A stretch of DNA of 64,000 nucleotides from Cyanobacteria bacterium REEB417 (GCA_018970945.1 JAGWVJ010000001.1:67357-131356), one strand, 5' to 3'. Counted from the stretch's first letter, positions 1-64,000 are shown. The notes: generated by a model from the sequence alone, not told the origin. A program made the numbers and translations.

Positions 1-1774
1 CCACCTGCTGACGCAGACTGGTCTGATCAAGATCGACGCTGCTGTAAGGGCCATAGCGGATCGCCCCCGACTGGGGTCGGTACAACCCGGCGATCAATTT
101 GCTGAGGGTGCTTTTGCCGCAACCTGACTCACCGACGAGGGCGGTGACCTTGCCACCGGGCAGGCGCAGATCCAGTTGATCGATCAGGGTGCAGCGACCA
201 GGATGGTGAAACACGAGCCCTTCACAGACGATGTCGTCGTCGGCCATGAGGGTGACCACATGGCGTGATGGGCCATGGCCATCCTCAACGGGATGGTCCA
301 TCACATCGCTGAGCCTGCGGATCACCAACTGGGAGGTGACCATCTCCTGGCAGAGCCCTCCCAGGGCAGCCAGGAAGGCGAGCACGTTGGACCCCATACC
401 GTTGAACGCCAGCAGCTGGCCGATGCTGAGCTGCTCCCGCAACACAAATGAACTGCCATACCAGAGCAACAGGATGCTGGTGCAACTGCCCAGCAGGGAG
501 GTGGCCGTCTGAGCCTTGAGATCGAGCAACTGCGTTCCCCAGGAGAGATGGGCCAGTCGGGAGAAATTGCGTTGCAACTCCTGCCAGGCCTGACCGGTGG
601 CTTCGGTGCTCTTGAGCAGGGAGGAGGCCCGGAACAGCTCCACCAGAAAGCCCTGGTTCTGGGCTGACTGGGCCAGCAGGCTGCGGGTCTTGCGCTGCAG
701 GGCCGGCACCACGGCCAGCTGAGCCAGCAGCACGGCGACGAATCCCAACAACGAAGCGAGGGTGAGCCAGAGGCTGTAACTGAGCATCCAGGCCAGCGAG
801 ATCAGGGCCATGCACAGCTGGCTTGGCAATCCCAGCACCAGATTTCCAAACAGCTGATTGAGCTGCTGAATGTCGTCGAGACGGCTGACGACTTCACCAC
901 TGCGCCGACCTTCGAAGTAGTCGAGCGGCAGCTGCAGCAAGCGCTGGCCGTAATGCAGAACCATCTGCAACTGCAGCTTCTGACCGAAGTGACCCACCAG
1001 CAGGCCCTGCATGAAGCTGAACACGCTGCGCAGAGCGAACAGCAGCAACAGGCCGATGCTCAGGGCGGCGAGCATGCCGCCATCGCCGCGCACCAGCACA
1101 TCGTCGGTGAGCACCTGCAGCAACAGCGGCATCGACAGCGCCATCACCCCGATCACCAGGTTCAGGCCCAGGGCCTGCAGCAACAGGGGTTGGAATGGCT
1201 TCAGAAAGCGGGCGAACACCCAGACGCCCTGGCCATCGGGATCATCGCTGTGGGCATCACGGGCCCAGCGGGCCGGATCCGGTTCGAGCAACAGCAAAAC
1301 GCCATTGCGCCAATGGCCCAGAAACGCCTCATCGCTGAGTTGGCGCAGACCAACGGCCGGATCGGCAACCTGGAGCAGGCCCTCGCGGTCTCGGCCGTGT
1401 AGCACCACCCAATGGTTGCCATCCCAGTGGCAGATCAAGGGCAACGGCAGGGTCTCGAGATCATCAAGCAATGACGGCTCGGCCCTGGCGGCACGCACCA
1501 CAAAGCCGAGGGCCTCAGCTCCCCGCCGCAACCCCAGCATTGTGGTGCCGTGCTGGGTGGTGCCCACCACCTGGCGCACCCGCGCCAGCGACAGCCGCTG
1601 TCCGTGAACCTCACAGACCGTGGCGATGCAGGCGGCTCCGCAGTCTTCTTCATCGTGCTGCCGCACGCAGGGGTGTTGGTCGGCCTGAGGCAGAAGCCAA
1701 CGTCGCAACCCGTGTCGGAGTGCAAGCATCTGCTGAAGAGCCGGCATCCAACGTCGCCATGGTGCTGTGGTCAT
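1..1774 (-). CDS. ABC exporter with N-terminal C39 cysteine-peptidase domain (bacteriocin/microcin processing-export type). The 3' end runs off the window, so it is absent from the ORF track.
   Basis: Own translation of the minus strand from ATG at 1774: MTTAPWRRWMPALQQ...QHDEEDCGAACIATVCEVHGQ (C39 catalytic Cys motif) ...CHWDGNHWVVLHG (His). Hydrophobic TM region follows. Walker A LPGGKVTALVGESGCGKSTL is encoded at about 105-170. Confidence 0.9.
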   Translation of the reverse strand, partial: MTTAPWRRWMPALQQMLALRHGLRRWLLPQADQHPCVRQHDEEDCGAACIATVCEVHGQRLSLARVRQVVGTTQHGTTMLGLRRGAEALGFVVRAARAEPSLLDDLETLPLPLICHWDGNHWVVLHGRDREGLLQVADPAVGLRQLSDEAFLGHWRNGVLLLLEPDPARWARDAHSDDPDGQGVWVFARFLKPFQPLLLQALGLNLVIGVMALSMPLLLQVLTDDVLVRGDGGMLAALSIGLLLLFALRSVFSFMQGLLVGHFGQKLQLQMVLHYGQRLLQLPLDYFEGRRSGEVVSRLDDIQQLNQLFGNLVLGLPSQLCMALISLAWMLSYSLWLTLASLLGFVAVLLAQLAVVPALQRKTRSLLAQSAQNQGFLVELFRASSLLKSTEATGQAWQELQRNFSRLAHLSWGTQLLDLKAQTATSLLGSCTSILLLWYGSSFVLREQLSIGQLLAFNGMGSNVLAFLAALGGLCQEMVTSQLVIRRLSDVMDHPVEDGHGPSRHVVTLMADDDIVCEGLVFHHPGRCTLIDQLDLRLPGGKVTALVGESGCGKSTLSKLIAGLYRPQSGAIRYGPYSSVDLDQTSLRQQV

Positions 1775-1791
1775 GACGTCGGCCGCACCGC

Positions 1792-2043
1792 TCAGGCAAC
1801 CACCAGGGCAGACCCGTTGCCCTGGCTGTTGAAGATGCTGCTGCTGAACATCGCCAGGTTGACCGCAACATTGATCTGCGGATTGACATTGAGAACGCTG
1901 CTCAGCGACGTGGTGGTGGAGGTGCTGGTAGCAGGAGCGGCCGCACACGGCCTGTAGCGACCAAGGCCCCTGCTTTCCATGCCACCACGGCCGGAACGAC
2001 CACCGCAGATCTGTTCGCTCTGAAGCTCAGTGAGTTCGATCAT
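1792..2043 (-). CDS. Double-glycine-leader peptide precursor B (83 aa), class II microcin/bacteriocin-like
   Basis: Internal ATG at 2043 of track ORF 1792..2127 gives MIELTELQSEQICGG followed by a Ser/Asn/Gly/Ala-rich core of 68 aa. The stop lies 17 nt upstream of the C39 exporter start on the same strand. Confidence 0.75.
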   Translation of the reverse strand: MIELTELQSEQICGGRSGRGGMESRGLGRYRPCAAAPATSTSTTTSLSSVLNVNPQINVAVNLAMFSSSIFNSQGNGSALVVA

Positions 2044-2057
2044 GACTGAAGAAGAAA

Positions 2058-2092
2058 ATGGGAAAAAGAGGAGAAGACTTAACCTTCTCCTC
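2058..2092 (-). terminator. Intrinsic terminator/attenuator hairpin between the two peptide genes
   Basis: Minus strand reads GAGGAGAAG-GTTAAGT-CTTCTCCTC-TTTTTCCCATTTTC. This is a perfect 9-bp stem (2084-2092 / 2068-2076), a 7-nt loop and a U-run. Confidence 0.5.
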
Positions 2093-2110
2093 CAAAAATG
2101 AGCCCAGAGA

Positions 2111-2353
2111 TCAGCCGAGCTGAGCAATCGACTGGAAGGCCAGATTGCTCTGTTCGTTGATCACCCCAGCGAAGCTGTTACGGCCGCCGCCGACAACAAC
2201 GTTGGTCGCCAGATTGGACTGCCGCAGGGTGTTTTCGTAGCTGGCCATGCTGAACACCGAAGAGAATGAGGAGGACGAACCACCCCAGCGACGGCCATTG
2301 CCACCACAGAGAGCCTCTAGTTGATGATCAGAAAGAATCGTGAGTTTTGTCAT
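2111..2353 (-). CDS. Double-glycine-leader peptide precursor A (80 aa), class II microcin/bacteriocin-like
   Basis: Internal ATG at 2353 of track ORF 2111..2431 gives MTKLTILSDHQLEALCGG followed by a 62-aa Ser/Asn/Gly-rich core. The leader has L-12, S-11, L-7, L-4, G-2 and G-1 as in GG-leader consensus. Confidence 0.75.
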   Translation of the reverse strand: MTKLTILSDHQLEALCGGNGRRWGGSSSSFSSVFSMASYENTLRQSNLATNVVVGGGRNSFAGVINEQSNLAFQSIAQLG

Positions 2354-2416
2354 AGCAAGATGCATTGAAGAACGGGGAAATCCCCGCTCCGGTTTAATCA
2401 ACCTCCACAGAACAGA

Positions 2417-2439
2417 CTTGAAAGCGATCAAATTTCAAG
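2417..2439 (-). promoter_or_regulatory. Inverted repeat upstream of peptide gene A (candidate operator/promoter element)
   Basis: CTTGAAA-N9-TTTCAAG, a perfect 7-bp inverted repeat, lies 64-86 nt upstream of the ATG at 2353. A second small hairpin, CGGGG-AAAT-CCCCG at 2373-2386, lies in the presumed 5' UTR. Confidence 0.3.
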
Positions 2440-2572
2440 CGCCTTTGCAGCAAACCGAAGCATGCAACGCAACAGCACAGATCGCCGACCAAGCACGTCA
2501 TCAAGCCACGAACATGACGTCCTGATCAGCTGCAGAACCGGGCACGATGGGCTTGCTCAGTAAAGTTCAATC

Positions 2573-3250
2573 ATGAAGCGCGTGAGCTCAGACAAGGCAG
2601 CACCAAGCGAGTCCTGGCCCGACGTCGCCCTGCCCGTCGTGGAAACCTTCTGCTCGCTCCAGGGCGAGGGACTGCATGCGGGTCGCAGCGCCTTCTTCAT
2701 TCGTCTCGGAGGATGCACGGTCGGCTGCAGCTGGTGCGACACCAAGCACTCGTGGCCCGGTGACGGCCACGCCCGGCAGACTCTGGAGGCCCTGCTGGTG
2801 GCGGCACAGGCGGCGGCGGCGGATGGGGCCGCCTTTGTGGTGATCACCGGGGGAGAGCCCCTGCACCACGACCTGGGACCCCTTTGCACAGCCCTGGCGC
2901 ACTGCGGCCTGCCCCTGCACCTGGAAACCAGCGGTGTCGACTCCCTGAGCGGTCGCTTTGACTGGATCACCCTGTCGCCCAAACCCCACCGTCCCCCGTG
3001 CGAGGCACTGCTGCAGCACTGCGACGAACTCAAGGTGGTGTTGCGCTGCGATGCCGACCTGGTCTTCGCCGAGGCCATGGCCCAACAGGCCAGCGCGCTG
3101 CGCACCAAAACAGGAACCCCAGCTCCTGCGCTGCTGCTGCAGCCGGCCTGGGACAACCCTGAGGGACTACGACTGGCCCTCAACCATGTGCGTCATCACC
3201 CCGCCTGGCGCCTGAGCCTGCAGACCCACAAGTGGCTGGCGATCCGCTGA
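2573..3250 (+). CDS. queE: 7-carboxy-7-deazaguanine synthase (radical SAM)
   Basis: ETFCSLQGEGLHAGRSAFFIRLGGCTVGCSWCDTKHSW: QueE-type N-terminus with a CxxxCxxC-like cluster motif. Confidence 0.9.
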   Translation: MKRVSSDKAAPSESWPDVALPVVETFCSLQGEGLHAGRSAFFIRLGGCTVGCSWCDTKHSWPGDGHARQTLEALLVAAQAAAADGAAFVVITGGEPLHHDLGPLCTALAHCGLPLHLETSGVDSLSGRFDWITLSPKPHRPPCEALLQHCDELKVVLRCDADLVFAEAMAQQASALRTKTGTPAPALLLQPAWDNPEGLRLALNHVRHHPAWRLSLQTHKWLAIR

Positions 3251-3272
3251 AGCCCCCGCGCTGGGGATCACC

Positions 3273-3794
3273 TCAGAGCGCCTGGGCCTCGCGTGACTCG
3301 CGCTCGGCCTTCCACATCCGCCAACGCACCTGCAGCGCCGCCGGGGCATACACCACGATCGGCCGGCTGACCACGTAAGGCACCACGTAGGGCTTGCCCG
3401 CCATGGTCACGAAGGTCTGCCGGCGCGGCTGATCGGATGGACAGGCCATCCGGGTCGACACCAGGGGGCCCACGGCGTCGACGCGAAACAGCATCGGGGT
3501 GTCCTCGCTCAGGCGCCAGGGCCGTATGCGGCCCGAAAAGGAGTGCTGGTTGCAGTCGACCTGAGCCGTCTGACCGACGATCAGCTGCACGCGCCACTCC
3601 CGTGGATCGGCCGAGAGCGCCGGATCCCGGGTGGGGGGCAGCACCCCGGGCAACTGGATCACCCAGCGGCGCTCACCGGCGGCCGGAGGGGGATAGGACG
3701 TCAGGTCGAGACGCGGAACCGCTGCGGCCGGCAGGGCCACCAACCCCATGGCCACGCCGGCGGCAGCAACGACGAGGGGCCGGATCAACGCCAT
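3273..3794 (-). CDS. eco: Ecotin-family periplasmic serine-protease inhibitor
   Basis: Start taken at the internal ATG at 3794, giving signal peptide MALIRPLVVAAAGVAMGLVALPAAA. RRWVIQLP...QLIVGQTAQVDCNQH...VGPLVSTRMACPSD...PIVVYAP...VRWRMWKAE is collinear with E. coli ecotin (QVIQL...LLIGQTLEVDCNLH...VSTMMACPDG...PIVVYTP...YRVWKAE). Confidence 0.85.
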   Translation of the reverse strand: MALIRPLVVAAAGVAMGLVALPAAAVPRLDLTSYPPPAAGERRWVIQLPGVLPPTRDPALSADPREWRVQLIVGQTAQVDCNQHSFSGRIRPWRLSEDTPMLFRVDAVGPLVSTRMACPSDQPRRQTFVTMAGKPYVVPYVVSRPIVVYAPAALQVRWRMWKAERESREAQAL

Positions 3795-3847
3795 GGGTTC
3801 CGGAACAGGACTGACCCCATGTTGATCGGATCTGCCAGCCTTGGGCC

Positions 3848-4549
3848 ATGACCGCCCCAAGCCCTGACCCGACCCGGCCACTCGCGATCGCCCTGCTCTC
3901 GGGAGGGCTCGATTCGGCCACCGCTGCCGCCCTGGCGCTGGAGGCGGGCCATGCGGTGATCGCCCTGTCACTCGACTATGGCCAGCGCCACCGGCGCGAG
4001 CTCGAGGCCGCCGCCACCGTGGCCGCCGCCCTCGGCATTGCCGAACATCACACCCTGGGCGTGAACCTGGCGGCCTGGGGTGGCTCGGCCCTGACCGACA
4101 GCGCCATCACCATGCCCACGGCGGGGCCGGAGCCGGATGTGATTCCCAGCACCTATGTACCCGGACGCAACACGGTGTTCATCGCCCTGGGTCTCAGCCT
4201 GGCCGAAGCCCGGGGCGCCACGCGGTTGGTGCTCGGCGTCAACGCCGTCGACTATTCGGGATACCCCGACTGCCGGCCTGACTACCTGGCGGCGTTTCAA
4301 CAGCTCGCCGGCCTGGGCAGCAAGGCCGGCCGGCAGGGCCGCAGCACCGAGCTGTGGGCGCCGCTGGTGCACTGGAGCAAGACCGAGATCGTGCAGCAGG
4401 CCCTGCGCCTGGGGGTGCCGATCGAGGCCACCTGGAGCTGTTACAGCGGCGGCGATGCGCCCTGCGGAGTGTGCGACAGCTGCCGCATCCGTGATGCAGC
4501 CCTGATCGAGGCGGGCCGGCCCGATCTGGCCAGCAGCCATGGCCGCTGA
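3848..4549 (+). CDS. queC: 7-cyano-7-deazaguanine synthase
   Basis: [17 protein letters not shown]-loop motif. C-terminal CxxCxxC ([10 protein letters not shown]) zinc motif. Confidence 0.92.
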
Positions 4550-5924
4550 CCACACCCACCGGCTCACGCTGCCCTGGCGTGATCCCTGGTTGGTGGTGTC
4601 GGCCATCGCCGCAGACCTGGGAGCCGAGGGCCTGGTGTGGCTCGATGGCGACGGCAGCGACCTGGGCCGCTGGGCACGGCTGGGATTCCAGCCGGTGCAG
4701 AGCGTCTGCTGCCGGGGGCTGCCCGGCGCAGGTCACGACCAGGATCCCTTCAGCGCCCTGGCCAGGCTCGAGGTCGAGCTCAGCCGCAGCGGCGGCTGCT
4801 GGATGGGCTGGCTGGGGTATGAGGCGGGGGCCTGGGTTGAACCCGGCGACCACTGGCAGCAGCCGGCCATGGCGGTGCTGTGGGCAGCCCACTACAGCCA
4901 TGAGCTGGTGTTTGACCTGCAGCAGCAGCAGCTCTGGCTCGCGCACACTCCAGAACGGGCAGACACAGGCCCAGCGGAGAACCTCGCGGCCCGGCTGGCG
5001 ACGCTGCTGGCGGCGCTGCCCAGTGGCTGGCCGGCCACGACAGAGCTGGCCGCTGCCCCCCGGCTGCCGCTGGAGCAGTGGCACTGGCACACCAGCCCCG
5101 CACGCTTTGCCGAGCAGGTCAAACAGATCCGCCGCTGGATCACCGCCGGCGACCTGTTTCAGGCCAACCTCACCGCCTGCTGTGAGACGTCCCTGCCGCA
5201 GGGATCAGCGGCAGGTGCGGCCACGGCCCTGGCCCTCTACGGCCGGCTGCGCCGGCAATGCCCGGCACCGTTTGCAGGCCTGGCGATCGGCAGCGGAGCC
5301 GCCAGTGGCGAAGCGCTGCTGTGCAGCTCGCCAGAGCGCTTTCTGCGACGCGATGCCCGAGGCCAGGTCGAAACGCGCCCGATCAAGGGCACCCGGCCCC
5401 GCAGCGACGATCCCGAGCTGGATGCCGAAGCAGCAGCCGAGCTGGTGAGCAGCCCCAAGGATCGGGCTGAAAACGTGATGATCGTTGACCTGCTGCGCAA
5501 CGACCTGGGGCGGGTCAGCCGTCCGGGGTCGATCCAGGTGCCCCAGCTGGTGGGCCTGGAGAGCTACCGCCAGGTGCACCACCTGACCTCGGTCATTGAG
5601 GGGCAGCTGCAGGAAGGCGTCAGCAATGCCGCCCTGCTGCGGGCCTGCTGGCCGGGGGGCTCGATCAGCGGCGCGCCCAAGATCAGGGCCTGCCAGCGGC
5701 TGGGAGAACTGGAACCGGTGCCGCGGGGTCCCTATTGCGGCGCCTTGTTTCGCCTGGGCGGCGATGGCAGCTTGGACAGCAACATCATCATTCGATCGCT
5801 GATGCTCAAGGACCGCACCCTCAGGGTCCATGCGGGTTGCGGCATCGTCGCCGATTCGGACCCCGACGCCGAGGCTGAGGAGATGGGCTGGAAGCTGAAG
5901 CCCCTGCTGCAGGCCCTGGCATGA
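4539..5924 (+). CDS. pabB: Aminodeoxychorismate synthase component I (chorismate-binding enzyme family)
   Basis: [25 protein letters not shown] and GGSISGAPK motifs. Overlaps the queC stop by 11 nt and is followed by an overlapping class IV aminotransferase-like gene. Confidence 0.8.
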
Positions 5925-6835
5925 GCTCCAGCACCCCGAGCATCGCCTGGATCGACCGAGGCGGTCCCGATGGCCGCTGGGGAGCGCCTGGCGACCTGGC
6001 CCTGCCCGCCGATGCCCGCGGGCTGCTGCTGGCCGAAGGTGTGTTTGAAACCGTGCTGGTTCATGGGGGCAGGCCCCGGCTGCTGGCCGCCCATCTGGAG
6101 CGCTGGCACCAGGGGGCGACCCTGCTGGGGTTGCCGGCACCCCCCGGCGAAGCGCTGATCGCGCCGCTGGCCCGCGAAGCGATCAGCCGCAGCGGCATCG
6201 ACGGCGGTGCGCTGCGGCTCAACTGGTGCCGCGGCAGCGGCACGCGCGGGCTGGAGCCGATCGCCCCCGATGCGGCCGATGGGGCGCTGTGCTGGCTGCA
6301 GCTCACCGGCGCTGAGCCCCGCTTTGCCCCGGTGAGCGTGATCGTCAGTGCCACCGAGGTGCGCCAGGCCACGAGCCTGCTGAGCCGTTGCAAGACCTTT
6401 GCCTACGCCAGCGCCCTGATCGCCCGACGCCAAGCCCGTGACGCGGGCGCCGATGACGCCCTGCTGACCAGCAGCGCCGGTGGCCTGTGCTGCGCCAGCA
6501 GCGCCAATCTGCTGATTCAGCAGGATGGCCGCTGGCTCACCCCGCCGGTGGGCAGCGGCTGCCTGCCGGGAATCATGCGCCAGAGGGCTCTCGACCTGGG
6601 GGTCGCCGTCGAGGAGGCGATCAGCAGCGAGGCACTCCGCCGCAGCGATGGGGCCCTGCTGCTCAACAGCCTGGGCTGCAGGCCGATCCACCACGTCTGC
6701 CGCAGCGATGGCCACGGGCCCGCAACGCTGGCAGCGATCGGCGCTGCTGAGGCTGAACGGTTCTGGCGCCGGCTGCTGGATTCAGACGGCGCCAGCGATG
6801 GTGCTCAGAAGCAGCCCTGGGTCGAGATGCGATAG
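5921..6835 (+). CDS. pabC: Aminodeoxychorismate lyase / class IV aminotransferase-fold protein
   Basis: 4-nt ATGA overlap with pabB. EGVFETVLV..., CKTFAYASALIARRQA and LPGIMR motifs are typical of fold-type IV PLP enzymes. Confidence 0.7.
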   Translation: MSSSTPSIAWIDRGGPDGRWGAPGDLALPADARGLLLAEGVFETVLVHGGRPRLLAAHLERWHQGATLLGLPAPPGEALIAPLAREAISRSGIDGGALRLNWCRGSGTRGLEPIAPDAADGALCWLQLTGAEPRFAPVSVIVSATEVRQATSLLSRCKTFAYASALIARRQARDAGADDALLTSSAGGLCCASSANLLIQQDGRWLTPPVGSGCLPGIMRQRALDLGVAVEEAISSEALRRSDGALLLNSLGCRPIHHVCRSDGHGPATLAAIGAAEAERFWRRLLDSDGASDGAQKQPWVEMR

Positions 6836-7305
6836 GTGAAGCCTGTGGCCGCCTGGTCTGCCGTGGCGCCGATCTTGAAATTCAGCTGGCTGACCGTCTT
6901 GCCGGGATAGGCCGGGAACGGACCCCACATCTTGCCAGTGCCCATCGGCGGGGCAAAGGAGGGATCGTTGATCACCTGCATGTTGCTGCCATCAGTGAAC
7001 TTGAGATAACCCTCGACCGGATAGGTCGCGCTCACCGAGGAGTTCGCGGTGAAGAAGAACTTGTAGCTGTTGTAGGGCTTGGTGACGTAGAAGTCGGTGT
7101 TCCAGTTGGGACGACCGAACGGATTGGCCACGCTGATCGTCTTGGTGATGATCGGCGTCACGCCATTGCCGCCGACCGGCTGCAGGAACTCACAACGACC
7201 CTGGGCGAGAACGGGAGCCGCAGAAGCCATGGCCAGGCCGGCAGCCAGGCAGGAAGCGGAAATCAGACGCACGATCCGAATCGAGAACGACCCAACACAT
7301 AACAA
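6805..7305 (-). CDS. Secreted hypothetical protein (signal peptide, beta-rich; Cys near both ends of the mature part)
   Basis: RIVRLISASCLAAGLAMASAAPVLA|QGRCEF...STQGCF. The track start is a TTG inside the urt terminator U-tract, and an in-frame GTG at 7272 is a more plausible start. I recognise no family. Confidence 0.5.
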   Translation of the reverse strand: MLCVGSFSIRIVRLISASCLAAGLAMASAAPVLAQGRCEFLQPVGGNGVTPIITKTISVANPFGRPNWNTDFYVTKPYNSYKFFFTANSSVSATYPVEGYLKFTDGSNMQVINDPSFAPPMGTGKMWGPFPAYPGKTVSQLNFKIGATADQAATGFTYRISTQGCF

Positions 7306-7339
7306 AGGGACCCGCTCACTGCAACAGCCAGGCGGGTCC
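7292..7339 (-). terminator. Rho-independent terminator downstream of urtE
   Basis: Minus strand reads GGACCCGC-N16-GCGGGTCC (7332-7339 / 7308-7315) followed by CTTTGTTATGTGTT. Confidence 0.55.
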
Positions 7340-7382
7340 GGTCACAGACGTTGATCGAAAGCCGTGTTGAGATCAGCCGGGT

Positions 7383-8096
7383 TCAGACGCTCAGGAACCG
7401 CTGAAGCATCTCAGGGCTGAGATCGCGGGTGGCGCCGCTGGCCACCACTCCCCCTTTCTGCATGGCGTAGTACCAGTCGGACTGGCGCACGAAACTGGCG
7501 TGGTGCTCCACCAGCAGCACCCCGATCGACGTCTCCTTGAGAATGCGCGCCACGGCCCGCTGGATGTCGAGCACAACCGACGGCTGGATTCCTTCGGTGG
7601 GTTCGTCCAGCAACAGCAGACGCGGCCTCCCAAGCAGGGCGCGGGCGATCGCCAGCTGCTGCTGCTGGCCACCGGAGAGGTCACCTCCGCGGCGATTCAG
7701 AAAGGTCTCGAGCACGGGAAAGAGCTCGAACACCAGCGGATCGATGTGACGGTTGCGCGCCAATCCCCCTGGAAGCGCCTCGAGACCCAACTGCAGGTTT
7801 TCACGCACCGTGAGCTGGGGAATGATCTCGCGGCCCTGGGGCACGTAGCCGATGCCACCCCGGGCGCGGCGATGGGGCGGCTGCGTCGAGATGTCCTCGC
7901 CGGCCAACCGCACGTTACCGCTGCGCTGGCGCAGCAGGCCGATGATTGTCTTGAGCAGGGTGGTCTTGCCAACCCCGTTGAGACCGATCAGACAGGCCAT
8001 CTGACCCGGCGCAATCGAAAGATCGACGTTGCGCAGGATATGGCTCTCGCCATAGTAGACGTTAAGCCCAGTGACCTGCAGAACAGGGTCAGTCAT
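7383..8096 (-). CDS. urtE: Urea ABC transporter ATP-binding protein
   Basis: GLNGVGKTTLLKTI Walker A and LSGGQQQQLAIARAL signature. Last gene of the five-gene urt array. Confidence 0.92.
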   Translation of the reverse strand: MTDPVLQVTGLNVYYGESHILRNVDLSIAPGQMACLIGLNGVGKTTLLKTIIGLLRQRSGNVRLAGEDISTQPPHRRARGGIGYVPQGREIIPQLTVRENLQLGLEALPGGLARNRHIDPLVFELFPVLETFLNRRGGDLSGGQQQQLAIARALLGRPRLLLLDEPTEGIQPSVVLDIQRAVARILKETSIGVLLVEHHASFVRQSDWYYAMQKGGVVASGATRDLSPEMLQRFLSV

Positions 8097-8869
8097 GATT
8101 GAAATTCCCCCTCAGTTTCAGTGCCCAGATAAACCTCGATCACCCGCGGATCGTTCTGCACGACATCCATGGATCCTTCGCAGAGCACGTGGCCCTCGTG
8201 CAGCACGGTCACCGGAGCCTGAAGTTCCCGAATGAAATCCATGTCGTGTTCGATCACCAGCACGGTGTGATCGCCCGCGAGGCTGCGCAACAGCTTGCCG
8301 GTGAGCTCGGTTTCCTCATCGGAGAGCCCTGCCACCGGTTCGTCGACCAGCAGCAGCTCAGGGTCCTGCGCCAGCAACATGGCGATCTCGAGCCATTGCT
8401 TCTGGCCGTGGGAGAGGCTGCCGGCCTGCTGAGCGACATGGCGTTCAAGCCCTACGACGGCGAGCAACTCCTGCACACGCTGGCGCTGCTGCGCGCTGAG
8501 CCGACCGAACAGCAGGGTGAGCGGACCATGGCTGCCCTTGACGGCCAGATCCAGGTTGTGACCGACCGTCAGGTTCTCGATCACCCGGGGGGTCTGAAAC
8601 TTGCGCCCGATGCCCAGGCGGGCGATGCGATGTTCAGGGATCCCCACCAGTGAACGACCCCGGAACAGAACATCGCCGCGTGTCGGGCGCACCTTGCCGG
8701 TGATCACATCGAGAAAGGTGGTCTTGCCGGCACCGTTGGGACCGATCACCGCCCGCAGCTCACCAGGCAGAAGAGCCAGGTCAAGATCCTTGAGGGCCCA
8801 GAATCCATCAAAGCTGACGCTGACCCCGCGCAACTGAAGCAGCGGCGCCACTGCTGTGGAGTGGCTCAT
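8093..8869 (-). CDS. urtD: Urea ABC transporter ATP-binding protein
   Basis: GPNGAGKTTFLDVITG, LSHGQKQWLEIAML and LLLVDEP motifs. 4-nt overlaps with both neighbours. Confidence 0.92.
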   Translation of the reverse strand: MSHSTAVAPLLQLRGVSVSFDGFWALKDLDLALLPGELRAVIGPNGAGKTTFLDVITGKVRPTRGDVLFRGRSLVGIPEHRIARLGIGRKFQTPRVIENLTVGHNLDLAVKGSHGPLTLLFGRLSAQQRQRVQELLAVVGLERHVAQQAGSLSHGQKQWLEIAMLLAQDPELLLVDEPVAGLSDEETELTGKLLRSLAGDHTVLVIEHDMDFIRELQAPVTVLHEGHVLCEGSMDVVQNDPRVIEVYLGTETEGEFQS

Positions 8870-10011
8870 TTCATACCTCCCTCAAGTTCGGACCGTTCGG
8901 CCTGCACGGCAGGGTCGAGATCGAGCTGTGGGTAGGTGGCCGTGCGCGGGGGCCAGCCCAGCATCGAGGCCAGGCGACCGGGACCACCACGGCGCCACCA
9001 GCCCACCAGCCCATCAGGCAGGGCTGTCACCACCAGCAGGAACAGACCCCCCTGGATGAACAGCCAGGTTTCGGGAAGAGCCTCACTGACCAGGCTCTTG
9101 GCGTAATTGATCAACACGGCACCGAGCACGGCGCCGATCAGGGTGCCGCGCCCCCCCACCGCCACCCAGATCACCATCTCGATCGAGAAGGGCACAGCCA
9201 TGTACTGGGGGCTGACGATGCCTGACTGCACCGTGTAGAGAGCACCGCTCACCCCCGCCATGGCTCCGGCCACTGCGAACACCAGGGTCTTGTAGACCGT
9301 CGTGTTGTAACCGGTGAAGCGAAGCCTGGGCTCGTCATCGCGGATCGCGATCAGGGCGTCGCCGAAGCGGCCTCGGGTCAACCAGCGGCTCAGCAGATAG
9401 GCACCAACCACCAGCAGCACCGTGAGCCAGAACAGATTGCGCTGCATGGAATCGCTGCCGACGAGTTCGCCGAACAGGCGGGCCGTGTCGGTCTTCAGGC
9501 CGTTGGTGCCGTTGATCAACTTCTGCTGGCCGTTGAAGAAGTTGAAGAAAACCAGCAGGGCCGCCTGGGTCAGGATCGAGAAATAGACACCCTTGATGCG
9601 GTTGCGAAACACGAGATAACCGAGCACCCCAGCCACCAGCGCTGGCAACACCCAGATGCAGAGCAGGGTGAACAGGGGCGAGGTGAAGGGCTGCCAGAAC
9701 GCCGGCAGGGCCTTGACGCCATAGAGACCGAAGAATTCGGGCAGCTCCCCCGGGGCTAGCGCACTCAACTGCAGATGCATCCCCAGGGCATAGCCACCAA
9801 GGGCAAAAAAGATGCCCTGACCCAGGCTGAGGAGCCCGGTGAAGCCCCAGATCAGATCGATGCCGAGGGCAACGATGCCGAGCGACAGGAAGCGACCCAG
9901 CAGGTTGAGCCTGAAGGGCGGCAGCAGCACCGGCAGCACCAGGGCCGCAATCACGATCAGCAGCCAGGGAAGACTGCGTCTGAGGTGACGGCTCGAGACA
10001 AGATCAGCCAT
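8866..10011 (-). CDS. urtC: Urea ABC transporter permease
   Basis: Multi-TM branched-chain-type (LivM-like) permease positioned between urtB and urtD. Confidence 0.9.
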   Translation of the reverse strand: MADLVSSRHLRRSLPWLLIVIAALVLPVLLPPFRLNLLGRFLSLGIVALGIDLIWGFTGLLSLGQGIFFALGGYALGMHLQLSALAPGELPEFFGLYGVKALPAFWQPFTSPLFTLLCIWVLPALVAGVLGYLVFRNRIKGVYFSILTQAALLVFFNFFNGQQKLINGTNGLKTDTARLFGELVGSDSMQRNLFWLTVLLVVGAYLLSRWLTRGRFGDALIAIRDDEPRLRFTGYNTTVYKTLVFAVAGAMAGVSGALYTVQSGIVSPQYMAVPFSIEMVIWVAVGGRGTLIGAVLGAVLINYAKSLVSEALPETWLFIQGGLFLLVVTALPDGLVGWWRRGGPGRLASMLGWPPRTATYPQLDLDPAVQAERSELEGGMK

Positions 10012-10014
10012 GGA

Positions 10015-11172
10015 TCAGGCCTCCACCAGGCGGCCTTTCTGTGGGAACAGACCGGCCGGTCTGAACTGCAGAAAGACGACGATCAGCGCAAACACAAGCA
10101 CCTTGGCCATGGAGGTGGTGGCAAAGAAGGTCACCAGCTCGTTGATGGCAGGAGGCATCGCCGGCCACACCAGCAGAAGTGAACCGGAGCCGACGATGTA
10201 ACTGAGCACGCCGATGCCCAGGGCCGCCACCACGGTGCCGACCAGCTTGCCGACACCTCCGAGCACCACCACCATGAAGCAGTCGACGATGTAGTTGCCG
10301 CCCAGGTTCGGGCCGACCGAACCGAGCAGGGTGACCGCCACGCCGGCCACCCCAGCCAGGCCGGAGCCCACCAGAAACGTGAGGGCATCGACCGTTTCGG
10401 TGGGAATGCCGAGACAATCGCTCATCGAACGGTTCTGGGTGACGGCGCGGATGCGCATCCCCCAGACACTCTTCTGGAGAAACCAGAGGACACCCCCGAG
10501 CGCAAGGGCTGTCAACGCGATGATGAACAGACGCGCTGTGGGCATGTTGAGAGCGCCCAGATCAACCGCACCGCGCAGCCACTGGGGGGCCGTCACATCG
10601 ATGTTGCGGGCGCTGAACCAGGGTTGATCGAGAGCGCGCACCCCACCCAGGGCCGAAGCCAGAACGATGCCGACCAGGGCTGAAACCACCCAGGTACCAA
10701 CCCCCAGCAGGGGACTCCAGCGCCGTTGCCACAGGTCCGCCGGGGTGAAGCGGGGCAGAAACAGGCCCAGGACCACCGCCACCACCAGGCCGATGGCGAA
10801 GGCACTGCTGACCGAGCGCACGAACTGCTGCAGGATCAGACTGACTCCCCAGGTCGCCAGCAGGGTCTCGAGCGGGCGGCCGTAGAGCCTGCGAATCACG
10901 GTCTTTTCCAGGAGCAGACCGGCCAGACCGCTCACCACAAAAGCGACGGGGATCGCAATCAGGATGTAAACCGGGAACAGTGCCTCCAGGGGCCCTTCCT
11001 TGAACAGGTTCTGGACCACAAAAGTCGTGTAGGCACCGAGCATCATCAACTCGCCATGGGCCATGTTGATGACACCCATCAGACCGAAGACGACAGCCAG
11101 ACCGAGAGCGGCAAGGACAAGAACCGAACCGATCGCCAGGCCGTTGAAGAGTGTGTCGTAGAGAAGATCCAT
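10015..11172 (-). CDS. urtB: Urea ABC transporter permease
   Basis: Start taken at the internal ATG at 11172 (MDLLYDTLFNGLAIGSVLVLAALGLAVVFGLMGVINMAHGE, LivH-like). The upstream part of the track ORF is Arg/Ser-rich and non-protein-like. Confidence 0.9.
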   Translation of the reverse strand: MDLLYDTLFNGLAIGSVLVLAALGLAVVFGLMGVINMAHGELMMLGAYTTFVVQNLFKEGPLEALFPVYILIAIPVAFVVSGLAGLLLEKTVIRRLYGRPLETLLATWGVSLILQQFVRSVSSAFAIGLVVAVVLGLFLPRFTPADLWQRRWSPLLGVGTWVVSALVGIVLASALGGVRALDQPWFSARNIDVTAPQWLRGAVDLGALNMPTARLFIIALTALALGGVLWFLQKSVWGMRIRAVTQNRSMSDCLGIPTETVDALTFLVGSGLAGVAGVAVTLLGSVGPNLGGNYIVDCFMVVVLGGVGKLVGTVVAALGIGVLSYIVGSGSLLLVWPAMPPAINELVTFFATTSMAKVLVFALIVVFLQFRPAGLFPQKGRLVEA

Positions 11173-11260
11173 CAGGACCGGCAAAAGAGAAAAGGGGGGA
11201 TCGATATCCCCCCTGAAAGAACTCAATCTGATTGCATGAATGCAATCGCTGAGCCCGTGA

Positions 11261-12568
11261 TCACATCTTGAACTTACCGGCGTCCGGACGCTTCTGCGTC
11301 CAGTCACAGGTGTAGCCCTTGGTCTCCGGCACGAACTGGTTCCAGGCCACGGGCTTGACGAAGCCCTTGTCCTCAAGAATCTTGAACATGCCGTCTTTCT
11401 GCACCTCGCCAATCAGCACACGCTTCTCGACGTGGTGGTTGGGCATCACGGTCACCTTGCCCTCAGGCGCATCGAAGCTCACACCGATCAGGGCTTCGCG
11501 CACCTTGTTGTCATCGACACTGTTGGCCTTCTCTGCGGCAGCGGCCCACAGGTAAACCATCATGTAAGCGGCTTCAGCGGGGTCATTGGTGACCCGCTTG
11601 TCGCCATACTTGGCCTTGAAGTTCTTGGTGAACTCCTTGGACGCGGGGGTGTCAAGGCTCTGGAAGAAGTTCCAGGCGGCAAAGGTGCCCTCGAGATACT
11701 CAGGACCGATAGCGGCGATCTCCTCTTCGGCGATCGAGAAGCTCATGATCGAGTATCCGTTGGCCGGGGTGATGCCGGCAGCCTTCATCTGCTTGAAGAA
11801 GGCGACATTGCTGTCACCGTTGAGGGTGTTGACGATCACACCACCCTTGGGCAGGGCCTGTTTGATCTTGGCGATGATCGGAGCCACCTCAGTGTTGCCC
11901 AGGGGCAGGTAGTCCTCACCCACCACCTTGCCGCCGCTCGCCTTGAGCTGCTCCTTCATGATGGTGTTGGCGGTACGCGGATAGACGTAATCCGAACCAA
12001 CCAGGAAGAAGTCCTTGCCCTTGTTCTTGAGCAGCCAGTCGACAGCGGGCTCGGCCTGTTGGTTGGGGGCAGCGCCGCTGTAGAAGATGTTCTTCGAGCA
12101 CTCCTGACCCTCGTACTGAATCGGGTAGAAGAGGAAGTGATCCTTGGCTTCGAACACCGGCAGCATCGCCTTGCGGCTGGCCGAGGTCCAGCCACCGAAG
12201 ACCACGGCGACCTGGTCCTGATCGATCAGTTTCTTCGCTTTCTCAGCGAAAGTGGGCCAATCGGAGGCTCCGTCCTCCTCGACGGGAACGATCTTGAGCT
12301 TCTTGCCGTCGACGGTGATGCCACCTTTGGCATTGATCTCATCGATGGCCATCAGCTCGGCTTCGGCCACCGTGTTCTCGGAGATGGCCATGGTGCCCGA
12401 GCGTGAATGAAGGATGCCGACCTTCACTTCGCCGTCAAACTTGCCGCCGGCCTGGTCACCGCCGCCGCAGGCGACCAGTGACAGGGAGGTGGCCAGAAGC
12501 GTGGCACCGCCAACCAGGGGCAGAACCGACTTCCGCTTCAGGGGAAACGTCATGGGTTGCAAAAACAC
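11261..12568 (-). CDS. urtA: Urea ABC transporter substrate-binding lipoprotein
   Basis: Lipobox LSLVAC followed by GILHSRSGTMAISE... (UrtA/amide-binding family). GTG at 12568 or ATG at 12553. Confidence 0.92.
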   Translation of the reverse strand: MFLQPMTFPLKRKSVLPLVGGATLLATSLSLVACGGGDQAGGKFDGEVKVGILHSRSGTMAISENTVAEAELMAIDEINAKGGITVDGKKLKIVPVEEDGASDWPTFAEKAKKLIDQDQVAVVFGGWTSASRKAMLPVFEAKDHFLFYPIQYEGQECSKNIFYSGAAPNQQAEPAVDWLLKNKGKDFFLVGSDYVYPRTANTIMKEQLKASGGKVVGEDYLPLGNTEVAPIIAKIKQALPKGGVIVNTLNGDSNVAFFKQMKAAGITPANGYSIMSFSIAEEEIAAIGPEYLEGTFAAWNFFQSLDTPASKEFTKNFKAKYGDKRVTNDPAEAAYMMVYLWAAAAEKANSVDDNKVREALIGVSFDAPEGKVTVMPNHHVEKRVLIGEVQKDGMFKILEDKGFVKPVAWNQFVPETKGYTCDWTQKRPDAGKFKM

Positions 12569-12629
12569 AAGATGAGCTGCCGCTGATCAGCGGTGATTCG
12601 AACGTATCGAGTGCTCTGCACAACCTCTG

Positions 12630-12643
12630 GTAGCGATTGACAC
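12630..12643 (-). promoter_or_regulatory. Candidate NtcA-type site (GTG-N8-TAC) with a -10-like box
   Basis: Minus strand reads GTGTCAATCGCTAC, followed 23 nt later by TACGTT (12606-12601, TAN3T type). The site is about 60-75 nt upstream of the urtA start. Confidence 0.35.
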
Positions 12644-12712
12644 CGTTTCTCCAGCCGATGGGACCCGTTGCGCCGCAGTGCTTCTGGGCCTCTATCAAGG
12701 GACAATTCCGCT

Positions 12713-12722
12713 GTAACGCTGG

Positions 12723-12726
<4 letters not shown>
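12713..12726 (-). promoter_or_regulatory. Perfect NtcA consensus GTA-N8-TAC
   Basis: GTAACGCTGGCTAC overlaps the ureG stop codon, about 150 nt upstream of urtA. I see no good -10 box at the canonical 22-nt spacing. Confidence 0.4.
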
Positions 12727-13325
<599 letters not shown>

Positions 13326-13384
13326 CAGAGCTTCCCCGTGCCGAGGCCCCACAGTGCTGCCATCCTGGCGCCGGGCGGTAGACG

Positions 13385-14020
13385 GTGATGATCCGCAGGC
13401 TGAACCGACTGGACTTCGGCAACGTGGGCCTGGCCATGCTCACCGGCGCCGGTGTGAGCATGGGTTTCATCCAGCTGCTGGCCGGCTCCCTCGAACAGGT
13501 GGCCAACGTCAGTGTTCAGGTGATGGCGGTACGGACCACAACCCTGGTGGCGCCGGTTCTGATCAGCCTGCTGTTGCTGCTGCGCGACGGGCCGCTGATG
13601 ATCAGGCTGGGGGCCCGGTACGCCCGTCGCCGGGCGAACCGGTTGCGTCAGGTCTGGCGCCAGCAGGCCGGCGGCCTGATCTTCAGCGCCCTGGCCCAGC
13701 TGCCTTACCTGCTGGCCGCCGCGCTGATGGCGGCGATGCTGACCCGGCCCGAACTCGACAGCCTCGATGAACTGCGCTTCCTGGTGGGCAACCTGGATCC
13801 GCTGTTGCTGGGTTTGAGCCTGTTCAAGACCGCGCTGTTTACGGGTCTGACCCTGTGGATCGCCCTCGACCAGGGTGCCCGGGCCCACCGTCGCGACCTG
13901 CTGCCGACGGCGGGCCTGTCACGGGCGATCAGCATCAGCCTGGCGGCGGTGCTGGTGCTCGACCTTGGCTGGGCGTTGCTGATCACTCCCCTGATCGCTG
14001 AGAGGGGACTGGTGCCATGA
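13385..14020 (+). CDS. MlaE/TGD1-like ABC permease (short, divergent)
   Basis: Multi-TM protein with [12 protein letters not shown] and ...[18 protein letters not shown]...[20 protein letters not shown] resembling the MlaE C-terminal core. Translationally coupled (4-nt overlap) to the MCE gene. Confidence 0.6.
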
Positions 14021-14856
14021 CGCGCATCCGCAGGACCCTGCATGAAGCCGAGCGCGAACATCGGGGCTGGCTTGGGGGCAGCCTGCTGCTGCTGCTGTTG
14101 CTGGTGGCGGGCATGGGCGTCCCTCGCAACTGGTGGTCACCGAGCGTGGAACTCAGTTTTCGCACCTACAGCGCCGCCCGTCTCAAACCGGGCATGCCGG
14201 TCATGATCTCGGGCTACCCGGTGGGCCAGGTGCAACGGATCCACCTGCTCAACGACGCCCAGGTGCATGTGACGCTGCAGGTGGCCAGAGCCCAGCGGTT
14301 CATGATCGGGCCCCGCAGTCGGGCCGCCCTGGCGCAGGACGACCTGCTCAGCAGCCCTTACATCGCCATCAACCCCGACCTGCACGATCTCGACCGTCGA
14401 GGGCCCGGCGCCCAGGGCGAAACCCTCATCTATGAGGACAGCCCCAGCATGGCCAGCCTGTTCAAGGATCTGGCCGCCAGCCGCGTTCCCCTGCAGACGC
14501 TGCTCAACAGCAGCGCCAGGTTGGTGGAGCAACGCATGCCACGCTCGCTGGATCAGCTGGACCGCACCATGGGCAGCGGCGAACGGCTGGTGAACAGCCT
14601 CGAGCGTGACCTGGCGGGCCGGGCCGGCGCCCTGGAAGCCAGGGTCGAGCGCGCCACCGGTCAGCTGGAGACAACGCTCAGCGCGGTGCAATCGACCTTG
14701 GGCGACATTCAGGCCCTGGCGCGCAGCAGCAACGCCCTGTTGCAGGGCCTCAGTCGCAGCTGGTTGCTGCAGTTGCTGCAGCCGTCACCAGAGTCGACTC
14801 GGCCAGCACCATCGGCGGCAGGCTCAGGCCCAGGAGCCGGGCCGTCACTGCGTTGA
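14017..14856 (+). CDS. MlaD/MCE-domain protein
   Basis: N-terminal TM helix (GGSLLLLLLLVAGMGV). MCE-like core LKPGMPVMISGYPVGQVQRIHLLNDAQVHVTLQV...SPYIAINP, then a long helical tail. Confidence 0.75.
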   Translation: MTRIRRTLHEAEREHRGWLGGSLLLLLLLVAGMGVPRNWWSPSVELSFRTYSAARLKPGMPVMISGYPVGQVQRIHLLNDAQVHVTLQVARAQRFMIGPRSRAALAQDDLLSSPYIAINPDLHDLDRRGPGAQGETLIYEDSPSMASLFKDLAASRVPLQTLLNSSARLVEQRMPRSLDQLDRTMGSGERLVNSLERDLAGRAGALEARVERATGQLETTLSAVQSTLGDIQALARSSNALLQGLSRSWLLQLLQPSPESTRPAPSAAGSGPGAGPSLR

Positions 14857-14915
14857 GCCAGACCTGCGGGGTGCCGGGCCGCCCAGCAACCGCAGTCCAG
14901 AGCGACGGGTGAGGG

Positions 14916-15641
14916 TCAACTGCGAAACAGACGGGAGTACAGCTCTGCATGCTGAAGTTGGGCCAGGCCCGCGCCCACGGCACCACTCCAGAGTGAGGCA
15001 GGATCGACGTCGGCCAGCTGCTCGCCACGGGCGGCGATCAGCGGCGCCAGCTGCCACTGCAGCCGCTGGCCCTCGGTGGGACCCAGCGGCACCAGGCGCA
15101 CCGCCGCACTGATCTGGTTTGCCGTCCAGCCGTAGAGGTAGGCCTGCTCCAGCTGCGGCGATGCCAGCTGGGCACACACCCCGGCCCAGGCATAGGCAGC
15201 GGGCCAGGCCAGGGTTCGCAGCAGCACGGCGCCCCCGGCCGGTGAACCCGGGGGCAGCAGGGGCCCGCACAGGTCGTTGAGCAGCTGCAGCAGGGAGGAT
15301 CCCATCTGACGTTGCTGGGCGCGCACCTCGGCGGCTTCACGCTGGGCCAGCAACCAACCGTCGCGCTCGGCCAGGGCCGCCGCGGCGCCGGCTTCACCCG
15401 TGCTCAGGCCAGCGATGAGCAGCGTCAGGCCGGAGAGGGCCGCTGCCTCGATCGCGACGCTGCCGCGCTGCAGTTCGGCCTGCAGCCAGCCCTGAAGGGC
15501 CGCTGCCGAGTCCAGCCCACCGGCCTGCTGCAGGGCCTCGAGACCCTCCGAATAGCTGAAGGCACCCACCGGCAGGGCCGGGCTGACCAGCTGCATCAGA
15601 CGCAGCAGGGCCCGGTGCGGGTCAGTGGTGGTGATGGCCAT
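14916..15641 (-). CDS. ureF: Urease accessory protein
   Basis: Internal ATG at 15641: MAITTTDPHRALLRLMQLVSPALPVGAFSYSEGLE (UreF signature). Confidence 0.88.
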   Translation of the reverse strand: MAITTTDPHRALLRLMQLVSPALPVGAFSYSEGLEALQQAGGLDSAAALQGWLQAELQRGSVAIEAAALSGLTLLIAGLSTGEAGAAAALAERDGWLLAQREAAEVRAQQRQMGSSLLQLLNDLCGPLLPPGSPAGGAVLLRTLAWPAAYAWAGVCAQLASPQLEQAYLYGWTANQISAAVRLVPLGPTEGQRLQWQLAPLIAARGEQLADVDPASLWSGAVGAGLAQLQHAELYSRLFRS

Positions 15642-16137
15642 GGCCCTCCACGGCTGCATAGGCTCCCGCTTCGGGCAGAAACGGCGCCTCGATCGCCTCG
15701 ACCCCCAACCCCCGGCGCCGCAGCAGATCGAGCAACACCGGGTCGTGCTGCAGGAGCAGGTGGTCGGAATGCAGCTCCAGGGGCACATGGCGGTTGCCCA
15801 GGTGATAAGCCGCCTGCATCAGAGCCAGGGGATCCGCCGCCGCCGTCACCCGCAGCAGGGGCTCGGGGGCAGCCACCACCGCGACAGCCACCTGCGCATC
15901 GTCGCTCAGCAGCCACTCACCAGGCTGCAGCGCCGCGCCACGGGGCAGCTGCAGGAGCAGGTCATGGCCGCAGCTGCTGCGGCGATGGCCGCGCAGGCTG
16001 GTGCGCTGATCCGCACGCAGGCTCATCTGCAGGCGCCTCAGCGCCCCAGCGGGCAGAGCCGCGCCTGCCTCCAGGCGTCGCACCAGCAACACAGAAGCCA
16101 CTGCAGCAGAGTGGAAGACATTGCTGCAGGATCGCAC
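15622..16137 (-). CDS. ureE: Urease accessory metallochaperone (start uncertain; GTG options at 16137, 16101, 16092)
   Basis: LQLPRGAALQPGEWLL, AAYHLGNRHVPLEL and a C-terminal His-rich tail EGHGHHHH. Overlaps the ureF start by 20 nt. Confidence 0.85.
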   Translation of the reverse strand: MRSCSNVFHSAAVASVLLVRRLEAGAALPAGALRRLQMSLRADQRTSLRGHRRSSCGHDLLLQLPRGAALQPGEWLLSDDAQVAVAVVAAPEPLLRVTAAADPLALMQAAYHLGNRHVPLELHSDHLLLQHDPVLLDLLRRRGLGVEAIEAPFLPEAGAYAAVEGHGHHHH

Positions 16138-17030
16138 TGGAGAGCTGGACGAGCCACGCCTGGCTGCAATTCAGCCAGCGGCAGAACCGCACGGTGCACC
16201 AGGGGCGGGCCAGTGCTCCGCTCAAGCTGCAACGTGCCTTCTGCCAGGCCAGCGGGCACTGCGAGCTGCCCCTGCTGCACACCGCCGGGGGCCTTGTGGG
16301 GGGCGACCAGCTGAGCTTGACGGTCGAGGCCAAGGCCCACAGCCGTGCCCTGATCACCACCGTGGCCGCCCAGAAGGCCTATGGCAGCGTGGGTCGCTCG
16401 CGGGTTCACCCCGGCGGTCGCTGGGCCCGGCAGCGGGTGGAAGTCCAGCTCGAGCAGGGCAGCGATCTGGAGTGGCTGCCGCAGGAGCTGGTGCTCTACA
16501 GCGGCGCCCTTTATGAGCAGACGCTGGAGGTGAATCTGGCCGCCGATGCCGCGTTTCTGGGGGCCGAGGTGGTGCGCTTCGGCCGCACCGCCGCCGGCGA
16601 AGGGCTGGGCCCGGGCTGCTGGCGCTCGGCACTGACCATCCAGCGTCAGCACCCAGACGGCCCCCGCTGGGACCTGGTCGATCGGCTCGAGCTTGGCGAT
16701 GCCGCCCTGACGAGCCCCCATGGCCTGGGGGGGGAGCCGGTGTTCGGCTCCCTGGTCTGGGCGGCGCCGCTCGCCCTGAAGCCGGCCGAGCTGGCTGGGC
16801 TGCTCGCGCTGTGCCGCAGCGACCGCAACGGGCTGCCGGGGACCATGGCCTGTGGACCCCTCGAGCAGGGGCTGATCGCGCGCTACCGCGGCAGCTCGAC
16901 CCAGGCGGCCCGCTTCTGGTTCAGCCGCATCTGGGCGCGGTTGCGCGCGTTCCGTGCCCTGCAGCCACCCCAGCTGCCGCGGGTGTGGCCGTTTCAGGAG
17001 AACCCGTGGCCCGAAGCTGGTTCAACCTGA
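16137..17030 (+). CDS. ureD: Urease accessory protein (start codon unresolved)
   Basis: AWLQFSQRQNRTV...APLKLQRAF...LLHTAGGLVGGDQLSL is UreD-like. The homologous region begins before the first in-frame ATG/GTG/TTG (GTG at 16194). Only CTG (16101, 16137) or ATC (16131) are available. Confidence 0.8.
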   Translation: MESWTSHAWLQFSQRQNRTVHQGRASAPLKLQRAFCQASGHCELPLLHTAGGLVGGDQLSLTVEAKAHSRALITTVAAQKAYGSVGRSRVHPGGRWARQRVEVQLEQGSDLEWLPQELVLYSGALYEQTLEVNLAADAAFLGAEVVRFGRTAAGEGLGPGCWRSALTIQRQHPDGPRWDLVDRLELGDAALTSPHGLGGEPVFGSLVWAAPLALKPAELAGLLALCRSDRNGLPGTMACGPLEQGLIARYRGSSTQAARFWFSRIWARLRAFRALQPPQLPRVWPFQENPWPEAGST

Positions 17031-17066
17031 ACGACCGCCGCCGCAGAGCCCTGACAAACTGACCCC

Positions 17067-17369
17067 ATGCACCTGACACCCCAGGAAAAAGACAAGCTCC
17101 TGATCGTGACCGCTGCCCTGCTGGCCGAGCGGCGCCTCGGCAGGGGCCTCAAGCTCAACCACCCCGAAGCGGTGGCCTGGCTCAGCTTCCAGGTGCTCGA
17201 GGGCGCCCGCGATGGCAAAAGCGTGGCCGAGCTCATGGCCGAGGGCAGCACCTGGCTCAGCCGCGAGCAGGTGATGGAGGGTGTGGCCGAGCTGGTTCAT
17301 GAGGTCCAGATCGAGGCGGTCTTCCCCGATGGCAGCAAACTCGTCACCCTGCACGAACCCATCCGATGA
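17067..17369 (+). CDS. ureA: Urease gamma subunit
   Basis: [24 protein letters not shown]... Confidence 0.95.
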
Positions 17370-17683
17370 CCCCGTTGATTCCCGGTGAACTGCTGAGCGA
17401 ACCCGGCGAGCTCGAACTCAATGCCGGCCGGCCCGTAACCACCCTCGAGGTGGCCAACAGCGGCGATCGCCCCGTGCAGGTGGGCTCCCACTTTCACTTT
17501 TACGAAACCAACAGCGCCCTGGAGTTCGACCGGGAGGCGGCCCGCGGCCTGCGGCTCGACATCCCCGCCGGCACCGCCATTCGCTTTGAACCCGGCGACA
17601 GCCGCAGCGTGAACCTGGTGCCGTTTGCCGGCAGCCGCCGCGTGTTCGGCTTCAACGGCCTGATCAACGGCCCGCTCGACTGA
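17366..17683 (+). CDS. ureB: Urease beta subunit
   Basis: [10 protein letters not shown]...[17 protein letters not shown] overlap with ureA. Confidence 0.95.
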
Positions 17684-17716
17684 GCCCAGCCCTCAACCGC
17701 TTCGCAGCAGAACCCC

Positions 17717-19429
17717 ATGGCCTACCGCATCTCGCGCCGTGCCTACGCCGAGACCTATGGCCCCACCACCGGTGACCGGTTGCGGCTGGCCGACACCGAA
17801 CTGATCCTCGAGGTCGAAAAGGACTTCACCGTCTACGGCGACGAGGTGAAGTTCGGCGGGGGCAAAGTGATCCGCGACGGCATGGGCCAGGCCCAGACCA
17901 CACGCGCAGACGGTGCGGTCGACACGGTGATCACCAATGCCCTGATCCTCGACTGGTGGGGCATCGTCAAAGCCGACATCGGTCTGCGGGACGGGCGCAT
18001 CGTGGCCATCGGCAAAGCCGGCAATCCCGACACCCAGACGGGCGTCGACATTGTGATTGGTCCCGGCACCGAGGCCATCGCCGGCGAGGGGCACATCCTC
18101 ACCGCCGGCGCCATCGACACCCACATCCATTTCATCTGTCCCCAGCAGGTGGAGACCGCCCTTGCCAGCGGGGTCACGACCATGCTGGGCGGCGGCACCG
18201 GTCCGGCCACGGGCTCCAACGCCACCACCTGCACCCCCGGCGCCTTCCACATGGCCCGCATGCTGCAGGCGGCCGAGGGCCTGCCAGTCAATCTGGGCTT
18301 CTTCGGCAAGGGCAACGCCAGCACCCCCGAGGGTCTCGAGGAACAGATCCGCGCCGGTGCCATCACCCTCAAGCTGCACGAAGATTGGGGCACCACGCCC
18401 GCCGCGATCGACTGCTGCCTGTCGGTGGCGGATCGCTTCGACATCCAGGTGGCGATCCACTCCGACACCCTCAACGAGGCCGGGTTCGTGGAGGACACCA
18501 TTCGCGCGATCGGTGGCCGCACCATCCACACCTTCCACACCGAAGGGGCCGGCGGCGGCCATGCGCCCGACATCATCCGGATCTGCGGCGAAGCCAACGT
18601 GCTGCCCAGCTCCACCAACCCCACGCGCCCCTACACCCGCAACACGCTCGAGGAGCACCTCGACATGCTGATGGTGTGCCACCACCTCGATCCGCGCATT
18701 CCGGAGGACGTGGCGTTCGCCGAATCGCGGATCCGGCGCGAAACCATCGCCGCCGAGGACATCCTGCATGACCTGGGAGCGTTCTCGATCATCGCCAGCG
18801 ATTCCCAGGCCATGGGACGGGTGGGCGAGGTGATCACCCGTACCTTCCAGACCGCCCACAAGATGAAGGTGCAGCGCGGCGCCCTCCCCGGAGACAGCGC
18901 CCGCAACGACAACACCCGCCTCAAGCGCTACATCGCCAAGGTGACGATCAACCCCGCGATCGTGCACGGCATCGACCACCAGGTGGGCTCGGTGGAGGTG
19001 GGCAAGCTGGCCGATCTGGTGCTGTGGAAACCGGGCTTCTTCGGCGTCAAGCCCGAACTGGTGCTCAAGGGCGGCTCGATCGTGTGGGCCCAGATGGGTG
19101 ACGCCAACGCCTCGATCCCCACCCCGGGCCCCGTGCACGGCCGCCCCATGTTTGCGGCCTTTGGCGCGGCCCTGGCGCCCAGCTGCCTCACCTTCTTGAG
19201 CCAGGCGGCCCTCGATGACGACGTACCCCGCAGGCTGGGTCTCCGGCGCACCTGTGTGCCGGTGATCAACACCCGCGGCGGCATCGGCAAGGCCAGCATG
19301 CGCAACAACACCGCCACCCCCGCCATGGCGGTCGACCCCCAGACCTACGAGGTCTATGCCGACGGTGAACTGCTCACCTGCGAGCCCGCCGAGGTGCTGC
19401 CAATGGCGCAGCGTTACTTCCTGCTCTGA
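17717..19429 (+). CDS. ureC: Urease alpha subunit
   Basis: [21 protein letters not shown] and MVCHHLD nickel-site motifs; 570 aa. Confidence 0.97.
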
Positions 19430-19512
19430 ACCAAGCCGAAGCAGAATCGCAGTACTGTTCAAAAACAATCAACACCAGCCAGGACACTGGCGACCTGGAT
19501 TCAGAGTCAAGA

Positions 19513-20388
19513 ATGTCAGCACCCATCACCTTCACCCGCTTTGACGGCATCACCGGTCATATTTTTTCAATCCAACCGGATGGAAATCAGGAAAGACAAC
19601 TGACCAACGCGCCGGGAATCCAGGCTCACAGCACCTGGTCACCCAACGGGCGATTTCTGCTCTACAGCCAGATCGACAGCAATGGATCTAGCGTTCGATC
19701 CCTGGACATCATCACAGGAACCAGTCGCCTGATTTCGGGCAGTCTGACATTTTCCATGGTGCCGCACGTCTCACCTGACAGCCGCAGAATCGCCTTCACT
19801 AGCAACAACGACGGAAACGACGAAATTTACGAAGCGCATGGAATCCGTGGAGGGCGTTTTGGAATACGCCAGCTAACATTCACAGACGGACTCGTACAGA
19901 ATGTCGGGCCTAAATACTCTCCCTACAGCCAACAGATTCTGTTCGCCAGTAATCGCGAAACTGCCGATCCCTTGACACAACAGGATCTGTGGTTGATGCC
20001 AGAGAGCGGGGGAGTGGCCACGCGGCTCAGCAACAATCTCAACAACCGCGAAAGCAGAGGATGGTCACCCGATGGACGCAAGATCGTCACCCAGACAGTG
20101 ACCGATGGGGTGGGACAGATCGTGGTGTTGGATGCCGATGGTCGCAACCAGAAGGTGATCACCCAGATTCCCCCAACAGCACCACTGTTCGCGCCAGGCA
20201 AGATCTTTCCTGAGATGCGGGGCGCGGTCACGCCCGCCTGGTCACCAGACGGACTCTGGATCGCCTTCGCGAGCAACCACGAAGGCAACTACGACCTCTA
20301 TGCCATGCGGCCCGATGGCACCGATTTTCACCGCATCCTGGCGACGCCAGAGCAGGAGCTGTCCGTGGGCTGGGGGGCGCAAATCTGA
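19513..20388 (+). CDS. PD40/TolB-like WD40-type beta-propeller repeat protein with no signal peptide
   Basis: Repeated WSPNGRFLLY, VSPDSRRIAFTSNNDGNDEIY, YSPYSQQILFASNRE, WSPDGRKIV and WSPDGLWIAFASNHEGNYDLYAMRPDG motifs. The region is visibly less GC-rich than its flanks. Confidence 0.75.
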   Translation: MSAPITFTRFDGITGHIFSIQPDGNQERQLTNAPGIQAHSTWSPNGRFLLYSQIDSNGSSVRSLDIITGTSRLISGSLTFSMVPHVSPDSRRIAFTSNNDGNDEIYEAHGIRGGRFGIRQLTFTDGLVQNVGPKYSPYSQQILFASNRETADPLTQQDLWLMPESGGVATRLSNNLNNRESRGWSPDGRKIVTQTVTDGVGQIVVLDADGRNQKVITQIPPTAPLFAPGKIFPEMRGAVTPAWSPDGLWIAFASNHEGNYDLYAMRPDGTDFHRILATPEQELSVGWGAQI

Positions 20389-20512
20389 AAGCCCGAGCAG
20401 CCCCCGACGTACCCGCCCGGTTTCTGCAGCCTGACGCACCATTCATCTGGTGTTTCGTAGCAACGACCACTCGAGAGGGCCCCATCGCTCAGCAGGATCG
20501 GGCCCAGCAGTG

Positions 20513-21964
20513 ATGTCCGCAGCGATGTTCACCGAGTACCGGCCGAACCGCGGCTACGACGAATATTTCACCGCCCATGACCAGCCCAGGGCGGCCCTGC
20601 AGCCGCTGTTGTCGTCGCTGGGCAGGCTGGGCCTCGAGGAGCTCAACCGCAACCATGTGGCCGCAGGGGTTCTGCTCAAACGGCTGGGGGCCACGTTCCG
20701 GCTCAACGATTCGGACAACAAGGGCGTCGAACGGATCCTGCCGTTCGATCCCCTGCCCCGTCTGATCAGCCAGGCCGACTGGCAGCGACTGGAATCAGGC
20801 CTGATTCAGCGGCTCGAGGCCATCGATCTGTTCCTGGCCGACGTCTACGGACCGCAGAAGATCCTGACCGACGGGGTGATCCCCAGCGCTGATGTGCTCA
20901 GCTCCCAGGGCTGGCGGCCCCAGATGCAGGGCTTCAAGCCGCCCCTGGGCAAGTGGTGCCACATCTCGGGACTCGATCTGGTGCGCGACGGCGCCGGCAC
21001 CTGGCGGGTGCTCGAGGACAACCTGCGCTGCCCCTCGGGTGTGGCCTATTTCCTCGAGAACCGGCGGGTGATGAAACGCATGTTCCCCAGCCTGTTTGCC
21101 GGGCGCACGGTGCAGCCGATCGATGACTACCCCTCGCATCTGCTGCAGACCCTGCGGGACCTGGCCCCCTGGACCGACACCCCCAAGGTGGTGCTGCTGA
21201 CCCCGGGGGTGTTCAACAGCGCCTATTTCGAGCACAGCTACCTGGCCCAGCAGATGGGCATTCAGCTGGTCGAGGGTCGCGATCTGGTCTGCCATGACCA
21301 ACGGGTGTGGATGCGCAGCACCGCCGGACTGGAGCCGGTCGATGTCATCTACCGCCGCATCGACGATGACTTCCTCGACCCCGCCGTCTTCCGCAGCGAT
21401 TCGATGCTGGGTGTGCGCGGCCTGATGGAGGTGTACGCCGCCGGCCGGATCGCCATCGCCAATGCCCCCGGCACGGGAGTGGCTGACGACAAGCTGATCT
21501 ATGCCTACGTGCCCGACATGATCCGCTACTACCTCGATCAGGAACCCGTGATCGAGAACGTGCCCACCTACCTCTGTGCAAGGCCCGACGACCAGACCTT
21601 TGTGCTCGAGCACCTGGGTGAGCTGGTGGTCAAGGCCGTGGCCGAAGCGGGGGGCTACGGCATGCTGATCGGCCCCCATGCCAGCGCCGACGAGATCGCT
21701 GAATTTGCCGTAAAGATCAAGGCCAACCCGCGCAACTACATCGCCCAGCCGACCCTCGAGCTCTCGACCGTGCCCTCCCTGAGTGAGGGCGAGCTGTTTC
21801 CCTGTCACGTGGATCTGCGCCCTTACGTGCTGCGCGGCCAACAGGCCTGGGTGAGTCCGGGAGGGCTCACCCGGGTAGCCCTGCGGAGGGGCTCCCTGGT
21901 GGTGAATTCCTCCCAGGGCGGCGGCTGCAAGGACACCTGGATCGTGGATGAACTCCCATGCTGA
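20513..21964 (+). CDS. Circularly permuted type-2 ATP-grasp protein (COG2308-like)
   Basis: Start taken at ATG 20513 (MSAAMFTEYRPN). IANAPGTGVADDKLIYAYVPDMIRYYL is typical of this family. First gene of an overlapping three-gene set. Confidence 0.85.
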   Translation: MSAAMFTEYRPNRGYDEYFTAHDQPRAALQPLLSSLGRLGLEELNRNHVAAGVLLKRLGATFRLNDSDNKGVERILPFDPLPRLISQADWQRLESGLIQRLEAIDLFLADVYGPQKILTDGVIPSADVLSSQGWRPQMQGFKPPLGKWCHISGLDLVRDGAGTWRVLEDNLRCPSGVAYFLENRRVMKRMFPSLFAGRTVQPIDDYPSHLLQTLRDLAPWTDTPKVVLLTPGVFNSAYFEHSYLAQQMGIQLVEGRDLVCHDQRVWMRSTAGLEPVDVIYRRIDDDFLDPAVFRSDSMLGVRGLMEVYAAGRIAIANAPGTGVADDKLIYAYVPDMIRYYLDQEPVIENVPTYLCARPDDQTFVLEHLGELVVKAVAEAGGYGMLIGPHASADEIAEFAVKIKANPRNYIAQPTLELSTVPSLSEGELFPCHVDLRPYVLRGQQAWVSPGGLTRVALRRGSLVVNSSQGGGCKDTWIVDELPC

Positions 21965-22944
21965 GCCGCGTCGCCGATTCGCTCTACTGGATCAACCGCT
22001 ATGTGGAGCGGGCTGAAAATCTCTCGCGCTTTGTCGAGGTCAGCGAAGCCATGGCGCTCGACTGCCCGCCCGGCAGCGCCGAACCCTGGCTGCCCCTGAT
22101 CGATGCCAGCGGTGATCGGGAACTGTTCGACACCCTCTACACCGACGGCTCACCTGACGATGTGGTGCGCTTTCTGGTGAATGCCGAAGGCAACCCCAGC
22201 AGCATCGTGAACTGCATCGCCATCGCCCGTGAGAACGCGCGGCAGATCCGCGAGGTGATCACCACCGAGATGTGGGAACAGATCAATGGCATGTACTGGA
22301 ACCTGCAGGACGACAACGACGGCTTCTGGCAGTTGCCACCCCAGGAGCAACTGCGGGAGATCCGGCGTGCCTGCCAGCTCTTCTACGGGATCACCGATGC
22401 GACCCTGAGCCGCGACCTGTCATGGCAGTTCAGCCGTCTGGGGCGTCTGCTCGAGCGGGCCGACAAGACCACCCGCATTCTCGACGTCAAGTACTTCCTG
22501 CTGCTGCCCTCGCCCGACGAGGTGGGCGGGGTGCTTGACGAGCTGCAGTGGATCTCGCTGCTGCGCAGCGCCGGGGCCTATCAGATGTTCAGACAGGCAC
22601 GGCAACAGGCGATCGAACCCAAGGCTGTGGCCGCCTTTCTGCTGCTCGATCCGATCTTTCCACGCTCGGTGCGCTACTGCCTCGAGCGGATCAGCGAGAC
22701 CCTGCGCATCATCCGCGGCAGCGCCGTGCCGGGTGCCCCCGATGACCTCGAATGCCTGGCTGGCCTGACCCTGGCCCGTTGGAGTTACACCCGCATCGAC
22801 GAGCTGATCGGCGGCGGGCTGCACGAATCCATCGATGCGCTGCAAAGTGACCTCAACCGGCTCCACGACCTGATTGAGGAGCGATACTTCGTGGCCAGCA
22901 GCGCCGAACCCCTCAACCTGTTTCCGGCATGCGCGCTCGCGTAA
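21958..22944 (+). CDS. Alpha-E domain protein (COG2307/DUF403-like)
   Basis: MLSRVADSLYWINRYVERAENLSRF family-typical N-terminus. Overlaps the upstream gene by 7 nt. Confidence 0.85.
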   Translation: MLSRVADSLYWINRYVERAENLSRFVEVSEAMALDCPPGSAEPWLPLIDASGDRELFDTLYTDGSPDDVVRFLVNAEGNPSSIVNCIAIARENARQIREVITTEMWEQINGMYWNLQDDNDGFWQLPPQEQLREIRRACQLFYGITDATLSRDLSWQFSRLGRLLERADKTTRILDVKYFLLLPSPDEVGGVLDELQWISLLRSAGAYQMFRQARQQAIEPKAVAAFLLLDPIFPRSVRYCLERISETLRIIRGSAVPGAPDDLECLAGLTLARWSYTRIDELIGGGLHESIDALQSDLNRLHDLIEERYFVASSAEPLNLFPACALA

Positions 22945-23798
22945 CCCATACCTTCACCTACCGCTACAGCGCACCGGTGCTGCTCGGTCCGCACCGGTTC
23001 TGCCTGAAGCCCCGCGGCCATGGCTTCCAGAGGTTGATCGATTTCCAGCTGGAGATCAGCCCCGAACCCTCGCGGCTCTATCCCCTGGTGGCCGCCAGCG
23101 GTGATGAGATCCTGCGCGGTCGCTTCAGTGGTGAAACCGAGCACTTCACCGTGCGCGCCACCAGCGAGGTGCACACCGAGACCGCACCCCTGCTGCAGGC
23201 GTGCCTCGAGGAAAGTGAACCCCAGCTTCCCTATCCGATGGGACGGCTCAACAGCGATCTGGCGGGCTCCCTGCAGGGCTGGCTACCCAATGGCCAGCAC
23301 GACCCTGCGGCGGTGGATGTGGCCCAGGAAGCGCTGATGGGCAGCGATCAGCGGGCACTGATGTTTCTGCAGCAGCTGGTCGAGATCATCCAGGACCGGG
23401 TCAAATACACCCAGCGCCATGTGGGCCCGGCCTGGCCTGCCGGCCGCACCCTCAAGGAGCGGGTCGGTTCCTGCCGCGACCTGGCAATGCTGATGATCGA
23501 AGCCTGTCGCTGCGTGGGGCTGCCTGCCAGGTTTGTGAGCGGTTATCACCTGGTGGATCCCAGGCCGGAGCGCTACGACCTGCACGCCTGGGCCGAGGTC
23601 TACCTGCCGGGAGCCGGCTGGCGCGGTTTCGATCCCAGCGGTGCGGGCATCATCGACGACCGCTACATCACCCTGGCCACCTCGTCCAAGGCAGATCTCA
23701 CCGCAGCCATCACCGGCAGCTTCTCGGGGCCCCTGGACGTGACCAGCGACTTTTCATGGAGCATCCAGGCCGAGGTGCAACAGACCTGTACAGCCTGA
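22929..23798 (+). CDS. Transglutaminase-like cysteine protease-fold protein (COG1305-like)
   Basis: GSCRDLAMLMIEACR (Cys), HAWAEVYLPGAGW (His) and GFDPS (Asp) triad. N-terminal Bact-transglu-N-like region. 16-nt overlap with the alpha-E gene. Confidence 0.88.
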   Translation: MRARVTHTFTYRYSAPVLLGPHRFCLKPRGHGFQRLIDFQLEISPEPSRLYPLVAASGDEILRGRFSGETEHFTVRATSEVHTETAPLLQACLEESEPQLPYPMGRLNSDLAGSLQGWLPNGQHDPAAVDVAQEALMGSDQRALMFLQQLVEIIQDRVKYTQRHVGPAWPAGRTLKERVGSCRDLAMLMIEACRCVGLPARFVSGYHLVDPRPERYDLHAWAEVYLPGAGWRGFDPSGAGIIDDRYITLATSSKADLTAAITGSFSGPLDVTSDFSWSIQAEVQQTCTA

Positions 23799-23874
23799 GC
23801 CCGGGCGCCAGAGCAGGAGCAGGCACGACAGGCATGACTACCGTGTTCGCAACCGGTGGTCAGAATCGCTCGCG

Positions 23875-25158
23875 ATGCAGCCCGGGAATGACGCCATGGA
23901 GCAGCTGCTGAGCGGTCTTGAGGGCCATCGCAACCTGGGCAAGCCCGTTGCCCTGATCTGCTGCAGCTTCAGGCAGTTCCATGCCTGCGAAACCCTGCAT
24001 GGCCGGGCCCTGGCCGAAGAACTGATCGCGGCCGGTCAGCACTGCCTGCTCGAACACAGCCCTGAAGGCACGAGCCTGGTGCGCACCGGCCCCGCCGAAC
24101 TGGCCCTGGTGGTCCCGCTGTCCACAGACCCTTGCGGCGAGCTGACGGCATTGGTGCAGCGGTTGAGCAACCGCTGCACCGTGGCTCCCACCCCCGGAAC
24201 CGGCGGCACCCCGCTGCTGCTGACAGTCGCGATGGGCGTCGCCCATGCCAACGCTGCGCACCGACCCAGCTCGCACACCCTGATCACCCAGGCCCGGCTG
24301 GCCATGCACCAGGCCTGCGGGCGCCCGGGCAGCCAATGGGTGCTCGCGAGCCCGCAGATGCAGCAGCAGGCCGAGCAGCTGTACCGCCAGCAGGCGGAGC
24401 TGATGCTGGCGTTGCAGCAGGGGCAGTTCAGCGCCCATCTCCAGCCGATCGTCGACCTGCAGCATGGACGGACACTGGGGTTTGAAGCCCTGGCACGCTG
24501 GATCACAGCCGATGGCAAGGTGCTCAGCCCAAAGCACTTTCTGAACCAGACCCAGGCCGCCGGCCTGACGGCCGTCCTGGATCTGCAGGTGATTGCGGCC
24601 GGCCTCCGGGCCGCCACGCACCTGAACCAGGCCCGACGCAGCGATCAGCCGCTGCTGCTCTCGATGAACATCTCAGCCCAGCTGATCGAAAGCGACTGCC
24701 GCCGCCTGGACCTGCTGGCGCTGATCGATGACCATCAGCCGCCAGACGGGATCGAGCTGCAGCTGGAACTGGTGGAGGAAACCCTCGGCAACGCCGAGAC
24801 AGGTCTGGACGATCTGCTGCGAGAACTGACCGATCGCCACGTGCTGGTTGCCATCGACGACTTCGGAACCGGCTACTCGTCGTTGAGCCGGCTGCACGAT
24901 CTGGCCATCAACGCGATCAAGGTGGATCGCAGTTTTGTGCAACGGATCAACGCGACCAACAAGTCGAGCAATCAGCTGCTCGACACGCTGGTGGCTGTCG
25001 GCCATGACCTGGGTATCACCCTCACCGCCGAGGGTGTGGAAACCGAACAACAACGACGCTGGCTGCTGGAACACGGGATCGAGCGCGGCCAGGGGTACCT
25101 GTTCAGCAGACCCCTTTGCCTTGACGCCGCCATCGCCTCCCTCAGCGCTACCAGTTGA
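23875..25158 (+). CDS. EAL-domain c-di-GMP phosphodiesterase with a degenerate GGDEF-like N-terminal domain
   Basis: GFEALARW, DDFGTGYSSL, IKVDRSF, AEGVETEQQ and QGYLFSRP EAL motifs are all present. The N-terminal domain has RTGPAELALV where R-x-GG(D/E)EF is expected. Confidence 0.85.
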   Translation: MQPGNDAMEQLLSGLEGHRNLGKPVALICCSFRQFHACETLHGRALAEELIAAGQHCLLEHSPEGTSLVRTGPAELALVVPLSTDPCGELTALVQRLSNRCTVAPTPGTGGTPLLLTVAMGVAHANAAHRPSSHTLITQARLAMHQACGRPGSQWVLASPQMQQQAEQLYRQQAELMLALQQGQFSAHLQPIVDLQHGRTLGFEALARWITADGKVLSPKHFLNQTQAAGLTAVLDLQVIAAGLRAATHLNQARRSDQPLLLSMNISAQLIESDCRRLDLLALIDDHQPPDGIELQLELVEETLGNAETGLDDLLRELTDRHVLVAIDDFGTGYSSLSRLHDLAINAIKVDRSFVQRINATNKSSNQLLDTLVAVGHDLGITLTAEGVETEQQRRWLLEHGIERGQGYLFSRPLCLDAAIASLSATS

Positions 25159-25789
25159 GCCCGTGCAGCTTCGGCAGCGGCGCCGTCTTGAATGTGGTGG
25201 CAAACAGCCGCGGGATGCGGCGACTGTTGTAGACACGAAACTCACGCACCACACTGGCGCCCTCGTCGCGCACGGCCTGGTTGAGCACAACGGATCCGTC
25301 GGGATCGGAAACCGAACGGTGAAAGGTGCCGGGGGGGATGCGCAGGATGTCGCCACCGGTCTCGAGCCGAACGATGTGATACGGGTAATTCCAACCGAAG
25401 TTCACCAGATAGAACGTGCGACCGCCATGCAGGGCCAGCAGGTTGTCCTCCTGATGGGGATGCAGATAGAACTGCCAGGCACCGGTCTTCTGCTCATCGG
25501 GAGGGCTCACCGCCGGACCGGCGTGAATCACCAGATCGCGGGCATTCGACGCGGCAACGGTGATGTCAAAGAAGCGAACGGCAGGGGTATCGCGAAACTT
25601 CTCATAGGGGATCAGTTCAAACATCGGAGCCCGGGCGGCACAGGCAACGGGCTCAGGCGATCGGCTTTCGCGGGCCAACAGATCCTGACGAAGCGGCGTG
25701 GCAGACATGGCGGTGGCGGGCCAGGACGGAATGCCCTGACACAGCGGCAAGAGGATCGCCCAGTGAACCGGCCGGCCGCGGCGGCTCAC
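25148..25789 (-). CDS. Cupin-fold hypothetical protein (start uncertain)
   Basis: FYLHPHQEDNLLALHGG (HxH..E) and GDILRIPPGTFH (G-x5-P-x-G-x2-H) match the two cupin motifs. Likely start at an internal Met (MSATPL.. or MFELIPYEK). Confidence 0.5.
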   Translation of the reverse strand: MSRRGRPVHWAILLPLCQGIPSWPATAMSATPLRQDLLARESRSPEPVACAARAPMFELIPYEKFRDTPAVRFFDITVAASNARDLVIHAGPAVSPPDEQKTGAWQFYLHPHQEDNLLALHGGRTFYLVNFGWNYPYHIVRLETGGDILRIPPGTFHRSVSDPDGSVVLNQAVRDEGASVVREFRVYNSRRIPRLFATTFKTAPLPKLHGLNW

Positions 25790-25863
25790 CGTGTCACGGG
25801 TTACCGAATCACGCTTTCCACAGACCAGTTCGACAACTGATTGGAGCCGAGCCCACGGCCGGC

Positions 25864-26643
25864 TCAGAACGGAATCGGCATCTCCACCGCCGCCGGTTCG
25901 GGCGCACAGGCCGCAACCCGTTGGTTCACCACCTCGCCGATCACCACGATCGACGGCGAGGCAAAGCCGTCGGCCAGGGCCCGCGCCGCCAGCTCGGCCA
26001 GGGGCGCCACCAGCTGGCGCTGGCCCAGCACCGTGCCCTGCTGCACCACCGCCGCCGGGGTGGCCCCGTCGAGCCCGCCGGCGATCAGCTCGGCGCAGAT
26101 GTGGGCCAGGTTGTGCAGGCCCATGTAGATGACCAACCCGTCACTGCAGCGGGCCAGACCGCGCCAGTCGACGCCGGGGCGGCCCTTGTCGATCTCCTCA
26201 TGGCCGGTGACGAAGGTCACCGAACTGCCGGCGCGGCGGTGCGTCACCGGGATGCCCGCATAGGCCGGCGCGGCGATGCCGGCGGTGACCCCGGGCACCA
26301 CTTCCACCGGCACCCCGTGACGGGCCAGGTGGGCGGCCTCTTCGCCGCCGCGACCAAACAGAAACGGATCACCCCCCTTGAGCCGCACCACGCAGCGGCA
26401 GCGCCCCGCCAGCTGCACCAGCACCGCATTGGTGCTGGGCTGGGGCACCGAGTGATGGCCGCGGCGTTTGCCGACGAAATGCCTCTCGGCCGCCTCGGGC
26501 ACCAGCTCAAGCACCTGGCGCGGCACCAGCGAGTCGTAGACGAGGGCATCGCACTGGCACAGCAACCGCTGCGCCTTGACCGTGAGCAGGTCGGGGTCGC
26601 CAGGGCCGGCGCCCACCAGGTAGACGGTGCCGAGGGTGGTCAT
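25864..26643 (-). CDS. cobA: Uroporphyrinogen-III C-methyltransferase
   Basis: VYLVGAGPGDPDLLTVKA, RLKGGDPFLFGRGGEE and VPGVTAG motifs. Confidence 0.9.
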   Translation of the reverse strand: MTTLGTVYLVGAGPGDPDLLTVKAQRLLCQCDALVYDSLVPRQVLELVPEAAERHFVGKRRGHHSVPQPSTNAVLVQLAGRCRCVVRLKGGDPFLFGRGGEEAAHLARHGVPVEVVPGVTAGIAAPAYAGIPVTHRRAGSSVTFVTGHEEIDKGRPGVDWRGLARCSDGLVIYMGLHNLAHICAELIAGGLDGATPAAVVQQGTVLGQRQLVAPLAELAARALADGFASPSIVVIGEVVNQRVAACAPEPAAVEMPIPF

Positions 26644-27335
26644 GGCAGCCCCACCAGCTGCTCAAGCAGCACCTGGCGAAAGCGGGGCCGCTCCAACAGC
26701 GGCGGTCCCACCCGATCGGCCAGCTGGTCGGTGAGGCGATTGGCCGCCAGGGCCAGGGGCACGGCTGGTGCAGTGAGGCTCAGCTGGAGCTCGGCTAACT
26801 GCTCGGCACTGTATGGAGTGGCCTGCAAGCGGGCACCGCTGACCCGGGCCAGATGGTCCAGATACCGAGGAGCCAGGGGGCCCTCCAGGGGGTGATGCAG
26901 CAGCCACGGTGAGGTGTCGGTCGCCACGATTGACTGCAACCGGCGCACCTCGGCGGCCAGGGCTTGTTGCCAGGCGGGCCAGGCCCCGACAAACGGCACC
27001 CGCCTGACACGATCAACGCCCGCCATGGCGCTCCAGTGCCGTGCGATCGCCGGGATGTCCTCGCGGACATGGGCGCCGGGCAGCAGCATCAACGGCACCA
27101 GGGTGAGCGGGCGTTCCTCGGCAGGCAGCGTGGGCGGGTGCTCAGCTGTCAGAGCCTGCAGCCACACCGGCGCTCCGCGCCGCTGGGCCAGCTCGACTGC
27201 GAGGCTCTGCAGCTCCGGCGGAATGACCCCGGCGGTGCGGCCATGCACCACCAGCAGCAGAGACGTTGCCATCGCAGGCGGGCTTGCCAGGGTGAGGGAT
27301 AGCAGCGACAGCGTCCATCGTGCACCCTGAACCAA
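26640..27335 (-). CDS. cbiX: CbiX-type sirohydrochlorin chelatase-like protein (start possibly ATG at 27272)
   Basis: LLLVVHGR... and LVPLMLLPGAHVREDIP class II chelatase motifs. ATGA overlap with cobA. Confidence 0.7.
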   Translation of the reverse strand: MVQGARWTLSLLSLTLASPPAMATSLLLVVHGRTAGVIPPELQSLAVELAQRRGAPVWLQALTAEHPPTLPAEERPLTLVPLMLLPGAHVREDIPAIARHWSAMAGVDRVRRVPFVGAWPAWQQALAAEVRRLQSIVATDTSPWLLHHPLEGPLAPRYLDHLARVSGARLQATPYSAEQLAELQLSLTAPAVPLALAANRLTDQLADRVGPPLLERPRFRQVLLEQLVGLP

Positions 27336-28432
27336 TCGCGGCGCGGCGGCAGCAGCGGCAACAGCAACTGGGAGCCGATGCCCTGCGCTTCAGGGAGCTG
27401 ATCGCCAGGGTGGGCAGCGGCGAGCGCACCAGCACGGGCCTGTCCCGGGCCGAAGCCGACGAAGCCCTGAGCCGGATGCTGCAGGGCCAGGCCAGCCCCG
27501 CCCAGGCCGGAGCCTTTCTGATCGCTCACCGGCTGCGGCGTCCCCAGGCCTGTGAGCTGGCCGGAATGGCAGATGCCTACCGAAGGCTGGGACCGACGCT
27601 GCCGCCCAACCCACGGCCGACCATCAGCTTCGGCGTGCCGTTTGACGGGCGCAGCCGCACCGCACCGCTACTGCCGCTGACGGCTCTGGTGCTCAACGCC
27701 GCCGGGCTGGCCGTCGTGCTGCAGGGCGGCGGCGCCATGCCCATCAAATATGGCGTCAGCCAGGCCGAACTGTTTGAGGCGCTGGGGCTGCCCCTGGCCC
27801 AGCTCGACTGGCGGGCCACGCAGGACCTGTTTGCGCGCGAGGGGATGGCGCTGCTGCACCAGCCCCGGCACTTCGAGCTGGCCGAGGGTCTGATCCCCCT
27901 GCGCGAACAGATCGGCAAACGGCCGCCCATCGCCACCCTGGAGCTGCTGTGGAGCTGCGCCAGCGAGACGCAGCTGCAGGTGAGCGGCTTTGTGCACGCC
28001 CCCACCGAACAGCTCATGGCCAACACCTGGGCGCTGCTGGGTGTTCGCAACGGCCTCACGGTCAAGGGCCTCGAAGGGGGCGTCGATCTGCCCACCAGCC
28101 GGGTGAGCATCGCTGCCCACTGGCGCCAGCCCGCCACAACGAACGGCGAAGCAACCGACAGCGAGGCGCAATCCGAACGTCTGATCCTGCAGGCCAGGGA
28201 CCACGGCCTGCGCGCCGACGATGTGGAGCTCACGACGCTGGAGGCCTGGAGCGCCATGGCCCGCGCTGCCCTGGACGGCAACGGACCCTTGCTCAAACCA
28301 CTCATCTGGAACAGTGGCTTTCTGCTGTGGCGTTGCCAACAGCAACCCACGCTGGAAGCTGGCTTGGCGAGCGCCGAAGCGCTGCTGAGAAGCGGCAGCG
28401 TGCGTGAGCGGCGCCAGGATCTGGGCTGCTGA
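27320..28432 (+). CDS. Anthranilate phosphoribosyltransferase-family (TrpD2-like) protein
   Basis: N-terminal helical domain ...LSRAEADEALSRMLQGQASPAQAGAFLIAHRLR, followed by a glycosyl-transferase family 3-like body. GTG start. Confidence 0.7.
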   Translation: MHPEPIAARRQQRQQQLGADALRFRELIARVGSGERTSTGLSRAEADEALSRMLQGQASPAQAGAFLIAHRLRRPQACELAGMADAYRRLGPTLPPNPRPTISFGVPFDGRSRTAPLLPLTALVLNAAGLAVVLQGGGAMPIKYGVSQAELFEALGLPLAQLDWRATQDLFAREGMALLHQPRHFELAEGLIPLREQIGKRPPIATLELLWSCASETQLQVSGFVHAPTEQLMANTWALLGVRNGLTVKGLEGGVDLPTSRVSIAAHWRQPATTNGEATDSEAQSERLILQARDHGLRADDVELTTLEAWSAMARAALDGNGPLLKPLIWNSGFLLWRCQQQPTLEAGLASAEALLRSGSVRERRQDLGC

Positions 28433-28498
28433 TTGCCAGCCCACCCAACCGCTGCAGCGCCGCATGCAGCAGGGCCTGGTATTCACTCACCCGCAGCG

Positions 28499-28900
28499 TC
28501 AGCCATCGGCACTGGGCAGATAAGCGGGCCGTTCAGGTTTGAGCCGCTCCACCACCACGGCCGTGCCATAGCAGAGCACCTCGGTGGCGCCGCCGCTGCC
28601 GCTGGTGACGTCGGATCCGTCATAGCGGGTGCCGACGATGGCGTTGGCACCCAGCAGCAGGGCGTGCTCGACCATCTGGTTGTAGGCGGCCTCGCGGGTT
28701 TGCTCGCACATCTCGGTGTAGGCACCGATACGGCCGCCGACGAGTTGCTTGAGACCGCCCAGGAACCCCTGCACCAGGGTGGGCGAACGCACCACGATGC
28801 CGCGCACGAGGCCCTTGTACTCCCGGATCCGATAGCCCTCGATTGTGAAGGTCGTGGTCACAAACAGGGGCGACGGCATCGAACCGGACAGGCGCTCCAT
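28499..28900 (-). CDS. YbjQ/UPF0145 family protein (likely start at Met-8, position 28879)
   Basis: FVTTTFTIEGYRIREYKGLVRGIVVRS...ANAIVGTRYD. Confidence 0.8.
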   Translation of the reverse strand: MERLSGSMPSPLFVTTTFTIEGYRIREYKGLVRGIVVRSPTLVQGFLGGLKQLVGGRIGAYTEMCEQTREAAYNQMVEHALLLGANAIVGTRYDGSDVTSGSGGATEVLCYGTAVVVERLKPERPAYLPSADG

Positions 28901-28931
28901 GCGTTGTAGTCGGAACCCCTGATCGGGGCAT

Positions 28932-30221
28932 TTGCTGGACTGGGTCGATCTGTGGCTGCGGCCCGTGCGCCTTTCCCGCCCGTCGACCTACCTGTGCGCC
29001 TTTCTCACCCTGCTCAACGACCGGCTGGGCGAGACGCTGATCTTTCCCCTGCTGCCGTTCCTGCTGGCCGGCTTCACCAGCGACGGCCGGGTGCTGGGGC
29101 TGCTGACCGGCAGCTATGCCGTGGCCCAGTTCGCCTTCACACCACTGATCGGCGCCCTCAGTGACCGCTACGGCCGCAGGCCCGTGATCGCCGGCTGCGT
29201 CGCCGGATCGGTGCTGGGGCTGGGATTGTTCTCGCTGACCCTGATCCTGCCCTGGCAGGAGCTGGCCCCGGCGGCCCGCGCCGCCGGCCTGCCCCTGGGG
29301 CTGCTGTTCGTGGCACGGCTGATCGACGGAGTCAGCGGCGGCACCGCCGCCACGGCCGGGGCCGTGCTGGCCGACATCTCACCACCCGAGCAGCGCGCCA
29401 GAGCGTTTGGCCTGATCGGCGTGGCCTTCGGGTTGGGTTTCATCCTCGGCCCGGCCGCCGGCGGCCTGCTGGGACGCATCAATGTCACCCTGCCGCTGCT
29501 GGTGGCCGTTGGCATCGCCGCCCTCAACCTGGTGCTGGTGCTCACCCTGCTGCCCGAGACCCACCCCCCTGAGGCGCGCATCGACCTGCCGCGCAAGCGG
29601 GAGCTGCAACCGATCAACCAGCTCGCGGCGGTGTTCGCCAACCCGCGGGTGCGGCGACTGTGCGGGGCCTTTCTGCTGTTCTTTCTGGCCTTCAACGGCT
29701 TCACCGCCATCCTGGTGCTCTACTTCAAGCAGCGCTTTGACTGGGGGCCCGGCCTGGCCGGGGCCGCCTTCATGGTGGTGGGCGTGATCGCCACGGTGGT
29801 GCAGGGCGGCCTGATCGGTCCGCTGGTGCGGCGCTTCGGCGAATGGCGCCTGAGCCTGGCGGGCCTGGGTCTGGTGATCGCCGGCTGCCTGCTGATTCCC
29901 TGGGCGACCCGTGAGACAGCCCAGGCGGTGGTGTTTCCGGCGGTGTCGCTGCTGGCCCTGGGCACCGGCCTGGTGACCCCCTGCCTGCGGTCCCTGGTCT
30001 CGCGTCGACTCGACGGCAGCGGCCAGGGCTCGGCCCTCGGCAGCCTGCAGGGTCTGCAGAGCCTGGGCAGCTTCGTGGGACCGCCCCTGGCTGGCCTGGC
30101 CTACGAAACCCTGGGCCAGCGCAGTCCGTTCTGGCTGGCCGCCCTGCTGCTGGGCGGGGTCATCGCTCTGGTCGCGGGCGGCCTGCCTGAGCCGGCCGAG
30201 GGCTCCCGTCAAGCAAGCTGA
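28932..30221 (+). CDS. MFS transporter (TetA-like, 12 TM)
   Basis: LNDRLGETLIFPLLPFLL and GALSDRYGRRPV (MFS motif A). TTG start in the track; the true start is uncertain. Confidence 0.85.
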   Translation: MLDWVDLWLRPVRLSRPSTYLCAFLTLLNDRLGETLIFPLLPFLLAGFTSDGRVLGLLTGSYAVAQFAFTPLIGALSDRYGRRPVIAGCVAGSVLGLGLFSLTLILPWQELAPAARAAGLPLGLLFVARLIDGVSGGTAATAGAVLADISPPEQRARAFGLIGVAFGLGFILGPAAGGLLGRINVTLPLLVAVGIAALNLVLVLTLLPETHPPEARIDLPRKRELQPINQLAAVFANPRVRRLCGAFLLFFLAFNGFTAILVLYFKQRFDWGPGLAGAAFMVVGVIATVVQGGLIGPLVRRFGEWRLSLAGLGLVIAGCLLIPWATRETAQAVVFPAVSLLALGTGLVTPCLRSLVSRRLDGSGQGSALGSLQGLQSLGSFVGPPLAGLAYETLGQRSPFWLAALLLGGVIALVAGGLPEPAEGSRQAS

Positions 30222-30276
30222 ACACGTCCCTCAGGCCGAGGCCATTGCTACGTTGCCCGCGGATTCAGGCAGGATC

Positions 30277-32421
30277 ATGGGCGTAGACAGTGCGGACACG
30301 GCGCTCGCGCCCGAGCTTTATCTGAATCGCGAACTCAGCTGGATCAGTTTCAACTATCGGGTCCTTGCTGAAGCCCTCAACGAACACACGCCACTGCTGG
30401 AGCAGGCCAAATTCAGCGCCATCTTCAGCAACAACCTCGACGAATTCTTCATGGTGCGGGTGGCTTCCCTGAAGTCACAGCTGGAAGCCGGTATCACCAC
30501 CCTCAGCGACGACGGGCTGACGCCACTGCAGCAGCTCGAAGCGATCCAGGCCAGGCTCAGGCCCCTGCTCGATCTGCAGCAGCAGCACTACCGCCATTCA
30601 CTCAAGCGGCACCTACGCGAATACGGGGTCGACCTGATCGACTACACCCGTCTCAACAAACAACAACGGGAGTGGGTCGACACCTACTTCAGCCAGGCGA
30701 TCTTTCCCGTGTTGACGCCCCTGGCGGTCGACCCTTCGCATCCCTTTCCGTTCATCAGCAACCTCAGCCTGAATGTGGCTGTGCTGGTGCGGGACCCCGA
30801 AACCGGCCAACGGGAATTCGCCAGGGTCAAGGTTCCCCAGAAGATCCTGCCGCGCTTTCTGCAGATTCCGACCGAGCTCAGCGGTCGCACCCCTGAACCG
30901 GTGTTCACCGCCGTGCCGCTGGAGCAGGTGGTGGCCTTCAATCTGGGTCAACTGTTCCCCGGCATGGAGGTCGAGGGTCATTACTTCTTCCGGGTGACCC
31001 GCGACGCCGACCTCGAGCTGCGGGATCTGGAAGCCGACGACCTGATGGAAGCGATCGAGGAGGGGCTGCGCAAACGCAAGCGCGGGGGCGAGGTGGTCCG
31101 CCTCGAAGTGGCCGATGAGATGCCCGACGACGTCGTGCAGCTGCTGATGGGGGGCATGAACGTTGAACCCGAGGATTTGTATCGCATCAACGGCCCCCTC
31201 GGTCTTGACGACCTGATGAGCCTGCTGTCGATCCCCCTGCCCAAGCTCAAGGACAAACCCCACAAGGGCAGAACAACCCCGGCACTGGCACGGGCCCAGA
31301 AGGGCAAACTCGAAGACGGTTCCCTGAAACAGGAGGAGTTTGAAAGCATCTTCTCGGTGATCAGACGCGGCGACGTGCTGCTGCAGCATCCCTATGACCT
31401 GTTCTCCACATCGGTGGAGGAGTTCCTCAACCAGGCGGCCGACGACCCGCTGGTGCTGGCGATCAAGATGACCCTGTACCGCACCTCGAAGGATTCGCCG
31501 GTGGTGCATGCGCTCATCCGCGCCGCCGAGAACGGCAAGCAGGTCATGGCGCTGGTCGAACTCAAGGCCCGCTTTGATGAGGACAACAACATCCAGTGGG
31601 CCAAGCAGCTCGAGAATTCAGGCGTGCATGTGGTGTACGGCGTGCTGGGTCTCAAGACCCACACCAAGACCGCCCTGGTGGTGCGGCGCGAAAAGACCGG
31701 GCTGAAGACTTACGTGCACATCGGCACCGGCAATTACAACTCGAAGACGTCGAGCCTCTACACCGACATCGGTCTGCTCACCGCCCGACCCGAGTTCGGT
31801 GAAGACCTGGTGCAGCTGTTCAACTATCTGACGGGTTTCTCCAAGCAGCAGAGCTTCCGCAAACTGCTGGTGGCTCCCGTGACGCTTCGCAGCGGCATGG
31901 AAGCCCTGATCCGACGCGAGATCGACCACGCCGGCAACGGCCGGGGCGGCCATATCAAGGTCAAGATGAACGCCCTCGTCGATCCGGCGATCATCGCCCT
32001 GCTCTACGAGGCGTCCCAGGCCGGGGTGCGCATCGATCTCATCATCCGGGGCATGTGCAGTCTCAGGCCAGGCCTTACCGGTATCAGCGAACACATCAAC
32101 GTCGTCAGCGTCATCGGACGTTTCCTTGAGCACTCACGCGTGTTCTGGTTCGCCAACGGAGGTGACAGTGAGTTGTTCTTCGGCAGTGCCGACTGGATGG
32201 GGCGCAATCTCGACCGACGCGTCGAGGCGGTGGCACCGATCGAGGATCCCCAGGTCCGGCTGCAGCTGGAGAATCTTCTGGATCTCTACCTGAACGACAC
32301 CGGTGCCTGGCACATGGACAGCGACGGACAGTTCCATCAGCGCCAGCATGACGGCGATCCCATGATTGCCCAGCAGCGATTGATGCAGCGCTGGCGCGGT
32401 GGCATGCCGACCACAGCCTGA
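30277..32421 (+). CDS. ppk1: Polyphosphate kinase 1
   Basis: YLNRELSWISFNYRVL, FSAIFSNNLDEFFMVRV and HTKTALVVRRE motifs. ATG at 30277 preferred over the track TTG at 30253. Confidence 0.95.
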   Translation: MGVDSADTALAPELYLNRELSWISFNYRVLAEALNEHTPLLEQAKFSAIFSNNLDEFFMVRVASLKSQLEAGITTLSDDGLTPLQQLEAIQARLRPLLDLQQQHYRHSLKRHLREYGVDLIDYTRLNKQQREWVDTYFSQAIFPVLTPLAVDPSHPFPFISNLSLNVAVLVRDPETGQREFARVKVPQKILPRFLQIPTELSGRTPEPVFTAVPLEQVVAFNLGQLFPGMEVEGHYFFRVTRDADLELRDLEADDLMEAIEEGLRKRKRGGEVVRLEVADEMPDDVVQLLMGGMNVEPEDLYRINGPLGLDDLMSLLSIPLPKLKDKPHKGRTTPALARAQKGKLEDGSLKQEEFESIFSVIRRGDVLLQHPYDLFSTSVEEFLNQAADDPLVLAIKMTLYRTSKDSPVVHALIRAAENGKQVMALVELKARFDEDNNIQWAKQLENSGVHVVYGVLGLKTHTKTALVVRREKTGLKTYVHIGTGNYNSKTSSLYTDIGLLTARPEFGEDLVQLFNYLTGFSKQQSFRKLLVAPVTLRSGMEALIRREIDHAGNGRGGHIKVKMNALVDPAIIALLYEASQAGVRIDLIIRGMCSLRPGLTGISEHINVVSVIGRFLEHSRVFWFANGGDSELFFGSADWMGRNLDRRVEAVAPIEDPQVRLQLENLLDLYLNDTGAWHMDSDGQFHQRQHDGDPMIAQQRLMQRWRGGMPTTA

Positions 32422-32465
32422 ATCGCAGCCTGAACATCCAGACGCCATTAGCAGCCAGACATCAC

Positions 32466-32496
32466 AATTTCCTTTGATTCGATACAGGAAATTTTT
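32466..32496 (+). terminator. AT-rich hairpin with T-run downstream of ppk1 (weak terminator, or an operator for the sigma gene)
   Basis: AATTTCC-N14-GGAAATT followed by TTT, 45 nt after the ppk1 stop. Confidence 0.3.
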
Positions 32497-32564
32497 CCAT
32501 TCCTGATGTTCCCGCTGCACTGTCGGTGCTACATTCCGGCCAAATCCATGAGGAGGCTGGGGTG

Positions 32565-33545
32565 ATGGGGACACCTCTGCAATCCGCCCTCGACGTTGCC
32601 GTCGGCAATGTCTCAGGGCCGAAGGCAGCTTCGCGGACCACCGGTCCGCGACCTGGCGCCAAGCTGAGTGCAGATTCCATCGGTTGGTATCTCAGCACCA
32701 TCGGTCGGGTGCCATTGCTGACACCCGCCGAAGAAATCGAGCTGGCGCACCATGTGCAGGCAGGCAAACGGATCCAACAGATCCCGGCGGCCGAGCGAAC
32801 ACCGCAACAACGGCGACAGATCCGCATGGGTCAACGGGCCCGTGACCGCATGATGGCGGCCAACCTGAGGCTTGTGGTCAGCGTTGCCAAAAAGTATCAG
32901 AACCAGGGCCTCGAGCTGCTGGATCTGGTGCAGGAAGGAGCCATCGGTCTCGAACGCGCGGTCGACAAGTTCGATCCCGCCATGGGCTACAAGTTTTCGA
33001 CCTATGCCTACTGGTGGATCCGCCAGGGCATGACCAGGGCCATCGACAACAGCGCCCGCACGATTCGCCTGCCGATTCACATCAGCGAAAAGCTCTCCAA
33101 GATGCGTCGGGTCACCCGGGAGCTCTCCCATCGGCTGGGCCGCCAACCCAACCGGCTGGAGCTGTCCCACGCCCTCGACATGACCCCCGAGGAGCTCGAG
33201 GAGCTGATGGCCCAGAGCGCACCATGCGCTTCGCTCGATGCGCACGCCCGCGGCGAAGAGGATCGCAGCACCCTGGGTGAACTGATCGCTGATCCCAACA
33301 GCAGCGAGCATTTCGACTCGATGGACCGCCATCTGCAGAAGGAACACCTCGGTGGCTGGCTGTCGCAGCTCAATGAGCGCGAACAACAGATCCTGAAACT
33401 GCGCTTCGGACTCGAAGGCAGCGAGCCGCTGACCCTGGCCGAAATTGGCCGGTTGATCAACGTCTCACGCGAGCGGGTACGTCAGCTGGAGGCCAAGGCG
33501 ATCCTGAAACTGAGGCTGCTGAGCAACACACGTCAGGCCGCCTGA
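32565..33545 (+). CDS. Group-2 sigma-70 family RNA polymerase sigma factor
   Basis: IGWYLSTIGRVPLLTPAEEIELA, DLVQEGAIGLERAVDKFD, YAYWWIRQ and VSRERVRQLEAKA regions 1.2-4.2. ATG at 32565 is preceded by GAGGAGG. Confidence 0.9.
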   Translation: MGTPLQSALDVAVGNVSGPKAASRTTGPRPGAKLSADSIGWYLSTIGRVPLLTPAEEIELAHHVQAGKRIQQIPAAERTPQQRRQIRMGQRARDRMMAANLRLVVSVAKKYQNQGLELLDLVQEGAIGLERAVDKFDPAMGYKFSTYAYWWIRQGMTRAIDNSARTIRLPIHISEKLSKMRRVTRELSHRLGRQPNRLELSHALDMTPEELEELMAQSAPCASLDAHARGEEDRSTLGELIADPNSSEHFDSMDRHLQKEHLGGWLSQLNEREQQILKLRFGLEGSEPLTLAEIGRLINVSRERVRQLEAKAILKLRLLSNTRQAA

Positions 33546-33552
33546 GCCGGAC

Positions 33553-34236
33553 GTGGGTCAGTCGTGGTGGTTGCAGCAACTGGCCGGCGTCGCTGCCGTC
33601 GGCCTCTGGCTGGCACTGCTGGCTGCTGCAGCTGCCTGGATCCGGCGGCGGCATCTGGAGCAGGAGGGCCATGACCTCGGACGCGAATGGAGCCGCAAGC
33701 TGGTACACATCGGCACCGGAGCTGTGGTGCCTCTGGCCTGGCTGCTGGGTATCGACAGACTGATCGCCGTACCTGCGGCCATGGCGGTGACCATGCTGGC
33801 AGCAATCAATCACCGCTACCGGTTGTTGCCCGCCATCGAGGATGTGGGCCGAAACAGCTACGGCACCGTTGCCTATGGCGCAGCGATCACGATCCTGTTG
33901 TTGGCGTTCTGGCCCCAACGGGCCGCTGCAGTCTGCGCCGGTGTGCTGGTGATGGCTCTGGGCGATGGCCTGGCCGGGTTGCTGGGGGCCCGCTTCCGCT
34001 CGCCCAGCTGGCAGGTCGGCGAGCAGCGCAAATCGCTGCTGGGAACCGTGACCATGGCTCTGGTGAGCATGGTGGTGCTGCTGCTGCTGGCCCAGGGGCC
34101 CTGGCCAGCGCCGGCGCCCACCGCCCTGGTGGTCATCGCCCTGGTGGCCACCGCCCTCGAGCAGGTGGCGTGGCTGGGGATCGACAACCTCACGGTGCCG
34201 ATCGTCAGCGCCTGGCTCTGGAGTGGTTGGCGTTAG
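33553..34236 (+). CDS. Phytol kinase / CTP-dependent polyprenol kinase-family membrane protein
   Basis: SRKLVHIGTGAVVPLAWLL and a C-terminal GIDNLTVP motif; multi-TM. Confidence 0.65.
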   Translation: MGQSWWLQQLAGVAAVGLWLALLAAAAAWIRRRHLEQEGHDLGREWSRKLVHIGTGAVVPLAWLLGIDRLIAVPAAMAVTMLAAINHRYRLLPAIEDVGRNSYGTVAYGAAITILLLAFWPQRAAAVCAGVLVMALGDGLAGLLGARFRSPSWQVGEQRKSLLGTVTMALVSMVVLLLLAQGPWPAPAPTALVVIALVATALEQVAWLGIDNLTVPIVSAWLWSGWR

Positions 34237-34241
34237 CGGGG

Positions 34242-34565
34242 TCAGGCCAGCAGCAACTGCTCACAGCGTTGTTCCCAGTCGAGCTGGGTGCCCAGGCCGG
34301 CCACGACCAGACGATCGGCGGGCTCCTCACGTAGACGCAGTTGCCACTGGTGAATGAGATCCGCCCGTTCCATCCAGCTGCTGAGCACGGCATTGTGAAT
34401 CGCGGGCAGATCCCAGTGGCGTTGCTGGGCCGTGAGCTGGGCCCAGCTCAGCAGGGCATCGAGCTGAAACGGGCGGAACCCGGCAAACGCCGGACCAGCC
34501 GTCTGTTCGAGATAGAAGAGCTGCAGCGGATCACTGAGACCACAGAACTGAAGCAGATAGCGCAT
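34242..34565 (-). CDS. Hypothetical protein (107 aa), preceded by a CIRCE-like operator
   Basis: ATG-initiated ORF, coding-like composition, no family recognised. Confidence 0.45.
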   Translation of the reverse strand: MRYLLQFCGLSDPLQLFYLEQTAGPAFAGFRPFQLDALLSWAQLTAQQRHWDLPAIHNAVLSSWMERADLIHQWQLRLREEPADRLVVAGLGTQLDWEQRCEQLLLA

Positions 34566-34650
34566 GGCCCGCTTCTAAAAGGTGGCTAACACGCTAATCA
34601 ACGACACAAAACAATCTGCTCACCAGGAACATGTTGTTGCAGGCTGCCAA

Positions 34651-34677
34651 TCAGCACTCATGATGTGCGAGTGCCAA
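34651..34677. promoter_or_regulatory. CIRCE-like inverted repeat (HrcA operator type)
   Basis: TCAGCACTC-ATGATGTGC-GAGTGCCAA compared with consensus TTAGCACTC-N9-GAGTGCTAA: 8/9 and 8/9 matches with exact 9-nt spacing. The site is 86 nt upstream of the ATG at 34565. Confidence 0.65.
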
Positions 34678-34699
34678 TTGAGGCAAATGAGCCTGAGAT

Positions 34700-35839
34700 T
34701 CAAGCCGCAACAACGGGTCTGGCCTGCTGAGCCTCAGCCACGGCCTCGGCCAGCTCGGCCAGCAACGCGGTGGTGGCGGCCAGATCGATGCAGGCATCGG
34801 TGATGCTCTGGCCATAGGTGAGCTGGGAGAGATCGGCAGGGAGCGTCTGGTTGCCGGCCACCAGGTGGCTCTCGAGCATCACCCCCATGACCAGGGTGCC
34901 GCCGCCACGCACCTGGGCGGCCAGATCACGCAGCACCTCGCCCTGGCGGCGGTAGTCCTTGTTGGAATTGCCATGGCTGCAGTCGACCATCAGACGGCTC
35001 GGCAGACCGGCGGCCGCCAGGGCGTCCGAGGCCTTGCTGATCGCATCTTCGTGGTAATTGGTGCCACTCTTGCCGCCTCGCAACACCAGATGGCCATCGG
35101 GGTTGCCGGTGGTGCTGACGATCGCGGCGGCGCCGTCGCTGTTGATGCCCAGAAAATGGTGGGGCCGTGCAGCTGCCTCGATCGCGTTGACCGCCGTGGT
35201 GACGCTGCCGTCAGTGCCGTTCTTGAAGCCGATCGGCATCGACAGGCCCGACGCCATTTCGCGGTGGGTCTGGCTTTCGGTGGTGCGGGCGCCGATGGCG
35301 GTCCAGCTGATCAGATCGGCGATGTACTGCGGCACCACCGGATCGAGCAGCTCGGTGGCCGCCGGCAGGCCCATCTCGGCCAGATGCAACAACAACCCCC
35401 GGGCCAGTCGCAGGCCGGTGTTGATGTCGTAGCTGCCGTCGAGGTGGGGATCGTTGATCAGCCCTTTCCAGCCGACTGTGGTGCGGGGCTTTTCGAAGTA
35501 GACCCGCATCACCACCTCGAGCTGGCTGCGGTGCTCGTGGCGTAGCTGGGCGATGGCGGTGGCGTACTCCTGGGCGGCAGCGGTGTCATGGACCGAGCAG
35601 GGCCCCACAATCACCAGCAGACGGTCGTCGCGGCCATGCAGGATCGCCTGAATGCGCTCGCGGGCCTGGCGCACGGTGCCTGCTCCCGTATCAGAAAGAG
35701 GTAGGTCGCGGTGAAGCAGCGCTGGCGGCACCAGCGGCCGGGTTTCGACCACATGCAGATCAGATGTGGGCAGCATGGCGGGGGCGGGCGTGACCCTAAA
35801 CACACGGGATTCCAGCCTAGAAGCGAGAGGCGTCGCCAC
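34700..35839 (-). CDS. aroG: 3-deoxy-7-phosphoheptulonate (DAHP) synthase, class I (start possibly ATG at 35776)
   Basis: LLVIVGPCSVHD, KPRTTVGWKGLINDP and DCSHGNS motifs. Confidence 0.92.
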   Translation of the reverse strand: MATPLASRLESRVFRVTPAPAMLPTSDLHVVETRPLVPPALLHRDLPLSDTGAGTVRQARERIQAILHGRDDRLLVIVGPCSVHDTAAAQEYATAIAQLRHEHRSQLEVVMRVYFEKPRTTVGWKGLINDPHLDGSYDINTGLRLARGLLLHLAEMGLPAATELLDPVVPQYIADLISWTAIGARTTESQTHREMASGLSMPIGFKNGTDGSVTTAVNAIEAAARPHHFLGINSDGAAAIVSTTGNPDGHLVLRGGKSGTNYHEDAISKASDALAAAGLPSRLMVDCSHGNSNKDYRRQGEVLRDLAAQVRGGGTLVMGVMLESHLVAGNQTLPADLSQLTYGQSITDACIDLAATTALLAELAEAVAEAQQARPVVAA

Positions 35840-35894
35840 AGAAGCAGGACTGCAAGACTGCAGGAATTACGTCAACAACTGGCAGTTCGCAACC

Positions 35895-36584
35895 ATGCTT
35901 CCCTCCAGACAGATCGGAGCACCCAAACCCGAGCAATGGGTTGGCTTGGTCGACGCCGTTTACGCCATCGCGATGACCGTGCTGGCGTTGCTGCTACCGG
36001 ACATGCTCAGCGAATCTTTCAAGTTGTTCGAAAAAACGCGGAGCACTCAATTCCTTTGGATCGGCTTTTACCAAGCCGGCTTTTACTTTTCAGGTCTTCT
36101 CATTTTGTATGAGGCCTGGTGCTTTCACCGGTCCATACTTGTGCTGTCTAACAGTAAAAATCGAACGCAGACTGTATACACAGGACTAATGCTTGGGGTG
36201 GTCTGCCTTGTGCCGGCATGGAGCGGAGCCGTTCTAGAGGGGATCGACCACAGCCAGTTTTGGATCGAAAGCAAGCTGCAAGCCACCTTAGGAACCTTCG
36301 GCTGGGTGCTCATATTCCTGATGTACCTTCTGCTCTATCTGATCGGACGCAGCTCATCAGAGTTTCATACCCTACCCAACCTCAGATTGATCAGCAAAGA
36401 AGCAAAAAATCGAAGCATTTTTTTTGCAATCACCTCCGCCTTTCACGCCGTTCGTATTGTCGACAAAGAGTGGCCTATTGTGCCTGTAGTGTTGATTCTT
36501 TCAGTTTACCTGCTGATCAGCTTCAACCAGGACCGGGTGAGTGGGGTCCTCAGAGCGATCCCCAACGCCCTGCGCCTGCGCTGA
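35895..36584 (+). CDS. DUF1211/TMEM175-like multi-TM protein
   Basis: Start taken at ATG 35895. The N-terminal WVGLVDAVYAIAMTVLALLLP resembles the RxxxFSDGVFAIAITLL signature of the family. About six hydrophobic segments. Visibly lower GC than the flanks. Confidence 0.55.
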   Translation: MLPSRQIGAPKPEQWVGLVDAVYAIAMTVLALLLPDMLSESFKLFEKTRSTQFLWIGFYQAGFYFSGLLILYEAWCFHRSILVLSNSKNRTQTVYTGLMLGVVCLVPAWSGAVLEGIDHSQFWIESKLQATLGTFGWVLIFLMYLLLYLIGRSSSEFHTLPNLRLISKEAKNRSIFFAITSAFHAVRIVDKEWPIVPVVLILSVYLLISFNQDRVSGVLRAIPNALRLR

Positions 36585-36698
36585 CGATCTGCACTCCAGG
36601 GAGCTGCGATGAAGCGGTTGTGACCAATGCCGGGCAGCCGTCCGTCAACAATGGGTCCCATCTGATCGCCCGGGACCCCTCCCCGCCAGCCTGCCGCG

Positions 36699-39317
36699 AT
36701 GCCTGCTGCCAGTACTTTTCTTACCGACTACCGCGCCGCCGCCGCCGAGCGCGACGCCCTTGGTGTGCCGGCCCTGCCGCTGAGCGCTGAGCAGACCGGC
36801 GCTCTGACCACACTGCTGGCTGCGCCCCCCGCCGGCGAAGAAGCATTTGTGCTGGAACTGCTCAGCGAGCGCATTCCCCCCGGCGTTGATGAGGCCGCCT
36901 ATGTGAAGGCCAGCTGGCTGCTGGCCGTGGCCAACGGTGAAACCGCCAGCCCATTGGTGCCGAAACTGGAAGCGGTGCGTCTGCTGGCCACCATGATCGG
37001 CGGTTACAACGTGGGCGCCCTGATCGCGCTGCTGGGCCACGCCGACAACGCCATCGCGAGCGCCGCAGCTGCAGGTCTCAGCAAGACCCTGCTGGTTTAC
37101 GACTCCTACAACGAGGTGCTTGAGCTGGCCGCGACCAACCCCCACGCCCAGCGGGTGATCGACAGTTGGGCCTCAGCCGAATGGTTCACCGCCAAGCCCG
37201 AGCTGCCCGCCGACATAACGGTGACGGTGTTCAAGGTGGAGGGCGAGACCAACACCGATGACCTCTCGCCGGCCACCCACGCCACCACCCGCCCCGACAT
37301 CCCCCTGCACGCCCAGGCGATGCTCGAGACCCGCATGCCGGGCGGGCTGGAGCTGATCGCCCAGCTGAAAGGCAAGGGCCACCCGGTGGCCTATGTGGGC
37401 GATGTGGTGGGCACGGGCAGCTCACGCAAGTCAGCGATCAACTCGGTGCTGTGGCACACCGGCGACGACATTCCCCATGTGCCCAACAAGCGCTCAGGCG
37501 GGGTGATCCTGGGGGGCAAGATCGCGCCGATCTTCTTCAACACCGCCGAAGACTCGGGCGCCCTGCCGATCGAGTGCGACGTGAGCGCGCTGGCCACGGG
37601 GGACGTGATCACGATCCGCCCCTACGCCGGCACGATCGAGCACGCCGCCGGTGAACCAGGCGCCGGTGAGATCGTGGCTCGCTTTGAACTCAAACCCAGC
37701 ACGATCACCGATGAGGTGCGGGCCGGCGGCCGCATCCCCCTGCTGATCGGCCGCTCCCTCACCGACAAGGTGCGCGCCCAGCTGGGGCTGGCCCCATCGG
37801 ATCTGTTCATTCGCCCGGTGGCCCCGGCCGACAGCGGCAAGGGCTACACCCTGGCCCAGAAGATGGTCGGCAAGGCCTGCGGCCTGGCGGGCGTGCGCCC
37901 CGGCACCAGCTGCGAGCCGCTGATGACCACCGTGGGCTCCCAGGACACCACCGGGCCGATGACCCGCGACGAAATGAAGGAGCTGGCCTGCCTGGGCTTC
38001 TCGGCTGATCTGGTGATGCAGAGCTTTTGCCACACCGCCGCCTACCCCAAGCCGGTGGACCTCAAGACCCACGCTGAGCTGCCCGACTTCATCAGCAGCC
38101 GGGGCGGCGTGGCCCTGCGGCCCGGCGACGGCATCATCCACAGCTGGCTCAACCGCATGCTGCTGCCCGACAGCGTGGGCACCGGCGGCGACAGCCACAC
38201 CCGCTTCCCCCTCGGGATCAGCTTTCCTGCAGGTTCGGGCCTGGTGGCCTTCGCCGCCGCCATCGGCGCCATGCCGCTGGACATGCCCGAGTCGGTGCTG
38301 GTGAAGTTCACCGGTTCGCTGCAGCCGGGCGTGACCCTGCGCGATGTGGTCAACGCCATCCCCTATGTGGCCATTCAGCAGGGGCTGCTGACGGTGGCCA
38401 AGGAGGGCAAACAGAACGTGTTCAACGGCCGCATCATGGAGATCGAAGGGTTGCCCGATCTCAAGCTCGAGCAGGCCTTTGAACTGACCGACGCCACCGC
38501 CGAACGCAGCTGCGCCGGCAGCACGATCAAGCTCTCGGTGGACACCGTCAGCGAGTACCTGCGCAGCAACGTGGCGCTGCTCAAAAACATGATCGCCCGC
38601 GGTTACGGCGATGCCCGCACCCTGGCGCGCCGCATCAAGGCGATGGAGGCCTGGCTGGCCAATCCGGTGCTGCTGGAGGCCGACGCCGACGCCGAGTACG
38701 CCGCCGTGATCGAAATCAACCTCAACGAGATCACTGAACCGATCCTGGCCTGCCCCAACGACCCCGACAACGTCAAAACGCTGTCTGAGGTCGCAGGCGA
38801 GCGCATCGATGAGGTGTTCATCGGCAGCTGCATGACCAACATCGGCCACTACCGCGCCGCCGCCAACGTGCTCAAGGGCCAGGGCGCCAACGCCGCGCGC
38901 CTATGGGTGTGCCCGCCCACCCGCATGGACGAGGAGAAACTGAAAGAAGAGGGCTACTACGCCACCTTTGAAGCCGCAGGCTCGCGCATGGAGATGCCCG
39001 GCTGCTCGCTGTGCATGGGCAACCAGGCCCGAGTGGAGGACAACACCACCGTGTTCTCCACCAGCACCCGCAACTTCAACAACCGCCTCGGCAACGGCGC
39101 CCAGGTGTATCTGGGCAGCGCCGAGCTGGCGGCGGTGTGCGCCCAGCTGGGCCGCATTCCCTCCAAGGACGAGTACCTGGCCATCGCCGCCGAAAAGATC
39201 GACCCGTTCGGCGCCGAGCTCTACCGCTACCTCAACTTCGATCAGATCGCCGGCTTCGAAGACAGCGGCCGGGTGGTGTCTGCCGACGAGGAGGCCCAGG
39301 TGCTGGCGGGGGTCTGA
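36699..39317 (+). CDS. acnB: Aconitate hydratase B
   Basis: 872 aa. N-terminal AcnB-specific HEAT-like/swivel region ([23 protein letters not shown]...) and [16 protein letters not shown] Fe-S motifs. Confidence 0.95.
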
Positions 39318-39526
39318 GCCGCCTGCGACAGCATCAGGGCGGGAGCCAGCTCCTGCACAAAGGTCTGCAGAACCCTGTCGGCCTGATCCCGGGTCAGGGA
39401 TCCGTTGAACACCCCAGTGGCTCGATCAGCATGTCGATACGGTAATGACCCGCCTCGTCGACGCACCTGAACCAGGAGACCCTGCTGTTTGAGCCGGCCG
39501 CAGCCGAAGCCGGCGCACTGCGGGCG

Positions 39527-41116
39527 GTGCTGGCCTTTCCCAGCAGCTACAGCGTCGGCATCACCAGCCTGGGGTATCAGGTGGTGTGGGCCACCCTGGC
39601 CCGGCGCAGCGACGTCGATGTGCGGCGCCTGTTCACCGACCGGGGCGATGCGCCCCACCGCAACCTCGACCTGTTCGGCCTGTCCCTGAGCTGGGAGCTC
39701 GACGGCCCGGTGCTGCTCGATCTGCTCGAGCAGCAGCGCATCCCGATCTGGACGGCCGAGCGGGACGACGACGACCCGATCGTGTTCGGCGGCGGACCGG
39801 TGCTCACCGCCAACCCCGAACCGCTGGCGCCGTTCTTTGACGCGATCCTGCTGGGCGACGGCGAGCTGCTTCTGCCGGCCTTCATCGATGCCCTGCAGGC
39901 CTGCCGCGGCGCCCCCCGCCCCGAGCGGCTGCGGCGGCTGGCCCAGGTCGAAGGGGTGTATCTACCTAGTCTCTACAGACCGCGCTACGACAGCGCCGGC
40001 ACCCTGCAGGCGATCGAGCCCCTGGACGGCGCGAACGAACCGCCGATCCCGGCGACGATCGCCAAGCAGACCTGGCGCGGCAACACGCTGAGCCACTCGA
40101 CCGTGATCACGCCCGAAGCGGCGTGGCCCGACATTCACATGGTCGAGGTGGTGCGCAGCTGCCCCGAGCTGTGCCGCTTCTGCCTGGCCAGCTACCTGAC
40201 GTTGCCGTTTCGCACCCCCGGCCTCGACGACGGTCTGATCCCGGCGGTCGAGAAAGGGCTGAGCGCCACCCAGCGCCTGGGGCTGCTGGGGGCCTCGGTG
40301 ACCCAGCATCCCCAGTTCGACGAGCTGCTGCAGTGGCTCGACCAGGACCGCTTCGACGGCACCCGGGTGAGTGTCAGTTCGGTGCGGGCCGCCACGGTGA
40401 CCCCCGAACTGGGCCGCATCCTGGCCAAGCGCGGCAGCAAGTCGCTCACGATCGCGATTGAGAGCGGCAGCGAGCGCCTGCGCCGGGTGGTCAACAAAAA
40501 GCTCGACACCGACGCGATCTTTGCCGCCGCCCGCTACGCCAAAGAGGGTGGATTAAGCGGCCTCAAGCTCTACGGCATGGTTGGCCTGCCCAGCGAAGAG
40601 GAGGCCGATGTGGAGGCCACCGCCGCGCTGCTGCTGGCCCTCAAGAAAGCGACCCCGGGCCTGCGCCTGAGCCTGGGGGTGAGCACCTTCGTGCCCAAGG
40701 CCCACACCCCGTTTCAGTGGGAGGGAGTACGCCCCGAGGCCGACAAGCGCCTGCAGCTGCTGGCCAAGCGCCTCAAGCCCAGGGGCATCGAGCTGCGCCC
40801 CGAGAGCTACGGCTGGAGCGTGATCCAGGCGCTGCTCTCACGCAGCGACCGGCGTCTGGCGCCGGTGATCGCAGCCGCCCGCGGCCAGCACGAGAGCCTG
40901 GGGGGCTGGAAACGGGCCTACAAGGCCGTGCTCAGGGGCGAAGGGCCTGCGATCGGAGCCGCAGTGTCCCGCCTGTGGGACACCCAGGCGCCGCCCCCCT
41001 GGGACGCGGTGGTGCATGGGACCTGGAGCGGCGAGCAGGTGCTGCCGTGGGCGCACCTCGTGGGGCCGCTACCACCTGAGACCCTGGCCAAGCACCGGAC
41101 CGAAGCGCTGGCCTAA
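39527..41116 (+). CDS. Radical SAM protein with N-terminal B12-binding-like domain (start uncertain)
   Basis: VVRSCPELCRFCLASY CxxxCxxC motif. The frame is open from 39449, with only CTG or GTG start options. Confidence 0.8.
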   Translation: MLAFPSSYSVGITSLGYQVVWATLARRSDVDVRRLFTDRGDAPHRNLDLFGLSLSWELDGPVLLDLLEQQRIPIWTAERDDDDPIVFGGGPVLTANPEPLAPFFDAILLGDGELLLPAFIDALQACRGAPRPERLRRLAQVEGVYLPSLYRPRYDSAGTLQAIEPLDGANEPPIPATIAKQTWRGNTLSHSTVITPEAAWPDIHMVEVVRSCPELCRFCLASYLTLPFRTPGLDDGLIPAVEKGLSATQRLGLLGASVTQHPQFDELLQWLDQDRFDGTRVSVSSVRAATVTPELGRILAKRGSKSLTIAIESGSERLRRVVNKKLDTDAIFAAARYAKEGGLSGLKLYGMVGLPSEEEADVEATAALLLALKKATPGLRLSLGVSTFVPKAHTPFQWEGVRPEADKRLQLLAKRLKPRGIELRPESYGWSVIQALLSRSDRRLAPVIAAARGQHESLGGWKRAYKAVLRGEGPAIGAAVSRLWDTQAPPPWDAVVHGTWSGEQVLPWAHLVGPLPPETLAKHRTEALA

Positions 41117-41988
41117 TCGAAGACTGCCGTGCGCCCGCGATAGACCATCACCTCGCGGCGCAGATGCAGCCGCAGGGCCCGGGCCAGGGCGAGGCGTTCA
41201 CAGTCGCGGCCCTTGCGGATCAGATCATCGATCTCAGCGCGATGGCTCACGTGCATGGTGCTCTGCTCAATGATCGGACCGTCGTCGAGGTCTTCGGTCA
41301 CGTAATGGGCCGTGGCGCCGATCAGCTTGACGCCCCGCTCCCAGGCCCGGTGGTAGGGCTGGGCCCCCTTGAAGGCGGGCAGAAACGAGTGGTGAATGTT
41401 GATCACCCGGTGGTCCTGGGGGCCGCCGTTTTGGAAGCGACGGAGAAAGTCGCCGCTGAGCACCTGCATGTACTTGGCGAGCACCACCAGATCGATGCGG
41501 TGCTCGGCCAGCAGTTCAAGCTGACGGGCCTCGACCCGGGCCTTGCTGGCGGCATCGATCGACAGGCATTCGAACCGGGCCCCGAAGCCCTCGGCCTCGG
41601 GCCGCAGATCGGGATGGTTGGCGATCACCAGCGGCACCCGCATCGGCAGCTCGCCGGCCCGGGTTCGCCACAGCAGATCCAGCAGACAGTGGGCCTGCCG
41701 GCTCACAAAGATGGCCACCCGCGGCAGCTCGTCGGAGAAATGCACCTGGCCCTCGCCACCGAGACGCTCGGCCAGGGCTTCCACGGCCGGGCCGATGGCC
41801 TCGCGGGGCAGGCCGAAGCCCTCGAGTCCCCACTCGATGCGGCTCAGGAACAGGCCCGCCCCGGAGTCGGTGTGGTGGTCGGCGTGGCGGATGTTGCCGC
41901 CGTTGGCCGCCACCCATCCCGACAGCTCGCTCACCAACCCCGGACGGTCAGGGCAGATCAGCTGCAGGATCGCGGTGGCGGGGATCAT
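41113..41988 (-). CDS. purU: Formyltetrahydrofolate deformylase
   Basis: Internal ATG at 41988: MIPATAILQLICPDRPGLVSELSGWV (ACT domain). INIHHSFLPAFKGAQPY formyltransferase motif. Confidence 0.92.
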   Translation of the reverse strand: MIPATAILQLICPDRPGLVSELSGWVAANGGNIRHADHHTDSGAGLFLSRIEWGLEGFGLPREAIGPAVEALAERLGGEGQVHFSDELPRVAIFVSRQAHCLLDLLWRTRAGELPMRVPLVIANHPDLRPEAEGFGARFECLSIDAASKARVEARQLELLAEHRIDLVVLAKYMQVLSGDFLRRFQNGGPQDHRVINIHHSFLPAFKGAQPYHRAWERGVKLIGATAHYVTEDLDDGPIIEQSTMHVSHRAEIDDLIRKGRDCERLALARALRLHLRREVMVYRGRTAVFD

Positions 41989-42107
41989 GGGGCAGACCGA
42001 CTTCAACTGCATGCGTAGCACGTGCACGATTGCGAGCGGCGACAGAGGCTGCCCAGGCCGGGGTGCCCCCGATAAAGTCACCGCCACGAGCGATCCCCCT
42101 TGAGGCC

Positions 42108-42599
42108 ATGCCCGCCCCCCTCCACTTCCTGCTGCAGTCCCTGAGACGCCTGGCCCTGCTGCTGGTGGGGGCAGCCCTGTGCTTTGGCCTGACCGCCTGT
42201 GGCGACGCCAAGGCCAAGACCCCGACCCTCAGTGCCGACGACATCGCCGTGATCGAGCGCCAGGCCGAGGGCTTCCTGGCCGCCCGCAACCGTCTGCCCG
42301 ATCTGGCCCGGCTGGTCAAGAACAAGGACTGGACCTTCACGCGCAACCTGATCCACGGGCCAATGCAGGAGGTGAGCCGCGAGATGCTCTACATCAACCA
42401 GCACCTGCTGCCCGCCGACCGGGCCGAGGCCACCGAGCGCGCCAACGACCTCAAGACCGCCCTGGCCCAGCTCGACGAGGCCGCCGTGCAGCAGGACGGG
42501 GAGAAGCTCCGCAAGGCCTACATCAAGGTGGCCAGCGGCTTCGGCCTGTATGCCCAGATGCTGCCGCCCCAGGTCCAGGAGGACCTCAAGCAGATCTGA
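42108..42599 (+). CDS. psbQ: Photosystem II lipoprotein PsbQ (CyanoQ)
   Basis: ATG at 42108. Lipobox LTAC. KDWTFTRNLIHGPMQEVSREMLYINQHLLP...LDEAA four-helix PsbQ-like pattern. Confidence 0.75.
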   Translation: MPAPLHFLLQSLRRLALLLVGAALCFGLTACGDAKAKTPTLSADDIAVIERQAEGFLAARNRLPDLARLVKNKDWTFTRNLIHGPMQEVSREMLYINQHLLPADRAEATERANDLKTALAQLDEAAVQQDGEKLRKAYIKVASGFGLYAQMLPPQVQEDLKQI

Positions 42600-43687
42600 G
42601 CCCGGCCCTGACCCAGACCACAGCCGGCCGTGACGTCGCCATTGTCGGCGGCGGCATCATCGGCCGCACCGCGGCCTGGCATTTGCAGCGCTGCGGTCAC
42701 CGGGTGACCCTGATCGACGCCGCGGATCCCATGGGCGGCAGCAACGCCGCCCTGGGCCTGCTGATGGCCCAGGTGTTCCACCGGGCCAGCGGCCGCGCCT
42801 GGCGTCTGCGCCAGGCCAGCCTGAACCTGTGGGAGCGCTGGGTGGCCGAGTTGCAGAGCCTGGGGCATCCGCTGCAGCTCAACCGCGGCCTGCTGCTATT
42901 GGCCGCCAACCCCGACGAGCTGGCCCGCCAGCAGGCCCTGTGCGAGGCGCGACAGGCGATGGGCCTGCCGTTCGAGCTGTGGGGACCAGCCCAGCTGGCC
43001 GAGCTGACGCCAGGGCTGCCGGCCGCGGCCCTCGGGGGCCTGTGGTCAGCGGCCGACGGCCAGATCGATCCACAGCCGCTGCTGGCCGCCCTGCTGCACG
43101 AAGCCCGGCGACTGGGCGCCCGGATCCTGGGCAGGCGGGTGCAGGCCCTGAATCCGATCAGCAGCGGGGGCTGGCGGCTGCAGCTTGACCGTGGCGAACC
43201 GCTGCGGTGCTCCACCGTGGTGGTCTGCGCCGGGCACGGCGCAGCTGAGCTGCTGGAGCCCCAGGGGCACCCTCTGCCCATGGCGCCGGTGCTGGGTCAG
43301 GCCGTGGAGCTGGCGCTTGAGCCGAGCGACGCCGCGGGCGGCTGGCAGGGCGCCTGGCCCGCCGCCGTTGTCTGGGAGGGCATCAACCTGGTGCCGCGCC
43401 CCGGCGGACGGTTGTGGCTGGGAGCCACCCTGGAGCCAGGACTGAACGCCGATGCCGCGGCCCTGCAGTCCATGGCTGACCTCAACGGCCACGCTCCCCC
43501 CTGGCTGACCCGGGCCACGGTGCTGAGCCGGTGGCAGGGGCTACGGGTGCAACCCCTGGAGCGTCCTGCACCCTGGCTCGAGGTGCTGGCGCCGGGACTG
43601 CTGATGGCGGGCTGTCACTACCGCAACGGCCTGCTGCTGGCCCCGGCGACCGCCACCTGGATCGCTGAGGCCCTTGAAGCAGACTGA
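42596..43687 (+). CDS. FAD-dependent oxidoreductase (DAO family, ThiO/glycine-oxidase-like); start codon unresolved
   Basis: DVAIVGGGIIGRTAAWHLQRCGHRVTLID Rossmann motif lies about 14 codons after the psbQ stop. No in-frame ATG/GTG/TTG precedes it. A CTG at 42596 overlaps the psbQ TGA. Confidence 0.7.
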   Translation: MSPALTQTTAGRDVAIVGGGIIGRTAAWHLQRCGHRVTLIDAADPMGGSNAALGLLMAQVFHRASGRAWRLRQASLNLWERWVAELQSLGHPLQLNRGLLLLAANPDELARQQALCEARQAMGLPFELWGPAQLAELTPGLPAAALGGLWSAADGQIDPQPLLAALLHEARRLGARILGRRVQALNPISSGGWRLQLDRGEPLRCSTVVVCAGHGAAELLEPQGHPLPMAPVLGQAVELALEPSDAAGGWQGAWPAAVVWEGINLVPRPGGRLWLGATLEPGLNADAAALQSMADLNGHAPPWLTRATVLSRWQGLRVQPLERPAPWLEVLAPGLLMAGCHYRNGLLLAPATATWIAEALEAD

Positions 43688-43756
43688 TGCTGTCACTCGG
43701 GTCATCGGCAATGGGATTTTGCCTGTCCCGCTGAGGCAAGCCTCGTCAGGTGGGCC

Positions 43757-45664
43757 TCACTTGGTTTCGGTGAACTCGGCGTCGATGACGTCGTCGGCAC
43801 CGCTGCCGGCGGCGGCGGAGGCACCGTCGCCGTTGCCTCCGGGGGCCTCGCCAGAGGTGGCACCCGCCTGCTGGTAGACGGCGGCACCTGCGGCATAAAG
43901 CGCCTGCTGCAGCTGCTCGAGCACGGTCTTGATGGTGGCCGTGTCGTCGTTCTCGACAGCCGCCTTGAGCTGCCGGGTGAAGTCCTCCACCTTGCTCTTG
44001 TCTTCAGCGCCCACCTTGTCGCCGAGTTCGCCGAGCTGCTTTTCAGCCTGGTAGATGAGGGTCTCAGCCTGGTTCTTCAGGTCGATCTTCTCGCGCTTCT
44101 CCTTGTCGGCGGCGGCGTTGGACTCAGCGTCCTTCACCATCTTCTCGACCTCGTTCTCACTCAGGGTCGACGCGCCGGTGATCGAGATGCTCTGCTCCTT
44201 GCCGCTGCCCTTGTCCTTGGCGGTGACGCTCAGGATGCCGTTGGCATCGATGTCGAAGGTGACTTCGATCTGGGGCACGCCACGGGGGGCCGGCGGGATG
44301 CCGTCGAGCCTGAAGGTGCCCAGCGACTTGTTGTCGCTGGCCATCTCGCGCTCGCCCTGCAGCACGTGGATCTCCACATTGGTCTGACCATCGACGGCGG
44401 TCGAATAGGTCTCCGACTTCTTGGTGGGGATCGTGGTGTTGCGGGGAATCATCTTGGTCATCACGCCACCCAGGGTTTCCACACCCAGCGACAGGGGCGT
44501 GACGTCGAGCAGCAAGATGTCCTTGACCTCACCGGCCAGCACACCGCCCTGGATGGCGGCGCCCACGGCCACCACCTCGTCGGGGTTGACGGTCTGGTTG
44601 GGATCCTTGCCGGTGACGCGCTTGACCAGCTCGAGCACCGCGGGGATGCGGGTGGAGCCACCCACCATCACCACCTCATCGAGCTCGGAGGAGCTCAGCT
44701 TGGCGTCCTTCAGGGCCTGCTCGACGGGCACGCGGCAGCGGTCGATGAGCTTGCTGGCCAGCTCTTCGAACCTGGCCCGGGTCAGGGTGAGGTCGAGGTG
44801 CTTGGGGCCTTCGGGGGTCGCCGTGATGAACGGCAGGTTGATCTCGCTCTGGGTGGCACTGGACAGCTCGATCTTGGCCTTCTCGGCCGCCTCGGTCAGG
44901 CGCTGCAGGGCCTGCTTGTCGGCGCGCAGGTCGATGCCCTCGTTGGCCTTGAAGCTGTCGGCAAGGTGATCAACGATCACTTTGTCAAAGTCGTCTCCAC
45001 CCAGGTGGGTGTCACCACTGGTGGAGAGCACTTCGAACACGCCGTCGCCCACCTCGAGCACCGACACGTCGAAGGTGCCGCCGCCCAGGTCGAACACCAG
45101 GATGCGCTCGTTGCTCTTCCTGTCGAGGCCGTAGGCGAGCGCCGCCGCGGTGGGCTCGTTGATGATGCGCAGCACCTCAAGGCCGGCGATCTTGCCGGCA
45201 TCCTTGGTGGCCTGGCGCTGGGAGTCATTGAAGTAGGCGGGCACCGTGATCACCGCCTGGGTCACGGTCTCACCGAGGTACTTGCCCGCGTCTTCGGCCA
45301 GCTTGCGTAGCACCTGGGCGCTCACCTCCTCAGGGGCGAACTGCTTGCTGAGCACGGGACACTTGACCTTGACGTTGGAGCCCGCCTTCTCGACGCCGTA
45401 GCTGACCTCCTTGGACTCCTCGTTGACCTCGTCAACACGGCGACCGATGAAACGCTTCACCGAATAAAAGGTGTTCTCGGGATTCATCACCGCCTGGCGC
45501 TTGGCGATCTGCCCCACCAGCTGGTCCTGGTTCTTGGTGTAGGCAACCACCGAAGGGGTGGTACGGAAACCCTCGGCGTTGGCGATCACCGTGGGCTTTC
45601 CGCCCTCCATCACGGCCACGCAGCTGTTGGTGGTGCCGAGATCAATGCCGACGACCTTTCCCAT
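43757..45664 (-). CDS. dnaK: Molecular chaperone DnaK (Hsp70)
   Basis: [18 protein letters not shown]..., [10 protein letters not shown]; 635 aa. Confidence 0.97.
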
Positions 45665-45734
45665 GGATTCCCACCTCCTGGGTGATGAATTTCAGACTGC
45701 TGGCATCCTCATCAGCAGACGCTGCAGACGGCGA

Positions 45735-45794
45735 GGGGTGGTTCCCGAACAGGGGCCGTACAGGCGCCTACGGTCTGGGTCGATGAACCGCCCC
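45735..45794 (+). other. Nested stem-loop in the dnaK-aroE divergent intergenic region
   Basis: GGGGTGGTTC (45735-45744) pairs with GAACCGCCCC (45785-45794), giving 10 bp with one G-U that is allowed only on the plus-strand RNA. The inner stem is GGCCGTA/TACGGTC (45754-45760 / 45769-45775). Confidence 0.45.
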
Positions 45795-45803
45795 TGAACC
45801 GTG

Positions 45804-46706
45804 ATGGCCACCCCGATCAGCGCCCGCACCGGCCTGCTGGGGGTGCTGGGGGATCCGGTGGGGCACTCCCTCTCGCCGGTGATGCACAACGCCGCCCTGG
45901 CCGAGCTCGGGCTCGACTGGGTCTACCTGGGCCTGCCGGTGCAGGCCGGGCAGCTGGCGGCGGCGCTGCGGGGTCTGGAGGCGGTCGGCTGCCGCGGACT
46001 CAACGTCACCATCCCCCACAAACAGGCCGTGGCCGCCCTGTGCACCCGCCTCACACCCCTGGCGGAGCGGGTGGGGGCGGTCAACACCCTGGTGCCCCTC
46101 GAGGGCGGGGGCTGGCTGGGCACCAACACCGACGTCGAAGGGTTTCTGGCACCGCTGCGGCAGCAGCCATGGGCGGGCCGGCAGGCGGTGGTGCTGGGCA
46201 ACGGGGGCAGCGCCCGCGCCGTGGTGGCCGCCCTGGTGGAGCTCGGTCTGGGCGGCATCACCGTGGTGGGGCGCCGGGCCGGAAGCCTGGACGTGTTTGC
46301 GGGCAGCTGCAGCGGCTGGGCGCCCCAGCTGGCCACCCGGCCCACACCCGGGCTCGGCAGCGAGCGCGCCGAGCCCGCCCTGCTCGAGCTGCTGGCCGCC
46401 GCCGACCTGGTGGTCAACACCACACCGGTGGGCATGAACGGCACGGTGGGCATGACCAGCGGCCTGAGCCCCCTGGCGGAACAGGCCTGTGCCGTGCTGC
46501 AACCCACCGCCACGGTCTACGACCTGATCTACGTACCCAGGCCCACCCGGCTGCTGCGCCTGGCCAGCGCCCGGGGCTGCACCAGCATCGACGGGCTGAC
46601 GATGCTGGTGCACCAGGGAGCCGCCGCCCTGCAGCTGTGGAGCGGGCTGGGCACGGTGCCGGTGGCGACCATGGCCGCCGCCGCCCAGGCCGCCCTGGCC
46701 AGCTGA
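45804..46706 (+). CDS. aroE: Shikimate dehydrogenase
   Basis: [27 protein letters not shown] and GNGGSARAV motifs. Confidence 0.9.
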
Positions 46707-46724
46707 ACCGCCTAGCCTTGAAGA

Positions 46725-47192
46725 ATGGTGAATCCACCCCTGTGGCAACGGCTGCTCGCCGCCGCCGCCTACCTGCTGCCCTGGACCAACGCCATCCCCT
46801 TCGGACGGTCGCTGTTCGGCCTCTGGCCCTGGCTGCAATGGCTGGGCGTGCCGGCCCTGCCGGTGGCGCTGCTCGAGCAGACGGTGCCGTTCGGCAGCTT
46901 CGTGCTGTTTCTGGTGCTGTACCTGGCAGTGGTCCGCAACGGCAGGGTGCCCTACCTGATCCGCTTCAACACGCTGCAGGCGATCCTGCTCGACATCGTG
47001 CTGGTGGTGGTGTCGCTGATCTTCAGCGTGCTGCTGGCCCCCATGGGTGCGGGCTTCGCGCTGCGCACCCTCAGCAACACGGTGTTCCTGGGCGCGCTGG
47101 TGCTGGTGCTGTTCGCCCTGATCGAGAGTCTTCGCGGCAGGGAAGCCGACATCCCGACCCTCTCAGAAGCCGTGCGGATGCAGCTCTACTGA
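46725..47192 (+). CDS. Tic20-family membrane protein
   Basis: [11 protein letters not shown]..., four TM segments and [12 protein letters not shown]. Confidence 0.7.
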
Positions 47193-47260
47193 CTGATAGG
47201 TTTGTGGATCCGTCGCTGGTGGAGCAGTCCACCGGCCCCTGCCCGACACCTGAGGCGACC

Positions 47261-47629
47261 ATGACGCAGCCCTATTACGAAACCATGTACATCCTTCGTC
47301 CGGACATTCCGGAAGAGGAAGTGGAGACCCACATCGCCAAGTACCGCGATGTGCTCACCGATGCCGGCGCCGAGGTGCTCGACTGCCAGATGCGTGGCAA
47401 GCGCCGCCTGGCCTACACGATCGCCAAGCACCGTGAAGGCATCTACGTGCAGCTCAACCACAACGGCGATGGCCAGCAGGTGGCCCTGCTCGAGCGGGCG
47501 ATGCGCCTCTCTGAGGACGTGATCCGTTATCTCACTGTCAAGCAGGACGGCCCCATGCCCGCACCCCGTGCCCTGCCCACCGTGACCACCACCACCGAGG
47601 CTGCTCCCCTCGAGCCCGCAGCTGTCTGA
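47261..47629 (+). CDS. rpsF: 30S ribosomal protein S6
   Basis: [21 protein letters not shown]...WGKRRLAY-type motif ([10 protein letters not shown]), found in-frame inside a spurious long track ORF. Confidence 0.95.
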
Positions 47630-47643
47630 GCCAGGGCCGCTAA

Positions 47644-47679
47644 GGTCCGGGTCCATGGCGTTTCCCATGGACCCGGACC
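47644..47679. terminator. Perfect 15-bp hairpin downstream of rpsF
   Basis: GGTCCGGGTCCATGG-CGTTTC-CCATGGACCCGGACC starts 15 nt after the rpsF stop. There is no clear U-tract. Confidence 0.55.
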
Positions 47680-47952
47680 CGCGCACATCTGGTGACGCTG
47701 AACGCGAAGCGCAGCGTCAGGCCCTTGCCGAAACCCGCGAGCGGATTGCAGCCATCGAATCGTTGCTCGAGGAGCTGCCAGCACTGTTTGAGGCCCGCTT
47801 TCGCGAGCGCCTGGCGCCGCTGCTGCAACAACAGCAGCAATTGCGCAACGACAACGCCGCCCTGCGTCAGCAGCTGCTGGAGCTGCAGGGATCGAGGCCA
47901 GGTCGCCACCTGCGCGCCCTTGGCAGCCCGGTGCTGCCGGAGCCAGTCCCTC

Positions 47953-49161
<1,209 letters not shown>

Positions 49162-49176
49162 CGCGATTGTGCGCTC

Positions 49177-49548
49177 TCACTGCTGCGATTCTCCCCCGTC
49201 GGCGGTGCCGCCCCCGTCGGCGCCCGGCAACGACCAGTGGCGGGCCAGCCACAGCAGCTGCAGCAGCGGCAGGCCCAGCACCAGGGCGGCCACCACCGTT
49301 GGGTTGACCGGCAGCGAGCCGGGCCAGCGCTCGCCGGCGGCCACCAGCAGCACCGACAGCATCAGGCTCAGGGCCCAGAGTCGGATGAAGGAGCGAATCA
49401 GGGAACCGGCCGCCAACTCGGGACGACCTGCAGCGATCACCCAGAAAGCTAGTCTGACTGATTGGCCCGTGCGCGGCAGTACCAGCACCATGAGCAAGCT
49501 TGCCTCCGGCGACAGCAGCCGGCTCGACAGCATCAACCCCTCGCTCAC
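49177..49548 (-). CDS. Hypothetical membrane protein directly upstream of argG (start uncertain)
   Basis: Three hydrophobic segments. 16 nt upstream of the argG start on the same strand. Confidence 0.4.
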   Translation of the reverse strand: MSEGLMLSSRLLSPEASLLMVLVLPRTGQSVRLAFWVIAAGRPELAAGSLIRSFIRLWALSLMLSVLLVAAGERWPGSLPVNPTVVAALVLGLPLLQLLWLARHWSLPGADGGGTADGGESQQ

Positions 49549-49765
49549 CCGCTACGGGCGCCAGGAGCCGGCGCCGGTGCTGCCGCTGCGCGACGAGCCC
49601 GACCTGCTGAGCTGGCTCGAGACCAGCGGCCGTCTGGTGGCCGACGAGGAGACCGCCAGCACCGAGGTGAGCACCGTCGAAGAGGAGGAGCTCTCGGCGC
49701 TCATGGGCGAAAAAGAGGATTACAACCAGAGCGACGAGCAACCTGAGGAAGACTGGGAAGACTGA
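49490..49765 (+). CDS. Small acidic hypothetical protein (91 aa)
   Basis: ATG at 49490: [44 protein letters not shown]...EEDWED. Coding-like, in-frame within a longer spurious track ORF. Confidence 0.45.
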
Positions 49766-49778
49766 AGCCCGGCCCGTC

Positions 49779-50873
49779 TTGTCTGCAGCACCGACACCCG
49801 CGCTCCCTCAGCCACGGCTGGGGGCCCTGCTGCTCGGCCTCGTGGTCCTGGGAGCCTGCCTGAGCAGCGATCTGCTGGTGGCCAACTCGCTGCTGACGCC
49901 GCCGCTGCTGCTGACCGCGGGCATCAGCGTGCTGGTGTGCCGCTGGGGGGTGCCGCGGCTGCGGGCCCTCAAGCTGGGCCAGGTGATCCGGCAGGAAGGC
50001 CCCCAGACCCACCACAGCAAGGCCGGCACCCCCACCATGGGGGGCCTGCTGGTGGTGCCGGTGGGCGTGCTGGTGGGGGGGCTGATGAGTCCCGGCGACG
50101 CGCGCCTGCTGGCCCTGGCCGGCCTGACCCTGGCGACCATGGCCATCGGCGCCATCGACGACTGGACCAGCCTCACCAAACGCACCAACACCGGCCTGAG
50201 CCCCCGGGGCAAGCTGCTGCTGCAGGGCGCAGCGGCGCTGGTGTTTCTGATCTGGGCAGCCCGCGGGGGCTGGCTGGGCGGTGCCGAAGCCGGTGATGTG
50301 GCCCTGCCGCTGGGCTGGGTGCTGCCCCTGGGCCTGCTGATCTGGCCGCTGGGGCTGTTTGTGGTGCTGGCCGAAAGCAACGCCACCAACCTCACCGATG
50401 GCCTCGATGGCCTGGCTGCCGGCTGCGGCGCGGTCGTGTTCGGCGGCATGGGGCTGCAGCTGATGCTCAGGGGCCACGAAGGCGACCCCGTGCTGGGGGC
50501 CTTCTGCGCGGCCATGGCCGGCTGCTGGCTGGGCTTCCTGGCCTTCAACCACAACCCGGCGCGGGTGTTCATGGGCGACACCGGTTCGCTGGCCATGGGA
50601 TCAGCCCTGGCCGGGGTGGGCCTGCTCTCCAACAGCCTCTGGCCGCTGCTGCTGATGGGCGGAGTGTTTCTGGCCGAGTCGGTCTCGGTGATCCTGCAGG
50701 TGTGGGTGTTCAAGGCCACCAAGGGCCCCGATGGCGTCGGCCGGCGGCTGTTTCGCATGGCGCCGCTGCACCATCACTTCGAGCTGGGGGGCCTGAGCGA
50801 AGTGGCCGTGGTGCACCGCTTCTGGCTCGCAAGCCTGCTACTGGTGGTCCTGGGACTGGTGCTGCTGCCGTAA
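49779..50873 (+). CDS. mraY: Phospho-N-acetylmuramoyl-pentapeptide transferase
   Basis: [36 protein letters not shown] and FMGDTGSLA motifs. TTG start; no upstream ATG is available. Confidence 0.95.
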
Positions 50874-50879
50874 CCCTTC

Positions 50880-51116
50880 ATGCCCCACTTCACCTGGAAA
50901 GACACCGGCCTGACGGCCGACTGCGCCAGCCTCGAAGCCATGGCGGCCCGCTTTGAAGAGGCGGCGGGCCTGATGCGCCGCATGGCCGGCGAAGGCTTCG
51001 TGCTCGAACGCCGCAGCAACGGCCAGCGCATCACCCACCCCGAGCCCGGCGTCTTCGAGGCCTATGGGTTCATCAATGAAGAGTCGCCGGTGCGCCAGCT
51101 GACGCTGCTGCCCTAG
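50880..51116 (+). CDS. Hypothetical protein (78 aa)
   Basis: ATG start 7 nt after the mraY stop. Coding-like; no family recognised. Confidence 0.45.
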   Translation: MPHFTWKDTGLTADCASLEAMAARFEEAAGLMRRMAGEGFVLERRSNGQRITHPEPGVFEAYGFINEESPVRQLTLLP

Positions 51117-51343
51117 CGGCTGCGCAGGTACCCCACCAACCAGACCACCACGAATGCCAGCGACGAAGCCCCCAGATAAATCAGGGCCCACTTCTGGAGA
51201 GTGGCGATGTCCCAGCCGAACAGCAGCCCCTCGGCGGCATCACCGGCGGTGCTGAAGGCCAGGGTCAGGGCTGACAGCAAGGAGACACTGCGGCAGGATC
51301 GACCGATTCTGACCGGTGCCAGGTGCCGGCCGACGGCACCCAT
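51113..51343 (-). CDS. Small hypothetical membrane protein (76 aa if ATG at 51343)
   Basis: C-terminal TM helix WALIYLGASSLAFVVVWLVGYL. Its stop overlaps the stop of the convergent 50880..51116 gene (CTAG). Confidence 0.35.
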   Translation of the reverse strand: MGAVGRHLAPVRIGRSCRSVSLLSALTLAFSTAGDAAEGLLFGWDIATLQKWALIYLGASSLAFVVVWLVGYLRSR

Positions 51344-52538
51344 GACCCCACCGTTTGCCAGCCTGCCCCGCACCCTGCTGCTGCTGGGCAGCGGCGAACT
51401 GGGCAAGGAGGTGGCCATTGCCGCCCAACGCCTGGGCTGCCGGGTGATCGCCGTGGACCGCTATGCCGGGGCCCCAGCGATGCAGGTGGCCGACGCCTGT
51501 GAGGTCATCGCCATGACCGATGCCGAGGCCCTCAAGACGGTGGTGCGGCGCCACCAACCCGATCTGGTGATCCCCGAGATCGAAGCGCTGGCGGTCGATG
51601 CCCTGGCCGAGCTCGAGGCCGAGGGAATCACCGTGATTCCGACCGCCCGGGCCACGGCGGTCACGATGAACCGCGACCGCATCCGCGATCTGGCCGCCAG
51701 CGAGCTGGGTCTGCGCACGGCCCGCTTCGCCTATGCCGGCAGCGCGGCCGAGCTGGCGGCCGCGGCCGAACCCCTGGGCTGGCCGGTGGTGGTCAAGCCG
51801 GTGATGAGCTCGAGCGGCAAGGGGCAAAGTGTGGTGCAGGGTCCGGCGGGCATCGCCGCCTCCTGGGAGGCCGCCCTGGCCGGGGCCCGCGGCGCGGGGG
51901 CGCGGGTGATCGTCGAGGAGTTTCTGAACTTCGAGCTGGAGATCACCCTGCTCACCGTGAAGCAGTGGAAGGGGCCCACCCTGTTCTGCCCGCCGATCGG
52001 CCACATCCAGGAGCGGGGCGACTACCAGTGCAGCTGGCAGCCGGCGGCCGTGCCTGACACGGCCCTGGCGGCAGCCCGGGCGATGGCGGTCGCCGTCACC
52101 GACAACCTGGGCGGGGCGGGTCTGTTCGGGGTGGAGTTCTTTCTCTGCCGCAAGGCCGACGGCAGCACCGAGGTGGTGTTCTCGGAGCTCTCGCCGCGGC
52201 CCCATGACACCGGCCTGGTGACCCTGATGGGCCAGAACCTGAGCGAATTCGAGCTGCACCTGCGGGCCGTGCTGGGGTTGCCGATTCCGGCGATCCACAG
52301 CCTGGGGCCGGCCGCCAGCCGAGTGATCCTGGCCAGCACGAGCGCCTCTGCGCTGCAGTTCGAGGGTCTGGATGAGGCGCTGGCTGTGCCCGACACCCAG
52401 GTGCTGCTGTTCGGCAAGCCCGATGCCCGCCCCCACCGGCGGCTGGGGGTGGCCCTGGCCCGCGGCGCCAGTGAGACCGAGGCGCGCCAGCGGGCCGATG
52501 GGGCCGCGGCGGCGGTGCGGGTCATCGCACACCCCTGA
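51342..52538 (+). CDS. purT: Formate-dependent phosphoribosylglycinamide formyltransferase
   Basis: Internal ATG at 51342: ...TLLLLGSGELGKEVAIAAQRLGCRVIAVDRY. ATP-grasp body with SPRPHDTG. Confidence 0.92.
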   Translation: MTPPFASLPRTLLLLGSGELGKEVAIAAQRLGCRVIAVDRYAGAPAMQVADACEVIAMTDAEALKTVVRRHQPDLVIPEIEALAVDALAELEAEGITVIPTARATAVTMNRDRIRDLAASELGLRTARFAYAGSAAELAAAAEPLGWPVVVKPVMSSSGKGQSVVQGPAGIAASWEAALAGARGAGARVIVEEFLNFELEITLLTVKQWKGPTLFCPPIGHIQERGDYQCSWQPAAVPDTALAAARAMAVAVTDNLGGAGLFGVEFFLCRKADGSTEVVFSELSPRPHDTGLVTLMGQNLSEFELHLRAVLGLPIPAIHSLGPAASRVILASTSASALQFEGLDEALAVPDTQVLLFGKPDARPHRRLGVALARGASETEARQRADGAAAAVRVIAHP

Positions 52539-52592
52539 GCGGTAGCGGTCAAACATTGCCGCAACCCCTGGTGCAGCGGGGTTCTGCTCCTT

Positions 52593-53645
52593 ATGGTGCG
52601 CCGAGCAGTGTGCCCCATGACCCAGGCCCAGCCCCGCCGACCCGCCAGCCCGGGACCCAGCCGTCGCCGCAGGCGTGAAGGGCCGCCCGTGGTCACGGAC
52701 CTGGAGCAGCGCCGCCGCAGTGGCCGCAGCCGCCGGCCCGAGGGCCCGACCCGGCCGCGCAAACGCCGGCCCCTGCTGCCCTTTGCCCTGGGCGTTGCCG
52801 TGGGCTACGGCCTGGCCGGCCCCCTACCCCTGCTGGCGGGCAAGGCCCTGGCCGGCCTGTGGCCCCACGGCAACGCCATAGGCCAGCTGCTGCCATTCGG
52901 CATCAGCGGACGGCGCATTCTGGTGATGGGCATCGACCGGGTCAGCGACAGCACCGACGTGATGTTCACGGTGCAGGTCAAAGACGGCAGAACCCAGCTC
53001 ACCCAGCTGCCACGCGACACCTACATCGAAAGCCAGCGCCACGGGGTGCTCAAGGCCAATGCCGTCTATGCCTTCGGGGGCGTGGAGGCAGTGCGCCAGG
53101 ACCTGCCAGCCGTGCTGGGCGGTCCGGTGGACCGCTACCTCAAGGTCAACCTGCGCGCCGTGCAGCGGGTGGCCGATGCCATCGGCGGGGTCGAGGTCGA
53201 CGTGCCGAAGCGCCTGTACTACGTCGATAACAGCCAGGGCCTCTACATCGACCTCTATCCCGGCCGCCAACTCCTCAAGGGTGAGGCCCTCGAAGGCTTT
53301 CTGCGCTACCGCCACGACGAACATGGCGACCTGGGCCGCATGGACCGTCAACAGCTGGTGCTGAAGGAGATCTTCCGCAAACTGGCCAGCCCCAGCAGCC
53401 TGCCCCAGCTCCCCCAGCTGATGAAGATCGCCGGCGACGACATCAAGACCGACCTCACCTTGCTGGAGCTGGGCCAGTTGATCACCGCCATGGCCGGCAC
53501 CAGGCTGAGCACCAGCCAGATTCCGGGACGGCTGTTCTGGCAGAACGATCTCAGCTACTGGATGCCCGACAGCAACACCCACTACCCGGCCGGCAGGGAG
53601 CTCAACGGCTCAGACATCAGCGGTTCAGGAAACGGTGGTGTCTGA
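52593..53645 (+). CDS. LytR-CpsA-Psr (LCP) family protein
   Basis: Arg-rich N-terminus, TM helix, then ILVMGIDRVSDSTDVMFTVQV...LPRDTYI and RYRHDEHGDLGRMDRQQ LCP motifs. Confidence 0.8.
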   Translation: MVRRAVCPMTQAQPRRPASPGPSRRRRREGPPVVTDLEQRRRSGRSRRPEGPTRPRKRRPLLPFALGVAVGYGLAGPLPLLAGKALAGLWPHGNAIGQLLPFGISGRRILVMGIDRVSDSTDVMFTVQVKDGRTQLTQLPRDTYIESQRHGVLKANAVYAFGGVEAVRQDLPAVLGGPVDRYLKVNLRAVQRVADAIGGVEVDVPKRLYYVDNSQGLYIDLYPGRQLLKGEALEGFLRYRHDEHGDLGRMDRQQLVLKEIFRKLASPSSLPQLPQLMKIAGDDIKTDLTLLELGQLITAMAGTRLSTSQIPGRLFWQNDLSYWMPDSNTHYPAGRELNGSDISGSGNGGV

Positions 53646-55112
53646 AACCGGTGGTGTCTGAGACCGGCGGTGTTTGCTGCGGGTGGTGGTCGCAAGGGCG
53701 AACCGGAAATCGCCCTGAATCGGACGGCGCCGTTCAGCCATGCTGAGCACGTCGGAGTCTCTGAAGGAACCGTCGAGAGCAAGCGCAGGCAGCGCCTCAA
53801 GCAGGTAGCGGTTGATATGGGCATCCCAGCTGAACGAGCGGCTGACCGCCTCGATGCCGTTGTGACTCCAGCGCCGCCAACGGTCGCGGTCGCGCAGGCC
53901 CTCCTCAAGGGCCTGCTGCAGAGCATCGAGATCCGACACATCCACCAGCTGACCGCTGGCTGTGGTGGCGAGGATGTCGCGCGGGCCGCCGTCATCGGTC
54001 GCCACCAGCGGCAGCCCTGAGGCGGCTGCCTCCAGCAGGGTGAGCCCGAAGGGCTCGGTGAGCGCCGGATTCACGAACACCCCACCCAGGCGGGAGGCCC
54101 AGCGGTAGATCTGCGGGATCTGGCTGCGCTGGTGCCGCTTCGGATAGGCCACCCGCCCGTAGAGGTCGTGGCGATCCACCAGCTCGAACAACTGCTGCAG
54201 CAAGTTCCGCTGCTGTTGTTCAAGCTGACGGGGATCGTCGCGACTGCCCAGCACCAGCACCAGGTTGTGGTGGCTGCGCAACAGCTCGGAACGGCCGAAC
54301 ACCTCCACCAGCGCCGCAATGTTCTTGCGTGGATCGGGCCTGCAGATCGCCAGCAGCGGCGGCCTGACCGGCTGCCGCAAAAAGGGTTGCATCAACGCCT
54401 CGATGCCCCGCTCGGCCGCACCGTGCCGCGGTGGATGGAACAGGAGACTGTTGACTCCGGGCGGAATCACCCGAGTCCGTTCCGGCAGAAAACGGCGGTA
54501 GCGGCTGTATTGCTGGTCGCGTTCCTGACGGGTGCTGGTCACCACCAGCTGGCTGTGGGCAAGGGCCATCTCCTCGGCGTCGATGCGCCTCGCCATGGCG
54601 TACTGGGCCTCGATCTGACTGGGGTCGAGGCCGGCGTGAATCAGGCGACGGCGTTTCTCACGCCCGAGGGAGTGAGCGGTGAACACCAGCGGTATGCCCA
54701 GACGCCGCTGCAGCAGAGCACCCACATGACCGGCGTCGGCGTAGTGGGCATGAATCCAGTCGGGCAGACGCTCCTGACCCCGCAGGCGCTTCACCAGGGC
54801 ATCGGCGAGGTCGTCCAGATGGGGCCAGAGCAGCTCCTTGCGCAGGTAGCGACGCGGCCCGAAAGGCAACCGCACGGCGCGGGCACGGGGTCCGAGGGGC
54901 TCCTCGGCCTGGGCGTAGTCGGCCGCGACGCGGCGATCGTGGATCTGACGCGTCACCACCTCCACCAGCGCAACCTCGGGCCTGGCCGCCAGCGCCTGCA
55001 CCAGCTGCAGCACGTAGGTGGTCTGACCACCGGTGTCGGGGTCGCGGCCCAGCTCCAGGTCGTGACCCCGGAACAGGCCGTGCAGATGCAGGTGGAGGAC
55101 GTAGAGCCCCAC
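53625..55112 (-). CDS. sps: Sucrose-phosphate synthase, glycosyltransferase domain only
   Basis: LHLHGLFRGHDLELGRDPDTGGQTTYV, HAHYADAG and EPFGLTLLEAAASGLP GT4/SPS motifs. 495 aa with no HAD/SPP-like C-terminal domain. GTG start. Confidence 0.85.
   Translation of the reverse strand: MGLYVLHLHLHGLFRGHDLELGRDPDTGGQTTYVLQLVQALAARPEVALVEVVTRQIHDRRVAADYAQAEEPLGPRARAVRLPFGPRRYLRKELLWPHLDDLADALVKRLRGQERLPDWIHAHYADAGHVGALLQRRLGIPLVFTAHSLGREKRRRLIHAGLDPSQIEAQYAMARRIDAEEMALAHSQLVVTSTRQERDQQYSRYRRFLPERTRVIPPGVNSLLFHPPRHGAAERGIEALMQPFLRQPVRPPLLAICRPDPRKNIAALVEVFGRSELLRSHHNLVLVLGSRDDPRQLEQQQRNLLQQLFELVDRHDLYGRVAYPKRHQRSQIPQIYRWASRLGGVFVNPALTEPFGLTLLEAAASGLPLVATDDGGPRDILATTASGQLVDVSDLDALQQALEEGLRDRDRWRRWSHNGIEAVSRSFSWDAHINRYLLEALPALALDGSFRDSDVLSMAERRRPIQGDFRFALATTTRSKHRRSQTPPVSDTTVS
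53631..53677. repeat. Three-copy imperfect tandem repeat (15-16 nt unit)
   Basis: AACGGTGGTGTCTGA / AACCGGTGGTGTCTGA / GACCGGCGGTGTTTGC. Contains the LCP stop codon and encodes the last 16 codons (53631-53678) of the convergent sucrose-phosphate synthase gene. Confidence 0.6.
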
Positions 55113-55164
55113 AACAACCCCTGAGGCGAGTGCCCCTTGGCATAACGATGGTCAGCACCGCCGA

Positions 55165-55203
55165 CGCAAAACGACCGGTCCAGGGAACCGAACCGCCTGG
55201 ACC
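55165..55203 (-). terminator. Candidate terminator overlapping the uvrA stop codon
   Basis: Minus strand reads GGTCCAGG-N11-CCTGGACC (55196-55203 / 55177-55184) followed by GGTCGTTTTGCG. Confidence 0.4.
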
Positions 55204-58200
55204 TAGGCCGCCACCACGTCCTGTGGCGGATGCTGCTCCAGCACCTGCTTGAGGTAGCGCCCCGTGTGGGAGGTGGGATGCTCCGCCACCTCTTCCGGGG
55301 TGCCACACGCCACGATCTGACCGCCCTTGTCGCCACCTTCAGGGCCAAGATCAATGATCCAGTCGGAGCAGCGGATCACGTCGAGGTTGTGCTCGATCAC
55401 CAGGATCGAATTGCCCTTGTCGACCAGGCGCTGCATCACGTCCATGAGCTTGTGCACGTCGTAGAAACTCAGGCCGGTGGTGGGCTCGTCGATCAGGTAC
55501 AGGGTCTTGCCGGTCGCCCGTTTGGACAGCTCGGTCGCCAGCTTCACCCGCTGGGCCTCACCGCCCGAAAGGGTGGGAGCCGGCTGGCCCAGCTTGATGT
55601 ACCCCAGACCCACGTCGACCAGGGTGCGCAGCCGGTCGGCCGCCTGCGGGATCGCCGAAAACACCTCACTCGCCTGCTCGACCGTCATCTCGAGCACATC
55701 GGCGATGGTGAAGCCCCGGTAGTTGACCTGCAGCGTTTCACGGTTGTAACGGGCGCCCTTGCAGACGTCGCATTGCACGTAGACATCGGGCAGGAAGTTC
55801 ATCTCAATCACATTCACGCCCTGGCCGCTGCAGGCCTCGCAGCGGCCACCCTTGACGTTGAAGCTGAACTGACCCACCTGATATCCGCGGGCCTTGGCCT
55901 CGACCGTGGCCGCAAACACCTGGCGGATCGGGTCAAAGGCGCCGGTGTAGGTCGCCGGGTTGGAGCGCGGCGTGCGGCCGATCGGCGACTGGTCGATGAC
56001 GATCACCTTGTCGATCGCCTTGATGCCACGCAGCTCTTCGAGCCCTGCCGGGAACGGCACCTTGAGGCCCAGCTGATGCTCGAGCGCCGGGTGCAGCAGC
56101 TCGTTGACCAGGGTGCTCTTGCCGCTGCCGCTCACCCCGGTGACGCAGACCAGCCGGCCCAGGGGAATCTCGACCGACACATCGCGCAGGTTGTTGCGCG
56201 AACAGCCCAGCAGGCTGAGCCTGCGTGTGCCGCTGCTGCGCCGCTCAGCGGGGGTGGGGATCGAACGACGACCGCTCAGGTAAGCCCCGGTCAGGGAGTC
56301 GGCGGCGTTGAGCAGGGCCTCCAGATCGCCCTCGGCCACGATGTGGCCGCCGTGCACCCCGGCACCGGGACCGATGTCGACGATGTGGTCAGCGGCGCGG
56401 ATGGTGTCTTCGTCGTGCTCGACGACGATCAGCGTGTTGCCCAGATCCCGCAGCTTGGTGAGGGTGGCCAGCAGGCGGTCGTTGTCGCGCTGGTGCAGAC
56501 CGATGCTCGGCTCATCCAGCACGTACAGGACGCCCGTGAGCCCGGCACCGATCTGGGTGGCCAGGCGGATGCGCTGGGCCTCACCGCCGCTGAGGGTCAT
56601 GGCCGGCCGGTCGAGGCTCAGGTAGTCGAGCCCCACATCGAGCAAAAAGCGCAGGCGCATGCGGATCTCGCGGAGCACCAGATCGCCGATCTGGATCTGC
56701 CGCGCGCTCAGCTGGGGCTCGTGGCCCTCGCTGGCGCCCACCCCCATGAGCGCTTCGATGCGAGCCAGGGTCTCACCCACGCTGACCGCCGTGAGCTCAT
56801 GGATGCGGTACGGCCCCACCCGCACCGCCAGGGCCTCGGGCTTGAGCCGCAGCCCCTGGCAGCTGGCGCAGGGCACCAGCTCCAGGAACTTCTCCAGCTT
56901 CTGGCGCATGGCCTCACCGCTGGCGTCGCGCAGCTGCCGCTCGAGGATCGGCAGCACCCCCTCGAACGGGCGCACGTAGGTCTCGCTCTTGCGATAGCGG
57001 CTGTCGGCCTTGATCGAAATCGGCTCGCGTGAGCCGTTGAGCAGCACGTCACGCTGCTCATCGCTCAGCTGGTTCCAGGGGGTCTTGAGCTCGAAGCCGA
57101 AGGCCTCGCCCACGGAATAAAGGAGCGAGAAGTAATAGGAATTGTCTTTCTCAGCCCAGGGCGCCACGGCGGCGTACACCGGCAGGGTCGGATCGGGGAT
57201 GACCCGCTCGCGGGTGAACTTGCGCAGAAAACCGATGCCATGGCAGTCGGCGCAGGCGCCATAGGGGCTGTTGAACGAGAACAGCCGCGGCGAGAGCTCC
57301 TCCATGACGGCACCATGCACCGGACAGGCGAAGTTCTCCGAATAGAGCCGCTCGCGCTCCAGGCCTTCGGCCAGCTCCTCACCGCCTTTGGGCACCACCT
57401 CGACCAGGGCCAGGCCCTCACCGCGCTTGAGCGCCGTGCGCAGCGAGTCGGTGAGCCGCTCCTGAATGCCCTCGCGGGCCACCAGACGGTCGACCACCAC
57501 CTCGATGTTGTGGGCGTGGTTCTTGTCGAGCTCGATGTTGTCGGCGAGCTCGCGCACCTCACCGTTGATGCGCACCCGGGCAAAACCCTCGGCCACCAGG
57601 CCACTGAGCAGCTTCACGTGGGTGCCCTTCTTGCCACGCACCACCGGGGCCAGGAGCTGGTAACGGGTGCCGTCGGGCAGCCTGAGGATCTGATCGACCA
57701 TCTCGTCGATCGTCTGCGGTCGGATCGAGCGCTCGCACTGGGGACAGTGGGGCTCGCCGGCGCGACCGAACAGCAGGCGCAGGTAGTCCTGGATCTCGGT
57801 GACCGTACCGACGGTCGAGCGCGGGTTATGGCTGGTGGATTTCTGGTCGATCGAGATGGCCGGCGACAGCCCTTCGATCGCATCGACATCGGGCTTGTCG
57901 ACCTGGCCCAGAAACTGGCGCGCATAGGCCGAGAGGCTCTCGACGTAGCGGCGCTGACCCTCCGCGAAGATCGTGTCGAAGGCCAGCGAGCTCTTGCCGC
58001 TGCCGCTGACACCCGTAAACACCACCAGGCGGTTGCGCGGCAGGGTCAGATCAACGTTCTTGAGGTTGTGCTGGCGGGCACCCCGCACCCGGATCACATC
58101 CTCGAGCGAGCCGCCGCTGAGCACGCGGCTGCCATCGCGTTGAGCCACCTTGTCGTGCTTCTCGTGCAGGGTGAGCGCAGGCTTGTCCTTGGCGGTGCTC

Positions 58201-58283
58201 GCCTGACTGGCCTGGCTGCTCTTGGCGCGGGGCATCCGGCCGACTCGGGAACGGCTGAGTCTACGGGCGACAACGGGCCCCAT
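55203..58283 (-). CDS. uvrA: Excinuclease ABC subunit A
   Basis: IRVRGARQHNLKN, two ABC modules (GVSGSGKSS/GVSGSGKST) and zinc-finger Cys clusters. Confidence 0.97.
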   Translation of the reverse strand: MGPVVARRLSRSRVGRMPRAKSSQASQASTAKDKPALTLHEKHDKVAQRDGSRVLSGGSLEDVIRVRGARQHNLKNVDLTLPRNRLVVFTGVSGSGKSSLAFDTIFAEGQRRYVESLSAYARQFLGQVDKPDVDAIEGLSPAISIDQKSTSHNPRSTVGTVTEIQDYLRLLFGRAGEPHCPQCERSIRPQTIDEMVDQILRLPDGTRYQLLAPVVRGKKGTHVKLLSGLVAEGFARVRINGEVRELADNIELDKNHAHNIEVVVDRLVAREGIQERLTDSLRTALKRGEGLALVEVVPKGGEELAEGLERERLYSENFACPVHGAVMEELSPRLFSFNSPYGACADCHGIGFLRKFTRERVIPDPTLPVYAAVAPWAEKDNSYYFSLLYSVGEAFGFELKTPWNQLSDEQRDVLLNGSREPISIKADSRYRKSETYVRPFEGVLPILERQLRDASGEAMRQKLEKFLELVPCASCQGLRLKPEALAVRVGPYRIHELTAVSVGETLARIEALMGVGASEGHEPQLSARQIQIGDLVLREIRMRLRFLLDVGLDYLSLDRPAMTLSGGEAQRIRLATQIGAGLTGVLYVLDEPSIGLHQRDNDRLLATLTKLRDLGNTLIVVEHDEDTIRAADHIVDIGPGAGVHGGHIVAEGDLEALLNAADSLTGAYLSGRRSIPTPAERRSSGTRRLSLLGCSRNNLRDVSVEIPLGRLVCVTGVSGSGKSTLVNELLHPALEHQLGLKVPFPAGLEELRGIKAIDKVIVIDQSPIGRTPRSNPATYTGAFDPIRQVFAATVEAKARGYQVGQFSFNVKGGRCEACSGQGVNVIEMNFLPDVYVQCDVCKGARYNRETLQVNYRGFTIADVLEMTVEQASEVFSAIPQAADRLRTLVDVGLGYIKLGQPAPTLSGGEAQRVKLATELSKRATGKTLYLIDEPTTGLSFYDVHKLMDVMQRLVDKGNSILVIEHNLDVIRCSDWIIDLGPEGGDKGGQIVACGTPEEVAEHPTSHTGRYLKQVLEQHPPQDVVAA

Positions 58284-58310
58284 GTGCCCGGCAACTCTGG
58301 AGCTCAGCGC

Positions 58311-59279
58311 TCAATCTGGCAACTCCAGCTGAGGCAACACCTGCCGGCACAGGGCCTCACTCACCTGCCAGAAGCGCTGGCCCAGGGCCCCATCCTGGGC
58401 CGCTGCCGCCATCGGCACGGCTTTGGGCCAGCCCTTGATGCCCCCCAGGTCGCTGGGACCGTAATGACCGCCGGGCGAGGCCTCCGGGGCCGTGAGCGCA
58501 AACAATTGGGGCAAGGCACCCTGCGCAGCGCTCTGAAACAGCGGTCCCATCAAGTCGTAGGCCAGGCGTTCCAGCCGGGAGCCGTTGGCGGCCACCGAGG
58601 TGGGTTGCAGGTTGGTGCGAGCCAGGCCGGGATGGGCCGCCGCCGACAGCAACCGGGGCTCACGGCGCTGGAGCTCCCGGGCGAACACCACATTGGCGAG
58701 TTTGCTCTGCCCGTAGGCCTTCCAGCGGTCGTAACGCCGCTCACCCTGCAGATCGTCAAAGTCGATCTGGCCGAAGTACTGAGCTCCGGAGGTGACCTGC
58801 ACAACGCGGGGGCTGGTGCTGGCCCGCAGCAGCGGCAATAGCAACCGCGTCAGGGCGTAGTGCCCCAGGTGGTTGACACCGAACTGCAGTTCGAAACCCT
58901 GGGCCGTGAGCGTGCGCGGCGGCGCCATCACCCCAGCGTTGTTGAGCAGCAAGTCAATCCGTTCGTAGCGCGCGTCCAGCTCTCCAGCAGCCTTGTGCAC
59001 GCTGGACAGATCAGCCAGATCGAGCTCGAGCACGTCAATCTGGGCTTCAGCCGATGCACCAGAACTCCCGCCATCCTCACGCTCCTCCTGCAACTGCCGC
59101 CGAGCCTGCTCAGCCTTGGCCAGCGAGCGGCAGGCCAGCACCACCGTGGCCCCCTTGGCCGCCAGGGCGCGGGCGCTCTCAAGACCCAGGCCGCTGTTGG
59201 CGCCGGTCACCAGGGCGATGCGGCCGCCCAGATCGGGCATGACAGCCGCCGTCCAACGCGGCGGAACCGTGGTCGTCAT
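58311..59279 (-). CDS. Short-chain dehydrogenase/reductase (retinol-DH/POR-like subgroup)
   Basis: ALVTGANSGLGLESA (TGxxxGxG), NNAG and YGQSK (YxxxK). Confidence 0.85.
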   Translation of the reverse strand: MTTTVPPRWTAAVMPDLGGRIALVTGANSGLGLESARALAAKGATVVLACRSLAKAEQARRQLQEEREDGGSSGASAEAQIDVLELDLADLSSVHKAAGELDARYERIDLLLNNAGVMAPPRTLTAQGFELQFGVNHLGHYALTRLLLPLLRASTSPRVVQVTSGAQYFGQIDFDDLQGERRYDRWKAYGQSKLANVVFARELQRREPRLLSAAAHPGLARTNLQPTSVAANGSRLERLAYDLMGPLFQSAAQGALPQLFALTAPEASPGGHYGPSDLGGIKGWPKAVPMAAAAQDGALGQRFWQVSEALCRQVLPQLELPD

Positions 59280-59429
59280 GCAGGGGCATCGACAATGGTC
59301 GGCACGCTAACGAGGGTGTCGTCGTGGGGCGGTGGCGGTGACGACCGCCAGAGCCAGCAGACCGATCAACCCCGCTCTGGCCACGAACCAGGCGGTGGCC
59401 AGGGCTGAGGTGAACCAACCAGTACCTCT

Positions 59430-61109
59430 TCAGGCGCTGCGGCTGTCCAGCAGGCTGGCGGCGTAGCTGCGGGCTTCCTGATGGTCGCCACCGGCAAGCT
59501 CTGCCAGTTCGAGCTGACGGGCGCGGATGTCCCGCAGGTGGGACACCCGCGTGTGGGTCATCCCGTCCTCGACCACCTTGCTGACCCGGTAGTGGTGATC
59601 GGCGGCCGCGGCCACCAGCGGCTGGTGGGTCACGCAGAACACCTGCCGCTGGGACGCCAGCCGCTGCAGCAGTTCGGCCATCGCACCGCTGACCCGGCCG
59701 CTGACACCGCTGTCGATTTCATCGAACAGCAGGGTGACGTGCCGGTCAGCCGCGGCCAGGCAGGTCTTGAGGGCCAGCAGAAAACGCGACATCTCACCGC
59801 CCGAGGCGACCTCGGCCAGCGGTGCCAGGGGCTGGCCCGGGTTGGCCGAAAATTGGAACTGCACCGCATCGGCGCCATCCTCGCCAGGGGCGCTGGGTTC
59901 CAGAGCCACGGCAAAACGCACATGGGTGAGGCCCATGGGACGCAGCGCCGCCATCAGCTGCTGCTCCAGCTGGGTGGCCGCAATGCGGCGAGCTTCGGTG
60001 AGGCGGGCATTGGCCCCATCGCGGCGGGCGCGGGCCTGGGCTTCGGCCGTTTCAAGCGCCGCGAGCGAGGCCTGGCCGCCGCCTGGGGCCAGCTGGTCGC
60101 GCAACTGATCGCGCAAGGTGATCAGGGCCTCCAGGTCCTGGCCGTGGCGGCGCTCGAGGGCCTTGAGCTGGGCCATGCGCTCCTGCAGGCGCGCCAGGCT
60201 CTCGGGATCGCTCTCCAGACCACTGCCGTAGCGATCGAGATCACGGGTCAGATCCTGAAGGGCCACCAGGGCGTCGCTGCAGGCCTGGGCCAGGGGACCT
60301 GCACCCGCCGGGTCCAGGGCGGCCATCTGGCCCAGCTCCTGCTCGCAGGCCGCCAGATGCTCGAGCGCCGAGGGCACCTCCTCGGCACCCTCCTGCAGCC
60401 GCCCCAGCAGGGTCATGACCCCGTCCTGCAGGCGCACGCCATGGGCGAGACGGTCCTGCTCGGCCTGCAGCCGCTGGCGCTCCTGCGGATCCTGCAGATC
60501 CGCGGCCTCGAGGTCGGCCAGCAGCTGCTCCTGCTGCTGGCGCTGCTGCTGCTGCTGGTCCCACTGCGTGCGGGCGCTCTGCAGGGCTGCGGCCGCCTGC
60601 TTCCAGGCACGAAAGGCCGCGGCCACGGGCTCCAGTGCCGCCGCCAGCGGTTCAGCCCCGAAGCGATCGAGCCAGCGGCGCTGCTGGCCTGGTCGCGCCA
60701 GCTGCTGGGTCTGGCCCTGCACGGTGAGATCCAGCAGCAACGGGCGCAGCTCCTGAATCTGCTGTCGGTTCACCGCCACACCATTGAGCCGATGACGGCT
60801 GCTGAGCCGATCCTCACTGAGCCGCCATTCGCGGCTCAGCAGGATCTCGCCCTCATCAGACTCCAGCTCCTGGGTCACCAACCAGCTGACCAGGGGCGGC
60901 GTCAGGCTGAAGCTGGCCTCAATCAATCCACGGTCACAGCCCTGGCGCAGCAGACGGGGTCCCGATCCCCCCAACAGGGCATCGAGGGCATCGAGCAGGA
61001 TCGATTTGCCGGCGCCGGTCTCGCCGGTGAGCACCGTGAACCCGGACGCAAAACCGATCTCCAGGGCTTCGATCAGGGCGATGTTCTCGAGCCGCAGACC
61101 GGTGAGCAC
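59430..61109 (-). CDS. recN: DNA repair protein RecN
   Basis: LTGETGAGKSILLDAL Walker A, long coiled coil, SGGEMSRFLLAL and LLFDEIDSG. GTG start. Confidence 0.93.
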   Translation of the reverse strand: MLTGLRLENIALIEALEIGFASGFTVLTGETGAGKSILLDALDALLGGSGPRLLRQGCDRGLIEASFSLTPPLVSWLVTQELESDEGEILLSREWRLSEDRLSSRHRLNGVAVNRQQIQELRPLLLDLTVQGQTQQLARPGQQRRWLDRFGAEPLAAALEPVAAAFRAWKQAAAALQSARTQWDQQQQQRQQQEQLLADLEAADLQDPQERQRLQAEQDRLAHGVRLQDGVMTLLGRLQEGAEEVPSALEHLAACEQELGQMAALDPAGAGPLAQACSDALVALQDLTRDLDRYGSGLESDPESLARLQERMAQLKALERRHGQDLEALITLRDQLRDQLAPGGGQASLAALETAEAQARARRDGANARLTEARRIAATQLEQQLMAALRPMGLTHVRFAVALEPSAPGEDGADAVQFQFSANPGQPLAPLAEVASGGEMSRFLLALKTCLAAADRHVTLLFDEIDSGVSGRVSGAMAELLQRLASQRQVFCVTHQPLVAAAADHHYRVSKVVEDGMTHTRVSHLRDIRARQLELAELAGGDHQEARSYAASLLDSRSA

Positions 61110-61211
61110 GGCAGTCTCCGCAGGCGCATCGCTGTTCGGCCCGACCGTAGCGGCTGTGGGTTTCGTTTAGAAGGGGGTCGGTGCTCCCCCTGAGCCGGCC
61201 CAGCACACACC

Positions 61212-63140
61212 ATGGTCACAACCAGTCCAGAAGCCACCGCTGGCGAGATCAGCGACTTCATCGAAGCGGCAGGCCTGCTCGAGTACGACCCGGCGGCGAT
61301 CACGCGGATCTATGCCGGTCACCCCGGACGGCTGATCAAACGTTTCTGGCAGACCCTTGTTCCCATTGGCCTGTACCTGCTGGGGGTCGGCTTTGACTGG
61401 TTGATCCAGCGGCTCAGGGACCCTGAGGTCGCCCGCGACCGCGCCAGAGAGGCTGCCGATCTGGTGGCCTCTCTGGGCCCCGCCTTCATCAAGGCCGGCC
61501 AGGCCCTGAGCACCCGGCCCGACATCGTGCCGCCACTGCTGCTCGAGGAGCTGGCCCAGCTGCAGGACCAACTGCCGGGATTTGATTCGGCCCTGGCGAT
61601 GGCCTGCATCGAAGAAGATCTGGGCGCATCGATTTCAGAGATCTATGCCCAATTGGATCCTGAACCGATCTCGGCCGCCTCCCTGGGACAGGTGCACCGC
61701 GGCGTGCTGCACAGCGGCGAAGCCGTCGCCGTGAAGGTGCAACGGCCAGGCCTGCGCGAGCAGATCACCCTGGATCTCTACATCGTGCGCAACATCGCCG
61801 CCTGGCTCAACCGCAACGTGGGCCTGATCCGCAGCGACCTGGTGGCCCTGATCGATGAGCTGGGCAAACGGGTCTTCGAGGAGATGGACTATTTCAACGA
61901 AGCCTCGAACGCCGAAAAATTCGCCCAGCTTCACGCCCACAACACCCGCATCGCCGTACCGCGCATCTACCGCGAGGCCACCAGCCGCCGGGTGCTCACG
62001 ATGGAATGGATCGACGGCGTCAAGCTGACCAACCTCGAGGCGGTGCGCCAGCTCGGCTTTGATCCCGACGACATGGTTCAGGTGGGCGTCGACTGCAGCC
62101 TGCAGCAGCTGCTGGAACACGGGTTCTTCCACGCTGACCCCCACCCCGGCAACCTGCTGGCCCTGGCCGACGGGCGCCTGGCCTACCTCGATTTCGGGAT
62201 GATGAGTGAGGTCAGCCGGGAGAGCCGCACCGGCCTGATCCAGGCGGTGGTCCACCTGGTCAACCGCAATTTCTCGAAGCTCTCCAAGGACTTCGTGAGC
62301 CTTGGGTTCCTCGCCGAAGACGTGAACCTCGAGCCGATCGTGCCGGCGTTTGAAACGGTGTTCGGCCAGGCCCTCGAGCAGGGCGTCAGCCGCATGGACT
62401 TCAAGGCCGTGACCGACGACCTGAGCGGGGTCATGTACCGCTTCCCATTCAGGGTGCCGCCCTACTACGCGCTCATCATCCGCTCCCTGGTGACGCTGGA
62501 GGGCATCGCCCTGAGCGTCGACCCCGACTTCAAGATCCTCGGTGCCGCCTACCCCTACTTTGCGCGGCGGCTGATGGAAGATCCCGACCCCTCGCTGCGC
62601 CAGAGCCTCAAGGAGATGCTGTTTGATGGTGAGGTGTTCCGTTGGCAGCGGCTGGACAACCTGGTGGCCAGCGCCGCCCAGGGCAGCCAGCTCGATCTCG
62701 AAGGCCTGCTCGACCAGGTGATCAGCTTCCTGTTTTCCGACAACGGCGGCCTGTTGCGCACCCAACTGGTCGATGCAGCAGTAGAGAACCTCGACGGGCT
62801 CGCCTGGCAGACCACACTCAACCTCAGTCGCCGGCTGCCGATGCGGCTGCAGGCCCTGCAGCCTCCGGGCCTCAGGCGCCAGGTTCAGGAGCTCAAGGGA
62901 GGCGAGATCGATCTGCTGCTCGACCTCGAACCGATCCGCCAGCTGCTAAGGATTCTGCAGACGCTGCCCGGGTTTGAGCCCCAGATGCTGATCAGCCGGC
63001 TGCCGCGGCTCCTGGCCGAACCGGGATTGCGCCGCATGGGACGCGACCTGGCCCGGGGTCTGGCCGAACGCAGCCTGGTGCGCCTGCTGCGCGATGTGCT
63101 GGTGGCGACAGCGCCAGAACGGGCCATGCAACCGGCCTAG
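61212..63140 (+). CDS. ABC1/UbiB-family atypical kinase
   Basis: FIKAGQALSTRPDI, PISAASLGQVHRG, AVKVQRPG and FFHADPHPGNL motifs. Confidence 0.88.
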   Translation: MVTTSPEATAGEISDFIEAAGLLEYDPAAITRIYAGHPGRLIKRFWQTLVPIGLYLLGVGFDWLIQRLRDPEVARDRAREAADLVASLGPAFIKAGQALSTRPDIVPPLLLEELAQLQDQLPGFDSALAMACIEEDLGASISEIYAQLDPEPISAASLGQVHRGVLHSGEAVAVKVQRPGLREQITLDLYIVRNIAAWLNRNVGLIRSDLVALIDELGKRVFEEMDYFNEASNAEKFAQLHAHNTRIAVPRIYREATSRRVLTMEWIDGVKLTNLEAVRQLGFDPDDMVQVGVDCSLQQLLEHGFFHADPHPGNLLALADGRLAYLDFGMMSEVSRESRTGLIQAVVHLVNRNFSKLSKDFVSLGFLAEDVNLEPIVPAFETVFGQALEQGVSRMDFKAVTDDLSGVMYRFPFRVPPYYALIIRSLVTLEGIALSVDPDFKILGAAYPYFARRLMEDPDPSLRQSLKEMLFDGEVFRWQRLDNLVASAAQGSQLDLEGLLDQVISFLFSDNGGLLRTQLVDAAVENLDGLAWQTTLNLSRRLPMRLQALQPPGLRRQVQELKGGEIDLLLDLEPIRQLLRILQTLPGFEPQMLISRLPRLLAEPGLRRMGRDLARGLAERSLVRLLRDVLVATAPERAMQPA

Positions 63141-63165
63141 ATTCAGCCGGTTCCCGAACGGATCG

Positions 63166-63765
63166 GTGGTGGGCAGATTGAACCTTCGGCGCCGGCTTCT
63201 GGGTGCCGGTCTGAGCGTTATCGCCCTGGCGCCGGTCGTGCAGATCCTGCCCGCTGCGGCCGCCGAGAACCTTGTGTTCGTCACCGGTGGTTTTCGCCGC
63301 TCGATCGCCGTCGCCGACCTCGAGCATCTGGCCGAAACAGGACAGGCCCGGGGGTTGCTGGCCGATGTGCTGGCCCTCAGCAAGCAGAACCCGGCCACGG
63401 TGGCCAAGCTGCTGAAGGGGTCGATCAGCCTGCCGGTCACCCTGGTGAGCCGCCTGCTCAACACCCGCATCGGCGAGGCGCTGTTGCAGCGGATCGGTCA
63501 GATCGTCTTTCCGCTCTATGCCCCGGCACAGAGCGTGCCGGCCCTGCGGGCCGGCCTGGTGCTGGGGGTCGTCGAAGGCAAGGGCTCGCTGTCGCCGATC
63601 TCGTTCTTCAAGGCCTACCCGACCCGGGAAATGGAAGTGAGCATCCCGGCACTGCTGAGCCTGATCAGCAAGGCCAGCTCGATCAGCGATCTGGTGCGCT
63701 ACTTCTCGGAATCTCCGCTCGATGGTCTCAAGGGCAGTGAACCGATGGTCGGTCCCAACCGCTGA
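63166..63765 (+). CDS. Secreted hypothetical protein, possibly DUF1400-like (GTG start assumed)
   Basis: Signal-like RLNLRRRLLGAGLSVIALAPVVQILPAAAA, then ENLVFVTGGFRRSIAVADLEHLAETG. Family assignment is from memory only. Confidence 0.45.
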   Translation: MVGRLNLRRRLLGAGLSVIALAPVVQILPAAAAENLVFVTGGFRRSIAVADLEHLAETGQARGLLADVLALSKQNPATVAKLLKGSISLPVTLVSRLLNTRIGEALLQRIGQIVFPLYAPAQSVPALRAGLVLGVVEGKGSLSPISFFKAYPTREMEVSIPALLSLISKASSISDLVRYFSESPLDGLKGSEPMVGPNR

Positions 63766-63843
63766 GGCGGTCGCCACGGAGCCGCGCCGTAGATTCGGCC
63801 GAGTCCTCCCTGCTGTGCCGTGCCCCTGCTCCGATCCCTGCGG

Positions 63844-64000
63844 ATGTTGGGCGCGAAGCGGGTGCATCAGGACTGGCCAGGGCTGATCGAGGCCTACCGC
63901 CGCTGGTTGCCCGTCAGCAGCTCCACCCCGGTGATCACCCTGCGTGAAGGGGCGACACCGCTGATCCCGGCCCCGAGCGTGGCGGAGCGCATCGGCAGGG
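63844..64000 (+). CDS. thrC: Threonine synthase (5' part; continues beyond the window)
   Basis: MLGAKRVHQDWPGLIEAYRRWLPVSSSTPVITLREGATPLIP. Confidence 0.8.
   Translation, partial: MLGAKRVHQDWPGLIEAYRRWLPVSSSTPVITLREGATPLIPAPSVAERIGR

Follow-up and report, generated by a model that had tools for sequence, protein, structure and literature searches.

The left end of the 64-kb window (the whole stretch of DNA analysed here) carries, on the minus strand, two small peptide genes, pep1 and pep2, followed by the gene of a C39-peptidase ABC exporter, which is cut short by the window edge. The pep1 gene (2353..2111) extends from an ATG at 2353 to a stop codon at 2113..2111 and encodes an 80-aa precursor, and pep2 (2043..1792) extends from an ATG at 2043 to a stop codon at 1794..1792 and encodes 83 aa. 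The exporter gene (1..1774) starts with an ATG at 1774 that is kept in four loci, and the first 591 of its 753 residues lie inside the window. This start is 17 nt past the pep2 stop and 337 nt past the pep1 stop; a first-pass annotation of the same DNA had given 17 nt and about 340 nt. It had also described the two double-glycine-leader genes as hidden inside longer ORFs, and indeed each is nested in a mechanical TTG-start ORF (2431..2111 and 2127..1792); all the features of its observation were found again, on the minus strand, where it had placed them. The right-hand neighbour queE (2573..3250, plus strand) begins at position 2573 as annotated and is divergent from pep1. When all six frames across the 64 kb were scanned permissively for double-glycine leaders, no further free-standing candidate emerged.

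Near-identical metagenome contigs extend the locus to the left. They supply the exporter's 162 C-terminal residues and a whole, translationally coupled HlyD adaptor, so that both the ATPase end and the HlyD-type adaptor that the first-pass annotation had predicted were recovered. Nucleotide-sugar genes follow, namely a gene of the NAD-dependent sugar epimerase/dehydratase family and one for UDP-glucose 6-dehydrogenase. The cassette is tightly packed, with 17 nt between pep2 and the exporter, an HlyD ATG that overlaps the exporter stop codon, and 90 nt between HlyD and the next gene, and there is therefore no room for an immunity gene inside it. Immunity, modification and regulator genes, which had been reported as missing on the queE side, were absent from both sides of the cassette and from its syntenic relatives. 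A 140-aa small membrane protein beside the Vulcanococcus cluster has no counterpart in this cassette.

The exporter is predicted to be a peptidase-containing ABC transporter (PCAT/AMS type) composed of a C39 domain, an ABC_membrane domain and a complete nucleotide-binding domain. Pfam identified Peptidase_C39 (PF03412) at residues 35-166 (1672..1277; E 2.5e-31, 108.7 bits against a cut-off of 22), ABC_membrane (1171..401; E 1.1e-32) and the start of ABC_tran with the Walker A motif GESGCGKST (181..2; E 2.9e-12). We obtained the full-length sequence of 753 residues from L001 (99.9% identity to the window), whose extension carries LSGGQRQR, ILILDE and the ISHR H-loop, completing the nucleotide-binding domain. 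This sequence aligned end to end with PCAT1 of C. thermocellum (4RY2; E 5e-94) and also matched ComA of Streptococcus (8HF4; E about 1e-83), sharing with them the catalytic cysteine, Walker A and B, the signature motif and the H-loop over the full length. In the PCAT1 alignment, QHDEEDC45GAAC (Cys45 at 1642..1640) paired with the catalytic cysteine motif, GNH121WVVL with the histidine region, and LSGGQ, both Walker motifs and the H-loop with their counterparts; the C39 motif noted earlier at the exporter N-terminus is thus intact. Unlike PCAT1 and ComA, the exporter has a 34-residue N-terminal extension ahead of the C39 domain, and its host is Gram-negative, so that HlyD and an outer-membrane channel are needed. 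The scores were below the curated NCBIfam cut-offs for TIGR01193 (bacteriocin_ABC; 341.2 against 523.85 bits), TIGR03796 (381.7 against 853.3) and TIGR01846 (389.6 against 725.55), and we therefore classify the exporter at the level of domain architecture only. The HlyD adaptor matched TIGR01843 with an E value of 1.5e-40. Double-glycine peptides feeding a peptidase-containing ABC exporter correspond to the ComA/CvaB/LagD-type architecture proposed in the first-pass annotation.

Each precursor begins with a double-glycine leader, defined here as Gly-Gly at -2/-1 of a leader of 15-30 residues. The pep1 leader, MTKLTILSDHQLEALCGG (2353..2300), has 18 aa with leucine at -4, -7, -12 and -15, and the pep2 leader, MIELTELQSEQICGG (2043..1999), has 15 aa with isoleucine at -4, serine at -7 (a cysteine in other homologues) and leucine at -12. 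Positions -4, -7 and -12 are those bound by the groove of the C39 domain, as described for LahT150 (PMC6363468); pep1 matches the hydrophobic pattern at these positions completely and pep2 partially. The two glycines are invariant in 11 pep1 and 15 pep2 homologues, and all ten peptides examined from this exporter clade combine them with hydrophobic residues at -4, -12 and -15. Nif11 and NHLP leader families did not match either peptide.

Several lines of evidence indicate that pep1 and pep2 are real, conserved genes under purifying selection. Both have full-length homologues at 59-96% identity, and their dN/dS ratios were 0.11-0.32 over the whole gene and about 0.10-0.17 in the C-terminal domains (pep1, 0.11-0.32 and about 0.1-0.14; pep2, 0.15-0.30 and 0.13-0.17). 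Gene callers independently predicted the exact pep2 product, whose sequence the index listed in 40 blocks of the collection; 23 of the carrying contigs were read. For pep1 the gene callers chose an upstream ATG at 2365 (84 aa), and we settled on the ATG at 2353 from the alignment because in L008 the upstream codon falls into another frame and in L009 it is missing. A profile search with pep1 among 1.84 billion representative proteins returned only three clusters, one of them spurious.

The predicted pep1 core (2299..2114) has 62 aa, a mass of 6.5 kDa, a pI of 10.7 and no cysteine. Alignment of 11 homologues revealed that the leader is conserved, the Gly/Ser/Arg linker variable and the C-terminal domain nearly invariant; in this domain QSNLA occurs twice (residues 45 and 68) as part of an internal repeat, QSNLATNVVV ... 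GGG ... QSNLAFQSIA, with invariant positions that are mostly Asn, Gln, Gly and alternating hydrophobic residues. The predicted pep2 core (1998..1795) has 68 aa, 6.9 kDa and a pI of 11.4. Its 15-17 aligned homologues have a conserved leader, a hypervariable Arg/Gly linker, which contains the single, non-conserved cysteine, and the invariant motif N-x3-QIN-x-A-x-NLA-x-F...N-x-QGNG. About 60% of the residues in the cores are N, Q, S, T, G or A, with Asn, Ser and Gly abundant. GxxxG helices are absent, and the maximal hydropathy over 19 residues is 0.71 and 0.97, hence the cores contain no transmembrane helix. AlphaFold predicted no stable monomer fold, although the low confidence of the models could be due simply to shallow alignments.

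The cores matched no curated family, no Pfam entry at E values up to 1 (Curlin_rpt included) and, in a sequence search of the PDB at E values up to 10, no solved amyloid or bacteriocin structure and no CsgA chain. The nearest family model was CTB family bacteriocin (NF038167, NCBIfam), which aligned with the pep1 leader and the first part of the core at 18.5 bits (E 0.0017) and with P0027 at 15.8 bits. We rejected this assignment, as both scores are below the cut-off of 32 bits and the other relatives of pep1 and pep2 gave no match. The two peptides are new families within a cassette type that is well known.

The first-pass annotation had taken the lower GC content of the peptide genes as a sign of mobile or fast-evolving cargo. 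The GC dip is real (0.556 for pep1 and 0.599 for pep2, against 0.666 for the window), and most of it arises at codon positions 1 and 2, hence from the choice of amino acids, and in spacers rich in AT. GC3 is 0.64 in pep1 and 0.71 in pep2; the exporter has 0.76 and HlyD 0.71. The suggestion of mobile, fast-evolving cargo is not supported because the peptides are under constraint and several lineages of freshwater picocyanobacteria carry them at one and the same place in the chromosome. The order queC, ecotin, queE, pep1, pep2, exporter, HlyD and sugar genes is kept in at least three further lineages with exporters 80-98% identical. In L009, pep1 and pep2 are 68% and 59% identical to their counterparts in the window and queE and HlyD both 69%, suggesting that the peptides diverge about as fast as the neighbouring genes. 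The 2.45-kb region had no match in phages, and neither peptide had one in plasmids. With its syntenic loci and neighbour-like divergence, the cassette looks vertically inherited. Peptides of the pep1 type accompany the same exporter clade elsewhere: Vulcanococcus has two of them, and L020 has four, followed by the exporter and HlyD (profile-profile probability 96.5%). Two lineages have the peptide pair without an adjacent exporter, so coupling to this pump is not obligatory.

The spacers contain conserved elements. Between pep1 and pep2, a hairpin with an 11-bp stem (GGAGGAGAAGG/UCUUCUCCUCU) and a UUAAG loop (2093..2067, minus strand) is followed by a U-rich tail (2066..2048), the whole element occupying 2048..2093. 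Folding gave -18.8 kcal/mol and a z score of -2.25, and a consensus scan also picked up the hairpin. Seven loci have a hairpin between their first two peptide genes, and its stem sequence differs in each; L007, L008, L009, L017, L021 and the Vulcanococcus locus L010 (z -4.0) have it in the same place with a U-run. It resembles a terminator or an attenuator. The 219-bp spacer between queE and pep1 (2354..2572, GC 0.51) is non-coding and presumably holds the promoter and 5' UTR of the cassette. Alignment of four loci revealed the conserved blocks TGCTTC.G.TTGC.GCA and TAAAC.GGA.CGGGG, and a small stem, CGGGG-AUUU-CCCCG, lies about 25 nt ahead of the pep1 start; the consensus scan found no sigma-70 consensus in this spacer. 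A 35-codon, Cys-rich ORF in the same spacer was discarded as a gene, as it is not conserved as a protein.

These data are best explained by a secretion cassette of four genes (pep1, pep2, exporter and HlyD) that lies on the chromosome of a freshwater Cyanobium-like picocyanobacterium and is inherited vertically. Transcription would begin in the spacer between queE and pep1, and the conserved hairpin and U-tract after pep1 would probably stop most transcripts, which by our proposal makes pep1 mRNA more abundant than the transcript that reads through into pep2, the exporter and HlyD. Both precursors (80 and 83 aa) would be recognised through their helical leaders, with hydrophobic residues at -4, -12, -15 and, in part, -7. 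The C39 domain would then cleave after Gly-Gly, and the unmodified 62-aa and 68-aa cores would leave the cell through the ABC exporter, HlyD and, in the outer membrane, a TolC-type channel whose gene lies elsewhere. We are highly confident that the neighbouring pump cleaves and exports the peptides.

The first-pass annotation had kept the function of the peptides open, with a secreted structural peptide among its options, and this caution was appropriate. Our preferred reading, still tentative, is that the cores act as self-associating proteins of the cell surface or matrix, with an extracellular role like that of the EbfG proteins of Synechococcus elongatus discussed below. We prefer it because the cores are rich in Asn, Ser, Gly and Ala, lack a membrane-spanning segment and combine a linker that is free to vary with a conserved, strand-prone C-terminal domain. 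The chances of the complete account, from the four-gene cassette through export to a matrix-type role, seem to us about even.

Small and strongly cationic cores (pI 10.7 and 11.4) also fit unmodified bacteriocins, which speaks against a matrix role. The peptides would then be a class II microcin or class II bacteriocin, possibly a two-peptide pair, exported through PCAT, HlyD and TolC and killing competing cyanobacteria or heterotrophs, with immunity intrinsic or encoded elsewhere. The architecture is canonical for colicin V, lactococcin G and ComA-type systems, the cores have the 6.5-6.9 kDa size, positive charge and Gly/Ser/Ala richness of class II microcins, two peptide genes are adjacent, and the sub-threshold CTB match of the pep1 leader points weakly the same way, as does the cataloguing of such clusters as bacteriocin clusters by Wang et al. 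(PMC3140520). However, the tight cassette, its four syntenic loci and Vulcanococcus all lack an immunity-like gene, which could lie elsewhere in the genome, and the cores have neither a hydrophobic or transmembrane segment nor GxxxG helices. Vertical, syntenic inheritance under purifying selection differs from the patchy, diversifying pattern usual for bacteriocin loci, the peptides stay under constraint where the adjacent exporter has been deleted, and the only cyanobacterial group III cluster (see below) studied by experiment is not antibiotic (PMC4997328). A toxin role seems less likely than a surface or matrix role, but it is a serious competing reading.

Secreted signals of the pheromone or quorum-sensing kind (ComC/ComAB type), with a receptor kinase encoded elsewhere, would agree with the resemblance of the exporter to ComA and with conservation within a narrow clade, as is often seen for pheromones. 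We consider them improbable: neither the cassette nor its flanks encode a histidine kinase or a response regulator, one would not expect two different conserved domains, with Asn-rich strands of a repeat-like kind, in a signal, and at 62-68 aa the cores greatly exceed known double-glycine pheromones in length. RiPP precursors with tailoring enzymes elsewhere, as for the prochlorosins of marine picocyanobacteria, are very improbable: precursor genes at a distance from the modifying enzyme do occur in picocyanobacteria (Wang et al., PMC3140520) and the cores are rich in Ser and Thr, but neither core has a conserved cysteine, which excludes lanthionine rings, the leaders are short and of class II type (15-18 aa), and the cassette lacks a modification enzyme.

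We next compared the cassette with known systems. Its layout corresponds to a catalogued class of cyanobacterial clusters, a point missed in the first-pass annotation. Group III of Wang, Fewer and Sivonen (2011) comprises one or more precursors, a short-type C39 ABC transporter without CAP_ED, and HlyD, to the exclusion of SurA, LanM and a second ABC transporter (PMC3140520). The present cassette agrees in domain content and neighbours, with no N-terminal cNMP-binding domain, SurA, LanM or second ABC transporter, and differs in that both core families match no catalogued family. Cyanobium PCC 7001 and S. elongatus are listed with group III clusters (PMC3140520). The word 'bacteriocin' in the group III label is an annotation, not a tested function.

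With the class II microcins, exemplified by colicin V (cvaC, cvi, cvaA, cvaB and TolC), the cassette shares a double-glycine leader cut by a C39 ABC exporter with an HlyD-family adaptor, and an unmodified Gly/Ser/Ala-rich peptide of 6-9 kDa. It differs from colicin V in having no adjacent immunity gene and no hydrophobic, membrane-active segment, and its chromosomal, syntenic and vertical setting contrasts with plasmid- or island-borne loci. The curli subunits CsgA and CsgB resemble the peptides, by eye only, in strand-GGG(R)NS-strand units with conserved Asn and Gln and in forming a two-gene pair of apparently unequal expression, here suggested by the hairpin after pep1. Membership in the curli family is rejected, as Curlin_rpt (PF07012) and CsgA chains were not matched, and export would proceed by a double-glycine leader and an ABC pump rather than Sec and CsgG. 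A speculative extension of our preferred reading, which we think unlikely, would make pep1 and pep2 the major and minor (nucleator-like) subunits of a hitherto unrecognised fibre, either a functional amyloid or a beta-solenoid, that freshwater picocyanobacteria of the plankton would secrete by a C39 ABC pump (type-I-like) and not by a curli-type route. The ratio of the two subunits would be fixed by the conserved terminator between their genes, whether cells form microcolonies or aggregates would be under the control of the fibre, and the peptides of Vulcanococcus, L020 and L012 would join them in a wider Asn-rich, EbfG-like superfamily co-evolving with one exporter clade.

The closest parallel is the ebfG1-4/pteB/hlyD cluster of S. 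elongatus PCC 7942 (Synpcc7942_1134-1132), which Wang et al. place in group III. The EbfG1-4 peptides of this cluster are needed for biofilm, form amyloid and are not antibiotics (PMC4997328; PMC9981879; PMC12267927). It is for EbfG alone that a role in biofilm and in amyloid has been demonstrated. Neither pep1 and pep2 nor eight related peptides have the EbfG amyloid hotspot motif A-[F/I]-N-I-[G/S] (PMC9981879); they contain only the loose matches INVA (in pep2), PNIG and INIG (in Vulcanococcus), INVG and INIA. There are two peptides here against four in S. elongatus, whose ebfG genes gave a four-gene transcript by PCR, whereas here the first gene is followed by a conserved terminator-like hairpin; the present host is a planktonic lake picocyanobacterium. 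The likeness, drawn from gene order (compared from published descriptions) and mature size, lies in genes for small GG proteins directly ahead of a short-type C39 ABC exporter gene, with HlyD after it (PMC12267927; PMC4997328), and in mature products of about 6-7 kDa, against predicted cores of 6.5 and 6.9 kDa. Both clusters lack an immunity or modification gene and encode several paralogous peptides, four also in the relative L020, and the peptides are lineage-restricted, lacking homologues in other cyanobacteria.

On the minus strand of window positions 1..2600, we found two small genes for peptides with a double-glycine (GG) leader. pep1 runs from the ATG at 2353 to the TGA at 2111 and encodes 80 aa, consisting of the leader MTKLTILSDHQLEALCGG and a 62-aa core, while pep2 runs from the ATG at 2043 to the TGA at 1792 and encodes 83 aa, with the leader MIELTELQSEQICGG and a 68-aa core. 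Each gene is nested within a longer mechanical TTG-start ORF. The gene for a peptidase-containing (C39) ABC transporter, the exporter, starts on the same strand with the ATG at 1774, 17 nt past the pep2 stop, and runs off the left edge of the window after 591 codons; this part matched Peptidase_C39 (2.5e-31) and ABC_membrane (1.1e-32) as well as the ABC_tran model over its first 59 positions. The opposite strand carries queE, which begins at 2573. The first-pass annotation had described both peptide genes, their nesting, the exporter and queE, and each of these features was present in the sequence. Judged from the comparison of related loci, the start of pep1 is 2353. The ATG at 2365, which gives the 84-aa version of the gene callers, is out of frame in locus L008 and missing in L009.

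A public gene collection contains the exact pep2 product, and we examined 23 contigs carrying pep2. Six of these (L001-L006), 99.85-100% identical to the window, reach 3.8 kb further left, and the leftward extension proposed in the first-pass annotation thereby recovered the ATPase end of the exporter and an HlyD-type adaptor. The complete exporter has 753 aa from the conserved ATG, or 744 aa in gene calls that use a Met nine codons further in. The ATG of the HlyD-family adaptor gene (390 aa; TIGR01843, 1.5e-40) overlaps the exporter stop, and a 90-nt gap separates this gene from one of the NAD-dependent sugar epimerase/dehydratase family, followed by that for UDP-glucose 6-dehydrogenase (UGDH). 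The full exporter aligned end to end with the solved transporters PCAT1 (E 5e-94) and ComA (E ~1e-83), with the catalytic Cys motif, Walker A, LSGGQ, Walker B and H-loop all in place. These alignments, together with the matches to C39, ABC and HlyD domains, bear out the architecture first proposed, GG peptides with a C39 ABC exporter. The exporter is of the 'short type' of Wang et al., as it is without a cNMP-binding domain. A TolC-like gene, also proposed to lie to the left, was found neither in the 3.8-kb extension nor in a Pfam scan of 20 window ORFs; in cyanobacteria the TolC-type component is normally encoded elsewhere.

Relatives of the locus were collected by an exporter search of one genome per species. 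Three MAGs, L007, L008 and L009 (exporter identity 98%, 95% and 80%), have the same gene order as the window: queC, ecotin homologue, queE, pep1, pep2, exporter, HlyD, epimerase and UGDH. In L009, the peptides (pep1 68% and pep2 59% identical to the window genes) have diverged to the same degree as their neighbours queE and HlyD (69% each). Searches with pep1 and pep2 gave no plasmid match, and the 2.45-kb region gave none to phages; in view of this and of the conserved synteny, we reject a mobile-element origin. The GC dip of the peptide region is real, with a peptide GC1 of 0.53 versus ~0.70, and is due to amino-acid composition and AT-rich spacers; GC3 values of the peptide genes (0.64 and 0.71), HlyD (0.71) and the epimerase (0.67) overlap. 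Hence, the mobile or fast-evolving cargo suggested in the first-pass annotation is not supported, given the kept synteny, neighbour-like divergence, purifying selection, lack of phage or plasmid matches and compositional nature of the dip. The remaining window content is housekeeping, with urea (urt) and urease genes and, further on, ppk, the aconitase gene acnB, uvrA and dnaK, which shows that the cassette belongs to the core chromosome rather than to a genomic island.

Several neighbouring features were recorded as well. The ecotin homologue (3273-3971, minus strand; PF03974, 6.6e-31) occupies the space between queC and queE in the window and in all syntenic relatives. Its mechanical ORF of 232 aa has a GTG start and overlaps the queC start; the relatives' proteins are called with 170-175 aa. 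Ecotin inhibits serine proteases in the periplasm. The next 12 kb hold a urea ABC transporter (periplasmic binding protein, permeases and ATPases; 7383-12568, minus strand) and the urease cluster (12700-19500). Antisense within the urease alpha-subunit gene (17717..19429, plus strand) we found a match to the Rfam family RF02514, '5' ureB small RNA' (17868-18158, minus strand; 113 bits, E 6e-29), which most likely stems from conserved urease coding sequence rather than a real sRNA in this organism.

Full-length homologues of pep1 (n=11) and pep2 (n=15-17), with identities of 59-96%, all originate in lake metagenomes or in MAGs of freshwater picocyanobacteria; wherever a source name is given, the annotation is hypothetical. 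Alignments of both families revealed a common three-part pattern of a conserved leader with invariant GG, a Gly/Arg/Ser/Thr linker of variable length and a near-invariant C-terminal part of the core (C-domain). Whole-gene pairwise dN/dS was 0.11-0.32; the purifying selection and synteny in relatives that had been named as a check were thus both seen, the latter in L007-L009. In comparisons with the most distant loci, dN was ~0.11-0.16 and dS ~0.7-1.1 for the C-domains; the leaders were similar and the linkers relaxed. On this comparative evidence, pep1 and pep2 are genuine genes. A search of 1.84 billion representative proteins with the pep1 profile matched three clusters, one of which, P0028 (1013 aa), is a spurious repeat protein; the pep1 family is thus tiny. 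The pep2 profile gained just P0030 and the borderline P0031. The relatedness of pep2 to pep1 is weak (profile-profile probability 57%).

The cores have masses of 6515 Da (pep1) and 6889 Da (pep2) and pI values of 10.7 and 11.4. About 60% of their residues are Asn, Gln, Ser, Thr, Gly or Ala, neither contains a conserved Cys, and their 19-residue hydropathy peaks at 0.71 and 0.97, so that they have no membrane helix. In pep1, where the invariant residues are chiefly Asn, Gln, Gly and alternating hydrophobics, QSNLA occurs at residues 45 and 68, flanking GGGRNSFAGVINE, and this region with both copies has a strand-turn-strand-strand look. pep2 has the invariant motif N-x3-QIN-x-A-x-NLA-x-F ... 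N-x-QGNG, the QIN[VI] element of which is found again in P0031/peptide 4 of the metagenome contig L020 and in the peptides of L012. Neither peptide scored above threshold in Pfam or NCBIfam or matched PDB sequences, and AlphaFold gave no confident fold (mean pLDDT 43 and 50). The GGG(R)NS strand-turn motif recalls the curli protein CsgA, but there was no Curlin_rpt match and no match to CsgA in the PDB, and we keep the resemblance as an analogy only. Membership in the CTB family of bacteriocins was also rejected: the match was sub-threshold and confined to the leader, and none of 10 relatives passed.

The spacer between pep1 and pep2 contains a hairpin and, after it, a U-rich tract (2093..2048; 11-bp GC-rich stem by consensus scan and folding). 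An equivalent hairpin and U-run are present in the same spacer of L007, L008, L009, L017, L021 and the Vulcanococcus locus L010, and the stem differs at every locus (GGGAGAGGGG/CCCCUCUCCC in L008, GGGGAAGGC/GCCUUCCCC in L009, GGGGCC/GGCCCC with z -4.0 in L010). That the structure is kept although its sequence changes points to a function, most simply that of an attenuator-like, leaky intrinsic terminator, which would keep pep1 mRNA above the read-through into pep2, exporter and HlyD. A consensus scan of the 219-bp spacer upstream of pep1 found no sigma-70 consensus. Conserved non-coding blocks (TGCTTC.G.TTGC.GCA and TAAAC.GGA.CGGGG; 2354-2440, minus strand) lie there, and a small stem, CGGGG-AUUU-CCCCG, is placed ~25 nt ahead of the pep1 start codon; these sequences may belong to a promoter, an operator or the 5' UTR. 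A Cys-rich ORF of 35 codons in the queE-pep1 spacer (MTCLVGDLCCCVACFGLLQRRLKFDRFQVCSVEVD; 2394-2504, minus strand) was considered as a hidden immunity gene and rejected, being not hydrophobic and broken in L009. It is open in the three closest loci, yet 8 of its 35 residues differ between near-identical genomes, and we treat the region as a presumptive non-coding 5' region.

The association of the peptides with this exporter is common and not obligatory, as shown by lineages without it. In another lake lineage, represented by three contigs (L017-L019; L017:8256-8600), the intact pep1-pep2 pair stands beside queE, as in the window. Of the exporter gene, only ~63 codons at the 5' end are left before a stop, with RQHDEEDCGAAC still readable, and HlyD is gone. 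The next gene there encodes a 277-aa protein with an apparent signal peptide, beta-barrel-like features and a Phe at the end. On L021, a contig of just 1.4 kb (GC 0.54), a pep1 homologue, a hairpin and a pep2 homologue (212-1039) are followed by a convergent, unrelated RHH_5 (ribbon-helix-helix) gene. The peptide genes are intact in both lineages, and the comparison of L009 with L017, which spans both branches, gave an omega of ~0.1 for the C-domain. Either the peptides of these lineages are served by another C39 exporter, or the exporter loss is recent.

More distant exporters also have GG peptides beside them. In a different neighbourhood, Vulcanococcus L010 (exporter identity 60%) again has two GG peptides, exporter and HlyD, and L020 (64%; 2092-6568) has four tandem GG peptides (72, 72, 70 and 80 aa), exporter and HlyD. 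Peptides 1 and 2 of L020 are pep1-like and peptide 4 has a pep2-like QINIAVNLA motif. Profile-profile comparison (probability 96.5%, E 9e-10) shows the peptides of Vulcanococcus and L020 to be homologues of pep1, with the match reaching into the core. L012 (59%; 2067-3503) has two to three very Asn-rich GG peptides (FLNKSFNRTKTDNRQINVDLSDNR...) upstream on the opposite strand, in divergent orientation. The exporter of L011 (58%) has no small peptide gene alongside; upstream of it are a second ABC/HlyD pair and a 472-aa protein (3133-4551) in which GGxGxD-like (RTX-type) motifs are repeated, and this protein may represent another class of substrate, for a pump closely related to that of the window. 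L012 and L011 are titled Mesorhizobium and Chitinophaga MAGs, and their GC of ~0.65 and picocyanobacterial-type exporters suggest mislabelled bins.

Export of the peptides is likely because the peptidase and the ATPase are intact and the adaptor is translationally coupled. By the known behaviour of PCAT/AMS transporters, the C39 domain would cleave the precursors after GG and the exporter would release the cores, and we are confident that both are exported unmodified. In such systems the leader helix sets the side chains at -4, -7 and -12 into a groove of the C39 domain, with the cut after GG (PMC6363468). Leu fills all three sites in the pep1 leader. In pep2 and the majority of related peptides, -4, -12 and -15 are hydrophobic, but -7 is Ser, Cys or Ala. 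As for their role outside the cell, we tentatively favour a matrix or structural one in which the cores self-associate, because the conserved domains are strand-like and rich in Asn, Gln and Gly, the linker is free, a monomer fold is lacking and multi-paralogue families co-evolve with one exporter clade, and because of the EbfG precedent. In that system, ebfG1-4, pteB and hlyD of Synechococcus elongatus encode 6-7 kDa secreted proteins needed for biofilm, with their exporter and adaptor, and EbfG1-3 form amyloid (PMC4997328, PMC9981879). The EbfG amyloid hotspot motif is absent from pep1 and pep2, however, which counts against such a role. Cationic peptides of 6-7 kDa would also fit a bacteriocin, but we consider a toxin somewhat less likely than a structural role, as inheritance is vertical and under purifying selection, the cores lack a membrane-active segment and the tightly packed cassette contains no immunity gene at any syntenic locus. 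On this last point the first-pass annotation was right, the 35-codon spacer ORF not being conserved. We give little credence to a secreted signal and less still to a RiPP precursor.

Overall, the two peptide genes are genuine and had gone unannotated, and the machinery for their export lies beside them. The locus is of the already known group III kind of cyanobacterial GG peptide/C39 ABC/HlyD clusters, its mechanism is not unprecedented, and its two core families are new; it thus adds two conserved peptide families from lake picocyanobacteria, which are ecologically dominant and poorly studied. Clusters of GG peptides in cyanobacteria are routinely annotated 'bacteriocin', and to our knowledge the only one of this type to have been tested, ebfG/pteB, was found to build biofilm matrix. 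The locus offers a good starting point for experiments on what such clusters do in picocyanobacteria, and is a usable test case with a clean four-gene cassette without an immunity gene, a conserved attenuator-like hairpin and variants that lack the adjacent exporter but have intact peptide genes with constrained C-domains. If the peptides are self-assembling surface proteins, they bear on the switch of picocyanobacteria from single cells to microcolonies; if they prove to be toxins, this clade would have its first unmodified bacteriocins. In either role the peptide genes deserve annotation, pep1 from 2353. The nearest precedent, EbfG/PteB, does not appear in the first-pass annotation. Similar clusters in Anabaena have been put forward as equivalents of ebfG/pteB (PMC12267927), and in adherent Prochlorococcus an ebfG-like gene near a pteB candidate was reported to be up-regulated (bioRxiv 10.1101/2025.08.05.668435). 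The window cassette has the same group III layout as ebfG1-4/pteB/hlyD, a likeness of gene layout and mature peptide size, and L020 equals the S. elongatus cluster in peptide count and gene order.
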